Positions 1 through 64,000 of a stretch of DNA of 64,000 bases are shown here, in pieces. Numbering within the stretch: the first letter of the stretch is position 1; each line of letters starts with the position of its first letter. The notes beneath the pieces are model-generated. The model did not search any database. It had not been told where the DNA came from and saw only the letters and a list, made by a program, of their open reading frames with translations. The position numbers were made by a program, and so were the translations under genes. This DNA comes from Schmidtea polychroa. Lineage: Eukaryota. The stretch spans positions 16,928,001 to 16,992,000 of the forward strand of contig CM097885.1 of the NCBI GenBank assembly GCA_044892525.1, given 5' to 3'.

Positions 1-25
1 CGATACAACATAGACTAATTTAAAA

Positions 26-1436
26 TTGCGTCCACAAAACAATAAAAAGGCTGGAACAATCATCGTTCATGTAAATAGATGTAAAAAGATACTAGCAGAA
101 TATGAATCACGTTACCCATTAAGATCAAAACTTAATAAAGATGAAGGAAACACATTCCTTAAACAAAAGTTTACAAAAAACCCTGCCCCATTGAGTTACA
201 TCAATAAAGTTTTATTGATTACAACAGTAATGATTATCAATATAATGTCAGTAAATGCAGTGAGAGTATTCCCGTTATATGCAACTAATACAGTTGTATT
301 ATTAGACAAAGTTCATATTTATTCAACATGTACTAAAATAGTTTGGGTTTATTATGCTGGAGAAGCAGAAGAAATAGAGATAAATAATCTAATAAACTAT
401 TTTGAACCCCCAATAAAATTGAACAGCACCAAAAATATTTATGTGGCTAGACAATTAACAATGAATTATGAATACCCTTGGTTAATTACGCAATTGGATT
501 CGAAAAGTAATAATACAAAACTACAAAATCTTATACGCATTAATATTTGGACAAAGAGATTACAAAATCGGGTATCAATTGAACCATTGGTAAATGGAAT
601 TGACGTATATTGGGAACCCCGTGAATCCCAACAAATAAAAATAGTTTTTCAAAATTATGCGATCGATACACTGAACAGCAGAAAACCCTTTGTAAATTAT
701 GTCAATTTAAAACAACATCACACGTATAATATTCACATTCATTATTATGAAAAATCTCTATATGAAAATGGAACCGAAACTAACAGTCAATGGGTCAAAA
801 TCCATTCTAGTCAACACATGATACGATTAGTTAATGAAACAAACCGAGTAATCTTTCACATCTACAATCAAACGGTGAATGTTTCCCGGAAAACGGACCC
901 CAATCAAAAAGCTATTTTACATTATTACGGAAAAATTCAATTAATATTAAATGAAAAAAATAAATCTCAAATATTGACTTTTCGTCAACGTTCACCAATA
1001 TCGACGTCAAAATTAGTGTTCATCAAAATTAAATATTATAGACGATCTCTATATTCAAATCTGTGGCAATTGACTTTAGTCGAAAAGACATTCGTGCAAA
1101 TTCCAATTGCCAATTTGCAGCATGAATATCGAAATGTTCCAGATCAATCAAATCAAATTCCAAGCTCTGTCAAAGGAGCCGTCATTTCTAACATTAATGC
1201 ATCAATTAACAATAACGAAACCATATCATCATTAAATACTGATAATGACATTGTGTGTGTAACATTATTATCAACTAGTCTAACTATAATAATCTTTCTC
1301 ATTATTCTCATCATCATTGTGTCAATTGAATCTCGAACAATATCCAAATCTCATACGAACCAATCCGAGATTGCGAGACTTTGGATTGTCTATGAAAAAC
1401 TTTTGTGTAGTAAGATACAAATACTTTGCATGCACA
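26..1436 (+). CDS. Putative type I membrane glycoprotein (env-position ORF), in frame with a probable integrase C-terminal tail; extreme 3' end interrupted by a hAT insertion
   Basis: Hydrophobic signal-like segment VLLITTVMIINIMSVNA, many N-x-S/T sequons, FN3-like pattern (VYWEP...L....TYNI), C-terminal TM helix (LTIIIFLIILIIIV). Removing 1437-3890 gives a native end LCMHI*. Confidence 0.55.
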
Positions 1437-1715
1437 CAGTGCTCGAAGTGGAACAAAATATGTGCCGGGATAGGCATGCTGTGGCACCCGGGATTCCAGG
1501 CTTTTATGCAGAAATTTTCAGTTGGGTGTGTTGCAAAACTTTGGGGGGGTGTCCAACAAATTTTATATATAGACACATTATATATAGAGGGGGTCGCAGT
1601 ATAAATAACTCAACAAACAACTTGCTGGTTTAACTAAAATAAATAAGAGAATATACCTACCTATCCATTACTGCTGCTTGGGAAATTCTTAATTGAATAG
1701 AGAATAGAGGATAAA

Positions 1716-3687
<1,972 letters not shown>

Positions 3688-4142
3688 ATATATATATATA
3701 TATATATACATATATGGATGTACTATGTGTGACCTTAATTGCAGTATTTGTGTGCCTATAAAATGAAATAAGTACCGGGATAAACCTATAGATTATATGA
3801 AATGAAGTGCCGGGATGCAATTCCGCCTACATAATCAATGCCGGGATAATATCCCGGCTATCCCGCCTCACTTCGAGCACTGCATGCACATTTGATAAAG
3901 TAGCAATAGTAATACAGTACTAATATTTTATGAATGGAATCATAATTTTATTTATTTATTTTATTTTTATGTGAATCTGCACTTTTCAATACGAAATGAA
4001 AGCATTAATTTGATTGGTTAGCACTAAGTAAGAAAATGAAAGGTTAAGAAAATTTTGATAAGGGTATAAAAGGCGGGTTTAAACTCATTAAACTTAATTA
4101 ATTTAAAAATAAAACAAATATCAACACCCAAATAAATCGGTA

Positions 4143-4175
<33 letters not shown>

Positions 4176-4963
4176 TATATAGCTAGTAGCTGGGACAGTA
4201 TCCTTCGGATACTTTATCTCAGCCCTAGTTTTAAAAGTAAATTAAAATTCAAACGTTAAATTATAACTATTTTTAGCAAAAATGGAACAAGTACAATGGG
4301 CAAGATCCACCTACGACAGTTACTTCAAGATGCAGAAAAATCATGCCAGCCAACAATTATACGAAATCAATGAAAATTTACAAATTCCAAATTATTTGCG
4401 GATAGATGACAGAAGAATGAAGATACGAATGTTTACAATAAGGAGAAATTCAGAATTGAAATTGAGTTGTCTCGGAAGGAAGAATATCACATACACGTGA
4501 TCAGAGGTACAGTGGAAGTGCTGAAGAACGATAATACAATATGGTGGCAACTCCGAAAATTCACATCGTGGAAGCTGCAGAAGGACTTCATGTGGAGAAC
4601 ACTACGAGCAGCGAATGAGGAGACAACGATGGTGGTGGAAATCAGAACTGTGAATGAAGCGGATGAGGTACCACAAATGCATCTAATTGAAGGAGAAGAT
4701 CCAATGTTATTGAAAATTTCAAAGGAAATGTTGAAAAAGAAAATGTCGTTTCTTAGAAAAGAAATGGATCTAGAAGAAATCCGCAATAGAATATTGTTCA
4801 TTGATGCTGAATATGGCACATCAGAGCAAGGAAAAATGGTCCCTTTAGCAATAGCAATTATGAATTATTATGGGAAAGTAGTAAAAGATGTATACCTCAC
4901 TCCAAGAGGAAAAATCCGACATTTCAATTCAAGGATCCATGGAATTACAGAAGTGGCCAGCAG

Positions 4964-7900
4964 TAGGGTGGAGCTTATTTTTGAACTTTCAAAATATTAC
5001 CTTCTTACCCTCCAATTCTGTTCCTATATATGAAAGAAAAATTCAGGCAAAATATGAACACAATTGAACAATATTTAGGGGTAGCTCAAGGACAGAGAAG
5101 TTTCTGATACTCTTAAGCAGCGGCCGCCCATTTATTTACGGTACCTTACTATAGTAACTGAGAACTAAGTAAATTGAGACTTTCTCAGACTCTGATAATC
5201 ATACAACATTTCAATCCTATTTTTACAATATACAATTAACACAAATTCTTCATAGTCCAGGCATGATCAGACTTGTTTAGTATGTTTACTGTGTGGACTG
5301 GCTATTGCAGGAGTTTGACAAATGTGTTTATAAATTTAAATTGTAAACAGTTGATAACACTACTATTAAAGTGAGCATTAAATTGCTGGTAGGCCACTGA
5401 AGTGAAGCAAGCCTTCCTGAATCTATAGCTGCTGGTAAGTTAGTTGAATGTTATTTGAATATTGAATATTATTTTCAATGTTTAAGTGTGAATAGTAATT
5501 AAATGAAGATATAGATTAGTTAGATAAGTAAATGTGAATTTTGTAATACAATTATTCAAATTAACATATCAATCCATGATTCCAAAGTCAATGCTATTTT
5601 TATAATATTCATTTCAGATTCATTTCTGTAAGAAAATGTCATCAGTTGCAAAAGCAACACGATCTCAAACTGAGTTGTATCTTCTTGGCGATTCCGTGAC
5701 TCAGTTACGTGGCAGCAAGCTGCCATCTCTACGTATGGCTCTTGGACTCTTCCTACATCACCATCTGGAACTGAAAGAGACAATAAGACAATCATCGGCT
5801 GTTACCATTACAGAAGTATCGAAGTTTTGGCAGAAAGCGAGGATCCCGATGAGAGATCATCAAAACTGCCAAACCAAGGTTGAGCATCCATTTGAAGAAT
5901 GGCGTCTTCTGAAAAAGAACAAGGCACGATTATCAGCAACTCAACTAACGAGAGAATCAGCTTTTAGTTCCAAGCTCGAGGATCTCTTTGATCTTGCTCA
6001 TGCTGATGCACTGACCAGCCCCTCGGTACTACAGGAAGATAAAAATTTCTTGTTAGCCCAGAGAGAAAAAGGAAGAAGGGGGTCGATGACTGGTGCAGAT
6101 GAAAAACTTGCTGCTAAGGAGAAAAGATCATTTGAACGAGATGAGCAAATGCTTTCGAGGCGACAGCGAATGGAGCAAGTGAAGCAGTTAGCAGCTTCTA
6201 CCGCTGAACTGATATCGTCATCTTCTGAAACCAGCTTAGATGGTGGAAACATGAAAAGTGGAGAAAATCTGAGTGATGATGCTGCAGGAGGCAGCACATT
6301 TCGGACGCCAAAAAGAAAGAGGGGGCGAAAAACTGTTATTACTCCAGAACTTGCAGTAGCTTTAGATAGAACTAAAGTGTCAGATCGCAAGGCTGTTTTC
6401 GTTATTGCAGAAACTGCTAAAAGCCTGGGACAGAACATCGACGAACTTGCTCTAAACAGATACTCGATTCGACGACTTAGGGTAGAACATCGAGTTCAGA
6501 GAGCTGCCAACATAAAAGCAAAGTTCCAGGATAATGTACCACTTGTAGTTCATTGGGACGGCAAACTGATTCCTGATCTGATTGGAAAGGAGAAGGTTGA
6601 GCGACTGCCGGTTTTGGTTTCTGGAAAAGGAGTATCTCAGCTACTTACAGTTGCTAAGCTTCCATCTGGAACAGGCGAAGCTCAGGCTGCTGCTGTATAT
6701 GAAGCCATCAAAGACTGGGGCATAGCCAAGAGTATCCGAGCTATGTGTTTTGACACTACTAGCTCAAACACTGGTCGGATTGCTGGTGCTTGTGTGACTT
6801 TTGTATGTGACCTTTACATTTGTGACCTTTGTATGTGAGTCATACATGGTTTGCATATGTATTGCAGATGTATTGCAGATGTATTGCAAATTAGTTAATT
6901 AAAACGTGTACTAATTAGTGTGATATTAAAAATATTATACTAATACATGTAACATAAAAATACTATAACAACATAAAAATAGTGTACTATCACTACTAGC
7001 TCAAACACTGGTCGGATTGCTGGTGCTTGTGTACTGTTTGAGCAGAAGCTTCAGAAGGAGTTGTTATCACTGGCTTGTAGGCACCACATTATGGAACTGA
7101 TAATTGGGGCAGTTTTCCAGGTCTGCATGGGAGCCTCATCCTCCCCAGAAGTTGCACTCTTCAAACGCTTTCAAGAGTTCTGGAGATTTATAGATACGGC
7201 TAAGTATGAAGCAGGCACTACAGCTGATGACGTAGCAAGTTTACTGGAGGATATAAAGCAAGACACCGTCGATTATGCCAACAAGTATCTTGAACAGAGT
7301 CAGCCGAGAGATGACTATAAAGAATTCTTGGAACTTGTTATTGTCTTCCTCGGTGCTGCTCCTCCCAGAGGTGTACGGTTCGTGGCACCTGGTGCAATGC
7401 ACCATGCTCGTTGGATGTCCAAGGTGATATACAGCCTAAAAATTTGGATGTTCAAAGCGCAGTTCAAGCTGACTACTGCAGAAGAGCGAGGGTTGCGTGA
7501 TGTTTGTGTATTTGCAGTACGAGTGTACCTGAAAGCTTGGATATCTGCACCTCAAGCAGCAGGTGCTCCATTCAGTGACTTGCTGCTGCTGAAGTCGCTG
7601 CTCGAGTACTCATCAATACATGCAGCCATTTCAAAGGCAACATCTCGCAAGTTTGCAAATCATTTGTGGTACTTATCTGAGAAACTGGTAAGCTTGGCTT
7701 TTTTCGACAGTCGGGTCAGTTCGTCAACCAAACGACTGATGGTGAGTGCCATGCAAAATGATGAAAACCAGGATTCTGATCATTGCAAACGTATCACAGT
7801 TGCTCTTGGTTCATTCAAAGAGAAAAACTTGGAAGATTTTGTCACAGCTAAATCAATGATTCTGCTTCAACAGCTTGAACTGCCAGATGGATTTCTTGCA

Positions 7901-8442
7901 GTTGACCCAGACTTGTGGGGAGACAGAGATGATTACAAACAAGCTGTAGAAACAGTTACATCTCTAAAAGTTGTAAATGACCATGCTGAGCGTGGAGTGG
8001 CCCTCATTCAGGAATACAGTGGATTAATCACCCGTGATGAAACACAACTACAATTCTTGCTGCAAGTTGTCCAGGACCATCGCAAAATGTATCCCGACAG
8101 CAGGAAAAAGACTCTGTCCGCCATCTCTGGGTTTACATAATAACAGTTAATTTCAAGTTTGCTGGACATTTACAGATTGTTTGTGTCAGAAGCTAAAGAA
8201 ACATTTCACTATTAATGTCTATGTGTGTAACACTGAAGTTTGCAAAAAAATAAAATAGAATCAGAATTTGTTGAATTTACAAAAATTTTATCATATTTCA
8301 GGCACTTGAGCTACCTCTAAACATAAAAATTTATTGCTTAAACTTTTTATACAGTGTTTCTATACCATAAGGAACAGATTAGGGGGGTAAGACTTTCAAA
8401 AATTATTTTTTTATTTTTTTTTATTTTTTAAGCTCCACCCTA
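4964..8442 (+). mobile_element. Full-length hATm-like DNA transposon
   Basis: TIR TAGGGTGGAGCTTA / TAAGCTCCACCCTA; 8-bp TSD GCCAGCAG at 4956-4963 and 8443-8450. Confidence 0.92.
5636..8140 (+). pseudogene. DDE transposase (hATm-like) interrupted by a 195-bp insertion plus a 42-bp duplication
   Basis: Motifs VHWDGK, CFDTTSSNTG, ACRHH, HARW, VVNDHAERGV across ORFs 5636..6838 and 7061..8140. Confidence 0.85.
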
Positions 8443-9592
8443 GCCAGCAGTAACCAATGTGATCAATATGTGGCAATAAAAGAGATTCAACGCTTGACAG
8501 TGGGCAAGATATTGATCGGCCATGATTTGCATGCAGAATTACAATACTTGGGGATATGGATTGAACAATTGTACGGCATTCGAGATCTAGCAGCAGCACC
8601 AATACTTCAGAACATGGGAGTAACCATAAGGGGAGAATGGTTCAAACTACAAACAGTGGTGAAAGAAATATGTGGAGAACAGACTCAGATGAGTATTCAT
8701 TCGGCTCTCGAGGACGTGAAAAGTATATGCAAGGTATACCAGAAAGTGGAAAGTCAATGGATTGATGACATACCGATGCCCAAAAATCAACCGTCAAAGC
8801 GATATTCGTGGGATGAATATAAGAAGCTTCGGGAAATTGAATCAACATCAACTGCAATACCAGAAAAACTAACGCAAATGCCAATTGAAGATGTAATGGA
8901 ATCTGAAGAAATTGATTTAACATTCGAGGAGAATGTGACGATGGATAGTGAAAATCCATTGATTCAATTGAAGTGGGCCAATGAATCATTCTTAGAAATT
9001 GCGGAAGAATGTGTCGCATTAATGGTAAGCATTCCGATGATAAGGATACATCCAACACTTGAATATAGTCCAATGCCAGAATGTAGAAAATCCAAAAAGA
9101 GAAAAACAACTTCGAACATTGATGTCGGAGACACTGTCACTGTCAATGGTGTAGTATATGAACGCGAAGAAACAATAATACGATATCGGCATGAAACAAA
9201 ACGATTAGAAATAAAGATGGATTAATTTTTATATATTGTATTTATAAAATAAATAATTGTGAACTCGATTTTGTCTCATGTATTTATTGGCAGCGCATCA
9301 GTTAGACCCCAAAATAAGAAAAAATAAGTAAATAATTGAGAGTAAATAAATGATTAAATAAATAAATAAAATTATTATTGTATATAACAACAAACGCATT
9401 TCCAATTGTCGGGGTTTGGCTACCCTGGACAACAATTGGAAATGAGTGGTTGCCAAGAGCCACATAAACAGGTTGCGACAAATCATAACAATTTATTATT
9501 AAATTTAGTAGTAATTAGACAAAAACATTTTCACCAAAAAAATTATAACATAATAACTGTAAGAGACCTGGGAGAGTGGCAAATAATTCATT

Positions 9593-10310
9593 ATTGATGA
9601 CTTGGTTTTCAATAAATCCATAGTTATTAATTTCTTACAAAGTATTTATTAAAAATATTAAGTAATAATTCAGCATTGTCACATAAAATTTTATAATAAA
9701 TTAAAAATACCGATTTCTTTAAACGAAAATTCTCCCAAACTATTTCTAACATCAACATATATTTTCCAAGCGCAAAATAAATTATTGGTGATAATTATCA
9801 AAGTTCCACTTGTAATGAGTTACTAATAATTGGAAACTTGAGAATTTTTCTAATAATTATCATAAATAAAAGCCTGGAATTCAATTTGTTTTTCTTCAAC
9901 CAACTCCGGTGCTAAGGGTAACAAAACGTAATTCTTTAATTTGCTCCTCAAGAGTTCCACTACTGATAAATTTTCATTAATATGATACAACAAATCTGAA
10001 TAATTGTTCATTGAATGAATCAAGAAAGAATTTTTTGTGTATAGAGACCCATTTAGGTCATTGATATTCTGCTTCCATTGTCTAAAATAGTATTTGTTGT
10101 ATTGAGATAGTGTATTGACATCTTCTTACCTGACATTTTCAATTAAAATTAATTTATCCGCCTCGCTTAAGTATAAGAATAACAATTGTGCAGCTTGACG
10201 ATAATACTCAAATTTGGCCCAAATCCTATTCAATGTCAGCTCCACCTTCAGCAAAAAAAAGAAAAAATAATAAATAAATAATTAAGAAAAATATATATAT
10301 AATAGTCCAT
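9593..10310 (-). pseudogene. Degenerate antisense spliced ORF of unknown function
   Basis: 48-nt GTAAG...TTTTAG intron (10082-10129); splicing joins ...LIENV-R-QWKQNIN... in frame; stops/indels elsewhere; outer limits approximate. Confidence 0.4.
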
Positions 10311-10782
10311 TTTTCTTCCCTCCTTTCTTCTGATTGGTAAGGAGAGGGAAGATGATGAGCTCAGCCGACAGGAGTCCGATTACATCGGCTCCAGTTTTCT
10401 CAATCGACAGGAGTCCTATTACATCGGCTCCAGTTTCAATATATTAATTAAACTTTAATTTTAAAATTTTGAAAAAATGAATTTTGATGCTAAACTTAAA
10501 CTTCAAAATAAAACTTCAAATTTCAAATTTAAAAAAAAAATTAAATATAATTATATAAGGTTATTTTTGATGCCAAATCATTTTTTTACTCGAATGTGTA
10601 TTTATTCAAATTCGAAATGGAAAATTAAGTAAAGATTAAAAGATTATTTAGCTCAGAAATTAAGCAAAATGAAATATAATAAGAGTTTTTGCAATAGGCC
10701 AAGCTGTTAATATTGGACCTCAAAAACCAGACTATAAGAAATGTACAGATTCGAGGACGAATCTACATTAAAGGGGGAGATA

Positions 10783-11650
10783 TGTTGGGGTTCAATAAAA
10801 GAGATACAAAATTGAGGTGAAAATCAATGAAAACACCAAATTCATAATAATAAATACAAAGAGATTAATTAAAATAATCAAAAAAAAATAAAAATTGAAT
10901 AATTTCGGGGGAAACTGGTATGGGCGGATGCCAAATTATGAGACGAGTTCAAATATAATAAAATAAAATCAATGGGGGGTCCCTAGAAAGAATAAATTAT
11001 AAAAAACAAAAATTATTTAAAAATTAATTAACTAATGGGAAGCCCGAGCTAATGGGAAACCCGAGCTAATGGAGAACCCGAGCTAATGGGAAACCCGAGA
11101 TAATGAAAAACCCGAGATAATGGGAAGCCCGAGATAATAGAAAGCCCTAGCGTCATGGGAGAGCCTAAATGGTCGATCAAAGGGGAAATTAGATCGGCCG
11201 ACGAAAATTAAATAAGGATAATGAGAGAAAGAGATAGGAGGAAGCCCGGGAAATTGGATACGAAGGGCTTGACGAATTAAAATCAATTGACGGGTCAAGT
11301 ATAAAAGGAACCAGCAAAGAAACATAATTGCCAGTTGGTCGAAGAAAAGTTAGTAGGATTAAACGGGTGAGTAAAAGAATTTAGCAGTTGTGGTAACTAG
11401 ATATTTAGAAATCGAACGTACCAGAAAGGGACATCTCCCTTTGGAAGATTATCCCTACGTGAGATTTATTGTAGTATTGAAAAGTGCAGATCAAAGAGTT
11501 ATTAAAGATTGTAATTGTTCAATAAAGAGTGTAATCAAAAGGTGTACTTGTATTGGTCTTGAATAAAATTATTGTGTTGGGTTATCTTGATTTTGAAAAA
11601 GAACACAAAGGAGTCAGACCGTGATACCGACTTACATTAAAAACCCAACA
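10783..11650 (+). repeat. LTR (3' LTR), 868 bp
   Basis: TGTTGGG...CCCAACA termini, preceded by a PPT; internal TATAAAAG (about 11300) and AATAAA (11521, 11562). Confidence 0.85.
11032..11150. repeat. 17-bp tandem repeat in the LTR U3 region
   Basis: About 7 copies of (C/A)TAATGGGAA(A/G)CCCGAG upstream of the TATA box. Confidence 0.9.
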
Positions 11651-12067
11651 ATACATAAAACATAATACATATATACATTGTACATCATTAAAAATATTTG
11701 TTAATGTTTCAGTTTATCAACTTTTAATGGCTTATTTGCTTCTGCTTTTTGTTAGAAAACATTTGAATATTCGGTTCAAGCACAGACGTTCGCAGTATAT
11801 AACTAGGAGTATAACTACGAATAAATAAAAAGCATGTGAAGCGGCATATGCATCATAAACATTTTTTCTCGATCGCGTAAAGTGAAACCACGCAAAAAAT
11901 TACCAAAAAATAAAAAAATCGGTATTACTCAAAAGGCTTCCCCACCTCTGACCTAAACCAACCAATACACAATTAATAAAAAGAAACTTTTTAATATAAT
12001 AAAAAGCAAAACACCTATAAATAATACGCGACCTGTAACTAAAAATACATCTACAAATACTTCTCCT

Positions 12068-12870
12068 GTGATAAATAATTCTTCGGTGATTGATACACCT
12101 GTGATAAATAATAAACGGCCTGCTGTTAGTACTGGGTCTGGTGTTCCCTCTAAAATTATAAAATTTAATACAACTGGTGATTCAATATATAATCAAATAG
12201 GCGATTCGATTGATATTGACGATGAAACAGAAATAGAAGTAGATTTTAAGGGGGTACGAAAAAATTTGAGATTTAATATGGAAAAAGATAACTTGGTTCA
12301 AATTTCCCTTACAAAAACGATTATAAATAAATTAATTGCCGAAATCAAAGGTATGTTCCTGAGTTAAAATTCAGTTCACTGTCCTCATCCAGTTCGAGAA
12401 AGATGGGGAAATTAGAGATAATTTTTTCTCGAATAGCGCCGACGTATTTTCAGAAAATTTTTTAATTAATGGAATCACCAGATTAAATAATAAAATAGAA
12501 AAATTTACATATTTAGGGAGCGGTCAACGAGTAGTTAAAATTAAAGAAATTGACTTTATCCTAAATAAATATACACATATGAATAGGCTAGCTAGCCATA
12601 GTCATATCACCACACCATCAGCATTAATTCCAAAAAGACCTATTGTAAACGTCAAAAACAACGACGATATGTGCTTCATATATAGAATTTTAGCGCTCTT
12701 AAAACGTAATGTTATATGTAGACAGGAATCGTGTTAGTACATATCAAAATTATTTAGGTGAACTGAATTTTGACCCTATAAGTGATTGCTCAATGAAATT
12801 ATGTGATATTCCTAAATTCGAGAGGAAAAATAAGGAATTAAATTTATCAATTAATATATTGACATACGGG
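12068..12870 (+). pseudogene. Relic of the N-terminal region of a Maverick pPolB related to Maverick 2
   Basis: FKGVRKNLRFNMEKDNLVQISLT versus LNGSRKTLKFDIRNQNLVKIALT (42450 ORF); FEKDGEIRDN and CxIPKFERKN shared; several frameshifts. Confidence 0.85.
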
Positions 12871-13353
12871 AAAAGACAAGCTAAGCCTATAGAAAACTAG
12901 GATAGTAACTACATTCCTCTGTTAATTTTGTCGCGTCTGTATGCAGAATTATTGTGATAGTAGTGTGCGCACACAGACGCGAAGAATTGGTATATTTTAT
13001 TTTTTTATGTTAAAGGTAATTGATTTGTTTTTGGAAAATTCTAGAGATTTTGTGATGTTTAAAATGGAGAAAAAAATGGAAGGTGTCCTTGAAATTAATA
13101 TTCACCCAAAACTAATGAACTCACACCCCAGTAGCTCCTGTCACCTTTGGATTAGAGTAAAAAGGTTAAATAGCGACAACAACAACAACAAGAGGCTATG
13201 TGTGGGCCCTAATACCAGTTTCGGACATGGATATTATTTAGGAGTCGATGTTCCATATGTTGACCAGGTATTTGAAGTTGATCCACTTTTTGGCGGAATG
13301 ATGATGACAGGGTAACGACATATAAACCAATAAAACAAATAAATAAAAAATTT

Positions 13354-14279
13354 ATGAGAGAAATTCCAAGACAGTCCGACAGGAAGCTGATAAAATTACC
13401 TACAGGGAAACCAATAGTTAAAAATAATTGGAAAGAACTACAAGCTTTCCAGAATAAAACAGTCAAGTCACGATGGCCTCTTTACGTAATATCCACGAGC
13501 ATCTTAGCATTTACAATTTTAGCAATAGTCACTAGCATTCAAATTTATAAAAAGTACAAATGGAGAATGCAGCGGTATTGGCACCGAATGGTCAGCAGTG
13601 CGCCAGGGCATTTTCATTTGGATAAATATACGATGTCCACAACAGTATAATGGATTACAAATATGGTCAATAATGCAGTTCAATTCCCAAAACAGTCAAT
13701 GCAAGTTCAACCAATTCAACCTCAAAACAATTCTCATAATAATAAGTTCAGACCCAAAGCAAATATTCAATATTGTTGCATGCTCCAGAAACATTATAGC
13801 AGTTTCTATAAAAATCTGCAAAATAAAATATGTACAGATGGAAGCCCAATCACGATCTGCAGTTTCCCAAATCAGGTATGTATTCCCAACGACATGAAGG
13901 TCGAAATAGAGGAAAGGGAATTACACCTTATCAAGTTCAATGAGACAAGAAGAGTAAAGTTGCGAGAATTGATTGGAGCTCTTGACAGATATCCCAATGC
14001 AGAGGAATCGGTGAGAACACGAAAGAAAGTGCCCCATCGAATCCTATTCCATATAACCAAGACACAAGTAGTAATATGCCAATAAAAATACCAATGATCA
14101 CAAGAAGTAATTGCACGGTTACAATAAAAACCATAAAAAGTGATCGAAGCGTTCCAAATGACTACAATGAGCTGACTGTTCAAATGAAATATTTACCCTG
14201 CGTTATCGCGATAGAAGTATTGTATGTGCCAACAATCCCAAAACCCATTTCAGCAACTGAAGCTAATTCAATACAATAG
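13354..14279 (+). other. Cluster of short co-oriented ORFs of unknown origin (one with a TM helix)
   Basis: ORFs 13354..13650, 13663..14085, 14076..14279; no motif recognised; may be one decayed gene. Confidence 0.3.
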
Positions 14280-14879
14280 CTACATGCACGGAGATTTTAT
14301 CAGAAAGAAAATGTCGTTCACCCATCAAGAGTTGTCAACAGCGGAAAGACATTATCTAATGAAGTTTGTAGACCGAAATTAGTTTGCGATATTAATAGCA
14401 ACCTAAGACCAGTCGAGGTCAGCATACGAAATTAAGATATTTCATGGCTAACAAAATAAGTAAAAATTTCTAGGATACATCTGTTCGTATCAGCGCAAGC
14501 CTGTTGATGAGTGGGTGATATCTTACCAAACTGTCGATTGTTACCCTCATTTTAGTCCAACTCCTTCCATCCACTCATATTAACGCACACACCTGCCCTA
14601 TTTATTCGGTATTCCATCGCTTGAGGATGAGTAGAGCTTCTATCTAGTTAATTGATTTTTTGGATAAGTAAGATCAACGTAGACTTTAATTTAGATATTA
14701 TATTGAAACTTTTTTTTATATTTACTACCTTTTTCCTTCAGGAAAATCAAAAAATGAAATTATTCTAAATTTTTATTAATAAAATTAAATGTTGTTTTAA
14801 TACTTAACATCATTATTTTATTAGCAATTTATTCATTTATGTTTCATATCCATATTATGGATATGGTATATATTTTATT

Positions 14880-16226
14880 TCAGATTTTTTAGATACATAT
14901 GCTTTGGTTCCGATCGAACCAACTTTGCGTGTTGCTGGATTCCACTGCGAATCACAGAGCTCATTAATGCAGAATGGAAATGGCACCTTGCTTTACTGAC
15001 TAACAGAGCTCATCTGTGACATGCAATCACATGTGAAAACATTTGCAGTTAAATTAGACATTCTCATCAACTCAAAATCTGTTAGCGGAAAAATCAATGG
15101 TTTCATTTCCAAACAAAACATGTGTGGATTCACTAGAAAAGATGCAAAGAGTTCCAATTTAGATTTAAAGAGCTTCGTTTCCATGAATAGGACAAACAGC
15201 TTTTCCGTAACCCATTTTCTATTGACATTGAAAAAGTAGATACAATTTAGCAAATAAAACTGGCTGAACTGCAAAATTGTAACTCTGTTCAAGGAGCCTT
15301 ACTAATTTCTATGCATCTCTCTCCACCGAGACATATCCCAATCTCAAGAATCATGCACTCAAAATGTTAACAATCTTTATCTATGAATAAACTTTTTCTA
15401 GGATGAAACATTTGAAATCTCCAACATGATCTAGACTTACTGATACAAACTTGCATCACTTGTTATGACTAGCAGTGACAAATATGGAACCAGCACCGTC
15501 TCTTCCATTGTGCTAACTGTGCTAAGCACAGGGGGCGCCGTAAATTTTATAAAAGCCATAAATTTGATAAAATTGAAAAATTATAAACAAAACAAAATTA
15601 AAGAAAATCGAAAAAAAAATTAGTTTAATATATAAATTAAAATTTTAAATATATGCAAAAATAATTATTATTTTTTGACATTTTTGTTTATAAGTTTTAA
15701 AACTTTAAAAAATTGAGAAGAAAAATGTGTCCTATTTATCAGCAAATATTTGCGATGAATTCATAGAAATCTTGGGATGTTATGTGAGAAGCAAAATAAT
15801 CACAGAATTGAAAGAAGGAAAATATTTTTCCATTATAGTAGATTCTACGCCTGATATTATTTTTTATTGTTTTTTTTTGTTCGTTTGTTATCCTAGTCAT
15901 TGAAATAAAATGATGTAATATATAATATTAATATATGTATATGCAATAATGTGTAATATTATTAATAAACATAATATATTTTTGTAAAAATTGTTTTTTT
16001 AGGGGCGCATTATAGTTTATAGCACAGGGGCGACAAATTTCTAAAGACGCCTTTGTATGGAACCTTACACTGACCATTTTATTAGCCAAAAACAGGCCCA
16101 TAGTTCCCATTGAAAAATGAGTAAGTTGATAGATTTAACTTGCTCTTCATTTTAATTATTGTATTTGTTCCTATTTTAAAATTTTAGTATGAACCTTCCC
16201 CCATTGAAAAAGTTTGAGGACCCCTG
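14880..16226 (+). mobile_element. Decayed hAT (Charlie/SPIN-like) 3' remnant
   Basis: C-terminal motif SRLTDTNLHHLL*LAVTNMEP resumes after a nested insertion; terminus AGTTTGAGGACCCCTG at 16211-16226; left limit approximate. Confidence 0.6.
15491..16055 (+). mobile_element. Internally deleted hAT (Tip100/ZMYM1-like) element
   Basis: 8-bp TSD TATGGAAC (15483-15490, 16056-16063); imperfect CA...TG TIRs; internal fragment YLSANICDEFIEILG...KYFSIIVDSTPDI (15721-15858). Confidence 0.8.
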
Positions 16227-16764
16227 GGTTACACAATATTATATTAAATAATTCTATAACTAATAAATTGTATAATATTTGTGGGAATTTTATCAAAATA
16301 ATTTCGACAAATTTAAATTATAATCGAATTCATCCGAATTGGATAAATTTTACAAATCTAAGGGGGTTAGACAATATTATATTAAATATTTCTACAATTT
16401 TTGTGATTGAAAATAAATTGGGAAATTTTATCAAAACTTGACGATTTTAAGAGCGGGATTAACTAAACGAGATACTTTTATATAATTTTATGTTTGAAGT
16501 CTAATGAATTGGTTAAAAGAGTTATACCTACAATCAAGTGAGAAGTTATGCTCGTTTCCCAAGGAGAAACGAGCACTTAATGACCTATTAGATGAAATTT
16601 TTCGCCCATACATTTCACAACAGTCTCTCTTTTTGGGCCTAAACTCAGTTTTTGCCCAATAGTATCGTTATGCTGTAAAAAATGAAACTTATAAGAAAAA
16701 GATTGAGACGAGTAAGTGAAAAATTTACCATGCTGGAAGTTTTAAGAATGAGAAAGGAATTGGT

Positions 16765-17097
16765 AGTAGTGAGGAATCTATGCACCCCAGCACCCCAACC
16801 CTCAAAAAAAACAGCGCTATTGACCCATATTTTCCACATTTATATGCTTTTTTACCCCATATTCTTCACTTTTTTTAACTTTTAAACTTTGTCCCCTATT
16901 GCCATTAACCCTTAATTTCTTCCCTTAAAAGTAAAAAAGTTCGGAATAGATGTATTTATAGATTAGTAATTCCGAGAAAAGGTAACGGGGTGCATAGATT
17001 CCTCACTACTTGGTCTTAAGGATTTAATGTTATAAGGATTTAATGTTATAAGAATATCAGATTACCTAATTCATAATGATCTAGGTCGCCTGATCAC
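16765..17097 (+). repeat. Maverick 1 left TIR (333 bp)
   Basis: Reverse complement of 31410-31726 plus one extra 16-bp tandem unit (TAAGGATTTAATGTTA). Confidence 0.95.
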
Positions 17098-17323
17098 CTT
17101 AAGGTTTTGAAAGTTTTAAAAATAAAAAATTTTATGAAAATAGTAAAACTGCTCTGAGGGGACAGTGGTATTTTTTTTTTTTTTTTTTTTTTTTTCACTG
17201 TCCCCTCAACAGTTTTTTTTGATCCGGATCATTTTTTTTTTTATTTATCAACCTCTTTCGTTTATCAAATCTCTTCCAATATACAAGCTGGCCAGACTCA
17301 TACATCAGAATCAATCCGATAAT

Positions 17324-17546
17324 AGCAGCACGCCTTATTATTCGCTTCTCGCTCACGAAGTCGATTTCAACGGCGTTTTAAGCGTGCTGCTCGAAAGTAC
17401 AAATGAATTCGAAAGCGAATCCGAAAGAGGTCCGAAAACAACCAAGAAATAAATGTGCACATTATAGAATCGATCCGGGGGTGTTCGAAAGACAGGTGGC
17501 GATAATTACCGGTTCGCCACCATCACCCGTTTCAATATTTTTTTTT
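17324..17546 (+). ncRNA. Candidate structured non-coding RNA
   Basis: GC-rich island with stems AGCAGCACGC/GCGTGCTGCT and GGTGGCGA/TCGCCACC, five CGAAA motifs, ending in a T-run. Confidence 0.45.
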
Positions 17547-17685
17547 TCATATTTATGTTTAAAAAATAATTAATTAATAAAAAAATAAAATAAAATAAAA
17601 TAAATAAAATAAAATATACAAGTACTTTATAAATATAAGATACCCACACTATTATTTTCAAATTTTTAATATTATTTTTATGTTG

Positions 17686-17767
17686 AAAAAAAACTAACCA
17701 CAGTTAGGATTTGAACCGCTATCTATTTGAACCACTGTGCCGGTCTAGCCCACTGCGCCATCAAGGT
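17686..17767 (-). ncRNA. tRNA-like Pol III unit 1
   Basis: A box TGGCGCAGTGG, B box GGTTCAAATCC at tRNA spacing, T8 terminator. Confidence 0.7.
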
Positions 17768-17926
17768 TTGAATTTTTGTCATTTTTTAGACTATAAATAA
17801 TCGATTCAAGTTAAAACGTTTTTGATCTTAAATTTCCAAGAGTTGCCGTTGACCAATCACCTTTAAAATTTGTACAAGTACTAAATCGAGTATGCTGATC
17901 AATATTTTGTTTAAAAAAAAAATTTG

Positions 17927-18007
17927 AAAAAAAATGACCGAAATAGGATTTGAACCCATTGGTATTGGCAATGCAGTCGAGTGCTATTACCACTAAGCTA
18001 TACTCAA
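17927..18007 (-). ncRNA. tRNA-like Pol III unit 2 (tRNA-Cys(GCA)-like)
   Basis: GTATAGCTTAGTGGTAATAGCACTCGACTGCA resembles the 5' half of eukaryotic tRNA-Cys; B box GGTTCAAATCC; T8 terminator; acceptor and anticodon stems do not pair well. Confidence 0.75.
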
Positions 18008-18160
18008 TATGAAATAAGTTGTTAATGTGTGACTATTTATTGATGAAATTAATAATTAATTATTCATTTTCTCGACAACTACCACTCAGATCCATCTGAA
18101 AATTGAAATATATACTAAAATCAGTACGCTGAATCAGATTCCGTTGAAAAAAAAATATCG

Positions 18161-18242
18161 AAAAAAATTGACCAAAATCGAAAATTGAACCCGGTACTCC
18201 CGGTGATAAAATTGAAGCCTATTCCCACTCCGCTATAATGGC
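18161..18242 (-). ncRNA. tRNA-like Pol III unit 3
   Basis: A box TAGCGGAGTGG, degenerate B box GGTTCAATTTT, T7 terminator. Confidence 0.6.
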
Positions 18243-18298
18243 TTACATAACATATTTAATTAATCCTATTGTGTGTGTCTAAATTTTAATATATAAAA

Positions 18299-19585
18299 AT
18301 GAATAATATAAAAATTCAAGAAAAAAATAAATTAAATCTTGATTATAATAAAGAATTTACTCATGAAATCAAGAAAAACGATGTACTTAAAATCTCCCCA
18401 ACTTCAGGATCTATTGCAAACTTAAATCGTAGGGGTGATATAGTTTTTCAATCTCTTCAAACATCAAACCCTATAGATATTTGTAATGCCAAATTATATT
18501 ATAAAATCGAATTAGAAATTGAAGCAAACAAAGATATAACCCTAGAAAATAATTTCTTTCCAAATTTATTCTCCAATATGAGATTAAAACTAGGATCATC
18601 AGAAATTGAAACTGTTTTACATCCGGGAGTATATTCTACAATGTTAAATTTTATTTTGACTGGTTGTGATTATAAAAATGAATATGGTGAATTAACAGGC
18701 TGGATTCCTGATGTTAATAAAGGAGATTTAGATAAAGATGGTTTAGATATAAATTATGGTTACTATAAAAGAGCTGAACTTTATAAATCTAAAAAATTTG
18801 AAGGTTATTTTGAATTAAAACACTTGTTTGGATTCCTTCAAAACTATAATCGTATACTTCATAATGTTTTTATAGAATTCATCTGTAATAGAGTAGAAGG
18901 TGATAAAAGATTGTTCTATGGAGCTGTAGATACAAAAGCTAAATTAAAATTATCAACACTTGAATTACATATACCTGAATGGACATTAAACCCACATTCT
19001 GAGATTAAACTCCTTGAAAGATTAAATTCCAACAAGTCTATAAATGTAAATTATTTAAATAGAATCTGTAGTGAATTTAGTATGACAGAGGGTTCAACAT
19101 ATTCTATAAAGGTAGCAAATTTAGCATACCGACCAAGATATATCTTGATTGGATTCAAAGAAGTAGATTCATCTTTCCAAAAAAATAACAACTTGTTTAT
19201 TCAAAAGATTGGAGTTGATAATTTAAAAACAATCCAAATTCAATTAAATAGTTCTTATTATCCAATAAATAGAATGGAATTTAATATTGAAAATAATGAA
19301 AACATATTCCCATATCTAAATTATATTGAAACATGTTATGATTTCAAAGTTGAACCGCAATTAAGTTTAGAAGATTTCAAAAATTTATATTCTATATTTT
19401 GTATAAATGTATCAGACCAAGATGATCGATTAGCCATAAATAATGTTGATGTTACACTTCATGTAACAAAGGATTCTAATTTTAAAGCTAAAGTATATAC
19501 ATTAATATTAGAAGAAAAGAAAATAGAAATGAAATTATATGGTGGAAAGATTTCAATAATCGAAAATGTTAGGGGAGATTCTTGA
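18299..19585 (+). CDS. Major capsid protein (double jelly-roll, hexon-like)
   Basis: 428 aa; Polinton MCP-like motifs NNFFPNLFSNMRLKLG..EIE, PRYILIGF, QLNSSYYP; genomic context. Confidence 0.8.
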   Translation: MNNIKIQEKNKLNLDYNKEFTHEIKKNDVLKISPTSGSIANLNRRGDIVFQSLQTSNPIDICNAKLYYKIELEIEANKDITLENNFFPNLFSNMRLKLGSSEIETVLHPGVYSTMLNFILTGCDYKNEYGELTGWIPDVNKGDLDKDGLDINYGYYKRAELYKSKKFEGYFELKHLFGFLQNYNRILHNVFIEFICNRVEGDKRLFYGAVDTKAKLKLSTLELHIPEWTLNPHSEIKLLERLNSNKSINVNYLNRICSEFSMTEGSTYSIKVANLAYRPRYILIGFKEVDSSFQKNNNLFIQKIGVDNLKTIQIQLNSSYYPINRMEFNIENNENIFPYLNYIETCYDFKVEPQLSLEDFKNLYSIFCINVSDQDDRLAINNVDVTLHVTKDSNFKAKVYTLILEEKKIEMKLYGGKISIIENVRGDS

Positions 19586-19614
19586 TATAATCCCTGATAT
19601 TTTAACATTTTAAA

Positions 19615-21023
19615 ATGTCTCTAAATAAATATTGGAGATGTGAAAGTTGTAATTGTCAAGTTACAAGACATCATAAAGCAAGCCATCTTAAAACTAAAAA
19701 ACATACAGTAGGTGACCTAATTCCACGAGCTGGAGGCGATTTGCAATCTTCAAAAACAACATCTTCAATATTAAAACCTTTTACTACAGAAAAATATCCA
19801 GGTGAAAGACATTTATTTAAACACAACTACACCGGACCAGGAACAAGATTAGATATTAGATTAGATGAAAATAATAATCCCAAACAAGGAGAAGAACCAA
19901 TAAATAGAATTGATCAAGCAGCTTTAAAACATGACATTGCATACAATTCAACAAATCTTAGAGATAGACATGTTGCAGATGTGAATTTAATACATGATTT
20001 AAATAGTATCCAAAATCCATCAACCCAAGAAAAGATTCAAAGAGCTCTAGTTAAATTAGCAATGAAAGGTAAGATTTTCATAGGCTTAGGACACAGTCCG
20101 ATCACCATGGGTGCAAGACTTCCTAGAATAGCAAAAGATGTTGCTTATAAAAAGATTATCGAACAAGCAGAGATTGAAAGATCCCTCGAGAGTACAGCCA
20201 AGACTAGTTTACAAACCCCAACAGAATCAGAAATAAAATATGCAAAGGAATTACACCATGAATTTAGAAAAAATAAAAAATATTTAAAAGTTCAAGTACA
20301 TGAAAAAGATCAAACATGGTCTGCAGATTTAGTCTTTATGCCCAAATCATCAGACCCTGAAAAATATAAAATAATTTTAACTGTAATAGATTTATATACA
20401 AGATTTGCTTTTGCAAGATGTTTAGAAAATAAAACAGGATATTCTATTACAGAAGCATTTGAAAATATATTTGAAGAAAATCAAAGAATCCCAAATATTT
20501 ATGGTGTGATAAAGGAACAGAATTTTATAACAAAGTTTTTACAAAGTTTTTAAATGAAAATGATATTAAATTATATTCAACAGAAAACGAAGGAAAAGCA
20601 GTCGTAGTTGAAAGATTAAATAGAACATTAAAAAATAAAATGTGGAAATATTTTACTGCTATTGGAAAACAAAAATGGAACAATGAATTGTTACAAAAGA
20701 TTGTAAATGAATATAATAATGATGTACATAGTTCTATAAAATTAACACCTTTAAATGCTTCCATGAAGCCTGAAACCATTAAAGTGGTAAATATTGAAAA
20801 TGATGTTATTGAAAAACCAAAGTTTAAAATTGGTGACCGAGTAAGAATATTTAAATATAAAAATAAATTTGAAAAAGGATTCACAGCAAAATGGACAAAT
20901 GAAATTTTTATTATAAATAAAATAAATTATACAACTCCAATAACATATAGCATCTTTGATTTAAATAATGAAAAAATATTAGGTAGATTTTATAATAATG
21001 AACTACAGAAAACAGATTTTTAA
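19615..21023 (+). CDS. Zn-finger / parvovirus-type PLA2 / retroviral-like integrase fusion, with a -1 frame change at about 20490-20496
   Basis: CESC...HLKTKKH; NYTGPG...IDQAALKHDIAY; WSADL, VIDLYTR; then in the -1 frame LWCDKGTEF and VERLNRTLK, running into ORF 20640..21023 (KFKIGDRVRI, FEKGFTAKWT). Confidence 0.9.
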
Positions 21024-21034
21024 GTCGACAAGCC

Positions 21035-21826
21035 CTAAAACAAACTTTTCCATATTTCAGCTTCTTCTCTATCCAAATAAATATAATTATATTTTTCTTT
21101 CCAATGATTATCAACAAACATATCAAACATATTCTTATCAGGTTCAACATTTGAAAATAAATCATTATAAATCATATTCTTATCACGGCGATCTAATTTA
21201 AAAAATATAAAACAATTGGAATTATTTCTTATTGAATTTTTATCTAAAGCATAATATGTTTGAGATATATAAATAACATTACAATTATTATGTCGACCTC
21301 GTGTAAAGTAACTCTTTTGAATCTCTTGATTTTTCATATTAACAACATCATCAAATATAACTAGATTCTTTTTATCTTTAGGAAGTAAATCACAATGTAA
21401 AACATCTTCAGGTTTATTAGAGAATAAAACTTGAATTGCCTCCTGCCCTTCTTCACAAATATAATCATTTTTATTACTAATATCTGATTCTAAAATCTTT
21501 TCCTTATACCAATCAACCATATCACAAGGTTGAAAAACTTCTTCAGGACACCTATGTTGATTTTTAAAAATATCAATTATTGCTTTTTTAGTTAATTTAT
21601 TTTCAAATCCACATTTCAAAAGTTGTAATTCTGGTTGATTTATGGTTGTAGAATAAAAGATTAAATTATTATAATCTAAAAAATCATCTTCAAGTAACAT
21701 TCTCAAAACAAGTACATTCTTTCCACATCCAGAAGAACCAACAATTAATAATCTAAAATTATCAGGAAATACTTTATTATTGAATTTACTCTTATGTCTA
21801 TTTAAAATTGGTTTCCAAGTATCCAT
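21035..21826 (-). CDS. Genome-packaging ATPase (A32/FtsK-HerA family)
   Basis: Walker A GSSGCGKN, Walker B VIFDD, RGRHNN..IYISQ. Confidence 0.93.
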   Translation of the reverse strand: MDTWKPILNRHKSKFNNKVFPDNFRLLIVGSSGCGKNVLVLRMLLEDDFLDYNNLIFYSTTINQPELQLLKCGFENKLTKKAIIDIFKNQHRCPEEVFQPCDMVDWYKEKILESDISNKNDYICEEGQEAIQVLFSNKPEDVLHCDLLPKDKKNLVIFDDVVNMKNQEIQKSYFTRGRHNNCNVIYISQTYYALDKNSIRNNSNCFIFFKLDRRDKNMIYNDLFSNVEPDKNMFDMFVDNHWKEKYNYIYLDREEAEIWKSLF

Positions 21827-21842
21827 TTTTATTTATTATAAA

Positions 21843-22451
21843 ATGACCTCGAAGAGTTCCTCTACTGAAGAATCTTTGCAAGAATTAATAAATTCAAATA
21901 AAAATAAATCAGTAGTAATTGATGGTAAAAAATATTTTATTGGAAAACATGTAAAAGAACAAGTTAGAGCGAAGCTCCACGAAGCTAAAGAAGGTGGCAT
22001 TCTTCCATTAGCTGCTTTAATTCCTGCAATCATTGCTGGTTTATCAGGTGCTGCTGGAATAGCTGGAGGAATTGCAACTACAGTTCAAAAAGCTAAAGAA
22101 TCTCAAAAGACAGACCTAGAAAAAGAAAAACTACAAACTGAAATCGATTCAATGAAGAAGGTAGGGCAAGCTAAAGGGGGAGTGTCCGTTGGAAAGGGTC
22201 TCTATCTTAATCCATATGAGGGGAGTCGGCAAAAGTCTCAGGGCAAAGGTCTCTATCTTGATTCTTATAAAGGTAGAGGTTTAAATGATTTTTTAAAAAA
22301 TCAAATTTCTACATCTGAATCTTTATCTTTAAAAGATAAAGAAGATTTAAAAAAAATATGTAAATCTTTAAAGAATGGATGTCTTTGTAAAACTAAAAAT
22401 GGCAAAGGTTTATACTTGAAGCCCTTTCCAACGGATCCTTTACAAAAATGA
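21843..22451 (+). CDS. Putative virion core / membrane-active protein (protein X-like)
   Basis: GG|ILPLAALIPAIIAGL amphipathic segment and three GKGLYL repeats; AAAATG start at 21843. Confidence 0.6.
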   Translation: MTSKSSSTEESLQELINSNKNKSVVIDGKKYFIGKHVKEQVRAKLHEAKEGGILPLAALIPAIIAGLSGAAGIAGGIATTVQKAKESQKTDLEKEKLQTEIDSMKKVGQAKGGVSVGKGLYLNPYEGSRQKSQGKGLYLDSYKGRGLNDFLKNQISTSESLSLKDKEDLKKICKSLKNGCLCKTKNGKGLYLKPFPTDPLQK

Positions 22452-22473
22452 TACCATTTTTAATACCATAAAA

Positions 22474-23343
22474 ATGGTATATGAAGAAAGATTAGCACTT
22501 TTAAAAAAATTACAATCAGAACAAGATAAATATAATAAAAAAGATACAAGTCAACATGCTGAATCTATAATATTAAATGAGGTAATAACACAACAACAGG
22601 GGCCAACAATTAAAGCTATAAAAGGATTAAATGAGCAAGCAAAATTTAAAGAGTTAGAAGATGGAGGAAGTCCCCATGAACAAAAAATAAAAAAACTAGA
22701 GTGGAAGGAAGAATCCAGTGAAAACCATCCTGAAAGAAATCAAAGAAAACGCAGAAGAATTTCTAATGCGGAAGAAGAAGAAGAAATGTTTTTAAAAACA
22801 AAACCTCTTAAAGTTGATCCTAAAATTAGAGATGATTTACCTCCTTCAATTAGACCCACATTTAATACTAATACTGAAGGATATCAAATAATAACAATTA
22901 ATAAACAAAACTTTACTTTATATTCAAATTCAGAAAATAAATCACGTATTCATTCACAAAATGTTTATAATAATGAATATTTAGACTTTGAATTTACAGA
23001 TGATTTTTATAAATTACTTTGTGGATATTCTTCGGATGATCTTGAAGAAATTAAAAAATATTTAAATTTAATAAGATTAATAAAAGCTAGTTCTAAAGCA
23101 AAATATATTCAAGATTTAAAGAATTATTTAAATAAAAATGAAAAGGGTTATGTTGTTACAGAGGGAGAGGGATTAATTAGTGAAGGAAATCCCATCAATC
23201 TTTTTATTGAATTAAGAAAACTATTAGCTGCAAGGAAAGCAGGACATAATAATTTAGATTCTGATATTTTAAAGATTTCTAAAGATTTGTTAAAACAAGG
23301 AATAATTTCAAAAGATAAATTTAATAAGTATACGAAGTTATAA
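22474..23343 (+). CDS. Polinton protein of unknown function
   Basis: Intact 289-aa ORF; C-terminal GEGL...LLAARKAGHNN...LLKQGII motif of the kind seen in Polinton core proteins. Confidence 0.6.
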   Translation: MVYEERLALLKKLQSEQDKYNKKDTSQHAESIILNEVITQQQGPTIKAIKGLNEQAKFKELEDGGSPHEQKIKKLEWKEESSENHPERNQRKRRRISNAEEEEEMFLKTKPLKVDPKIRDDLPPSIRPTFNTNTEGYQIITINKQNFTLYSNSENKSRIHSQNVYNNEYLDFEFTDDFYKLLCGYSSDDLEEIKKYLNLIRLIKASSKAKYIQDLKNYLNKNEKGYVVTEGEGLISEGNPINLFIELRKLLAARKAGHNNLDSDILKISKDLLKQGIISKDKFNKYTKL

Positions 23344-23365
23344 ATACGAAGTTATAAAATACAAA

Positions 23366-23830
23366 ATGACTCCTTCAATATTAGATTTTTTAAAAACATT
23401 TGGAATAAATGCAAAAACAAATTTTGATTTAAAAGATTATGCAAATTATTTAAATTTAAAAATTAAAATATTAATGAATGATGAATTATCAAGTCTGGAG
23501 AGTCCCCTGAATATAATAATCAATTATCAAAATTCAAATGAAAAAGGATCTCATTGGGTTTGTATATATAAGAAATCTATCTACTTTGATTCTTTTGGGA
23601 TTAAACCTACTAAAGAAGTTGAAGATTATCTCTTGAGGGGTTCTCCGATTGATTCCCCAAATGGTTATACTTTTAACTCTTTACAAGTTCAACCTTTGAA
23701 TACTAAAATATGTGGTATTTTAAGTTTATATGTTTTGTATAGATTGAATAAGGGAGAGGGAAAGGGGCATACGCAGGATTTTGAATCTATAATTCAAGAA
23801 ATTTATAATGATCTAGAATCTCTACTATAA
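23366..23830 (+). CDS. Adenain-like cysteine protease
   Basis: GSHWVC, YFDSFG, QVQ...ICG catalytic motifs. Confidence 0.92.
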   Translation: MTPSILDFLKTFGINAKTNFDLKDYANYLNLKIKILMNDELSSLESPLNIIINYQNSNEKGSHWVCIYKKSIYFDSFGIKPTKEVEDYLLRGSPIDSPNGYTFNSLQVQPLNTKICGILSLYVLYRLNKGEGKGHTQDFESIIQEIYNDLESLL

Positions 23831-23878
23831 GGATTTTTACTATAAGGATTTTTACTATATGAATTTACTACTAAAGAA

Positions 23879-24643
23879 ATGGAGCTTCACAACCCTCCGG
23901 AAGATAATTTAAAAAAAATGGTAAACATAATGTCAGATAAATATTCAAGAACTTTATCTATAAATTCAAAAGAATCAGAGTTTACTATAAACTTTCAAGA
24001 TTCAATTAAATTAGATCAAAATTTAAATTATGAATTGGGGCTATTATGGTTTTGTGCTTATAATACTATTTTTAATATAACTAAAGATAATAATAAATTT
24101 ACTATTCAAACTCGTGATGGGCATAAACCAGAAATTATAACAATAGAACCTGGGGCATATGAGATAAAAGATTTAAATGATATACTTTCTAAAAAAACAA
24201 ATGAAGGAATTAAAATTAAAATGGATATACCAACTTCAAAATGTGTAATGACTTTGAAGAATATAAAAATTAGTTTTTTAGATAATTGTTTCTTTCACAC
24301 AGTTTTAGGATTTAAACCTATGGATATAACAATAAAAGAAGATAAAATAATAACATCAGAACATATTATAAAAATAATAAATACAAACACAATAAATATT
24401 CATTGCGATTGTATAACAGGTTCTTATAATAATGGTAAACAAACAAATGTTTTATATTCCTTTCCCTCAAACACAGTTCCTATGGGATATAAAATAGTTG
24501 AAAGAATGAATCCTCCAAATTATTTACCTTTATGTAGAAAATATATAATGGATATTAATTTTAAAATTCTTAATCAAGAAGGAGAATTGATTGATTTTAA
24601 TGGAGAAGAGATTTCAATGTATTTACATTTGAAACAGGTTTGA
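23879..24643 (+). CDS. Minor capsid protein (penton-like)
   Basis: IEPGAYEI, INIHCDCITGSY, LYSF, NQEGELIDFNGEEI motifs; position after the protease. Confidence 0.82.
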   Translation: MELHNPPEDNLKKMVNIMSDKYSRTLSINSKESEFTINFQDSIKLDQNLNYELGLLWFCAYNTIFNITKDNNKFTIQTRDGHKPEIITIEPGAYEIKDLNDILSKKTNEGIKIKMDIPTSKCVMTLKNIKISFLDNCFFHTVLGFKPMDITIKEDKIITSEHIIKIINTNTINIHCDCITGSYNNGKQTNVLYSFPSNTVPMGYKIVERMNPPNYLPLCRKYIMDINFKILNQEGELIDFNGEEISMYLHLKQV

Positions 24644-24667
24644 AGATTCATTTTAAATTATTAATAA

Positions 24668-25678
24668 ATGAGTTCTTATATTCCATGTAATAGAGGTGGT
24701 GGAACAATAAAAACAGGGTTTAATACAGAAGAAATATTAACTTTAACAGAAAATAAATATATTAATGAAAGAGGTGATTCAATGAAGGGTGATTTAATTT
24801 TAAATGGACACAAGATAAAAGAATTATCTTTTCCAACTGATGAAGCTGATGCAGTTAATAAGAAATATGTAGATGGTGTTAAAAAATATACTGATTTAAC
24901 AACAACAAGAATTGAAAGTTCATTAACAACAAAAATTGATTCAATGGAATCAAAGCTTAATAATATCGAACAACGATTTAATGATAAATTTGACAAGTTA
25001 CAAAGTCTGTTAACTGAACAAGTTGTAAAGTTAAATACTGCTATATTAAATTCTAAAGATAAACAAATTATGAATACTAAATTTAATGCAATATATAATA
25101 TAATAAATGAGATGATTACATCATTTAATAAAAGAATTTCAAATTTAGAGTCTCATGGAACACACATTAACACCACACATAGTATTAGAAAAAGAGCTGC
25201 TGAATTAGAACAGAATAAAACATTATTACCCCATACATATAAACATTTTATAGAACCAAGTTTAATAACAACAAACAGTAAAGAATGGGGTGTTTTTATG
25301 GTTGTAAAAATTATTGATCCTTATTTCTTTTTATTTGATGATGATAATGAAAGAATGAAATGGTTTGTGAAATGTGATTATAATAGTAAGCTTGAAAAGG
25401 GTGATGTTATAATGACTAGTTATGATTTACCACACGGAGATTGGTATGTTAATACTCATTCACATGGACTACATAAAGTTAAAAGTAAGAATATTCATTT
25501 TTCTAGTTCACTTGTACAATATATAGATTTAATATTTTATGAAAAAAAGGTTGATGTTGATGAAGTTCGTAAAGCATTGAGAGAATTGTATAAAGACATC
25601 CTCTCAACAAGATTTTCTTTTGATATCCGAGTATTGGTGCCAGGTGGTGCTCAGAAGAATAAAGTCTTATTTTTTTAA
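24668..25678 (+). CDS. Putative fibre/spike-like protein
   Basis: GDSMKGDL...IKEL..PT..DAVNKKYVD neck-type motif, coiled-coil stretch, globular C-terminus. Confidence 0.55.
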   Translation: MSSYIPCNRGGGTIKTGFNTEEILTLTENKYINERGDSMKGDLILNGHKIKELSFPTDEADAVNKKYVDGVKKYTDLTTTRIESSLTTKIDSMESKLNNIEQRFNDKFDKLQSLLTEQVVKLNTAILNSKDKQIMNTKFNAIYNIINEMITSFNKRISNLESHGTHINTTHSIRKRAAELEQNKTLLPHTYKHFIEPSLITTNSKEWGVFMVVKIIDPYFFLFDDDNERMKWFVKCDYNSKLEKGDVIMTSYDLPHGDWYVNTHSHGLHKVKSKNIHFSSSLVQYIDLIFYEKKVDVDEVRKALRELYKDILSTRFSFDIRVLVPGGAQKNKVLFF

Positions 25679-25686
25679 TTATTAAA

Positions 25687-26283
25687 ATGGAAGAAGTAAG
25701 AGAAGAAAAAATTTACCCAGAATTGAGATCATCAGGATATTATTCTTCCAAGGCCTCGGCTCCCACAGAACTTGAAATTATGAGAGTAAAAGAATTTAAA
25801 TCAGAAACCTTACATTTACAAGATTTATTAAAGCATTATAAAAAAATTAAAAATAGATGGAATAAAGGGAATACAGTTTTAAAAGTTATAGGTTATTCTT
25901 TAGGATTTGCATCTGCAATATTAACAGTTATTTTACCCATAACTTTACCAGTTTTAACACTTGCGCCAGTAATACTTGGAAGTATTTCTGTAGCTGATGG
26001 TTTCTTAACTGAAATAGTTTCATTATCTTATACTTCTAAAAAGAAAAGTTTATATAGAGAAGTTTGTTTATCAATAGAATTAGGAATCTCTAAATTATTT
26101 TTATTTCAATTAAAAGCTTTGGAAGATGGAATCCTGACAGACGAAGAAATAATGAAATCAAATCAAATAATACAAGATATAAAGAATGAGGTTATAAGAT
26201 TAAAAAGGGAGGGCATGGTGGCTAATGTTATAAGTAATAAAAAAACATCTCGAGAAAAATGGTTAAAGAATTCTTACTTATAA
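25687..26283 (+). CDS. Membrane protein of unknown function
   Basis: Intact 198-aa ORF with a central hydrophobic hairpin. Confidence 0.65.
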   Translation: MEEVREEKIYPELRSSGYYSSKASAPTELEIMRVKEFKSETLHLQDLLKHYKKIKNRWNKGNTVLKVIGYSLGFASAILTVILPITLPVLTLAPVILGSISVADGFLTEIVSLSYTSKKKSLYREVCLSIELGISKLFLFQLKALEDGILTDEEIMKSNQIIQDIKNEVIRLKREGMVANVISNKKTSREKWLKNSYL

Positions 26284-26377
26284 AATGGGTGTATTTTTAA
26301 AAAAGTAGATCAGGTTGCTATAGTTGCTTAAATTAATTGTCGACATTTTATTATTAAAAAATTAAATATCGTTGGTT

Positions 26378-26932
26378 TCAGTTATGGTTGAAAGCCAACC
26401 TATGAATCATTAATTTATGATCTTTAAATTCTTTATCACTTAGACCTTTCATATATTCAGGATCAGTATTAAAATATTTAAGTTCTAAACATATAGGATT
26501 AAAAACTTGAGAATATAAAGGTTTCTCGATTTCTCTCTCGGGATAAATAATTTCAACATTATAAATATCAAGATCAGTAATCTTTGTATCATATAACTTA
26601 TTCAACTTTTCTAGATTTTTTATTATAGGGATTAAATTATTTCCAATAGGTAGAGTTGTCTTTAAATCACTTAGTATGAATCTCTTATCATCATAATTTG
26701 ATAATGATACTTTTTGAGATTCTATCAAGTGAATATCATGGTTTTCACTTTTAAGTTGATGTATTTCATCAATTTTATCTTTATGATTTGGATTCAATGT
26801 ATCTATATAATCTTGATGAGAAAGATTCTTTGCAACCACTCTCTGTATTCCTTTACATCTGTTATCCTTTAAATTAGTAATATTTTTTATAATTTCAAAA
26901 ATGTTATTTTCTTGATTTTTAGTTTCCATCAT
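26378..26932 (-). CDS. Stand-alone paralogue of the pPolB C-terminal domain
   Basis: Aligns to the last about 170 aa of the adjacent pPolB (KGIQ, NYDDKRFILSDLKTTLPIGN, ELKYFNTDPEY); has its own AAAATG. Confidence 0.85.
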   Translation of the reverse strand: MMETKNQENNIFEIIKNITNLKDNRCKGIQRVVAKNLSHQDYIDTLNPNHKDKIDEIHQLKSENHDIHLIESQKVSLSNYDDKRFILSDLKTTLPIGNNLIPIIKNLEKLNKLYDTKITDLDIYNVEIIYPEREIEKPLYSQVFNPICLELKYFNTDPEYMKGLSDKEFKDHKLMIHRLAFNHN

Positions 26933-26956
26933 TTTATAGTGTTAAAATTCTAATTC

Positions 26957-29900
26957 TTAGACCAGTCGTAATTGATTTATAATTATTTCTGCAGTAATGC
27001 TTTTTAACATTAATTTATGTGATTTAAAGTCTTCTGGTGTTAGTCCTTGGATATATTCAGGATCAGTATTAAAATATTTAAGTTCTATAGGTTTTATATT
27101 TTGAACTTGATTATATAAAGGTTTAGGAATTAATATTTCAGGATATTGGATTTCTACTTTAGCAAGTTGAAGGTCTGTAATCTCTAGGTTATAAATTTCA
27201 TTTATTTTATCAAGATTTTTTATTATAGGGATTAAATCATTTCCAATAGGTAATGTTGTCTTCAAGTCAGAAAGTATAAATCTTTTATCATCATAATTTG
27301 TTATAGCAATCTTGTTACACTCTTCAAGATATATATTATGTTTCTCTGATTTAAGATGATGGGTTTTAGCAATTTTATTTTTATAATTTATATTTAATGA
27401 ATCTTTATACTCTTGATGTGTGAAGGTTTTTGACACTGATTTTTGAATTCCTTTACTTTTATTTTCTTTATAGCTTTTCGGGTTTTCAGGGAATGAAGGA
27501 TATTCAAATGTGTGATCTATTTCAACAGATCCTTCTCCCTCCCCTATTATAAATTTTATTGTATGCTCTTTCATAATTGGTTTGTCTTTCATTTCAAGAG
27601 AATATTGTTTAGGTCTAATAAACACTCCTCCACTTATTGGAGTATTTGGTTTTTCATCTTTAAAAGTAAATAATTCTCCAGAGTTGTTTATTAATTTATT
27701 TAAGGTTTCGTTTTCACTTATTTCCTTTTTTAAATCTTTACTATGACCTTTTAAAAACATACTATCAGTGTCCATAGCATGCATGGATATTCGATCTCCA
27801 AAATGTGGTACTAGAACATCATAGTAGGCTTCATACATTTGAAGCTTTGAAAGTTCTAAAATTGAAAACCCTATAAAGATTGGTTTATTATAAGTTTTTA
27901 CAGAGTTTTTAATCTCTATGGCTATAAGGTTACTAGAGAATATCTCGGCATTTTTAAATGTGGGCTTTCCAATTATCCGGTTGTACCTATTAAGGTCTTT
28001 GGATGTATTGGTCAAAAGCTCTACACGTGTGTACTTGTCTATATTCTCCATGGTCTTTCCAAAGACCGCATTGTTCAGGAGTTTGTAAATCATATCAAGA
28101 AATGCATTTCCAGCTCTCTTTGCTGCATTTCTTTTCAAAATATTTCCCTCTATGAATTTTTTCATAAAAGGGGCTTGTCGAAATTTAATAATGGAATGTA
28201 CTTTTTTTAAAACCATTCCATGGGAGAGATAAAACTGAAGGAGTCTATAATGACAAAGGTAATCAGTTTTATCGGTCTGATCGCATAAAAGTTTTATACA
28301 GGGCGATCTATCCTGAGCCATCTGCCAGTCTGAAAGTTCTTCAGTCGAGATCTTTCTTCTTACTGGAGCAAATGGAAAGAATCTTGTCCTGGATTTTATT
28401 TCATTGGGATATTCAAGATCGCATTCTATGACATATCCAAATTGAGAATCTTTTGGTGTTTTTAGAATTTCTTGTATTAATTCCTCAGTGGGCTCTTCCC
28501 AGGTGAACTTGCCAATTGGAAGGTATTGAGTCATTACTCCCGCATATAAAGCTGTTGCATCTATATACATTATTTCAGAAGGATTAGAAAGACCTTCCAT
28601 TATTTCCTTACGATCTTCTGGGTTTGTTATTTCTACATATAGAGCATCAGGATCTTTGAAAAATTTAGGATAAAGAGTTGTAAAATTATTAGCATTTATT
28701 TCTCTATTCCCTTGTACTGAAGAAATACCTCCTCTAATATTATGTTTATATACATTAAACATATCAAGCTCAACTAATAATTCAATAGTTTTATTTCTTA
28801 CTGCTACATCTTCATCAGTCCATATGGTATATAATAATATATCCCAAGCTAGAGAGGGAGCGGTTATATAATTATAAGGTTTTAATTCAAAAGCTTTTGA
28901 AAATGTCTCGAAGCAATCAGCTAAGATATAAACATCCAAGGAAAGATACATGTCAGTATATTCTCCAAGGTTTCTACAGTTGAATAGATTCCACATTTTA
29001 ACTGCACGGGAATATTCCTGATCAGAAATCCCTGATTGTGTTAAAACAGAAAAGAAATCTTCTTGGGGTGGGAGTAATTCATTATATTTTTCAAAGGAGT
29101 CTATATAATCATATGGATAGATTCCTTTTGCTAGACAGGTATTATATTCCTCTAATGGAATATTGTTTTTTAATAACACATGTTCTTTTGTATATTTAAA
29201 ATCCTCAGGGTTCATAGTTTTAGCAATCCCATCCAAAGACATCCCTAAGAAATTTAACGAGTCCAAAAACTTAAAGCATCCATATTGAATGCTTTTATAT
29301 TTTTCTTTTGTAAGTCCAATAACCTTGAAAGAGTTTTTAGCATTTGCGGCCAGATGCTTAATGAATAGGTGAATATCATAGCCAAAAAGATTGTGAAATA
29401 TAAATGGTATGTGTGTTGGTTTTTTACAATTGAGATTACATTTTTTATGGGCTGCTCCTCTGTAATTATTTTCTCTTTTAAAATGATCATGGTCTGCAAC
29501 CTTTGGCTCCTCATCCTCAAACTCTTGTTTACACATCCAGCAGTGTGTTGCATTTTTATATTCTTCCTCTTGTTCTTCTGAAAAATTCATAGGAAAGTTG
29601 GATTTTAATATTATATATAATTCATGTTCTAGATTATTTAAAGTTTTAACAAAATGATCTAGAGTCTCTTTGTCAGAAGTTCCTCTAAATGAATATTCTC
29701 TAGATTCTACAAGTTCTGGATAATTACTTTTAAAAAACATTTTATAAGCAGAGGGTATTTGTTTTGTTAGTTTTACAGTATTAGTTTTTGTTCGTCTTAG
29801 TTTTACATTTATAGCTTCAAAATCACAATAAACCACTCCCAATGCTTCTAATAGATTGGAATAGTTTTTAAACCTCATATTAGCATTTTTCTTGTGTGGC

Positions 29901-31336
29901 ATTTTTATTAAAGCAGGTTGATTCTTACAACAGAGTCTCTCATGTTTAATAGCAGCAAGTTTTGAACTTGAATGATATAAACATCTTTTACAACATATGC
30001 CTCCACGAATGAGTGTGTTTCCTTTCATAAAACTTTGAAAATTCTTTATTAAGATATAATGAAGTTTTTTATCTAACATAGTGCCTCCGGACGCAGTGCT
30101 TTCTGCTTCTGGTTCTAATGAAATGCCTTCTTCTGCTTCTCTCCTCGGGTGAACGCTTTGAACCTCTTCACCATATTCTTCTCCATCAAAGTCTTCATCT
30201 GGTTTACCTTCTTCTAATATTAAAAGATCTACTTCTCTCTTTTCATCTGAGATTTCCATGTTAGAAATGTAAATAGGAATAATGTGTTTATAATTTTTAT
30301 TTTTTCTAGTTTTTGTAATTTTGGTTGGAATGAATTGATAAATATTAATTTTAAGATTATTTAATTTTTCAAATGCTGGAACATCTTCAATTTTCATTGG
30401 GTGGGAAAAATCTTTTGGATAAATTAATTCAGATTCATATTCTTCATATTTTTGAACTCTCTGTGGGTTAGTTGCTTGAGGATGTAAGTGTGCAAGTATT
30501 GACCATTGAAAACATTTATTATCTTTATTCTGTACATTAATAACATGGTTGGAGGTGAATGGTGTGTGAATAAAAGATTTAGGATTTGGTGGTGCGCCTC
30601 TCCAGTATTCAATCTCTATATTTTGAAAAGAGTGGAATCTTAAATTAGATTCTCCTAGTTCTTGTTCCACCTGTTCTTGTTTTTCTTCCAATTCTTTAGC
30701 TATATCATTAACAAGTTTATTTCCTGCTTTTGTAGAAAATAAATATTTATATGAGGTTTCAATTTTTACATCTAGAGGCATTGCGATTGAATCATCTCCT
30801 CTCCAGTATTTTGCATTTCCTGTAAATTTAACTTTTATAACATTAAATCTTGATCTACCAAATTTTTTTATAGCATCATCCATTGATGATATTATTTTTT
30901 TTTTATTTTCTCTTATATATTGCATGATTGATCTGGGTCCTCGTTTTACTTCTGCAATTACATCGGTGTGATTGAAGTCATCCCAATTAAACTCTAGTTT
31001 TTCAGCTTTTTCAGTCATTGAGTTTGAATCAGAATCTTTTGCTTCAAGACCACAATCTTCTATGTGTCTTAAGTAAAAAGATTTTATCCTCATCGTTTTT
31101 CCACATGCTGAACATTCGAATATTTCTCTGTTTTTAGGAACTCCAATACAATTTTTAAAATGCTTCTTATAACCTGAAAATAAATATCTATCCTTACATT
31201 TAGTACAGATTTTGGAATTAGTGTCATCTAGTGTGTTAGCTTTTATTAAATGGTCTTTTGATTTTTTATGAGATGTTAAAGCAGTTTTATTTTTAAAATT
31301 TTTTTCACAAATTTCACAATTGAAAATAGCTTCCAT
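26957..31336 (-). CDS. polB: Protein-primed family B DNA polymerase with N-terminal zinc fingers and an endonuclease VII-like insert
   Basis: YCDFE, FHNLFGYD, KGIYPY, YIDATALY, KLLNNAVFGK, DTDS; CWMC...DHDH...AHKKCN; intact 1459 aa. Confidence 0.97.
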   Translation of the reverse strand: MEAIFNCEICEKNFKNKTALTSHKKSKDHLIKANTLDDTNSKICTKCKDRYLFSGYKKHFKNCIGVPKNREIFECSACGKTMRIKSFYLRHIEDCGLEAKDSDSNSMTEKAEKLEFNWDDFNHTDVIAEVKRGPRSIMQYIRENKKKIISSMDDAIKKFGRSRFNVIKVKFTGNAKYWRGDDSIAMPLDVKIETSYKYLFSTKAGNKLVNDIAKELEEKQEQVEQELGESNLRFHSFQNIEIEYWRGAPPNPKSFIHTPFTSNHVINVQNKDNKCFQWSILAHLHPQATNPQRVQKYEEYESELIYPKDFSHPMKIEDVPAFEKLNNLKINIYQFIPTKITKTRKNKNYKHIIPIYISNMEISDEKREVDLLILEEGKPDEDFDGEEYGEEVQSVHPRREAEEGISLEPEAESTASGGTMLDKKLHYILIKNFQSFMKGNTLIRGGICCKRCLYHSSSKLAAIKHERLCCKNQPALIKMPHKKNANMRFKNYSNLLEALGVVYCDFEAINVKLRRTKTNTVKLTKQIPSAYKMFFKSNYPELVESREYSFRGTSDKETLDHFVKTLNNLEHELYIILKSNFPMNFSEEQEEEYKNATHCWMCKQEFEDEEPKVADHDHFKRENNYRGAAHKKCNLNCKKPTHIPFIFHNLFGYDIHLFIKHLAANAKNSFKVIGLTKEKYKSIQYGCFKFLDSLNFLGMSLDGIAKTMNPEDFKYTKEHVLLKNNIPLEEYNTCLAKGIYPYDYIDSFEKYNELLPPQEDFFSVLTQSGISDQEYSRAVKMWNLFNCRNLGEYTDMYLSLDVYILADCFETFSKAFELKPYNYITAPSLAWDILLYTIWTDEDVAVRNKTIELLVELDMFNVYKHNIRGGISSVQGNREINANNFTTLYPKFFKDPDALYVEITNPEDRKEIMEGLSNPSEIMYIDATALYAGVMTQYLPIGKFTWEEPTEELIQEILKTPKDSQFGYVIECDLEYPNEIKSRTRFFPFAPVRRKISTEELSDWQMAQDRSPCIKLLCDQTDKTDYLCHYRLLQFYLSHGMVLKKVHSIIKFRQAPFMKKFIEGNILKRNAAKRAGNAFLDMIYKLLNNAVFGKTMENIDKYTRVELLTNTSKDLNRYNRIIGKPTFKNAEIFSSNLIAIEIKNSVKTYNKPIFIGFSILELSKLQMYEAYYDVLVPHFGDRISMHAMDTDSMFLKGHSKDLKKEISENETLNKLINNSGELFTFKDEKPNTPISGGVFIRPKQYSLEMKDKPIMKEHTIKFIIGEGEGSVEIDHTFEYPSFPENPKSYKENKSKGIQKSVSKTFTHQEYKDSLNINYKNKIAKTHHLKSEKHNIYLEECNKIAITNYDDKRFILSDLKTTLPIGNDLIPIIKNLDKINEIYNLEITDLQLAKVEIQYPEILIPKPLYNQVQNIKPIELKYFNTDPEYIQGLTPEDFKSHKLMLKSITAEIIINQLRLV

Positions 31337-31409
31337 TTTTAAAAGAATCTTTTGGTTGGATACGATGTTTTGGTTTTGATATTAATTTTTATTTTTTTTA
31401 AATCTAAAA

Positions 31410-31726
31410 GTGATCAGGCGACCTAGATCATTATGAATTAGGTAATCTGATATTCTTATAACATTAAATCCTTAAGACCAAGTAGTGAGGAATCTATGCA
31501 CCCCGTTACCTTTTCTCGGAATTACTAATCTATAAATACATCTATTCCGAACTTTTTTACTTTTAAGGGAAGAAATTAAGGGTTAATGGCAATAGGGGAC
31601 AAAGTTTAAAAGTTAAAAAAAGTGAAGAATATGGGGTAAAAAAGCATATAAATGTGGAAAATATGGGTCAATAGCGCTGTTTTTTTTGAGGGTTGGGGTG
31701 CTGGGGTGCATAGATTCCTCACTACT
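31410..31726 (-). repeat. Maverick 1 right TIR (317 bp)
   Basis: Inverted match to the left end. Confidence 0.95.
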
Positions 31727-32402
31727 ATTGGTTTAATCTTCAAACCTCAACAAAATACGATTTTCACCAAAAAACCTGTCTGTAAATAATAGGAACGTTT
31801 TTTTGCTTGCTTAGATAACTAAGGAAAATATCTTTTTTACCAAAATTATTGAAGGGGCTTATAATTTTCATTCATTTATAATTTTTTTAGAAGAGTGCTG
31901 TAATTTTTAGAACTTTGATATATGTAATAAAGGAAAATGTGAAACAGTGAAAATTAATTATTTTCTGTAATTCAAGTTATTTAATTGTCAAGTGAGTGTA
32001 TACAATTAACTATTATAATCTATTATAACTATTAATCTAAAATTTCATTTTACTCATTTTTGATCTGAGAAAATTTCTTTTTATTTTATAGCCCAATATG
32101 TCTGAGAAGAGAAGAAAAACTTCTTTTAATGTAAACTACACGACTGAATTTCCATTTATAACGAAAGTGGCACATGATGACTCCAAAGCGTATTGCGCAA
32201 TATGCTGTACAAAATTCTCAATTTCCTCTGGCGATCAACATGCTGATAGCAAACGCCATAAAGCATCTCTAGAAGCTGGATCATCTAGCAAGAAAGTCAG
32301 CGACAGTAGATGGATTGGGCACCGCTGGCACAGTACCCCCCCCTCTCCTCCCCCCGTCGGTAAGATTTTCAAAAATATTCTAAGTCTAAAAGTACATTTT
32401 TT

Positions 32403-32694
32403 TCAAGGTCAAATTTAAACAAAGACATATGACTCATCAAGGTCATTGAAACAAAGACCATGACTCATTCAAGGTCATTTTCAAGGTCATATGACTCATT
32501 CAAGGTCATTCCCGAGGTCATATGACTCATTCAAGGTCATTCTCAAGGTCATATGACTCATACTATGACTCATCAAAATTTTCAAGGTCATTTTCAAGGC
32601 ACCTGAGTCATCCTATGACTCATCAAGGTCATTTTCAAGGTCGCATGACTCATCCAAGGTCATATGAGTCATCGCGATGAGTCATCAAGGTCAT
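32403..32694. repeat. Subterminal array of TGA(C/G)TCA and TCAAGGTCA motifs
   Basis: About ten copies of each, interleaved. Confidence 0.9.
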
Positions 32695-32950
32695 ATTATT
32701 ATTTTTAAAAAATATTATTATTTTTTCAAAGTTCCCGTCAATGAAAATTAATAATCGATAGCTCATTTTAAAGCTCAATCCAAGGCCTTTCGAATGAGCC
32801 ATATATCTTGTTATTAAGATTATTATTTCTAAAGATATTATTATTAATCTATATACACAGAGTCTATCCGACAAAATATTTTGTCCCCCTATGGGTAATG
32901 CTCACAAGGGTACTGGTCACGCTCAACAAATCAACAAAACATACATTTAT

Positions 32951-33451
32951 TTAAACAATAAAATAATGTAAAATTAACAAAGGCAAACTAAATATTGATG
33001 TACTACTATTCGCAGCAATATTGTTAGAAATTGGTAACGATGAATTGATTTTCAGATATTCTATTGATCCTTTGATTGTTTGAATTTCTCTTAATAATAA
33101 TTCAATCTTTTTTAACAAATAATCATGCTTCTTATCAATAATTTTCATATTCTTTTTATTTTCAACAATAGAGTTATTGAAAACTTCAATATGATCAATC
33201 AATTTAATTTTTATATTTTGTATATATGCAAATGATAGTTCATAACTGTTTTCTAAATTCTCCAATCTTTGAGATATTCTTTTTCCTGGATGCTTTGACC
33301 ATTTTGGTTTGTCGAGAATATATAAAATATCCATCAACTTGGCAGTATTCGGACAAACACATATTGATTTATTAAAAGACTCTACTGTTATTGTTGTATT
33401 GTGTGAGCACACACTCGTTATAATAATTAGCAATATGAATATAGTTTTCAT
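32951..33451 (-). CDS. Putative secreted or membrane-anchored coiled-coil protein
   Basis: Signal peptide MKTIFILLIIITSVCS, heptad pattern, hydrophobic C-terminal tail. Confidence 0.6.
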   Translation of the reverse strand: MKTIFILLIIITSVCSHNTTITVESFNKSICVCPNTAKLMDILYILDKPKWSKHPGKRISQRLENLENSYELSFAYIQNIKIKLIDHIEVFNNSIVENKKNMKIIDKKHDYLLKKIELLLREIQTIKGSIEYLKINSSLPISNNIAANSSTSIFSLPLLILHYFIV

Positions 33452-33551
33452 GGTGTATCAAATCCTTTCTTTTACATTTATAGTCTATCAACCAATCAAA
33501 ATCATACGGTATTAGTATAAATAAAACATCATATTTTAAATTATTGTAAAA

Positions 33552-34066
33552 ATGTCTCATTTTATGGAAAATCTTTTAAGAGAACTCGTCAACAAGAATA
33601 TTATGGAAAGCCTCTGTTTCCTGGTCGATCGGACCGAAAAGATCATAGAAGGTAATCACATTGATTATGATGATGTGATCAATTCCGATTGTCTCGAAAC
33701 CAAAAAATTCTATTTTAATAGGATTTTTAACTACCTATGCGACGAGGAGATGAAGTGGACCCGAATACTAGTAGGGTTCGCTTATATGAAGATAATAATT
33801 GAAAAAAGTCTATGGGACTCCGAGCACTATTATCAGTGGTCTCAAGAAGTAATACTTTTATAATCTATATTTTATTAATATTTATTTTCTAGATAATCAA
33901 GTCAAAGTTTCAACCATGGATTGAAGCCAATGGCGGATGGGGCGTACTCAATCAACTCGCCAGAAATGCAAAAGAAATAGACGATCAGAAAAGAAAATTT
34001 AAAAACTATATTAAACTTGCAACAGGTGTTGCTATTTTGTATGTTTTATGTCGGTTTTTTAAATAA
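33552..34066 (+). CDS. Bcl-2 family protein, two exons (33552-33848, 33893-34066), 156 aa
   Basis: BH1-like MKWTRILVGFAY; 44-nt phase-0 GT-AG intron; BH2 WIEANGGW; C-terminal tail anchor ATGVAILYVLCRFFK. Confidence 0.85.
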
Positions 34067-34143
34067 AAATTAATATAGTTATTTTGTTTGATTTTTAAAT
34101 AAAATTTTAAATAAATTTACAAACACTAATTAACTAAAATTTA

Positions 34144-34446
34144 TTAATTAACACATTCGCAGTCGTCATCTCCACATTTCATTATATTTTCAACGACATG
34201 ATCAATACAATCATTCGTAATATTATCTTTAGATTCGTCTTTAGGTTCCTCTATAGGTTCATCTATAGGTTCATCTATAGGTTCATAGATTTCCTCATCA
34301 ATTTCTTGAGTATTGGTTTCTTGAGTTTCTTCCTCATCATCAAATCCTGTATCTTGACTCTCAACTATCCAGCCGATATTTAAGGCATTTGTAATAGATA
34401 ATATGTCCTCAATTTTCACACCAGCTATTTCTGCTAACTTTTCCAA
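34144..34446 (-). CDS. Small acidic protein (probably the last exon of a spliced gene)
   Basis: D/E-rich with EPID repeats; no ATG at the ORF start. Confidence 0.4.
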   Translation of the reverse strand: MEKLAEIAGVKIEDILSITNALNIGWIVESQDTGFDDEEETQETNTQEIDEEIYEPIDEPIDEPIEEPKDESKDNITNDCIDHVVENIMKCGDDDCECVN

Positions 34447-34655
34447 AAAAAAGTTGATTAAAAATTCTAAATAATAAATAATTCGGTAATTAATTAATCA
34501 TGTTAACCTTTTTCTGCAGTCATTTTCATCACTTTAAAACTAAATTATAAGTTTGTTTATAGATTTTCTTTGTTAAATTTGCATGTCATTTGCATTTATG
34601 TTGCAATTAATAAAGAAAAAAACAAATCTGACTAATACATTTATCAAATATAACA

Positions 34656-35066
34656 TTAAAATATTTGTGAAAGTCTAGCAGACATAATTTTCCAAATAGG
34701 AGAATATACATCATTATTATCAACTTTATATCCCTGGATTGCAATTGTTATATACCAATTTTCATTTCCTTTGAAACTGATTTCATCAAAAGCATCATAA
34801 AATCTTGCATATCTATTGTTGAACCATGCATGTTGATTACACGATAGATTCGAATCTATCCGTTTAAAAACATCATCAATAGTTTTGACATCAATCATTG
34901 AAAGCGTGCCGGATAAGAATTGAAATTTAGTTGGAATTAGCTTGACTGGTGCAACCAATTTCATATTGATTTCTTCTTTCAAAAAATACATTTTGTAGTT
35001 GTGAAACATTTGAACTGGTTGTACCATTTCTTTAGGTTTTTCGGTGCTTGAAATTTTCTTGGTCAT
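34656..35066 (-). CDS. Hypothetical protein
   Basis: 136-aa ATG ORF downstream of a CCAAT/TATA pair. Confidence 0.55.
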   Translation of the reverse strand: MTKKISSTEKPKEMVQPVQMFHNYKMYFLKEEINMKLVAPVKLIPTKFQFLSGTLSMIDVKTIDDVFKRIDSNLSCNQHAWFNNRYARFYDAFDEISFKGNENWYITIAIQGYKVDNNDVYSPIWKIMSARLSQIF

Positions 35067-35454
35067 CGTGAATAATGAATAAATTTAAATGTTACAGGGT
35101 TTTTATACCTTTGACTCATGCCTATCAACCAATCAGATTATAGCATGTCTTTGTTTAAATTGCATTCAAAATGCATTGATGTTGCATTGTCACATGTTTT
35201 GTTATATGTTCTATTTACAGATTTATTATTTATGTGTTTTATTATTAATGTTTAAATTATTACATGTTTTGTTATATATTCTATTTACAGATTTATTATT
35301 AATGTGTTTCATTATTATTAATGTTTTTTTTACTATTATTATTACTATTCATATTTCTATTATTACTATTTCTATTATTATTATTACTATTATTATTATT
35401 ACTATTATTTATTACTATTTCAAATATAAAAACACAACAGTTACAAAAATACAT

Positions 35455-35823
35455 TTATTCATATCCAAGATCTACAATCCGGGAGTAGTGAAACCTTCGC
35501 AGAGTTTTCACTAACTCCCATTCGACATATCGCCGATATCGATCGGCACAGCATGAGCATCCGATGATGCACTGGTACTCCGGCTCCAATTGTTTGATGG
35601 TTCTGTTTATCTTTATATCCCACAAGAACTGGTGAAATACCTCCATTATTCTAATTTGAGTTGTGTAGAAAATGAGGTCCGGAATTATTTCTGCTTCTCG
35701 ATCCTTGATAATTTCAATAATTTGAGGATAATAATATTTTATCCTATTGATCATAACTTCTAAATATTTTTCTAAAATAATAAATAGTAAATAATGTGAA
35801 AATAAAAAATTAAAATTTACCAT
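35455..35823 (-). CDS. Hypothetical protein (possibly spliced)
   Basis: 122-aa ORF with a CIIGCSCC motif. Confidence 0.4.
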   Translation of the reverse strand: MVNFNFLFSHYLLFIILEKYLEVMINRIKYYYPQIIEIIKDREAEIIPDLIFYTTQIRIMEVFHQFLWDIKINRTIKQLEPEYQCIIGCSCCADRYRRYVEWELVKTLRRFHYSRIVDLGYE

Positions 35824-36034
35824 AATCGTCGATATCTTTCATGAGGTTTGCAGCGCTTGGTAATTTGTACATGGTGTTGAAAAAATGAATCCTAAACAAA
35901 AACCGTTTGTTTAAATCAATCAATAACCAATTAGAAATCACCAATGAAATTATCTCATTTCGAACATTGTCAACAAATTCTCTATACTCCAAATTTCTCA
36001 ACCCCAGCATGACAACCTTTCCACTAGCAAACAC
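35810..36034 (-). pseudogene. Fragment with a TBP-fold-like motif
   Basis: IVFASGKVVMLG resembles the TBP repeat motif (IFxSGKVVxTG); appears 5'-truncated. Confidence 0.35.
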
Positions 36035-36126
36035 AATGTCCCGATGATTTACGAGTAAAAACAGATATTTTCAACCCAAAAGGTGCCATGGTTTATAAAC
36101 AAAGTTGAAAACCTCTATGAATAATA

Positions 36127-36651
36127 ATGTTTCTAAAAGCAAGGGTGAAAAATATTAGGAAATTAAGAAAAGGTATTAGAAAGACTATTAAAGTTCCAAA
36201 GGTTCCACCAACAACTAGTTATACACCATCTAAAAAACTTGTAACTGAAAATTTTTCTGCAATGAATCTTATTTCGAAAAATCCTAAACCTAAACGTAAA
36301 ACCCGTAAAACCAGTAAAAAAGTAGTTAAAAATCATCGCAGTTTTCCATTTTTTAATGCATTGTTAAAGGCCCCGAGTATGAAAAGAACGAATATATTGC
36401 AATCATTCCCAAATTTTGTTGTCGATGATTTACTCAATATTACACTTAAAGTAGTCAAAGGCAAAATTAAAATCAGTAAATCAAAAAAGCATTTATTGAG
36501 CAAACATAGGAAACCATTGTTATCTTTAGTAAATAATAAAAATCGTAAGAAAATGAGGAAAATTATATATAAACAACAAGGTGGATTTATTGGCGCATTG
36601 ATACCTCTGGCATTATCATTATTAGGTGGAGTTGTAGGAAATCAATCATAA
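36127..36651 (+). CDS. Basic putative virion core protein with protein X-like tail
   Basis: K/R-rich; ends QQGG|FIGALIPLALSLLGG. Confidence 0.65.
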   Translation: MFLKARVKNIRKLRKGIRKTIKVPKVPPTTSYTPSKKLVTENFSAMNLISKNPKPKRKTRKTSKKVVKNHRSFPFFNALLKAPSMKRTNILQSFPNFVVDDLLNITLKVVKGKIKISKSKKHLLSKHRKPLLSLVNNKNRKKMRKIIYKQQGGFIGALIPLALSLLGGVVGNQS

Positions 36652-36755
36652 ACAATGGGTGCTAATCCTCCATTGCCCGACATTAAATTTAATTTTAAAT
36701 CTTCTTGTTGTAATGGAGAAGATTTGGACGAACCCAGAAGACGAAGCCGGTTTCG

Positions 36756-37005
36756 GTGGAGTGGAGATTTCCAACAAGAGCGTATAAAACATTTGGTATT
36801 GACGATTTATGGCAAATGGATTTGATGGAGATGATACCTTATTCGAAAATTAACAATGGGAATAAATATATTTTAACATGTATTAATGTATACAGCAGGT
36901 TTGCACGAGCAATACCAGTCAAGGCTAAATCTGCAGAAGAAATGTCCAAGGCAATTAATATTTTATTTAAAGATGGACATCCTAATAACTTGCAAACAGA
37001 TTTGG

Positions 37006-37041
<36 letters not shown>

Positions 37042-37685
37042 TTATTATTATTTTAGGTAAAGAATTCTACAATAGCAAAGTTAAGCAAATCCTCTATAAA
37101 CTGAAAATAAATCACTACTCGGTACATTCTCAATACAAAGCTGCCCATGTTGAAAGATTTAATCGAACATTGAGAGATCGATTAAAGAAATTGTTCGTGC
37201 ATCAAAGTAATAAAAAATGGGTAAATGCTTTACCGAAAATAATAACAAGTTATAATCATTCATCACATCGAGGACTGAATGGATTGAGACCGGTTGATAT
37301 TACATCAAAAACATCATTGACTTCTAAGAAATCTGTAAAAATTACAAAACCTAAATATAAAGTCGGTGATCATGTTAGAATTAGTAAAATTAGTGCATCA
37401 CCATTTATTAAAAATTTTGATACAAATTGGAGTGATGAAGTCTTTGTAATTTCAAAAATAAATACTAAACAGAATCCTGTAATGTATGTCATCAAAGACA
37501 ATGATAATAATATTGTACAGGGGAAATTTTATGAGCAGGAATTACAAGTCATTCCTCCCCCAAAAGTATTTAGAATTCAAAAAATATTGAAAACTAAAAA
37601 GGTCGGTAAGGATAAACAATACTATATCAAATGGCACGGTTATCAAAACCCGTCATGGATATCGTCAAAAGACCTAGTAAAATGA
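36756..37685 (+). CDS. Retroviral-like integrase with chromodomain, 51-nt intron (37006-37056), N-terminus apparently deleted
   Basis: WQMDL, QTDLG|KEFYN, VERFNRTLR, YYIKWHGY...SWI. Confidence 0.9.
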
Positions 37686-39062
37686 ATTTTTATATTATTT
37701 TACCTAGCAATAGCTGTCCACTTATTCATCCAGATAATAAAGCCAGCAAATTCAGGGTCAATCTTCAAAATCCGATATATTTGGATAATAGCTGGGAAGT
37801 TGCTCTGTTGGATTTTACATTTGTATACCAAGCCTTTCCATTTTATAGTAAATCCGAATTATGTATATTTGATAGACCGTCGCCCCAGGCTGTAATAGAA
37901 TTTGGGGCGTTTGAGGAAGTTTTTCCAATGAATTCAATTACTGATAGTAGAAATGATATAGAGTTTTATATTAATGGTTCGCAAACTGAATATTTAGATT
38001 TGAACGATACTTTATTGACTGTTCAGATCAAGGTTATAGATAAAGATAAAAAAGCTTTGGGTCATGCTGCTGATGCAATACCGAACAATTTCATGTTTCA
38101 TACTCTTTTTAAAGATGCAGTGTTGGGATTTAATTATATCAAGATTGAAGGTGGTAATAATACATTCATTCACAAGGCTTTGATAGAAACTATTTTAAAT
38201 TACAATTCCGATACTAAAAATACATGTCTTTTATCCAATGGGATATGCTGCAACCGACGATGAAAGAAAAAAGTGGATTAAAGGCTCAAAAACATTCACC
38301 ATGTGTTCATCGTTACAACTCGATTTTATGGATCAACCGAAATATTTGCTTCCAGGAGTTAATGTCCACATTCGATTGAAAAGATCCGATTCTGCACTAA
38401 CTCTTACTAGTGCTACAGGTGCACCAATATGTCAATTAGTTGATGCAAAATTATTGGTGAGAAGAGTACGAGTAGACCCCTCAGTATTAGCAGGTCATCA
38501 ATTGGGTCTTAATTCAAAACATGCAATTTATCCATTAAAAACAAAGGAAATTGTACAATTTGCTATTGCTAAAGGTGCTTCATCATTCTATAAAGAACAA
38601 ATATTTGGTGACAGAAGAATGCCTAATTTTATTCTGATAACATTTCAAAGTGAAGCACAATATAATGGATCATATACTGCGTCCAGCTCAATTTTCAAAA
38701 ACTTTAATGTTACTTCATTGACTTTGTCGAAAAATACTGATTATAGAGAAACATATATTCAAGATTTCGAGAATGACAATTTCTGTGCGACATATATGCA
38801 GAGTATTGTTAGAAATCTGGGTTATTTAGATAAAAATTTGAATTGCGGAATAACTCTAGAAGATTTTAAAAGCAAATACCCATTTTTTACATTTGTTTTA
38901 GCCCCTGATTTTGATTTAAATCAAAGTCAATTACCTCAAAATGGAAATTTACGACTGGATATAAAGTTTGCAAAAGCTATTACTGAACCAGTACATGTTA
39001 TAATATATGGAGTATTTGAAAATGAAGTTCAAATTACTGCAAATAGAACTGTGTTGGTATAA
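37682..39062 (+). pseudogene. Minor-capsid N-terminus fused (probably by deletion) to major capsid protein; frameshift near 38235
   Basis: FYIILPSNS...WEVAL (penton start) joined to SELCIF...IEFYI...YLDLNDT; then QPKYLLPGV, MPNFILI, GNLRLDIKFA. Confidence 0.75.
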
Positions 39063-39166
39063 ATGTATATTGAAACACAAAAAGTTGTCATGGAGTAAGT
39101 TGTTTTTTTATACTCTGGATTTATTTAAGTAGTTCTGTTCAGGTCAATAAAATCGGAAAACAGATA

Positions 39167-39460
39167 TTGGGAAATGAATTTGTTGGAGTTTTTCCTCTTG
39201 ATAAAATTCCATATTTGAGCAATAATCAAGCAATAATCGTCAATACTCAATCGTCTCATCTCGGTGGAGAACATTGGATAGCTATATATATGAAACCTGG
39301 TAATATATTCGTGTTCGATCCTATGGGTTTTTATTACCCGGCTTTGTTGATATCAAAACTACAAACAATGGGGAAACCTATTGTGTATAATAAAACTATG
39401 TTTTCAAAAACCCAAACATGCGGTCAACATTGTTTAGCTTGGTTATTGTACAAAAAATGT
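39167..39460 (+). pseudogene. Adenain-like protease remnant
   Basis: FVGVFP, IVNT...GEHWIA, FDPMG, TCGQHC. Confidence 0.85.
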
Positions 39461-39563
39461 TTAATAAATTTGATGTTTAATAAATGTATCCTTTCCTTTG
39501 TTGTTGTGTTATTATTAATATTATTATTATTAATATTATTATTATTATTATTAATATTATTAT

Positions 39564-39594
<31 letters not shown>

Positions 39595-40799
39595 ATTAAT
39601 ATTATTATTATTATTATTAATATTATTATTATTAATATTATTAATATTATTATTATTTTTAATTAATTTTATTATTATTCAAATAAATATTATTATTTGT
39701 AACATAAAGACTGCCTTTGCCTGAAGCATGCACAGTGCAAGTTAACAAAGGCATGACTAACAAAGGCAGTCACATGTAATTTTGAGTGATTTACATTACA
39801 TACATGCATGCGTGTGATTGGTTGAGTGATTAAAATATTCAGTGTATATGTGTGTGTGTCTATATTCTCATTGGCTGGGACAGGAAAATATTCATTCTCT
39901 TTATAAACATTGACAAATCTAAAATTTGTCACAATTATTCTAAATTTTTCAAATTCCAATTTTAAAAATCTAAATAGAAATAAAATGGCTAACAATAATA
40001 TATTAAGAACACTATTAACGACAATGGGTAATTTATTTTATTTTATTATATTTTATTTTATTATTTTAGAACCATTCGATTGGTATCAAGTAACTCAAGA
40101 CGACACAATTTTAAATGTTGATAATATCTTCAGTAATTTTATCCTTTTAATTTTTATTAAAATTAATTTTATATATTTTAGATTCAATTGTTATTAGTGA
40201 TGACGACGATGATGTCGTTTTTATTGAACAAAATGTTAATGATGTTGGGCAAAACAAGGGTTTCAAAGAAAAAAGTAAATTTATTTTAGTATTTTATTTA
40301 AAAAAATTTTTTTTTTCAGCGTTTAATGTCGACATTGACGAAACGGAAAATGCAATCAATTGTGAGGATGTTCAAAGTGATGATGAAGATATTATATTTA
40401 TAGGCGAAACTACTGCCCCGGTTATTAATGTTGGGCAAAACCAGGTTTTCAATGAAAAAAGTAAATTTATTTTAGTATTTTATTTTTAAACAATTTTTTT
40501 GGATTTAATGTTGACGAAACAGAAAATGCAATCAATTATGATGAGGATGTCCTCTCTGAAGAGGAATCGGATTCCGACATGGAATCTGAACAAAATGCTG
40601 TCGATGTTCAATAAAATGCCCTCAATTGTGAGGAGGATGTCCTCTCTGAAGAGGAATCGGATTCCGACATGGAATCTGAATGTAAGTCTTATTTATTTTT
40701 ATATTTATTTTTATATATTTCTTTTAAATTTTATAAGAACTTTTTATAAGAACTTTTTTAAATATTTTTATATTAATTTCTTAAAAACTTTGTAATTAA

Positions 40800-41250
40800 C
40801 TTATGATTATACGAAGAAAATGATTTATGAGCAAAATGATTTATGACCAAAATGATTTATGACCAAAATTATGATGAAAATGATTTATGAAGAAAATGAC
40901 GAAAATTATGAATTTATGATTTATGAAGAAAATGACGAAAATTATGATTTATGACGAAAATTACGAATTTATGATTTATAAAGAAAATTACGAATTTATG
41001 ATTTATGATGAATTTATGATTTATGACAAATATAAGAATTTTTGAAGAAAATTACGAATTTATGATTTATGAAGAAAATTACGAATTTATGATTTATGAT
41101 GAATTTATGATTTATGACAAATATAAGAATTTATGATGAAAAAAAAAGATTTATGTTGAAAATAATGAAATTATGACGAAAATTATGAATTTATGATTAT
41201 ATGTTGAAAATTAATAGAAAATTATGATGAAAATTAGGAATTTATGAAGT
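40800..41250. repeat. AT-rich minisatellite
   Basis: Degenerate repeats of GAATTTATGATTTATGAAGAAAATTAC. Confidence 0.85.
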
Positions 41251-41352
41251 AAATACTACGTTTCTGAAATTAATATAAAAATATTTAAAAAGTGCTTATA
41301 AAACTATAGTTATAAAATAATTCTTGCAATGTGCATCTACAGTAGTTAAAAT

Positions 41353-41395
<43 letters not shown>

Positions 41396-41587
41396 TCTAC
41401 AGTAAGCATGTAGCTACATAGTAGTCTACAGTAAGCATGTAGCTACATAGTAGTCTGCAGTGAGCATGCAGCTACTTCTTTTTAATATAATAATAGTATA
41501 AATAATAATCTGACCCTTCTACTATAGTCTACAGTGAGCATGTAGCTACATAGTAGTCTGCAGTGAGCATGCAGCTACATCTCTTTA

Positions 41588-41667
<80 letters not shown>

Positions 41668-41745
41668 TAAATAATCTGACCCTTCTACTGTAGTCTACAG
41701 TGAGCATGTAGCTACATAGTAGTCTGCAGTGAGCATGCAGCTACT
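41396..41745. repeat. 29-bp repeat clusters separated by (AAT)n
   Basis: TCT(A/G)CAGT(A/G)AGCATG(T/C)AGCTAC, seven copies in three blocks; a further copy at about 46116. Confidence 0.9.
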
Positions 41746-42449
41746 TCTCTTTAATAATAATAATAATAATAATCTTACTCGTCTAATATTTAACATATTC
41801 ATATAATAATCTGACCCATATACTAAAATCTCTCTAATATTCTCTCGAATATATTAACCTATTTTCTATAAGGATTTATCATCATTTGTTATATAGTTCA
41901 TTTGAATTAAATAACAAATGATGATAAATCCTTATAGATGTAACAATTAATAACAATTAGAAAAAAGAATAAAACTTTAATTTTATTATTTAACAGGTAG
42001 ACTATACCCAAATTATTGTCAATCCTCAATTGGACATAACGATAAATGTCATCGCACCATGAAAAAGTATTACAGAAAGACATTTAATTCAGTCAACTTT
42101 TTTATATGCCCCAAATGCGTGACTAGCGAAAAAATAAAATATAGGGAATTTTTTAATAAACATCATAGTCACTTAGGGCAATTTTCGATTTCAAAAAATG
42201 TTTTATTTAAAAAAATAAATAAAAAATTAAATAAAAAAAAAATTTAGAAAATAATTTACAAAAAAATTTGCAAAAAAATATTATTAAAAAGATGTTATTA
42301 TAAAAGATTCAAATATTATAAAAGATTCAAATATTATTAAAGATTCAAATATTATTAAAAAAGATTCAAATATTATTAAAAAAGATTCGATTAAAAGACC
42401 TGCTGGTTTAATTAAAAATTTTATTCCGAATAAATTATCGCGACCTGAA

Positions 42450-45400
42450 GTGATAGTCATCAGCAAAGATGAATGTGTAGCTTCAACGTCTTTCAACATA
42501 TGTCAAATAGGCGGCTCTTTGTTTGAACCTATGGTAGAATCCGATTTGAACGGATCGCGAAAAACTTTAAAATTTGATATAAGAAATCAAAACTTAGTAA
42601 AAATAGCCCTAACATCAAAAATTGAAGATAGATTAATAGAGGAAATAGAAAAGATGGGCAATGTAAAAATTCAATTTACAATTTTAATTAAATTTGAAAA
42701 AGATGGGGAGATCCGGGATAATTATTTTTCAAACAATGCGCAAGTTTTTTCAGCAAATTTTATAAACGAGGGGGTGAGCAAATTAAATGAAAAGATTGAG
42801 CAATTCACCTATTTAGGAAGCGGGTGGCGCGTAATGAATATTTTAGAGATAGATTTTATTTTAACGAAATACGCACCCGTTAGTAGATTATCCGGACATA
42901 GCTATATAAAAACCCCATCTGCATTAAAATTGAAACATGCAATAATTAATGTTAAAAACAACGACCATAAGTGTTTCTTATATAGCATTCTTGCACTTTT
43001 AAAAAGAGAAGAAATAGGTCGTAATCACCAAAGAGCCGCCAAATATATAGAATTTTTACCTCTATTAAATTATGATGAAGACACAGATTGCCCGATGAGG
43101 CTATGTAACATTCCCAAATTTGAAAGGAAAAATCGTGATTTAAAACTAAGCATAAACGTTCTTTCGTATAATCCAGCCAGTTCTGATTGTGATATTTCTC
43201 AGGATTATGTAGCTCACCACCCTCATCTTAATATCATACATCGCTCCAAGGTTATAGATGGTAGGCCGATTTATTTATTACTTTTGAGTAATAAAGATAA
43301 ATATCATTATACGGCAGTGACAGACTTGGACAAATTAATGAATTGTCATTTAAATGAAAATGTAAATGTTCAAATAAGGTGTAACTGGTGCCCACATTGT
43401 TTAAATGGCTTTAGATATAAGAATGCTTTCGATCAGCATGTTGCTCTATGCTGTAAAAATCAGACTGGCACAACCTTGTATACACTTCCTAAAAATAAGG
43501 ATTTATTATTCACAGATTACGCAAAAACTTTTACACCTCCCTTCGTAATTTATGCCGATTTTGAATCGGTTTTACCTCAACATGAAACATATCATCAAAT
43601 ACATTTACCTATCTCAGCAGGTCTTTTATTAATTAATAATTATACAAACACAAAATTTTATTATTATTTTTTTGGACCTAATTGTATTTTGGATTTTTTG
43701 AGGAAAGTGGAGGAAATTGCTGTCACAATTGTCCTGCCATATTATGAACTTGAAGGTCATAAAGGTATGTCTACTTTGTCTTTTGCTCAGGAGCGTGCCT
43801 TTCGATCTAGTACTATTTGTTATTTGTGTAAAAAAGCTATTATTAATCCTGTGAGAGATCATTGCCATTTTACAGGTAGATATGTCGGAGCGGCATGTAG
43901 GAAATGTAATGTCTCTCGCAGGATTAATAAGTTGTTACCAGTAGTCTTTCATAATTTACGAGGCTATGACCTCCACCATATTTTAAAACATGGTCTCAGT
44001 GATTTTCCCCTTTGGGAACTTAATATTATACCTACCTCTACATAAAAATTTATATCTTTAATTGCATATATTAACAAATTGCCTGTTCGTTTTATTGACA
44101 GCATGCAATTTGTTAATTGTTCTTTAGCAAAAGCTGTGAAAACACTTACTACTTTTCCGTTAACTTCGTCTGTCTTTCAAGGGTCGATGATTCACTCTAA
44201 AGGTGTCTTTCCATATAATTTCGCTACTTCTTTGTATGTTCTTGAATCGACTTTAGAATTACCTCCTATTTGGTCTGATATTACGGAAGATCAATATGCT
44301 GAGGCTCAACTAATTTGGAGTCAGCATAACTGTAATAATTTGTTAGATTATATGTTAATCTACCTAAAATTGGACGTATACCTCCTCGCAGACTATTTTC
44401 AGCAATTCCGCGGTAAGGCAATTGCTTACAATGGTCTGGATCCTCTTAATTTCTACGGGATTCCCGGTATGTCATGGGCCTCAGCGCTTATGACATTAAC
44501 GGAACCCATAGAACTTTTGCAGGACATGGAAATGTATAATTTCTATGAGGGAGGTATCCGGGGTGGGTTAACATTTGTTAACAAACATTACACGGCTACT
44601 TCAGATGATACAGAATTATTGTACATTGATATAAATAATCTGTATGGTTGGGCTCTTAGCCAAAATCTTCCGTATGGTGATTTTTCTTGGGTGAATGTTA
44701 ACTTGAATGATGTTTTACTTGAATGTATGAACACGGATATTGATAACCTTCCATATGGGTATACTATGGAGGTTGATATCGATATTCCGGAATGTGTGCA
44801 TGACTTTTTGAATGATTTTCCGCTTGCGCCGGAAAAGTTGTGCCCGCCTAATTCAAAAGTTGAGAAGCTTATGCTTACGCATTGGCCAAAGAGGAACTAT
44901 GTTCTTCACTGGAGGCTTCTCAAATTGTATATAGAATTAGGTGCGGTTGTTGTAAATATTCATAGATGTATAAAGTATAAACAAGGACCTATCTTTAAAT
45001 CCTACATAGACACCAACACCACTTTACGATCTCAGTCTACTAGCGAGATATATAGGGACTTGTTTAAATTGTATAATAACAGTCTGTACGGTAAATCCGT
45101 TGAAAATCTGAAAAAACGAATGAATTTGAGGTTGTGTAATTCATCCGAAAAGATGATAGTATACTCCTCAAAGCCGACTTTCAGAAAGTCTATAAGAATC
45201 GATAACGATCTGATTGCGGCACATTTGGAAAAAGATTCAATTTGTTTAGACAGACCTAGCTACATCGGTCAAACAGTACTAGATCTGTCTAAACTGCGGA
45301 TGTACCAGCTCCAATATATTGATTTGGAGAAGTACAGACGTCAATATAAATGTATTATAAATATTATTGCCGGTGATACCGACAGTTTCTTTTTGGAAAT

Positions 45401-45920
45401 AAAAAATTTAAAATTAACAACTCTATTACCTCAGATGATCTCTGATAATTTATTGGATACGTCAAATTACGATCCAACACACCCCTTGTATAATAGGAAC
45501 CTTGACTCTGTCATCGGGAAGTTTAAAGATGAGAGCAAGGGATTAGGTTATTCCGAATGGGTTTTCTTACGCCCTAAATGTTATAGTCTTTTAGGTAGTA
45601 AGGAAACGGTAAAAGCGAAGGGGGTTAAATTACCAGGGACATCAATAAATCATGAAACATATCTAAATTGCTTTCATTCAAATCAGGTGATTTCTGTACC
45701 GCAGACTAGAATAGGTACTAGAAATCACCAACTTTTTACTTTTAAAAATTCGAAAATTGCCCTAAGTAATAATGATGATAAGCGCGCGTGGCTAGGCAAA
45801 AACATAAGTTACGCATTTGGGCACAATTTAGGAGTTGACGAATTAAGTGAATATGATGAGGAATTCAGTGCAGCTCCAAGTCCCAGTTTCGACGACAGCG
45901 AATGGGATGAAGATCAATAA
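42450..45920 (+). pseudogene. polB: Protein-primed PolB with one in-frame stop (44043-44045); additional 5' exons likely
   Basis: YADFE, DHCH, FHNLRGYD, YIDINNLYG, KLYNNSLYGK, GDTDS; both ORFs share a frame (PTST*KFISL). Confidence 0.93.
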
Positions 45921-46170
45921 GACAACTGAAAATTGTATAGAAACTTTTATTTACAAAAACTTGTATTTATAACTTGTATTATAACATGTATTATAACTTG
46001 TATTTATATATATACATATTGAATAAAAATTTGTAATCAGATTTTTTTTTTAAATTATTTCAAGTATTTGTTGTTTTATTATAATTTTTTATATTTAATA
46101 GTGATTTTTATATAGTCTGCAGTGAGCATGCAGCTATATCAATGACTATAATAATAATATTAATAATAAT

Positions 46171-46210
<40 letters not shown>

Positions 46211-46227
46211 TTAATATTAATAATAAT

Positions 46228-46359
<132 letters not shown>

Positions 46360-49300
46360 TTACTTATTATTATTGTTATAGATTTGATCATTTTGAAAGC
46401 TCTATTTTGATTGGTTATCTCAATTTTTATAAATGTAAAAACAAAAGTAATTTAGTTATTGAGAAATTTGATGAGTCATAGGATGAGTCATGGTCTTTGT
46501 TTCAATGACCTTGATGAGTAATATGTCTTTGTTTAAATTTGACCTTGAAAAAAAATGTACCTTTAGACTTAGAATATTTTTGAAAATCTTACCGACGGAG
46601 GGGTGGAGGGGGGGGGGTACTGTGCTAGCGGTGCCCAATCCATCTACTAGCGACTTTTTCAAGAAAATTGAGGCAAATAAAGAGTTGAGTCTTGCAGCAA
46701 GAGTCAACGATTGGATTTCATACAGCGAAACACAACTTCTCTTTTCGTTCAAATGACTGTACTGGTTTAATAAGAAATTTTCATTGGGACGTACAAAGAC
46801 AGCTGTACTTATCAAAAAAGTTATCGATTTATATTTTGACAATATTATGAGAGATGCTCTAAATAAACGACCATTCACATCAATCATGACGGACACATCA
46901 AATCATAAAAATATCAAGATGCTTCCTATTGTAATCCGTTTCTTTGATCCTCTAAAAGGTGTAAATCACTGGAAAGCCTCAAATGCATCAATTCCCAATG
47001 ACAAGTCTTCAAGAATATGCAATATCCTCATCGAAACTATAAGGAAAAATGATTTAAGTCACAAAATTATTTCTTATTCTGCTGACAATACAAATTTGAA
47101 TTTCGGTGGCATTACCAGAAATGAAACAAATAATATATGGAGAAAGCTACAAGTGGAATTAAAGCGAAAATTAAATGGAAATGGTTGTTTTGCTCATTTT
47201 ATTCATAATGCTTCAAACGCTGGATGTGCAATATTAAAAGTTCTGAGTCGTTTAAAAGTTTGCGACGAAATGGAACATGCATTTAAACCGTTGGGGAATT
47301 ATGGAAACACTCGATTTTTGTAACTTTATCCAGCTGTTCGTCGATTAATCGAATTATCTGATCCGTTGAAGGAATACTTCCAAACTCTGCAAAAATGTCT
47401 ACCAGCCATTCAGCGATTCTTCAATAATAAAGCAGGCAAATTTTGGATTTTATTCATTTCCAATCAACTTAAGAATTTCAACGACTCAATTAAAATCAAT
47501 GAAAGTTCAAATATAACAGCAGTTGAGATTGCTAATCAGTTGAATATTCTTAAGGACAAATTGGCAAACCGCCAAAATTTTTGTTTTTTACCCAGAGAAT
47601 CGCTTTTGGAATTTCAAAATCTTGATGAACGTACCAAAAATGAAGCAAAAATTAAGGTCGCTGAGTTCTATGAGGTTATATTAAATTACTTGAGTATATG
47701 AGAAAATGCACTGGACGCAACACAGACTTTTAGGTGGATGATAATGTATAATTCTCCAACATGGGATGACATTGAAAAATCAATTGATTATGCTACGGAA
47801 AAGTTGGGAAAACATTTTAATGAATTAGTTAATAGAGATTTGATGTTTGATGAGTTGTGCCTATTGAAGATTTATGCTGAAAATAACTTATTGAGTTGGC
47901 TGGATTCCAAACTATCTCCTGAAAATATATGGGTAAAAATTTTCCATTTATTTTCGTAAAAATTCAACGTGTTTGGTCAACATGGAAAAACTGGCTGAAT
48001 TTGCATTCTGTCTTTCTGGTACGTCTACTGAAGTTGAAAGAATTTTTTCTCTTATGAACAATGTATGGGATGATGATAAAAGTCGTTTAAATCCAAGCAC
48101 TGTAGATGATATCCTCTCTATTCAATACAATGGCAAAATGAATTGTATTGAGTTTCACGAGCGTATAAGAAATGATCATGACTTCTTAAATAATGTAATT
48201 TTAAGTGAAAAATACTTAAAAAAATAAAGACTTAATAAACCGTTGTTAACTTTTGAAGTTTAAAATATACTATTTCATTATAACTGTTGCATTTTATCAG
48301 TTTATGTAAATTTCCGTTTTTTTTTCAAAAATCCCCTGGCCACCCTAGATATACATTGGTTATGATTATATATAATTTACAATATTTAATAATTTCTTTA
48401 TTTTAAGTAGTAAATCCGTTACATTAATTACCAAGCCTGTAATATTATTATACCCTTAGGTACATCGACATAGCTTTCTTCAGAATCGACAACATAAATT
48501 CCTGAAAGATATTCATAAAAGTTATCAAAATTATATTAACCAATCAAAATCGGCATCCGATCGAAAACTAATATCTTATGTTGTGGTATTTTAAAATAAT
48601 TTTATCAAAATTGATTGAAAAACTTTTTATTTTTATATTAACTTCTTATTTCAAAAATGTCTGAAATAGGTCTATTTTAAATTAATTGGAAAATATAGAA
48701 ACAATAACTGATTTAATATATTGAATAATGAAATAAATGATACACAATTATTCAATTGAGAAAAATAATGATATAGAATTTTCTGATGAGCCTCAAAGTC
48801 AGAAAAAGTTCTTTTTTATATTTTCAAAAGTTACATAAATATTACTTTTGTTAATTTATTTTTTTCTGTAAAAATTATAATTATCTATTTTAGGTTTAGT
48901 ATGTTTATAATAATTAAGTAGAATCATATTCTGATTAATGTTCTCTTATTACAACTTCACTCTACAACATGATCATGTTTTGTGAAGTTGCTTATAACTT
49001 GCATGTTATTAAGAAGCAAGGTTTGCTGTAAGCGGTCCGAATATCAATACGTAATGCTTCTAACGGCACTCAATGTGTTCAAAAATATAACAATGAAAAT
49101 ATAACTACATTATTTTAAAAAATAAATGTATTTATTATTTTATTTCATCATATATAAATGTAAAACTTGAAAATTGTATGAAATTTCTAAAAAGCAATAT
49201 ACAAATCAGAAAATATAGGACCCAAAACAGAGAACCACTTTGCATTAGATATAAATGTAATACAAATTTCGACAATATTCTTGATAATTAACAACTAATA

Positions 49301-49657
49301 TTTTACTTTATTAGACATTGCTAAACTATAATTTTTATTCTATTATGTAGATTAATGATTCCTAATAATTCCTATATATGAGACCACTATCAAAACATGG
49401 TTTCTTTGCGCGTACCCATATAAAAATAACAGTAATATATTTTTTTATTATTTAGTGATGAGTATTAATAGAATACTTATGTTATCAATAAATAATTTCT
49501 ATTTGCCTGGTTTGAATAAAACAGACAAAAATTCATAAAATTTATTTTGTAAATTTAAAATATTTTAATGATTTTCTGTCATTTCAGATATTTCCGAACT
49601 GCAAGCACATAACACAATTCCTTTCAACAAAGAAATTAGCAAACATCTTATTATTAC

Positions 49658-49715
<58 letters not shown>

Positions 49716-50781
49716 TATTATTATTATTATTATAGCTTTTAGATGTGGAGAAAATTTAATTATTCAAAGCATAGAAAATAATAAACATTTAACATTTAAA
49801 AATTATAAGAAATATAAGTAAATTAAATTCCATAATATTATTAAATTCTATAGTGTAATAAATATCAAAACTAACACTTGACATTTTCGCAGAAAATGCG
49901 ACAGTAAATCAATACTTTTGGAAGAATTTCCCTAGTCCATTAGTGTGGATTTTCCAATTTTGTATTTTAAAGACTGTATTAAGCCTATTAAGTCCGCATA
50001 TTCACATAATTCAAGAGATTTGATGTAATTAAAGAAACAATATAAAAGTAAACAAAAAACTCAAAAAAATTATTCGACTTTTGATTTTTCTTATAATGCA
50101 TCAAAATAACTGAAATACTAAGACAATAAAGTGATATAATGAATAAATGTTTGATCATTAAAAGACCACTCAAACAACTGTTTTACGATATATTTTGGCA
50201 GGGTCACTGTTATCATCAGATAAGAAAGAAAAACTATAGATGCAATAGATATTCAAACAAATTATTTGCCTAATTTAATTACCCACAAATAAAATATCAT
50301 TTATATCATATGAAAAAAGTCTGTAGAAATATCGTGTGCCTTACAAATTTTTTGATCTAGTCTTACAAACAACTGTATTGCGTATTTCGTCTATGACAAG
50401 CAGAACTTTGGTTTATATTGATTTTGTTATAAACCAACCTTTTGTTGGGCTGAGTCGAAAACTTAATTGTTCAAAAGTAGGAAAATAAGAAAGTAGGACG
50501 TTAAAGAAAATAAAAATAAAATAAGCAAAATTAAGAATAAAATAGAATAAGATATAAGGAAAAAACAATAATTAGGAAATAAGGATTAAAACAATAAATA
50601 AAAATAAGAAAAATTAAAATAGAACAATAAATTGACGAATAAATGATGTAAAATTTAATAAATAATAAGGAAATTAAGGAAATAAATAGAAAATATATTA
50701 AAAATAAAGGAAATAAGGAAAAATAACCAAAAAACAGGAAAAAGTAAATTAAATTGAAAAAATAAGCGGTACTCAATTCTG

Positions 50782-50868
50782 ATTGGTCCGCATAAATGAA
50801 AAATTATTATATAAGCAGGCACCAAAATCATAAAAATCAGTGTTAATTCAAAAACTTCATAGGTAAGT
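50782..50868 (+). promoter_or_regulatory. Pol II promoter and splice donor in element A
   Basis: ATTGG 50782, TATATAA 50808, TCAGT 50837, AG|GTAAGT 50863; CCAAT, TATA and donor conserved in element B (54998, 55024, 55080). Confidence 0.65.
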
Positions 50869-51301
50869 AAATTTTAAATATCATGCAGTGTTAATTCAAA
50901 AACTTCATAGGTAACGATCCAGAGACAGCCGCGACTCAAAATCAATTCAACGTTACATTTGCAATAGAAATCGACACCCGAAGAGTTACAGAATCCGAAA
51001 TCAGCAGACTATTTTGTTTGAAAACCGAACATTATATTTTCGACTCAGCCTAATTCAATAGTAAGGAGATTTTCTTTATGGTATTTATTTTAGAAGTTAA
51101 TCGTACTTATGCATATTTGATGAATAATTAAAATCTTAATTTAAAGCAGTTTTCCTTTTCATTTGATCCCCCGTAATGATTTTAATAAAGTAAATGATTT
51201 AAATGTCTAAAAGTATTTACTAGTAACAAATGAATCATTGAGTAATTTTTATGATTAGTTTTTATGAATTATCATTTTTCTGTGTTTAACTTAATGAGGA
51301 A

Positions 51302-51440
51302 CGTGGAGTTGAGATACTCCATGTCATGGTGTGAGGTGCCTTCAGGAGCTCAGCCGGTGGACATGGAGTTTTTCAATCACGCAGCTAGATTGGGCCGAAA
51401 TGTGAAGGCTTCTTCACGGGTCCAATCGCTGAAGGTGACT
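51302..51440 (+). ncRNA. Conserved structured RNA element 1 (copy A)
   Basis: Compensatory changes versus 55524-55660; strand inferred from G-U-compatible changes. Confidence 0.7.
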
Positions 51441-52812
51441 TAAAAAATATAGAAGAATGGAAACGAAGGAGAGTAGTGACATCTAATTAAATGAGATAGT
51501 CGTAGTAGTAGTGATCCACAGTGACTGAGCGAGTCTAAAATCTTCACATCTGCGATAGTTCTGTAGCTCTCGTGTTTTGGCAGTCTATTATCATCATCAG
51601 CTTTAGATTCCAGACAGTGTAATTTCGCTAATAGGGCAAGTATCATCTATTAACCAATTACTTTGATTTCGAAATAGCCACTCCCACTCAATTTCAACAA
51701 TGAATCCAATTTAATAGTACTTAGCCTGACAGTAAGACAGTAGAATATAAGATCATCGAAAATTGAAATTGAAAAATAAGTCAATACACGTGAAACATCT
51801 TTTATTTAAGTACAAAGGGAAAACAAATTTTCGAAATACCTGTATATGAGCCAATGTGTAAAACATTTTCTTCATTTAACTCCCAAAACAGTCGCCATCA
51901 ACCAAGTAAGATAAGTAAAGACACCCAGAATGGTTTAATGAAACTTCCTCGAATGCGATATATCCAATAATAGCGACGAGAGAGAATTTACACTTGAATT
52001 TAGACTAGTCGAGTGTAATCTAACACCAGTAAACAAATCCAGAATGCTATTCGTATTAAAATTCAGTAGAGCCACTATATTCGCCTGCGCGCACACACAA
52101 GTATTATGAGTCCAGTAGCAAATCCATATGGGATATCCATCAGCGATAATACAGTAAGTTATCAATCATACTTGCGTGAGAAAATTTCCATACGTCACCC
52201 CGTTAGGTTTTTCCTGTGATTTGAATCAGCAGTAGGTAAATTCGCATTGAGCAATTACCCTGAGAGACTCCACCCAGCACGCAGCATTCAGTTTCCAACT
52301 ATAAGATAAAATCATCAGCCAGAGAGAAATTCACGCGGATTACTGATAACCGAAAGCGTGCAGTTGTATAATTTAAGTCCAAAGTTTGGAACTTCTAAAT
52401 TTAATCTGTATAACTAACGATTAACTAAACCCGCGGAATCTACCGAATTTTCATATTAGATAATTATCTTTTGTAAAGTAGTTAGTAATTTGATTTTGAG
52501 CTCTTGAATGTGATTTAACATTTTTAGGTAAAATTTAACTATTACTCATTTCACTTAATAGGTAGAACTTCCATTTTTTTTTGTATTACCTTCCTTTGAC
52601 AAAGTTATATTGTCGGTTGATATCTTTTAGTAAATAATTAATCTAAAGGGAATAAAGATCGATCTTCTAGGGAAAAGATCCTCTTGTCAGCCGACCCGGT
52701 TCCCTTTCTTGTCAGAATATCTGGGACATTCAACGAATAATGTGTCGGAACAATGATCTTATAAAATTAGTTTATCTCGTTTAGATTTATCTCTTCTTTA
52801 TAGCCATCAGAT

Positions 52813-53560
52813 ATGCTACCAAACGCCAGACCGGCACTCAAACCCTGTTTATCTTGCTCAGATAAGAATGTAGTGATCAAAGACTTACAAGCCCAGATAG
52901 GCCGTTATAAGAGAAAAATAGATGAGTTGGAGGGCACCTGGTTTAGCCCCACTCAAATGAAGGAAATCCAGAAGAGATTATATCGAAGTGAACATTGCCG
53001 TGACGCTCTAATCTCCGAGAGCCGGTCACAAAGAAGCTTAATAAAGGAGCAGTCCGAGGCCCTGCACAAGGTGTACCTGCAGGCGGCCACCACTAGAAAA
53101 ATCGTAACTATCCCTATTCGCGAAGCCGATGAGCTTTTTCCGGCGCACCATGATACTTCTGCCAAATGGCCGTCTTCTTCCAAGAAATCTTGCCGACAGT
53201 GTGTAGAAACGGAACTCACCAAAAGACCCAGATCTCATCATCACGGGAACGAGCAGAGCACAAAGTGAAAGCACACCTACTGATACTGTGCCACAGAGGG
53301 ATCAATCAACGTCGAAACCGAAGCGTAAGCAGTTATCGCGGGCAGAGCGTAAGAGACGACAGCGCGAACGAGCAAACATCCAGCAAAGCACCACAGTGAT
53401 GGAACCCCCAACTCCCCGAAACGTCAACCCAGCGGTGGTAGATCTAACTACCGGGATCTCCGCACGGATTATCTCGGCTGCTGGCGTAGTATGGGAGGAA
53501 TATGCCTCCGAATTTTTCGACATCGACGAATTATTACGGGATACCGAGTGGGAAAAATGA
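52813..53560 (+). pseudogene. Element-encoded protein of about 245 aa (CxxC, coiled coil, Arg-rich motif, acidic tail); one frameshift near 53220
   Basis: Homologous to 57133-57881 with many synonymous differences; splice acceptor 9 nt before the ATG in both copies. Confidence 0.8.
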
Positions 53561-53823
53561 GTAACTCCAGCAGAAAGCTCAGTGACTATCACCTCTATTA
53601 TTAGCATCATATGTGATTCTCTGTCATACCATCCATCTGTACATATGGATCTTCTGTTGTTTTGTGTTTTGAGAATGAAATACATTTATTCCTGTTCCAT
53701 TTATTTATTTTCGTTAGTGAGGGTTAGGCATAAAATTATATACGGATTGTTTGAAGTTTGATGAGTGTCAGCCAATTTGCATTCGATCTACCGGTAATGA
53801 GAGATTTGGATAATACGAAACGA

Positions 53824-53967
53824 CGTAAGACCTTCTATCGGCCGTCTAGTGTGGGAAGTCGAGACCTCAGTAAGGAGTAGTTTTAAGGCAGAAGCTCACC
53901 TGCTTACTGGCGTCTCGCCGGCATAGTGCAGTACCAACGTGAAGCAGTTCACAGGCACTATGTTGGA
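53824..53967 (+). ncRNA. Conserved structured RNA element 2 (copy A)
   Basis: Compensatory and wobble changes versus 58168-58311. Confidence 0.7.
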
Positions 53968-55523
53968 ATGCGAGTTATGCGGGGTCCTACTCAGTGTTGG
54001 AAAGAGGAGAGGATTTTTGGTAGAGTGGGCAATCAACCCTTAGACTAGCCACAAATGAAATAGCCAACCGAGTAAGCCACCCCAGCACTTTTATATATGA
54101 CAAAAATATATTCTTATGCGGCTGGGAAAAACATAAAATAATAAACTGAAAAAAATAATAATAGATCCGTATTTTGTACACAAAAGTTACATTAGACTAT
54201 AAGAAAATTTAAATCGTGTGTTAGAAATAATTCAAGAGAAAATGTTGTCTTTAAAGGGCCAGGAGAGTTGAAGCACTTACTCTTGGAATAAAACACAGGA
54301 CATATTTTTTTAAAGGTTCTTAAAAATGGTGTTTTAATTTTATGAAGTGAAACAATTTACATTGCATTTATTGAGAAATCAGTAGTCATTTTTTAATAAA
54401 TACAATGTCAATTGAAAAGAAATCAGAGGTGAAAATCGAAAGAAGTTTTTACGAAACAATTTAGTTCAAGCAAATTTGAAAAGGTTGAAAATAGATTCTC
54501 ACAACATTTGTCAAAATTGGTATTCGGTTGCATGACTAATGATGATAAATTCAAGTCGATAATCATATTAAAAAACGATTCTGAAGGACAATTTTATAAC
54601 AACAATTGTAGAAAAGACATATCCTAAAGGAATTTAGGTTTATTGTATTTTTAATATAATTTAATAGAAAAAAATGAATTTATGCTACTGTTGGGCTGAG
54701 TCGAAAACATAGATTGGAGATTAGGACAAACAAGATGTTAAATAAAATAAAAATAAAGCAAACAAATTTAAAAATAAATTAGAATCAAAATACAAAAGAA
54801 ACAATAATTAAAAAATAAGAGTTAAAACAAAGAATAAAAAATAAGAAAATTAAGATAAGAAAAATAAAATAACGTAAAATTCAGTAAATAATGAGGAATT
54901 AAAGAAATAAACAAAAAATATAATAAAAATAAGAAGAAATAACCAAAAAACAGAAAAAGTAAATTAAATTAGAAAAACTAAGCGGTACTCAATTCTGATT
55001 GGTCCGCACACATGAAAAATTAATATATAAGTAAGCACCAAAATCATTAAAATCATCGTTAATTCAAAAAATTCTATAGGTAAGCAAATTTCGAAAGTAT
55101 CAACCACCGTTAATTCAAAAAATTCTATAGGTAAATCCAGAAACCGCAGCGACTCACAATCAACCGAAATTAGCCAAAGCATAATTAGTAATAGGAATCA
55201 ACATTCAAGGAACCATCAGGATTTGAAATCGAACAGACTATCTTCAAAGACGAACAATTCATTTTCGAGTTAGCCCTCAAACCGATAACGATAGTAAGGA
55301 GATCTTTTATTTTTGAAAAGTTAATAGTAATCATGGATATTTGTTAAATAATTAAAATTTTGGTTTAATGCGATTTTTTCTTCATTTGATCCCTTGTAAT
55401 AATTTTAACTAGGTTAATGATTTAAATGGCTAAATGTAATTACTAACAATAAATGAGTTATTTCAAAGTTTTTATGATTTGTTTTATGAGCTGATATCTT
55501 ATGATTTTAATTCTTATGAGAAA

Positions 55524-55660
55524 CGTGGTGTTGAGACATTTCATGTCATGGTGTGAGGGGCCTTCGGGAGCTCAGCCGGTGGACATGAAGCTTTTCAATC
55601 ACGCAGTTGATTCGGGCCGTAATGTGGGGGCTTCCCCACGGGTCCGTCACTGAAGGTGAC
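55524..55660 (+). ncRNA. Conserved structured RNA element 1 (copy B)
   Basis: See copy A. Confidence 0.7.
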
Positions 55661-57132
55661 CTAAACTCAGTTAGAATAGCAGCATATAGGGTGCATAATA
55701 GATTCTAAATCAAAAGAAAAGTAAGATTTACGATTTCACAGTGATTGAGGGAGTTACCATCTTTGTACCTACAATGACTCTACCACATTAAGCATCATTC
55801 TTCGAGAAATTCATGCTATCACCATCTGTAAATCGGAATCTCTAATGTTACATTAATAATTCGATTAACACTCATCTCTAACGAAATTATCCAACGTTGA
55901 GCTCTCCTTTTATCCTTCGGAAAATGAACCGATTCGAATTTTCACCTTTACATCTTGATGATCATATGATAGAATTCAATAACAACATTTACGTAAAAAT
56001 GGAAAAAATAATACTATATGTATATCAATATTTTATTTAAGTACATTCATAAATTAATTTCCGACTACCTGTGTAAACGTTCTCTATGTGATCCATTCCG
56101 AATGACCATAGCTGAAATGAAATTGATAGACATCTAGAGAGTTTAGAAATTCCATCGTTAAGTATATCCAGCTCTAGAGAAATTACGACTTGTACTAACA
56201 AATTCCAACATTGCAAGTTAGATGAGAACTGACAGACGATGAATACGGCACCTAAAATATTCTCTAATACCACATGTGAAGTCAAGTAGAAATTCCACCG
56301 AATAGCACACGTGCATGTATATATTGTAACTGCGATTAGCGATATCCATATGTGAGTATGCGCGAGAAATAGCATAATCAATGAGCAACCATTCACAGTA
56401 GGGAATTTCACCATGTGTCACACCCGATAGAATTTTTCATCTTTGTGAATAGTAACGGGTGAGCGTATTAGATAACAGCTACCATGAGGTGCGACACTCA
56501 GGTTGTTGATTCTCAGATTTTTGTTTTGGATAAAAATCGTTTGTGTCGTTATCGAGATAAATTGAATAATCAATAGACGATTACCGAGGTATGAAAATCC
56601 TTAAAGTCCACTTATTAGAAAATTGTAAATTAAGTGTTATAAACGACAATAGAAATTTTAATTAATTATGATAGATAATAATCGAAATTTTAAACCAAAT
56701 GCTGTAAATAATAATTAAACTTAGACAGATTTACCCATATAACTCCTTAGGCATTCACGTATGAACATCATCAAGTGGGAAAAGGGAAAGTTTGGGGGAA
56801 GTAACTAGCGCTGTATATTTTAATTTTTGATCTAAAACATGATTTAGCAATTTCAAGAGAGATTAAGGAGTTAATAAATTCACTATTGTGGAATTTTCAT
56901 ACTTAATTTGTATTCGTCAAGACAATGATATAGGCGATTAATTAATATTTTGTAAATAAGGTACAAAGTGATAGCGATCAACCGTCTGGGGGGCGGAATT
57001 TTCCTCATCTGCTTGTCCTGTTTTCTTCCCTTGCCGAATATCCGACAGTGAATAAACAACTGCATCCGATCAACGATTTTGTAAATGTAGTATATTCTGG
57101 TTATCATAGTTTCTTCTTTACAGCTATCCAAC

Positions 57133-57881
57133 ATGCTACCGAATGCCAAACCTGTACTACGCCCTTGCTTCTCCTGTTCTGACAAAAATTCTATTATCAA
57201 GGATTTGCAGTCCCAGATCGGTCGATACAAAAGGAAAATCGACGAACTGGAAGGCATATGGTTCAGCCCAGTGCAAATGAAAGAGGTACAGAAGAAGTTG
57301 TACCGCAGTGAACATTGTCGTGACGCTCTAATCTCTGAGAGCCGTTCCCAACGGAGTCTAATAAAAGAGCAATCGGAAGCTCTGCACAAAGTGTACCTGC
57401 AGGCGACGACTACTCGAAAGATCGTCAGTATCCCCATCCATGAAGCGGACAACATCTTCCCAGTGCATCACGATACCTCTTCCAAGTCATCGTCTCCCTT
57501 CAAGAAGTCCTGTCGAGAGTGTGTAGAGACCGAGCTCTCACCTAAGCACCCGGACATCATCTTCACCGGAACCAGTAAGGCGCCACCCACCATTGCATCT
57601 ACATCTGCAGCAACCCAGAATAGTCAGACGGCATCGAAACCTAAGCGACGGCAACTATCGAGGGCCGAACGCAAAAAAAACAGCGAGAACGAGCGACCGC
57701 CAAACAGCACGAACAATCGGCGGGCAACCCGATTAACGTCAACAATTCCCCTTCAGTGATCGATCTGACAACCGGGATCCCAGGGCGAATCATCTCCGCT
57801 GCTGGCGTAACCTGGGAAGAAAATGCCTTAGAATTTTTCAATTTGGACGAATTGTTAGCCGACACCGAGTGGGAAAAATGA
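57133..57881 (+). pseudogene. Element-encoded protein, copy B; frameshift in the A-run 57673-57680
   Basis: Second frame ends VIDLTTGIPGRIISAAG...EFFNLDELLADTEWEK*, matching copy A. Confidence 0.8.
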
Positions 57882-58167
57882 GAATCCACGGTGGAGTGCT
57901 CTCAGCGATCGCAAATTTTCGGACTACGTTATCAATGTTTTCTTTCTTTTTCCTTTTCTCATTGAAGTACATTTGTGGCGTATAAATTATCTGTGTTTGG
58001 TGTCATAAAATTGAAATAAACCATTTTTCCGTTTTTATATATTTTCCTGTGCGAGGATGTTCGGTATAGACTGTTTGTGAATATAGGTGAAAGCTTTCAA
58101 GGTTCAATGAGCGTTAACCAATTGCATCTAATACAGAGATAGTGAGGGTATGAATAATATGAATAGG

Positions 58168-58311
58168 CGTAAGTCCTTCTATCGGCAGTCAAGAGAAGGA
58201 AGTCGAGGCCTCAGTAAGGAGTAGTCCTAAGGCAGGGGCTCACCTGCTTACTGGCGTCTCGCCGGCATGGTACATTTCCAACGTGAAGCAATTCACGGGT
58301 ACTATGTTGGA
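58168..58311 (+). ncRNA. Conserved structured RNA element 2 (copy B)
   Basis: See copy A. Confidence 0.7.
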
Positions 58312-60401
58312 GTATAGGTTGTGCAGGGTTCTGCTCGGAGTTGACAAAGTGATAGCTAACATATATGAAATGAACAATCATCTCTTAGACGAAAAGTTAA
58401 AATAGTTGGAGTCAACCGAGTAGCGCCCCAGCACTACCTATGATTTAAATATCAAAAATTTGAACATTCAAACTACAGAGGATTAATAATATTGAATAAA
58501 TTATTTCTAACTGTATTTTATCTTACTACACAAAGTAAATAAGAGGGGGGTTGGATCCATGCGCTAGACGATGGAACACGCGAATAGGTGGTGGGTGAGG
58601 TAACCAACATAGAGCACCCAATACAAGCGGCAGAACTCTTGGCGCTTTCGGTACCAGTCAGATAGTGAGCTAGGATGAGATTAAAAGTTTCAGCTGATGG
58701 CAAACTCTGGATCCTGTGTCGAAACTCGTTCCGAGTATATATGATACATTACCCATGTCTGCCACTGTGTCAGTGTGCGTTGGGCACTACTTTAGCCGAT
58801 AATGCCTTATAATGAATAAATTGCATGTATTGAATTAAGACCCAATTGATGACTCGCTAAAACTGACAGGTCAAATCGAACTCCTCTCACCAATAATTTA
58901 GCAATAACTAATTGACATATTGGTGCACTGGTTGCACCAGTTATAGGTAATACAGAATCGAGATTTCTCTGTTTAATGTGTACATTAACTCCTCAAATAT
59001 GATATAAATTATTTGGTTGGGTATCAAGATTTGTATAAAATACCAAAAGTTAGAACAGAATGGAAAATAGTTCAGCAATTCAAAACAGTATTACCGAACG
59101 AAAGTCCCCATTAACAAACTTTACGGATTCGGATTACGGATTTTTCGCTTACATTACTTATTTTTTACATATGAATTATATATTTTAAGTTTTATTGCTC
59201 AATAAAATTGCATATGTATATGTATATCAGAACTTTACAATTTTTAACATTTTTCAGTTTTAAACTAAATATAGGTTTTTATTGCATCTTATACGATTTA
59301 AAGATATTGCCTAAAAAATCAAAGGATCAGCCGTGTTCTTAGACCTTATTTGGTTGCGTGCAATTCAAGTGATGTGAAAACGAAAGGTTTACCGAAAAAG
59401 ATGGAAAATAAGCTTTCTAATATGATCAACGTTTTGCAGGAAGGTTTACAAAATTAAAGTATTTCAATTTGTGTTATAAATAGAACAAAATCAAAGTAGA
59501 AAATAATTCAATCGAGACTATTCAATTCGAAAATATTACTAGCCCTAAACAAAAATCATTAAGACGTGCGCAACTTTATCAGAATATAATACACAGCGGT
59601 AGGCCTAGACCACATACTAACCACATGGCAACAGCAGTTAAGGATGCAAATGCAAAACTATTTACTCATCTAATATCTATATTTGAAATGCCTGATCTTA
59701 AAAAATGGCCATTAATATTAAGACGCTTTGGATCGATGGTGAAAGACAGCTGAATAATTTGACCAAACACAAATATTTAACGTTCCAATTAATGATTTTA
59801 GAATTTTTATTGATAAAAATAGAGCTACCAACTCGTGTTTATGTTTACTTACAAAATGTCCTAAATAATTAAATACAGAAAATACCACAAGCAAAAAAAT
59901 AAAACCAAACTCCTTTAAATAAATTATTAAATTTTTTTGTCTTTTTTTTATGGGTTAGTAAAGCAAAACCGAATTTTTCCCATACAAAAATATGTTCCAA
60001 AAATGTATAGATATTCCGCTTTACCGAGTATTAAGTTTATCTCAACAAGTATAAAAAGAGACAATAAATTCTTATTTTAGTGAAAACAGTACATCAATGA
60101 ATTTGCTGTGATTTTATGTCTTAGATTTATACATTGCAGAAAAAATTGATAATTATAGCGACTTATGGGGATTTTTATTCCAATAAATTATTTCGTCAAC
60201 ATGGGAATTATGAATATTGAACCTCCACAATCAAGTAAAAGAACAAAAAGAATAATCAAAACTATTGGTGTTATGGAAGTTGAGCGTGGCTTCAGTGCAA
60301 TGGGAAATTTATCGAAACTAGTCTTCATAAGAATTTAGGGGAAACCTGAAACTGCTTTTAATCTTCTAGCTTATATAAGAACATGTTTGAGGAAGCATAA
60401 T

Positions 60402-63400
60402 GATTTAAATGATATACTTTCTAAAAAAACAAATGAAGGAATTAAAATTAAAATGGATATACCAACTTCAAAATGTGTAATGACTTTGAAGAATATAAAA
60501 ATTAGTTTTTTAGATAATTGTTTCTTTCACACAGTTTTAGGATTTAAACCTATGGATATAACAATAAAAGAAGATAAAATAATAACATCAGAACATATTA
60601 TAAAAATAATAAATACAAACACAATAAATATTCATTGCGATTGTATAACAGGTTCTTATAATAATGGTAAACAAACAAATGTTTTATATTCCTTTCCCTC
60701 AAACACAGTTCCTATGGGATATAAAATAGTTGAAAGAATGAATCCTCCAAATTATTTACCTTTATGTAGAAAATATATAATGGATATTAATTTTAAAATT
60801 CTTAATCAAGAAGGAGAATTGATTGATTTTAATGGAGAAGAGATTTCAATGTATTTACATTTGAAACAGGTTTGAAGATTCATTTTAAATTATTAATAAA
60901 TGAGTTCTTATATTCCATGTAATAGAGGTGGTGGAACAATAAAAACAGGGTTTAATACAGAAGAAATATTAACTTTAACAGAAAATAAATATATTAATGA
61001 AAGAGGTGATTCAATGAAGGGTGATTTAATTTTAAATGGACACAAGATAAAAGAATTATCTTTTCCAACTGATGAAGCTGATGCAGTTAATAAGAAATAT
61101 GTAGATGGTGTTAAAAAATATACTGATTTAACAACAACAAGAATTGAAAGTTCATTAACAACAAAAATTGATTCAATGGAATCAAAGCTTAATAATATCG
61201 AACAACGATTTAATGATAAATTTGACAAGTTACAAAGTCTGTTAACTGAACAAGTTGTAAAGTTAAATACTGCTATATTAAATTCTAAAGATAAACAAAT
61301 TATGAATACTAAATTTAATGCAATATATAATATAATAAATGAGATGATTACATCATTTAATAAAAGAATTTCAAATTTAGAGTCTCATGGAACACACATT
61401 AACACCACACATAGTATTAGAAAAAGAGCTGCTGAATTAGAACAGAATAAAACATTATTACCCCATACATATAAACATTTTATAGAACCAAGTTTAATAA
61501 CAACAAACAGTAAAGAATGGGGTGTTTTTATGGTTGTAAAAATTATTGATCCTTATTTCTTTTTATTTGATGATGATAATGAAAGAATGAAATGGTTTGT
61601 GAAATGTGATTATAATAGTAAGCTTGAAAAGGGTGATGTTATAATGACTAGTTATGATTTACCACACGGAGATTGGTATGTTAATACTCATTCACATGGA
61701 CTACATAAAGTTAAAAGTAAGAATATTCATTTTTCTAGTTCACTTGTACAATATATAGATTTAATATTTTATGAAAAAAAGGTTGATGTTGATGAAGTTC
61801 GTAAAGCATTGAGAGAATTGTATAAAGACATCCTCTCAACAAGATTTTCTTTTGATATCCGAGTATTGGTGCCAGGTGGTGCTCAGAAGAATAAAGTCTT
61901 ATTTTTTTAATTATTAAAATGGAAGAAGTAAGAGAAGAAAAAATTTACCCAGAATTGAGATCATCAGGATATTATTCTTCCAAGGCCTCGGCTCCCACAG
62001 AACTTGAAATTATGAGAGTAAAAGAATTTAAATCAGAAACCTTACATTTACAAGATTTATTAAAGCATTATAAAAAAATTAAAAATAGATGGAATAAAGG
62101 GAATACAGTTTTAAAAGTTATAGGTTATTCTTTAGGATTTGCATCTGCAATATTAACAGTTATTTTACCCATAACTTTACCAGTTTTAACACTTGCGCCA
62201 GTAATACTTGGAAGTATTTCTGTAGCTGATGGTTTCTTAACTGAAATAGTTTCATTATCTTATACTTCTAAAAAGAAAAGTTTATATAGAGAAGTTTGTT
62301 TATCAATAGAATTAGGAATCTCTAAATTATTTTTATTTCAATTAAAAGCTTTGGAAGATGGAATCCTGACAGACGAAGAAATAATGAAATCAAATCAAAT
62401 AATACAAGATATAAAGAATGAGGTTATAAGATTAAAAAGGGAGGGCATGGTGGCTAATGTTATAAGTAATAAAAAAACATCTCGAGAAAAATGGTTAAAG
62501 AATTCTTACTTATAAAATGGGTGTATTTTTAAAAAAGTAGATCAGGTTGCTATAGTTGCTTAAATTAATTGTCGACATTTTATTATTAAAAAATTAAATA
62601 TCGTTGGTTTCAGTTATGGTTGAAAGCCAACCTATGAATCATTAATTTATGATCTTTAAATTCTTTATCACTTAGACCTTTCATATATTCAGGATCAGTA
62701 TTAAAATATTTAAGTTCTAAACATATAGGATTAAAAACTTGAGAATATAAAGGTTTCTCGATTTCTCTCTCGGGATAAATAATTTCAACATTATAAATAT
62801 CAAGATCAGTAATCTTTGTATCATATAACTTATTCAACTTTTCTAGATTTTTTATTATAGGGATTAAATTATTTCCAATAGGTAGAGTTGTCTTTAAATC
62901 ACTTAGTATGAATCTCTTATCATCATAATTTGATAATGATACTTTTTGAGATTCTATCAAGTGAATATCATGGTTTTCACTTTTAAGTTGATGTATTTCA
63001 TCAATTTTATCTTTATGATTTGGATTCAATGTATCTATATAATCTTGATGAGAAAGATTCTTTGCAACCACTCTCTGTATTCCTTTACATCTGTTATCCT
63101 TTAAATTAGTAATATTTTTTATAATTTCAAAAATGTTATTTTCTTGATTTTTAGTTTCCATCATTTTATAGTGTTAAAATTCTAATTCTTAGACCAGTCG
63201 TAATTGATTTATAATTATTTCTGCAGTAATGCTTTTTAACATTAATTTATGTGATTTAAAGTCTTCTGGTGTTAGTCCTTGGATATATTCAGGATCAGTA
63301 TTAAAATATTTAAGTTCTATAGGTTTTATATTTTGAACTTGATTATATAAAGGTTTAGGAATTAATATTTCAGGATATTGGATTTCTACTTTAGCAAGTT

Positions 63401-64000
63401 GAAGGTCTGTAATCTCTAGGTTATAAATTTCATTTATTTTATCAAGATTTTTTATTATAGGGATTAAATCATTTCCAATAGGTAATGTTGTCTTCAAGTC
63501 AGAAAGTATAAATCTTTTATCATCATAATTTGTTATAGCAATCTTGTTACACTCTTCAAGATATATATTATGTTTCTCTGATTTAAGATGATGGGTTTTA
63601 GCAATTTTATTTTTATAATTTATATTTAATGAATCTTTATACTCTTGATGTGTGAAGGTTTTTGACACTGATTTTTGAATTCCTTTACTTTTATTTTCTT
63701 TATAGCTTTTCGGGTTTTCAGGGAATGAAGGATATTCAAATGTGTGATCTATTTCAACAGATCCTTCTCCCTCCCCTATTATAAATTTTATTGTATGCTC
63801 TTTCATAATTGGTTTGTCTTTCATTTCAAGAGAATATTGTTTAGGTCTAATAAACACTCCTCCACTTATTGGAGTATTTGGTTTTTCATCTTTAAAAGTA
63901 AATAATTCTCCAGAGTTGTTTATTAATTTATTTAAGGTTTCGTTTTCACTTATTTCCTTTTTTAAATCTTTACTATGACCTTTTAAAAACATACTATCAG
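60402..64000. mobile_element. 5'-truncated second copy of Maverick 1 (penton 3' part, fibre-like, membrane protein, PolB-C paralogue, pPolB 3' end)
   Basis: Matches 24170-27768 at a constant offset of 36232; translated ORFs appear identical; runs off the window. Confidence 0.97.

What the first reader, a model, noticed from the sequence alone, without database searches (positions are those of the whole stretch)
17686..18242. Array of three tRNA-like Pol III genes inside a Maverick/adintovirus (possible VA-RNA analogue)
Seen: three minus-strand units of about 80 nt, starting 240 and 235 bp apart, each with A box, B box and T7-8 terminator in tRNA geometry, while the sequence between the boxes differs. 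Unit 2 resembles tRNA-Cys(GCA), but the cloverleaf stems are broken. The array lies inside the TIR/TSD-bounded element, divergent from the capsid gene. Known: adenovirus VA RNAs and murine gammaherpesvirus tRNA-like TMERs are Pol III transcripts of DNA viruses. Inference: this Polinton encodes its own small Pol III RNAs, or uses them as TFIIIC-bound insulators. I know of no description of this in Mavericks.
Basis: partly seen in the sequence, partly recalled or inferred. Interest (0 to 1): 0.88.

Follow-up and report, generated by a model that had tools for sequence, protein, structure and literature searches.

The report
tRNA-derived Pol III cassettes in Maverick
A very abundant virus-like Maverick transposon carries, just inside its end, a row of worn-down tRNA gene copies that keep exactly the signals RNA polymerase III needs, and the innermost one is joined to a conserved, strongly folded non-coding RNA, which suggests the element makes its own small RNAs as some animal viruses do.

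Summary
Three minus-strand units (A boxes at 18235, 18000, 17760) carry the only exact A-box matches in the 64-kb window. Each also has a B box 43-44 nt on and a T7-T8 run where a tRNA would end (3 found, 0.03 expected). None is a working tRNA.

The array belongs to the Maverick (16764-31727). It recurs with the same flanks in every near-identical copy examined.

It is part of something larger. A fourth, more degenerate unit (17519-17435) is followed by a ~300-nt strongly folded region (17434-17136). Unit 3, unit 4 and this region form a subterminal module found about 2,800 times in the genome, often at both element ends and pointing outward. The module is conserved across subfamilies whose terminal repeats no longer align. 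Its common stem variants keep base pairing, and only on the units' strand. Units 1-2 are a younger addition, partly derived from tRNA-Cys.

Best reading (about 0.4): Maverick-borne Pol III units, with unit 4 driving a structured RNA comparable to VA RNA or gammaherpesvirus TMERs. Transcription is not shown. TFIIIC-bound boundary elements or decaying relics remain possible. I found no description of this in Mavericks.

The parts
16764..31727 (.). Maverick/Polinton-type element that holds the array
   Evidence: TIR pair 16764-17107 / 31727-31400, 94.5% over 344 bp. TTGG flanks both tips. Pfam finds a DJR capsid, a PLA2-like domain plus integrase core, an A32-type ATPase and pPolB.
16764..17107 (.). 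Left terminal inverted repeat
   Evidence: The copy boundary at 16764/16765 is shared by 18 of 19 other loci.
18161..18246 (-). Unit 1: tRNA-derived cassette with A box 18235-18225, B box 18191-18181 and T7 18167-18161
   Evidence: As RNA it folds no better than shuffles (z 0.24).
17927..18010 (-). Unit 2: tRNA-Cys(GCA)-like cassette with A box 18000-17990, B box 17956-17946 and T8 17934-17927
   Evidence: Rfam tRNA 23.4 bits here and 26.7-33.8 bits in sister copies. 28 of 32 positions of its 5' half equal host tRNA-Cys.
17686..17772 (-). Unit 3: truncated tRNA-like cassette with A box 17760-17750, duplicated B box 17733-17723 and 17717-17707, and T8 17693-17686
   Evidence: Present in 28 of 30 sampled module loci.
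17435..17535 (-). Unit 4 (new here): degenerate tRNA-like cassette with A-like box 17519-17509, anticodon-loop-like CTTTCGA 17491-17485, B-like box 17476-17466 and T4 17438-17435
   Evidence: Present in 29 of 30 sampled loci. 0 of 11 A-like box sites carry a shared variant.
17136..17434 (-). Conserved structured non-coding region after unit 4. Long hairpins lie at 17391-17324, 17322-17262 and 17216-17145 (A-rich loop), and it ends in T4 runs.
   Evidence: MFE -139.7 kcal/mol with z -7.8 on this strand, against -110.1 with z -4.9 on the other.
17786..17810 (-). Remnant (last 25 nt) of a small ~73-codon ORF that is intact in sister subfamilies between units 2 and 3
18299..19585 (+). Major capsid protein gene, divergent from the array
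   Evidence: Pfam PF21738 DJR-like domain, 7.7e-26.

Best explanation
The three units are real, tRNA-gene-derived RNA polymerase III type-2 cassettes, each with an internal A box, a B box at tRNA spacing and a T-run terminator. They belong to the Maverick and have lost tRNA function.

They are the outer part of a four-unit array that lies between the capsid gene and the terminal repeat and points outward. The two units nearest the terminus (3 and 4), together with a ~300-nt highly folded region fused behind unit 4, form an old subterminal module of this Maverick clade. In many copies the module sits at both ends.

Inferred mechanism: TFIIIC binds the boxes, and Pol III makes short oligo-U-ended RNAs from units 1-3. 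From unit 4, by read-through of a weak T4, it makes a longer structured RNA of about 400 nt. That RNA would be the functional product, analogous to adenovirus VA RNA or gammaherpesvirus TMERs.

Shown: the anatomy, membership in the element, conservation, and strand-specific maintenance of base pairing.
Inferred: transcription by Pol III, read-through of the T4, and any function of the RNA.
For: 1. Geometry.
- Exact A boxes occur only at the three units in 64 kb.
- The joint pattern gives 3 hits against 0.03 expected.
- The A-to-B offset is 44, 44, 43 and 43 nt for units 1 to 4.
- T7-T8 runs start 11-13 nt after each B box, where a tRNA would end.

2. Boxes are kept while tRNA stems are lost.
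- The best unit 2 variant has an intact T stem but 3 of 5 anticodon-stem pairs broken.
- ARAGORN finds none of the units but does find host tRNA-Cys.

3. The array is part of the element.
- 40 of 40 scored genomic matches are full-length at 99-100% identity.
- 18 of 19 loci share the flanks from the TIR tip to the capsid gene.

4. The module is widespread and fixed in place.
- An invariant 24-mer of the module occurs 2823 times in the genome; its control occurs 0 times.
- Of 30 loci taken in positional order, 28 have unit 3 and 29 have unit 4.
- The inward neighbour is the capsid gene in 14 and the pPolB N-terminus in 11.
- 19 outward-facing pairs, 13-20 kb apart, occur among the first 100 hits.

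5. Conservation.
- The terminal repeats beyond the module do not align between subfamilies.
- Unit 4 plus the folded region carries 29 shared against 205 rare alleles. The AT-rich spacer carries 65 against 139 (odds ratio 0.30, p 8e-7).

6. RNA-type structure on the units' strand.
- z is -7.8, against -4.9 for the other strand.
- In 91 copies, all 7 stem pairs that have a second state in at least 11 copies keep a standard pair in both states. Two change on both sides (G-C to A-U). Five switch between G-U and a Watson-Crick pair.
- 9270 of 9403 pair cells are paired.
- The 25-bp hairpin holds nine G-U pairs, which would be A-C mismatches on the other strand.
Against: - There is no evidence of transcription. 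No sequencing run on record as RNA holds the stretch.
- Units 1, 2, 3 and 4 on their own do not fold better than shuffles (z 0.24, -1.9, 1.28, -0.37).
- Units 1-2 are absent from 7 of 14 capsid-side ends sampled, so they are dispensable.
- For unit 3 the contrast of shared against rare alleles between boxes and non-box sites is not significant (p 0.74). Without the anchored A box, the per-site contrast is borderline (3 of 19 against 25 of 59 sites, p 0.053).
- No compensatory change supports an acceptor stem in unit 3.
- A conserved T4 lies between unit 4 and the folded region. Host tRNA-Cys genes are followed only by T3/T4 runs, so Pol III may stop before the folded region.
- The covariation signal is modest: 2 pairs with changes on both sides, covariation score 0.035 against 0.030 in shuffles. 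All sequences come from one genome.
- Distant relatives from metagenomes (capsid 33-52% identical, 11 loci, mostly short) show no tRNA-like unit.
Confidence: 0.4

Rival explanations
1. DNA-level boundary element. The boxes are kept because TFIIIC (with or without Pol III) bound at the element's ends shields its genes from flanking chromatin or from read-through transcription, as tDNA insulators and extra-TFIIIC sites do. The short RNAs are by-products.
For: - The cassettes sit exactly between the terminal repeat and the first inward gene, at one or both ends: capsid gene in 14 and pPolB in 11 of 30 loci.
- The RNAs of units 1-3 show no stable fold, while boxes, spacing and terminators are intact.
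- Clusters of two to four cassettes occur in tandem.
Against: - It does not explain the ~300-nt folded region behind unit 4. That region's common variants keep base pairing only on one strand, a property of an RNA rather than of a protein-binding DNA site.
- No binding data exist.
Confidence: 0.2
2. Neutral relics. One or more host tRNA genes, perhaps a piece of a tandem tRNA array, were captured once, decayed, and are carried along by a recently amplified element without any function.
For: - The host has a tandem array with about 999 pattern matches to tRNA-Cys(GCA) at a 281-bp period. The Maverick array has a 235-241-bp period.
- The 5' half of unit 2 equals host tRNA-Cys at 28 of 32 positions.
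- The stems are broken.
- Units 1-2 are dispensable.
- Most copies are 98-100% identical, so little time has passed for selection to show.
- The shared-against-rare contrast for unit 3 is not significant.
Against: - Decay is uneven. A boxes remain exact, the A-to-B offset is 43-44 nt and long T-runs remain, while anticodon and acceptor stems are lost.
- Units 3 and 4 and the folded region persist in 28-29 of 30 loci, across subfamilies whose terminal repeats and spacer have diverged beyond alignment.
- The spacers of the Maverick array do not match the host array.
Confidence: 0.2
3. The conserved subterminal region acts in cis on the DNA or on a Pol II transcript, for example as a packaging signal, a replication or integration auxiliary site, or a leader. 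The tRNA-like features are incidental.
For: - Its position directly inside the terminal repeats at both ends is where linear protein-primed viruses keep cis signals. That is general knowledge of adenoviruses, recalled.
- Conservation stops sharply at the last hairpin.
Against: - The strand asymmetry of the fold and the G-U-rich helices fit an RNA of the units' strand.
- The box geometry of four successive units is unlikely to be incidental.
Confidence: 0.12
4. A host tRNA-derived SINE inserted into one ancestral copy and was then amplified with it.
For: - The units are tRNA-like heads.
- A-rich tracts follow unit 4.
Against: - Unit 2 alone gives 649 first-look candidates, fewer than the capsid gene (4944) or the module 24-mer (2823 matches).
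- 25 of 30 module loci have a Maverick capsid or polymerase gene as inward neighbour and 1 has other Maverick genes. The remaining 4 still carry units in Maverick order.
- No target-site duplications flank the units.
- Units 1-3 end in T-runs directly after a tRNA-length body, with no SINE body or tail.
Confidence: 0.03

Closest known systems
Murine gammaherpesvirus 68 TMERs (tRNA-miRNA-encoded RNAs)
   Same: A cluster of virus-borne, non-decoding tRNA-like genes with internal Pol III type-2 promoters near one genome end. Each has a tRNA-like 5' part followed by hairpins and a T-run (PMC8223928, passages read). Unit 4 plus the hairpins at 17391-17324 and 17322-17262 has this layout.
   Different: There is no sequence similarity. 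Units 1-3 have no hairpins. Here the hairpins are enclosed in a larger multi-branch fold and are separated from unit 4 by a T4. The host and virus lineage differ. Expression and processing are untested.
Adenovirus VA RNA genes
   Same: A Pol III gene with internal A and B boxes (listed as type 2 in PMC8223928, Table 1) that encodes a highly structured RNA. It is carried by a linear dsDNA virus with a double-jelly-roll capsid and protein-primed PolB, the lineage to which adintoviruses and Mavericks are related (PMC8502044, abstract).
   Different: The candidate RNA is about 400 nt, against about 160 nt for VA RNA (recalled). It is subterminal and often duplicated in both repeats. No Rfam family matches it. 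Nothing is known of any PKR-type target.
tRNA genes of polinton-like viruses, virophages and other mid-size linear dsDNA viruses
   Same: tRNA-related genes inside members of the wider Polinton-like group. 558 tRNAs were found in 8300 PLV/virophage genomes (PMC12220804, passages). tRNA genes are flagged in Fig. 6 of PMC8502044 (legend).
   Different: Those are called by ARAGORN or Rfam and are interpreted as decoding tRNAs. The units here fail ARAGORN, have broken anticodon stems and keep only promoter and terminator features.
Pol III-driven miRNA cassettes in foamy virus long terminal repeats
   Same: Pol III units placed in the terminal repeats of an integrating virus (PMC7693620, PMC3993851, PMC7104284; abstracts only).
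   Different: Those are retroviruses with hairpin-only (dumbbell) precursors and no tRNA-like head.
tRNA-derived SINEs, and tDNA or extra-TFIIIC insulator sites
   Same: Degenerate tRNA heads that keep A and B boxes. Clustered TFIIIC sites that act on chromatin (recalled knowledge).
   Different: The units here are not dispersed on their own. They have no SINE body or tail. Insulator activity is untested.

Membership tests
tRNA gene (Rfam RF00005) | Score at or above the Rfam gathering threshold (29 bits), or a call by a tRNA finder | tested here: not met
   Window: unit 2 scores 23.4 bits; units 1, 3 and 4 have no hit; ARAGORN finds 0. A sister variant of unit 2 reaches 32.4-33.8 bits in L032, L035 and 4 of 20 sampled loci. 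ARAGORN still finds 0 in the sister loci given to it (L032, L035 and five others).
tRNA gene (Rfam RF00005) | Intact cloverleaf, including the anticodon stem | tested here: not met
   The best unit 2 variant has 3 of 5 anticodon-stem pairs and 2 of 7 acceptor pairs non-standard. Units 1 and 3 fold no better than shuffles.
Pol III type-2 (tRNA-type) transcription unit | Internal A box and B box at tRNA spacing | tested here: met
   A boxes are exact in units 1-3. B boxes are exact in units 2-3 and have 2 mismatches in unit 1. Unit 4 has 2 and 1 mismatches. Offsets are 44, 44, 43 and 43 nt.
Pol III type-2 (tRNA-type) transcription unit | Oligo-T terminator just after the gene body | tested here: met
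   T7, T8 and T8 start 11-13 nt after the B box in units 1-3. Units 1-2 have a second T-run. Unit 4 has only a T4.
Pol III type-2 (tRNA-type) transcription unit | Transcribed by Pol III and bound by TFIIIC | not testable with these tools
   No run on record as RNA holds the stretch. No ChIP data are at hand.
tRNA-derived SINE | Dispersed solo copies with their own target-site duplications and a 3' body or tail | tested here: not met
   The units occur with Maverick flanks. Unit 2 gives 649 candidates, against 4944 for the capsid gene. Units 1-3 end at a T-run after a tRNA-length body. The low-identity tail of genomic hits could not be listed.
TMER-like viral tRNA-hairpin RNA | A tRNA-like 5' part followed by pre-miRNA-size hairpins and a terminator in one Pol III unit | tested here: inconclusive
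   Unit 4 is followed by 68-nt and 61-nt hairpins and a terminal hairpin with T4. However, a T4 intervenes, and transcripts and small RNAs are unknown.
Adenovirus VA RNA | Sequence or structure homology to VA RNA | tested here: not met
   No Rfam family reaches its threshold anywhere in the window. Only chance-level hits appear at E up to 10.
Maverick/Polinton element | Terminal inverted repeats, protein-primed PolB, retroviral-type integrase, double-jelly-roll capsid and A32-type ATPase | tested here: met
   The target-site duplication seen is only 4 bp (TTGG), shorter than the 5-6 bp I recall for the group.

The most novel reading that the evidence does not exclude
An animal Maverick clade encodes its own Pol III-transcribed, roughly 400-nt structured RNA. 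The RNA is driven by a tRNA-derived internal promoter and placed in the subterminal part of one or both terminal repeats, with extra tRNA-like Pol III units beside it. It would be the polintovirus counterpart of adenovirus VA RNA or gammaherpesvirus TMERs, used to manipulate host RNA-sensing or silencing pathways. This would suggest that such Pol III RNAs are an old trait of the adenovirus-Polinton lineage, or are repeatedly invented from captured tRNA genes.
Probability: 0.3. Interest if true: 0.8.

Novelty: new variant of a known kind. Interest (0 to 1): 0.62.

Why it matters
Virus-encoded Pol III RNAs (VA RNAs, EBERs, TMERs, the miRNA cassettes of foamy virus and bovine leukaemia virus) are key tools of persistence and immune evasion. 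So far they are known only from a few vertebrate viruses.

Mavericks and adintoviruses are the integrating relatives of adenoviruses, and almost nothing is known about how they are expressed or how they escape silencing. A conserved, tRNA-promoted structured RNA next to their termini would give a concrete, testable handle on both questions: northern blot, small-RNA sequencing and Pol III ChIP in a species with thousands of near-identical copies.

It would also show how captured tRNA genes are turned into promoter cassettes.

If the boxes instead act as TFIIIC boundaries, this would be a case of a DNA transposon that carries its own insulators.

Tried and rejected
**RNA evidence.**
- No RNA holder is listed.
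- I laid Logan contigs of three small runs guessed to be RNA (X1-X3) and one large run (X5) on 16700-22500.
- Contigs of X1-X3 cover parts of the module. One X3 contig spans 17352-17535, across unit 4 and the first long hairpin. One X1 contig continues 73 nt beyond 17121 into another subfamily's terminal repeat.
- The runs are not on record as RNA, and contig depth cannot rank parts. I draw nothing on expression from this.
- Two X2 contigs end in A-runs that are not in the genome at 22108 and 22130. That only hints that X2 is RNA.

**Known families.**
- Rfam at gathering thresholds finds 0 hits in the window.
- Permissive scans of 17300-18600 and 16950-17600 give only chance-level snoRNA and miRNA hits besides the unit 2 tRNA hit.

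**Relatives elsewhere.**
- The capsid protein found nothing in viral contigs. A 27-mer of unit 4 also found nothing there.
- 11 metagenome loci with capsids 33-52% identical hold no tRNA by ARAGORN or Rfam. My relaxed box pattern gives one dubious hit, in L028. Most of these contigs are too short to include element ends.

**Selection on the unit 3 boxes.**
- The shared-against-rare allele contrast is not significant (p 0.74).
- A first whole-module alignment of 91 copies misaligned unit 3. I used it only for unit 4 and the folded region.
- The haplotypes show no covariation for a unit 3 acceptor stem.

**Recent capture of a host tandem tRNA-Cys repeat.**
- Rejected: only the 5' half of unit 2 matches, and the spacers do not.

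**Link to the 7SL head reported earlier in this genome.**
- No SRP hit appears in 20 module loci.

**Literature.**
- No held paper combines adintovirus with VA RNA (0 papers).
- The 10 papers that hold Polinton plus 'polymerase III' are, by title and abstract, general reviews or unrelated.
- The top 20 of 167 papers and the 2 papers do not describe Pol III genes in Polintons.
- Subscription journals and Repbase entries were not searchable.
Full report
**1. What is there**

On the minus strand between the capsid gene and the left terminal repeat lie three units of about 80 nt. Their A boxes are at 18235-18225, 18000-17990 and 17760-17750.

- They are the only exact matches to the tRNA A-box consensus TRGCNNAGTGG on either strand of the 64-kb window.
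- Each has a B box whose start lies 44, 44 and 43 nt after the A-box start.
- Each has a run of 7-8 T beginning 11-13 nt after the B box, the place where a tRNA gene ends.
- The joint pattern occurs 3 times, against a mean of 0.03 (maximum 1) in 100 block shuffles.
- Units 1 and 2 each have a second T-run a few bases further on.
- The unit starts are 235 and 240 nt apart.

None is a tRNA.

- ARAGORN finds nothing in the window, although it calls host tRNA-Cys genes in this genome.
- Rfam finds nothing at gathering thresholds.
- Only unit 2 matches the tRNA model: 23.4 bits against a threshold of 29, with a GCA loop.
- As RNAs, units 1-3 fold no better than shuffled sequence (z 0.24, -1.9, 1.28).

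**2. It belongs to the Maverick**

- The element spans 16764-31727. It has 344-bp terminal inverted repeats (94.5% identity), with TTGG on both flanks.
- It encodes a double-jelly-roll capsid, a PLA2-like domain plus integrase core, an A32-type ATPase and a protein-primed PolB.
- In the 781-Mb genome, all 40 scored matches to the 575-nt array are full-length at 99-100% identity, out of 2098 first-look candidates.
- In 18 of the 19 other loci fetched, the match runs from the TIR tip at 16764/5 through the array into the capsid gene at 98-99% identity.
- Unit 2 alone gives 649 candidates. That is fewer than the capsid gene's 4944, so it is not a dispersed SINE head.

**3. The array is larger and modular**

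The spacers of units 1 and 2 are related (109 of 171 positions), while their inter-box parts are not (19 of 36).

A fourth unit follows 241 nt after unit 3.
- A-like box 17519-17509, with 2 mismatches.
- An anticodon-loop-like CTTTCGA.
- B-like box 17476-17466, with 1 mismatch and an offset of 43 nt.
- Only a T4, at 17438-17435.

Ten sister loci, found with a distant capsid query, show how the parts combine.
- 2 loci look like the window.
- 4 loci have an intact small ORF of about 73 codons between units 2 and 3. The window keeps only its last 25 nt, at 17810-17786.
- 2 loci have the small ORF with units 3 and 4 but no units 1-2.
- 1 locus has unit 3 next to the capsid gene.
- 1 locus (capsid 92% identical) has unrelated DNA.

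Units 3 and 4 are therefore old, and units 1-2 are a later addition.

Unit 2 derives from a tRNA-Cys(GCA)-type gene.
- Its 5' half equals the host tRNA-Cys at 28 of 32 positions. The spacers do not match the host's 281-bp tandem tRNA-Cys array.
- A sister variant of unit 2 reaches 32.4-33.8 bits in L032, L035 and 4 of 20 sampled loci. It still has 3 of 5 anticodon-stem pairs broken.

**4. The conserved subterminal module**

Behind unit 4 lies a non-coding stretch of about 300 nt (17434-17136). It ends in a long hairpin with an A-rich loop, followed by T4 runs.

- An invariant 24-mer from it occurs 2823 times in the genome; its control occurs 0 times.
- I took 30 loci in positional order rather than by similarity. 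Of these, 28 carry unit 3 and 29 carry unit 4 upstream of the 24-mer.
- The inward neighbour is the capsid gene in 14, the pPolB N-terminus in 11, other Maverick genes in 1, and nothing recognisable in 4.
- Among the first 100 hits, 38 form 19 outward-facing pairs 13.2-20.3 kb apart. Many elements therefore carry the module at both ends, pointing to the termini. The window's copy has it only on the left.
- Beyond the last hairpin, the terminal repeats of the subfamilies cannot be aligned at all.

Conservation in a 91-copy sample:

| Region | Sites | Shared alleles | Rare alleles |
|---|---|---|---|
| Unit 4 plus folded region | 324 | 29 | 205 |
| AT-rich spacer between units 3 and 4 | 160 | 65 | 139 |

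The odds ratio is 0.30 (p 8e-7). The spacer is harder to align, which inflates its count somewhat.

**5. Evidence for an RNA**

- The stretch 17545-17110 folds to -139.7 kcal/mol on the units' strand (z -7.8). The other strand gives -110.1 kcal/mol (z -4.9).
- RNAalifold on 39 distinct copies predicts 105 pairs, and 99.3% of the cells are paired. Two pairs show changes on both sides, in 22 cells against 8.0 in shuffles, with 0 of 500 shuffles as high. The covariation score is only 0.035 against 0.030.
- In 91 copies, all 7 stem pairs that have a second state in at least 11 copies keep a standard pair in both states. Two change from G-C to A-U, with G-U intermediates. Five switch between G-U and a Watson-Crick pair. 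Broken states occur in at most 5 copies.
- The 25-bp hairpin (17322-17262) contains nine G-U pairs, which would be mismatches on the other strand.

This is moderate, strand-specific support for a structured RNA in the same sense as the tRNA-like units. All sequences come from one genome, and the structure was derived from them, so the support is not strong. No Rfam family matches.

**6. How it most likely works**

Shown: four tRNA-derived cassettes keep Pol III promoter geometry and terminators but not tRNA structure. The inner two, plus a folded RNA-like region, are conserved at the element's ends.

Inferred: TFIIIC and Pol III transcribe them outward. Units 1-3 give short oligo-U RNAs. Unit 4, if its T4 is leaky, gives an RNA of about 400 nt that contains two pre-miRNA-size hairpins.

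The layout is closest to gammaherpesvirus TMERs and, in principle, to adenovirus VA RNA (PMC8223928, passages).

Weak points:
- There are no transcripts.
- The T4 between unit 4 and the fold may terminate transcription. Host tRNA-Cys genes are followed only by T3/T4.
- Units 1-2 are dispensable: they are absent from 7 of 14 capsid-side ends.
- For unit 3, boxes have fewer shared variants than neighbouring sites (4 of 30 against 25 of 59, p 0.008). However, the A box was my search anchor. Without it the contrast is 3 of 19 against 25 of 59 (p 0.053). The shared-against-rare contrast is null (p 0.74).

Rivals are a TFIIIC-bound boundary element, neutral relics of captured tRNA genes, another cis signal, and, now unlikely, a nested SINE.

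**7. Novelty**

- tRNA genes are known in polinton-like viruses and virophages: 558 in 8300 genomes (PMC12220804, passages). They are also flagged in related mid-size viruses (PMC8502044, figure legend).
- I found no paper in the held library that describes Pol III cassettes or a VA/TMER-like RNA in Mavericks or adintoviruses.

I rate it a new variant of a known kind: a real and interesting feature whose function is unproven.

Noticed in passing
L072-L077 (own genome, contig C1 near 269.25 Mb): The host carries a huge tandem array of intact tRNA-Cys(GCA) genes with a 281-bp period. A D-arm/anticodon-arm pattern matches 999 times (821 + 178), and ARAGORN calls the genes.
   Followed up: partly
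own genome, contig C2 near 31.93 Mb: There is a tandem array of full-length 7SL (SRP) RNA genes with a 593-bp period (240 bits each). The genome holds 3808 first-look candidates for the family.
   Followed up: no
L032:3240-3480 region and sister loci; window 17786-17810: Sister subfamilies carry an intact ORF of about 73 codons, lysine/glutamate-rich and coiled-coil-like, on the same strand as the units, between units 2 and 3. The window's subfamily has deleted all but its last 25 nt.
   Followed up: partly
window, 60 nt upstream of each ORF between 18299 and 31336: Nearly every element ORF has its ATG directly preceded by an A-rich run (AAAATG), and most have an ATTTT motif about 15-20 nt further upstream. 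This looks like a compact virus-type promoter or leader motif with almost no 5' UTR.
   Followed up: no
window 60399-64000: A second, truncated copy of the same element is 99.97% identical to 24167-27768. It starts in mid-element, so it lacks the array end within the window.
   Followed up: no
window 26408-26818 vs 27008-27418: A 75% identical direct repeat links the 184-codon ORF (26378-26932, minus strand) to the 3' part of the pPolB ORF. This suggests a partial duplication of the polymerase C-terminus.
   Followed up: no
window 19615-20553: This ORF combines a parvovirus-type phospholipase A2-like domain (PF08398, 2.6e-09) with the start of an integrase core (PF00665, below its cut-off). 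The integrase may continue in the next ORF.
   Followed up: no
L024:5436-5515 (metagenome relative, capsid 50% identical): A hairpin matches Rfam mir-754 at 48.6 bits (E 7e-07, below the gathering score of 84). It lies about 2 kb upstream of the capsid gene.
   Followed up: no
L032-L071, beyond the last hairpin of the module: Subfamilies that share the internal module at about 90% identity or more have terminal repeats that cannot be aligned with each other. Their pPolB N-termini are only about 50-56% identical to the window's. This points to modular recombination among Maverick lineages.
   Followed up: partly

Follow-up and report, generated by a model that had tools for sequence, protein, structure and literature searches.

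A protein gene and two structured RNA elements in the LTRs of a giant Ty3/gypsy element of Schmidtea polychroa

In the HIV-1 Rev/RRE, HTLV Rex and MMTV Rem systems, a small protein made from spliced mRNA bears an Arg-rich helix, and the structured RNA element is confined to intron-retaining RNA (PMC9143442). MMTV also has a protein gene, sag, in its large LTR, which is expressed via splicing (PMC9143442). In planarians, giant gypsy-like elements are described under the names Burro and GYPSM1 (PMC6431247, citing Jurka 2007, Grohme 2018). According to the same account, Burro carries cargo with ubiquitin/SUMO-like, TRAF and BIR domains, and a second source describes its repression by piRNA in planarians (PMC8532177). 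No relevant paper on a Rev-like gypsy factor, or on a gypsy LTR with a gene or intron inside it, came up when an incomplete library was searched by word.

Solo LTRs of a giant planarian element

The window, which is the whole stretch of 64,000 nucleotides that was analysed, contains two cassettes at 50443..54077 (copy 1; 3,635 bp) and 54689..58433 (copy 2; 3,745 bp); all coordinates below are window positions on the forward strand. Their overall identity is 65%, and both start with TGTTGGG and end with CCCAGCA. Their 4-bp target site duplications (TSDs) differ, CTTT around copy 1 and CTAC around copy 2, which agrees with the two independent insertions described in an earlier note. The pair recurs 36,232 bp downstream at 100% identity; we rejected the identical copy as an LTR partner, since it is a tandem duplication, and it adds no new evidence. 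TG..CA termini and a 4-bp TSD were found in 9/9 solo LTRs with both ends visible, and in one genome the family has at least 150 scored and 6,315 candidate places. Two short LTRs (L016, L026), considered as spliced forms, proved to be internal deletions instead.

Elsewhere, termini identical to those of copy 1 bracket gag-env-pol. The gypsy-like lineage that the earlier note had proposed is borne out by two full-length elements of this genome (G000:C1 and G000:C2), in which two such LTRs enclose gag, env, PR-RT-RH-IN, Ank and TRAF/MATH, with gag and PR-RT-RH-IN in the order of Ty3/gypsy elements. The first measures 31,151 bp, in the Burro/GYPSM1 range of ~30 kb or more, and the second has the TSD TATG on both sides and LTR parts that are 99.7% identical. 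By Pfam, PF24664, RVP, RVT_1, RNase H, rve and Ank share one 2,313-codon open stretch with gag upstream, and homology to env lies in frame between gag and pol; BIR, BCL2 and dUTPase were not reported in the ORFs scanned. There are 43 LTR/PBS junctions, and the PBS is complementary to the host tRNA-Pro(TGG). The word preceding the 3' LTR, where a polypurine tract would be expected, is conserved in three families and is not purine-rich. Acceptors stand ahead of the RING ORF in 15/15 cases and ahead of the gag leader in 12/15, which implies that the genomic RNA is accompanied by separate, spliced mRNAs. Readings of the cassettes as ribozymes or as a Ginger-like DNA transposon were abandoned after gag-pol and the PBS turned up.

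Both cassettes are almost certainly solo LTRs from a giant Ty3/gypsy element of the Burro type. The lineage is already known, matched here by described architecture: a size of ~31 kb, a gag with CCHC knuckles, an env-type fusion protein in frame before PR-RT-RH-IN, and ankyrin and RING/TRAF/MATH cargo (PMC6431247). In contrast to what we describe below, section 7 of that paper mentions no LTR-internal gene, intron or RNA structure.

Predicted transcription start, splicing and polyadenylation of the LTR

A CCAAT-TATA promoter had been proposed for both cassettes, and TGATTGG (CCAAT in reverse) and TATATAA were located in each, at 50780 and 50808 in copy 1 (promoter 50780..50814) and at 54996 and 55024 in copy 2 (54996..55030). 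From the sequence, transcription of copy 1 would start ~30 nt past the TATA box, at the start of R and of an exact repeat. This position opens a predicted exon 1 of ~24 nt (50838..50862; 55057..55079 in copy 2), followed at an AG|GTAAG donor (50862 and 55079) by a GT..AG mini-intron (50863..50910, 48 nt, and 55080..55130, 51 nt; 45-53 nt among copies). The final 25 nt of the copy 1 mini-intron duplicate exon 1. In 35/38 copies with two units this duplication has 0 mismatches, with 18 different exon-1 sequences among the 38 copies; the first donor and its mini-intron are absent from 8/39 promoter regions. Such an exact copy is best explained by splicing of packaged RNA. The packaged RNA would lose the mini-intron at its 5' end and keep it in the 3' R, so that minus strong-stop DNA would overwrite the end of the intron with exon 1 in each cycle. 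The repeat would then be a DNA-only readout of the transcription start and of packaged-RNA splicing, and it implies a minus strong-stop DNA of >3 kb.

The short exon and ~2-kb intron with conserved donor and acceptor of the earlier note are upheld in part. Donors and acceptors (52803/52804 and 57123/57124) are present, but the first donor serves the mini-intron and the long intron begins at a second donor, at 51061 in copy 1. The predicted long introns (51061..52803 and 55294..57123) run from this donor 2 to an acceptor 9 nt before the ATG of the LTR gene. Donor 2 was detected in 37/39 promoter regions by a first script and in 39/40 by a wider pattern. Exon 2 (50911..51060 in copy 1) is an ATG-poor leader, with 0.45 ATGs vs 5.4 past donor 2 (38 copies). 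When one LTR (L115) was compared with contigs from three runs guessed to be RNA and one unlabelled run, no GT..AG joint appeared in the guessed-RNA runs among the 15 of 50 joints listed; the best covered of these runs spans flank and intron too and may therefore contain DNA. A search of one subfamily for LTRs lacking the long intron gave 1 match, with a mismatch, at control level, so that no such LTR was found there.

The probable end of R is marked by a candidate poly(A) signal, ATTAAA at 51127..51132 in copy 1 and 55351-55356 in copy 2, and AATAAA in other subfamilies. A hexamer stands 35-90 nt past donor 2 in 36/40 regions, against a background of 20% in the intron that rises to 36% within the AT-rich stretch containing the site, and it has an equivalent place in families B and C. 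The U3 start (50443..50472) is complementary to the stretch immediately before donor 2 (51026-51055, in exon 2), and the two are best predicted partners in 25/26 LTRs of three families. Together these features suggest that the poly(A) signal ~65 nt past donor 2 ends R, that U1 bound at donor 2 would suppress this site in the 5' LTR, and that pairing with the U3 start, available only in the transcript of the 3' LTR, would free it there. A single promoter would then yield both a spliced mRNA that encodes the LTR protein, also from solo LTRs, and a genomic RNA that retains the long intron. The LTR gene and both RNA elements would fall within a U5 of ~2.9 kb; MMTV sag is located in U3. In foamy viruses, likewise, the poly(A) signal in R is preceded by a donor, U1 acts at the major donor, and a U3-dependent structure could mask this donor in the 3' LTR (PMC3694450). 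The planarian pairing differs in that it is predicted and long-range, with the U3 start ~550-760 nt off, and it often stops 5-31 nt short of the donor.

On these sequence grounds, the joint architecture (start at TATA+30, mini-intron cycle, R end, U1 suppression and U3 release) is likely. A layout in which R reaches the poly(A) signal behind the gene (~2.9 kb), with the hexamer behind donor 2 unused, would accommodate the AATAAA found 90-190 nt past the stop in 31/45 uninterrupted gene copies (of the two cassettes, copy 2 has AATAAA at 58015..58020 and copy 1 a weak AATGAA at 53674..53679), as well as an upstream hexamer that is frequently ATTAAA in AT-rich surroundings. We regard it as improbable, because family B has its hexamer upstream and none past element 1 (read by eye), in family C AATAAA is found upstream and the stretch from the stop to the LTR end contains neither AATAAA nor ATTAAA, and the predicted U3/R pairing is located at donor 2. 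The choice between the layouts is independent of what the protein does.

The LTR protein and its RNA elements

The gene occupies 52813..53560 in copy 1 and 57133..57881 in copy 2, each coordinate range starting at the ATG. As had been noted, the two copies are frameshifted at different sites, near codons 136-138 and 181-182, respectively. The gene is real, and its length, first given as ~245 aa, is corrected to 247-249 aa by 45 distinct uninterrupted copies. These copies show purifying selection, with a dN/dS of 0.10-0.33 (0.33/0.18/0.105 by divergence band), of 0.19/0.06/0.08 in the same bands for the Arg-rich helix, and of 0.09-0.13 between subfamilies for the acidic-aromatic tail.

Of the motifs first reported, two CxxC, KP(K/R)R..LSRAERK..QRER, [VI]DLT and the tail are present, but neither the CxxC pairs nor V(V/I)DLT are conserved family-wide, the latter being missing from family C. 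Conservation is strongest in a helical core and the basic helix, both of which are retained in relatives down to 18-34% identity, the family C protein (29-34%) among them. The Arg-rich motif averages 10.9 R+K per 22 residues and was matched in 43/45 ORFs; in a low-confidence AlphaFold model (pLDDT 51.6) the helix spans residues 177-193, and ~55 disordered residues separate it from the core. Distant relatives bear R-rich runs such as RRPNRNRRRRERRR, and in one (P0003) the helix touches Pfam REV with an E-value of 0.0013, below the cut-off. The tail has a net charge of -7 and ~7 F/W/Y/L per 25 residues. With class patterns that we take to describe nuclear export signals (NES), no conserved class 1a-1d, 2 or 3 pattern was found in the 45 ORFs; a reversed pattern occurs in 20/45, inside the helical core. 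Pfam gave nothing significant for four family A proteins and one of family C, a word-index protein search retained 0/290 candidates, the ESM Atlas offered no lead (best score 0.83), and the PDB had no match by sequence or by fold, the fold query being the same low-confidence model.

Two structured RNA elements, one in the intron and one near the 3' end, had also been proposed, and both hold up. Element 1 (51302..51436 and 55524..55657) consists of two long hairpins and includes a 10-nt word common to the PBS; it begins ~460 nt past the predicted transcription start and, by its position in family A, would belong to intron-retaining RNA only. Element 2 (53825..53970 and 58169..58313) opens with a donor-like GTAAG and is present in all three families. 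Sense-strand folding was better than in shuffles (z of -6.0 and -2.0 for element 1, -2.8 and -3.9 for element 2), and pairs changed on both sides numbered 14/46 and 9/29 (0/500 shuffles), although the copies are related, so that neither the counts nor the covariation represent independent events. Among Rfam covariance models, checked for known families such as ribozymes, CTE and RRE, there were five weak matches (E 0.3-8), none over either element. With nhmmer and a covariance model, element 1 was not found in 11 loci of the gene-bearing family C, including one complete LTR. Conversely, family B has both elements and lacks the gene, so that it may be Gag or host factors that make use of the elements. 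We are highly confident that the LTR contains a protein gene that is functional and two RNA structures under selection.

Candidate functions of the LTR protein

The LTR protein may, tentatively, be an RNA-binding regulator that uses its Arg-rich helix to bind element 1 and/or 2. It would raise the share of full-length RNA at the expense of spliced or early-terminated RNA, and would work like Rev/Rex or an antiterminator without membership of those families; by analogy, a Rev/RRE-like function is our best single guess. Unlike Rev, Rex and Rem, the planarian gene sits within an LTR, its product lacks a canonical NES and shows no significant homology to them (the sole REV match being the sub-threshold one in a single relative), element 1 and the gene do not always co-occur, and RNA binding and export are putative. 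The family C and family B distributions and the missing NES weigh against this reading, as does the acidic-aromatic tail, which suits a transcription activator; the basic helix can be a plain nuclear localization signal (NLS).

The same observations favor a protein that activates transcription in the manner of foamy Tas or HTLV Tax, with the coiled-coil core used for oligomerisation or for binding DNA or a partner, the basic helix acting as an NLS or contacting DNA, and the conserved tail providing the activation domain; the RNA elements would be unrelated signals for packaging, dimerisation or priming. This is possible but somewhat doubtful, as the basic helix lies far beyond the helical core, unlike in bZIP proteins, the distant relatives have R-rich runs, and no known DNA-binding fold was found. 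It is rather unlikely that the protein works against host silencing or acts on host pathways such as SUMO and piRNA, while host factors export unspliced RNA with element 1 used like a CTE. The [VI]DL(T) words of family A and of P0002/P0005, which we take to be SIM-like, would fit this role, as would the success of family B without the gene in cis, the piRNA repression of Burro (PMC8532177) and its ubiquitin- and apoptosis-related cargo (PMC6431247); the loss of V(V/I)DLT in family C argues against it, and it leaves the strongest conservation unexplained. A Tat/TAR-like system, the other proposal of the earlier note, in which binding of the protein to a hairpin close to the promoter stimulates elongation, would suit the basic helix and the family A CxxC pairs but is very improbable, given that 0/4 stretches covering the 100 nt at the predicted 5' end of the transcript folded better than shuffles (z +0.4 to +2.0), exon 1 is so variable, element 1 lies far from the start, and the CxxC pairs are not universal.

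Returning to the Rev-like or antiterminator-like function, it is conceivable, if speculative, that regulation of the complex-retrovirus kind has arisen independently in a gypsy-class element, with a protein encoded in a giant U5 and cognate RNA structures, supply in trans from very many solo LTRs, a gene-less family that exploits it, and an R intron preserved by strand transfer. The MMTV sag gene uses an env-internal promoter (PMC9143442); in contrast, the planarian gene lies downstream of the LTR promoter, which makes solo LTRs complete expression units. Solo LTRs are usually viewed as promoter debris, and here each can be the whole gene for a conserved regulator. Planarians permit RNAi, so the function of the LTR gene is directly testable. 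If the protein does act on the RNA elements, this would be a Rev-like system outside the retroviruses.

Burro-type solo LTRs in the window

Both giant cassettes described in the earlier note were recovered, at 50443–54077 (copy 1, TSD CTTT) and 54689–58433 (copy 2, TSD CTAC), together with the promoter boxes, donors, acceptors and protein motifs attributed to them. They start with TGTTGGG, end with CCCAGCA, are 65% identical to each other and, as claimed, are frameshifted at different sites (near codons 136–138 and 181–182, respectively). A second pair of cassettes, 100% identical to the first, lies 36,232 bp off as part of a tandem duplication. This duplication (36,232 bp, 99.97–100% identity; window 24167–27768 and 60399–64000; G000:C1:16978443 and 17014675) takes in both LTRs and represents either a recent event or an assembly artefact. 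Elsewhere in the window, Polinton/Maverick-type genes (double jelly roll, A32 ATPase, pPolB, integrase) occupy 18290–31381 and 36121–45920. Long ORFs at 14–9225, one of 539 aa with a hydrophobic tail, gave no Pfam match; they include pieces that we take to be transposase-like and exonuclease-like.

The cassettes belong to a large family (family A), with at least 150 scored matches out of 6,315 candidates in a search with the LTR protein, and 4-bp TSDs flank all nine solo copies having both ends in view. At 43 places the LTR 3' end is directly followed by a PBS, which is complementary to host tRNA-Pro(TGG). The genes for this tRNA form a large tandem array (G000:C1 from 130901009, period ~475 bp), and its pattern has 2,384 matches genome-wide. 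The gag-pol between two such LTRs that the earlier note proposed to look for exists in full-length elements. In one of them, on contig G000:C2 (TSD TATG, nested inserts), LTRs that are 99.7% identical over 3,551 bp enclose gag, a Monjiviricetes-type fusion protein, PR, RT, RNase H, integrase, ankyrin, RING and MATH. The second, of 31,151 bp, belongs to a diverged gene-bearing family (family C) and carries env through integrase, plus ankyrin, within a single open stretch. This architecture is the same as that given for planarian Burro/GYPSM1 in the Burro section of PMC6431247. The cassettes are Burro-type solo LTRs, and the element class is already known; the earlier observation is confirmed, and its interpretation is supported in part.

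That Burro section makes no mention of a gene or intron in the LTR, and a literature word search, whose scope did not extend to Grohme 2018, its supplement or Repbase (which may mention LTR transcripts), returned no relevant paper on either. In three families, a conserved word that is not purine-rich precedes the 3' LTR instead of the usual polypurine tract (loci L062 ~211–245 (-), L164 7280–7330 and L064 ~5690–5719). Burro LTRs also host a Ulp1+RT non-LTR element (L064 7315–9924 (-), L176 3271–5499); both of its copies show a stop ahead of WSQ.

A young family with short LTRs of 1.56 kb (family B; L075 ~7490–9050, L064 5720–7282 (+)) has both RNA elements and the PBS of family A, without the LTR gene. 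It counts 38 full-length LTR matches at 96–100%, many paired 12.6–14.4 kb apart, and the single internal region examined showed only gag; it is probably a non-autonomous partner of Burro.

The LTR gene and its product

Among the loci examined, 45 distinct uninterrupted ORFs of 247–249 codons were found. Pairwise dN/dS, the check suggested earlier, was 0.33 (59 close pairs), 0.18 (81 pairs) and 0.105 (142 pairs), with 708 of 990 pairs excluded as saturated at synonymous sites and the remaining pairs not independent. The LTR gene is real. Constraint is strongest in the helical core (0.04–0.14) and the basic helix (0.06–0.19), and the tail gives 0.09–0.13 between subfamilies and 0.82 among close copies.

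Searching with a profile turned up 10 distant relatives, with E from 1e-8 to 6e-4. Most are gene models in which a host gene is fused on, and these host portions find matches of up to 79–90% in this genome. In the public models P0001–P0005, P0007, P0009 and P0010, the LTR gene is joined to unrelated host genes, which reflects either an annotation error or genuine exonisation of inserted LTRs. The family C protein is 29–34% identical. All relatives keep the core W..P, E.R.QR..I..QS and P..H, and most rows the basic helix. The first CxxC is shared by families A and C only; the second CxxC and V(V/I)DLT, both present in the copies as had been noted, do not extend beyond family A. No known family or fold was recognised for the protein, and a low-confidence predicted structure places helices at 15–93 and 177–193.

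RNA elements and layout of the LTR

The two structured elements already suspected covary: both sides have changed in 14 of 46 pairs of element 1 (34 copies) and in 9 of 29 pairs of element 2 (58 copies). None of 500 shuffles reached either count, and slid controls were 35–50% paired vs 97–98%; since related sequences can beat such shuffles, the covariation counts as support, without giving a probability. The sense strand folded better in all four comparisons (both elements, both copies). Judging from covariation and folding, the elements are real structures; neither has an Rfam match. Family A combines the gene with both elements. Family C carries element 2 along with the gene, but a search of 11 of its loci, one a complete LTR, gave no element 1; another stable hairpin sits at that position (L162 ~2045–2195). 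Element 1 holds a 10-nt word (window ~51346–51355) that also occurs in the tRNA-Pro PBS; of 34 rows, 20 have it exactly and 32 with at most one mismatch. It is a possible second tRNA contact. Element 2 opens with a donor-like GTAAG (window 53825 and 58169) in 54 of 58 rows, and also in families B and C, which may be a third donor or a U1 site.

The splice model of the earlier note stood in part: donor 50862 is present and would serve a GT..AG mini-intron of 45–53 nt, not the long intron. This segment ends in a copy of exon 1. Among the copies with two units (38, chosen at ≤6 mismatches), 35 have exactly the same 22 nt ahead of both AGs and the other 3 show a single difference; between copies, exon 1 differs at a mean of 8.8/22 positions, in 18 distinct versions. 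The repeat begins 27–37 nt after the TATA and ends at the donor where the next base is informative. One unit stands alone in 8 of 39 regions, including 4 of the 9 copies of a 98–99% identical subfamily. Plain slippage was rejected as its source, as it would not respect both start site and donor. We infer that the repeat arose from mini-intron splicing of packaged RNA followed by strand transfer: this RNA would lose the mini-intron at its 5' end and retain it in the 3' R, and strong-stop DNA would anneal to the second unit and overwrite it with exon 1.

The second donor (51061 in copy 1) occurs in 39 of 40 regions, and 36 of the 40 have A(A/T)TAAA at 35–90 nt past it (background 20–36%), with AATAAA at the corresponding place in families B and C. 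ATGs number 0.45 per copy in the leader that ends at this donor, vs 5.4 in an equal length beyond it (38 copies). For 25 of 26 LTRs, the best predicted pairing partner of the first 35 nt is just before or over donor 2, and the pairing sequences differ among the three families. PMC3694450 describes how, in foamy viruses, U1 at an upstream donor suppresses the 5' poly(A) site and another structure releases it at the 3' LTR. The same logic fits the donor, poly(A) signal and U3 pairing of the Burro-type LTR. Under such a layout, R would be ~300 nt, and a U5 of ~2.9 kb would contain the LTR gene and RNA elements. RNA circularisation for strand transfer, for which Ty1 is a precedent, would also fit the pairing.

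Candidate regulation by the LTR protein

Acceptors precede the RING ORF in 15/15 cases and the gag leader in 12/15. At L111 (4472–4984), a RING-finger ORF of ~160 aa directly follows the PBS and has an acceptor of its own ahead of the ATG. A single LTR promoter would give a short RNA, the spliced mRNA of the LTR protein, further spliced mRNAs for the internal ORFs, and a genomic RNA that would keep the long intron (in the one subfamily tested, no LTR without it was found). Such a system would need some means of shifting the balance towards unspliced read-through RNA. A small protein made from a spliced mRNA, with its Arg-rich helix strongly conserved, is the natural candidate. That the LTR protein acts in this way is plausible, if tentative. 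Three points count against a Rev-like reading: no canonical NES was found in the protein, the gene and element 1 do not always occur together, and the acidic-aromatic tail suits a transcription activator or a SUMO-linked anti-silencing factor. Either role is rather unlikely, the second slightly more so. The Tat/TAR-like option raised earlier is very improbable, as the predicted transcript 5' end is unstructured.

It is conceivable, although doubtful, that a gypsy-class element independently evolved complex-retrovirus regulation, with a Rev/Rex- or antiterminator-like protein in a giant U5, cognate RNA structures, supply in trans by solo LTRs, a gene-less partner family and an R intron that would be kept by strand transfer.

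Follow-up and report, generated by a model that had tools for sequence, protein, structure and literature searches.

A conserved twin-hairpin RNA in the LTRs of Burro-type gypsy elements of Schmidtea polychroa, possibly a Rev/RRE-like response element

The Rev-like systems of complex retroviruses include HIV-1 Rev/RRE, HTLV-1 Rex/RxRE and HERV-K Rec/RcRE, as outlined in the consulted passages of PMC10746203. From the Gypsy/Ty3 element Cer1 of C. elegans the protein CERV is known, which is made from a spliced mRNA and needed for the export of the unspliced RNA; the passages on CERV contain neither the term RRE nor cis-acting and name no RNA element (PMC10309623). The planarian Burro/GYPSM1 elements are gypsy-like, about 30 kb long and have LTRs of several kb (excerpts of PMC6431247).

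The DNA analysed here, referred to as the window, is a stretch of 64,000 nucleotides from S. polychroa. The elements to which it led us agree with Burro/GYPSM1 in the size of about 30 kb and in the multi-kb LTRs, and, within the excerpts of PMC6431247, also in the gag zinc knuckles, the fusion glycoprotein between gag and pol, PR-RT-RH-IN, ankyrin repeats and a MATH ORF. What goes beyond that description is an RNA structure and an ORF inside the LTR as well as a gag-only partner family. No RNA structure in Burro LTRs is described in the literature searched, outside of which lies the original Burro genome paper, and the searched portion of the main text of PMC13524379 gave no hits for Burro, splic or RNA structure. 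Relative to these parts of the literature the twin-hairpin RNA in a Burro LTR is new, while Rev-like systems and CERV were already known.

Two solo LTRs and their predicted transcript signals

The window contains two solo LTRs, A and B, of about 3.7 kb each, which belong to a Burro-type giant gypsy element. Their features are as follows.

50443..54087, plus strand: solo LTR A with TG...CA ends; 4-bp target duplication at 50439-50442 and 54088-54091
50780..50813, plus strand: predicted promoter, an inverted CCAAT box and a TATA box, with a presumed start site
50863..50910, plus strand: predicted mini-intron of 48 nt, beginning at the first donor; the last nucleotides of exon 1 recur at its 3' end
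51302..51431, with a tail to 51435, plus strand: RNA module of two hairpins, copy A, in solo LTR A
52813..53561, plus strand: LTR ORF of A (coiled coil, Arg/Lys-rich helix, acidic tail); broken, with a stop after 151 codons
53822..53995, plus strand: conserved 3' box downstream of the predicted poly(A) region; identity 0.72 among eight diverged LTRs
54689..58433, plus strand: solo LTR B with TG...CA ends; 4-bp target duplication at 54685-54688 and 58434-58437
55524..55656, plus strand: module copy B, in solo LTR B
57133..57882, plus strand: LTR ORF of B; out of frame past the basic motif, with a stop after 208 codons

TG...CA direct repeats, a target duplication and a tRNA primer site behind the 5' copy, the hallmarks of a Burro-type gypsy, were all found. 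Elsewhere in the genome the same LTRs occur in pairs 24-28 kb apart and enclose gag, a fusion glycoprotein gene, PR-RT-RH-IN, ankyrin repeats and a RING/MATH ORF, all on the strand that corresponds to the plus strand of the window, so that these elements (on C36 and C1) measure about 30 kb. The primer-binding site behind the 5' LTR matches the host tRNA-Pro, and the module lies about 2.7 kb upstream of it. A contig of run X5 skips 54674-58433, as expected of the empty site of LTR B, which suggests that the insertion of LTR B is polymorphic.

Several further observations concern the elements and their surroundings. Part of the 3' box is common to the LTRs of a second family, F2. No purine-rich tract was found before the 3' LTR at five loci (L067, L042, L045, L059 and L196); a conserved GC-rich motif common to F1 and F2 directly precedes the 3' LTR instead. 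Both solo LTRs recur beyond the window, in a tandem duplication whose period is 36,232 bases. Polinton/Maverick-like genes occupy 18290-39724 and 60339-64000 of the window, and the set comprises a double jelly-roll capsid protein, a protein-primed polymerase, an A32 ATPase, an integrase and an adenovirus-type protease. Genes for tRNA-Pro stand in a tandem array with a 475-base period at C1:130.90-130.95 Mb (L080), the pattern of which has 2,192 matches in the genome.

LTR families were defined from 60 LTRs located before primer sites, which were taken from the first 100 of 1,077 listed, with three tandem repeats skipped. They comprise 11 LTRs of F1, 19 of F2, eight of F3 and 22 of F4. The module described here, M1, is present in all 11 F1 LTRs.

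Within F1 a CCAAT-like box is found in 66 of 69 aligned rows and a donor-like site in 49 of 69, the TATA box lying about 500 nt and the predicted donor about 440 nt upstream of the module. The repeat of the exon-1 end in the mini-intron matches in at least 17 of 20 nt in 45 of the 49 donor-bearing rows. This repeat (window 50838-50910) is exact within each subfamily though the tail itself varies between subfamilies, and it also occurs in F3. About ten rows lack exactly the mini-intron, which could be due to splicing or to deletion between the repeats. An acceptor-like pyrimidine tract with YAG ends 0-10 nt before the start codon in all 18 LTR ORFs inspected, and in copy A it ends at 52803. Behind the ORF, AATAAA follows after 111-136 nt in eight of nine F1 LTRs and in neither of two F3 LTRs. 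The order of the predicted sites is thus CCAAT/TATA, donor, module, acceptor, arginine-rich ORF and poly(A) signal. Because promoter, donor, acceptor and poly(A) signals are ordered in this way around module and ORF, the LTR resembles a complete transcription unit with the module inside its long intron. The intronic position follows from the splice signals; contigs from one DNA run and from four runs guessed to be RNA contain no GT..AG joint at the predicted sites, which is evidence in neither direction.

Fold, covariation and the loop-tail match

Within a 1-kb repeat (50443-51444 versus 54689-55665), whose copies are 77% identical overall and 86% identical in the element, conservation is highest in the two module copies. 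Among eight diverged F1 LTRs the module of about 130 nt has an identity of 0.90, compared with 0.52 in the 300 nt before it, 0.31 in the 300 nt after it and 0.68 in the LTR ORF. The sharp drop behind the module agrees with the poorly alignable downstream sequence noted in the preliminary description. A search of the genome for the element gave 1,342 and 1,758 first-look candidates, and a 15-nt core of the module has 1,534 matches, compared with two for the control. The parts of copy A are:

51302..51381, plus strand: hairpin 1, a long irregular stem with purine-rich inner loops; the apical loop is UUCA in copy A and UUCG in most copies
51382..51431, plus strand: hairpin 2, with a basal helix, a 5x1 inner loop and a GCUU loop; retained in the distant homologue M3
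51429..51435, plus strand: tail matching the apical loop; its first three bases pair at the base of hairpin 2

All of the substitutions between A and B that had been quoted earlier as compensatory are present in the sequence. In B the stem 51317-51325/51360-51368 differs by a double change and by a single one, and in the stem 51402-51407/51412-51417 two A-U pairs are replaced by G-C pairs through double changes. The plus strand of copy A folds at -64.5 kcal/mol (z -6.0; none of 200 shuffles as good) and that of copy B at -55.9 kcal/mol with a weak z of -2.0 (5 of 200 shuffles), and both minus strands fold more poorly than the plus strands.

The covariation that the two copies had suggested is borne out in a deeper alignment of 82 distinct copies, drawn from 123 found in the loci fetched. 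In the two nested hairpins 97.7% of the cells pair, whereas slid controls pair at 33-50%. Double changes occur in 13 of the 47 nested pairs, 11 of them among the 32 pairs of hairpin 1. The nested double-change cells number 199 against 61 +/- 12 in shuffles, none of 500 being as high; since the shuffles take no account of kinship and the structure had been derived from the same sequences, the comparison differs from an R-scape test. In the middle stem the second family shows U-A to A-U, C-G to G-C and G-C to A-U changes, after a gap was moved in 11 rows. Ranked by corrected mutual information, eight well-paired nested pairs are among the 28 highest of the 10,440 column pairs. The bases of the inner loops are nearly invariant, and the apical loop is a UUCG closed by C-G in 67 of the 82 rows, the UUCA of copy A being found in two. 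These data support a real RNA fold that is under selection.

The preliminary description had inferred a functional fold, namely a response element, a ribozyme or a packaging/dimerisation signal, with a possible pseudoknot, and had not assigned it to a giant retroelement's LTR. The selected fold stands, and both the response element and the packaging/dimerisation signal are kept as candidates. A self-cleaving ribozyme with a pseudoknot, for which the conserved unpaired bases and the loop-tail match might speak, is very unlikely. An Rfam 15 scan of the window gave no match at gathering score, and around the element the best covariance-model hit has an E value of 3 and is not a ribozyme. The module consists of two plain hairpins that lack a multiway junction, the supposed pseudoknot does not covary, and a cut at this place would sever the genomic RNA between the cap and the primer site.

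The pseudoknot itself was not confirmed. The loop 51339-51345 is indeed complementary to 51429-51435 in copy A. However, this perfect match is a rare variant found in two of the 82 rows, and the loop-tail pairing shows a single double-change cell, a value reached by 194 of 500 shuffles. By mutual information its seven pairs rank from 929 to 8327 of 10,440, that is, without covariation. Nested pairs that covary (39-49 and 91-135 in alignment A3) take up loop and tail alike, the match is absent from all 14 rows of the homologous module M3, and the distance of about 30 pairs between the apical loop and the tail would be a steric obstacle in cis. Pairing in cis was dropped for want of covariation, for its competition with two covarying helices and for its absence from M3. 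The loop-tail match could still pair two genomic RNAs in trans. A run of at least eight pairs is found in 52 of the 82 rows, and the cost of opening of 6-7 kcal/mol, set against a duplex of -12, makes it energetically feasible; by chance a match of this kind arises in 53 and 141 of 2,000 shuffles (2.7-7%). For a dimerisation signal the feasible run is a favourable point, while the missing covariation and the absence from M3 count against it.

We also considered a second binding site for the tRNA-Pro primer. Ty3 has such a bipartite primer site, the host tRNA-Pro matches the primer-binding site, and the 3' strand of hairpin 1 contains a 10-nt word of that site in 55 of the 82 rows (window 51345-51357). 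However, the word is lacking in the other 27 rows, among them entire subfamilies, L123/L150/L157 and 11 F2 rows, that have the fold. This reading, to which we attach a very low probability, was dropped since the word is not retained in whole subfamilies.

The arginine-rich LTR protein and a possible response element

The LTR ORF is broken in A and B and intact in other copies, where it encodes a protein of about 250 residues. It is under purifying selection, with pN 0.18 against pS 0.76 and a pN of 0.075 in the basic motif (seven ORFs). A structure model with a mean pLDDT of 62 predicts long helices over residues 13-98 and another one, at 177-190, that spans the basic motif. The basic motif is kept in F1, F3 and F4 and in P0001, a single distant relative that retains the coil and the basic stretch. 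Searches with the protein returned no Pfam family, no hit at E 0.001, a best Atlas value of 0.86 and no fold match, and compared with proteins of the Rev/Rex/Rec type neither a sequence nor a fold match was obtained.

The best explanation of the module, although still a tentative one, is that of a Rev/RRE-like response element which marks intron-retaining RNA and is read by the arginine-rich LTR protein. That the module marks RNA retaining the LTR intron is the most likely interpretation of the predicted signals. Transcription would start from the LTR TATA box, and a splice joining the first donor to the acceptor that precedes the ORF would take out the module, leaving a short regulator mRNA whose end lies at the poly(A) signal that follows the ORF. 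The RNA that retains the module would be the genomic and Gag-Pol RNA. The LTR protein would bind hairpin 1 via its basic helix, multimerise through its coiled coil and help the RNA to keep its intron, to run past the 5' poly(A) site and to be exported. The gag-only F2 elements, which need their Gag to be translated, would borrow the LTR protein in trans.

A conserved structured RNA and a regulator with an arginine-rich motif, both characteristic of Rev/RRE systems, are present. The module is RRE-like in layout, with the binding being predicted, and is not filed as a member of the RRE class because no conserved leucine-rich export signal was found. The C-terminal four-residue pattern occurs in one of nine F1 proteins; this was a scan for export-signal patterns, and atypical signals may escape it. 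As far as the consulted passages of PMC10746203 go, the likeness to Rev, Rex and Rec extends to a structured RNA in intron-retaining transcripts, a small arginine-rich protein from an mRNA predicted to be spliced, and an oligomerisation-type region in the protein. In contrast to these retroviral systems the host of the module is a gypsy element, and a twin hairpin of 130 nt takes the place of the branched RRE of 351 nt (PMC10746203). RNA and gene both lie in the LTR here, and the conserved leucine-rich export signal is missing. With CERV the LTR protein has in common the origin from a Gypsy/Ty3 element and, by prediction, from a spliced mRNA, and a cysteine motif is taken as a further common trait; the coiled coil and basic helix set the LTR protein apart from CERV as described (passages of PMC10309623).

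Two other readings start from the protein. Its basic motif may be a nuclear localisation signal only. An acidic phi-x-x-phi-phi motif, which we take to resemble an activation domain, ends 13 of 14 LTR proteins, and together with the basic motif this would suit a Tat/TAR-like transcription switch, with the basic helix as the part that contacts the hairpin and the acidic tail as the recruiter of activators. However, a TAR needs a promoter-proximal place, and the F1 module starts about 500 nt behind the TATA box, so we regard such a switch as improbable. It is likewise unlikely, if somewhat less so, that the module is a constitutive element read by host factors, either for CTE-like export or for silencing of splicing or of the 5' poly(A) site, with the LTR protein being a separate transcription activator. 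The acidic tail and the missing conserved export signal would agree with that, but the near invariance of the inner-loop bases points the other way. The evidence from the LTR families bears on the same question.

LTR families and exchange of the module

F3 and F4 contain related LTR ORFs, and each of the autonomous families has one structured island between the promoter and the LTR ORF (z -4 to -7). The islands of F1, F3 and F4 look alike by eye, and in the model search the E values of 2.5-7.6 are not significant; weak E values mean little in this search because an unrelated palindrome scored E 0.002. F4 LTRs are about 5 kb long, with two ORFs and a three-hairpin island (L132, oriented 4548 and 5258, L120 and L125), and one of the ORFs ends in a short basic motif that we take to resemble an AT-hook.

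The LTR of F2 is different, being 1.6 kb long and free of an ORF. Both F2 elements examined encode just a Gag of 877 residues and contain no pol, env or LTR ORF. F2 and F1 LTRs have in common only the module (138 nt, 82%) and another 25 nt. At the module site M1 is found in ten of the 19 sampled F2 LTRs, an unrelated long hairpin, M2, in eight, and M3, a distant homologue of M1 (model match E 1.8e-5), in one, while the flanks of M1- and M2-bearing LTRs can be aligned. Of 30 module loci sampled by position, 15 belong to F1 and 15 to F2, and all sampled loci of M2 (30 of 30) and M3 (20 of 20) are in F2 LTRs; no donor family for M2 or M3 was found among these loci. In F1 and F2 the gag reading frame extends without a stop for 115-117 codons ahead of the first ATG (L202:2897-6481 and L196:4350-6980, minus strand), and F2 has an acceptor-like site close upstream of gag, so that the start of Gag may be a different codon or may depend on splicing.

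Because M1 and M2 each need at least three changes on well-supported branches of both flank trees (26 and 27 of 33 rows), the cassette appears to have been swapped in F2 several times; recombination between copies of F2 would look the same. A common 14-nt word in M2 and one F4 subfamily (reached in 1 of 200 shuffles, with three families compared) was the one trace of a capture of M2 from F4, a candidate that was dropped after negative profile and covariance model searches.

The exchange is relevant for the main competing explanation, a packaging/dimerisation signal read by the Gag of an autonomous helper, which accounts for the data nearly as well and is only somewhat less probable. A packaging signal would be just as compatible with the location of the module 3' of the first donor, owing to which the intron-retaining RNA alone would hold it, and with its retention by a family that lacks pol and has to travel in particles shared with a helper, and twin hairpins with conserved tetraloops are also in keeping with it. 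On the other hand, retroviral packaging signals usually occupy the leader, and the distance of about 2.7 kb to the primer-binding site places the module outside that usual position. The F2 Gag is 93% identical between M1 and M2 carriers, and 94% in the zinc-knuckle region, which disfavours the F2 Gag itself as the reader because the two modules are unrelated. Measured against the portions of PMC5035971 on Psi and dimerisation signals, the module resembles these in being made of structured hairpins close to the genomic RNA's 5' end, in a position tied to the first donor, and differs in lying inside the LTR, far upstream of the primer site, and in being swapped with no change of Gag.

For an element read by host factors the interchangeability of the unrelated M1 and M2 in one LTR background would be favourable, as would the failure to find a helper that owns M2, either at the 30 sampled M2 loci or by the F4 model search. 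However, in every autonomous family a sequence-specific island peculiar to that family accompanies the family's version of the basic protein. The Rev/RRE-like reading can be extended to a switch inside the LTR with one hairpin-protein pair per family, in which a gag-only satellite changes its helper by a cassette swap, M1 having come from F1 and M2 perhaps matching F4; we consider this wider scheme rather unlikely.

The module of 130 nt and the basic peptide of 20 residues are amenable to tests in the tube. The natural swap of M1 and M2 in one LTR and Gag background amounts to an experiment on specificity, for export or for packaging. With more than 1,500 copies of its core the module could also influence those host transcripts that read through solo LTRs. 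If the Rev/RRE-like explanation is true, the regulated export of unspliced RNA would extend beyond retroviruses, with a defined target RNA in a gypsy element.
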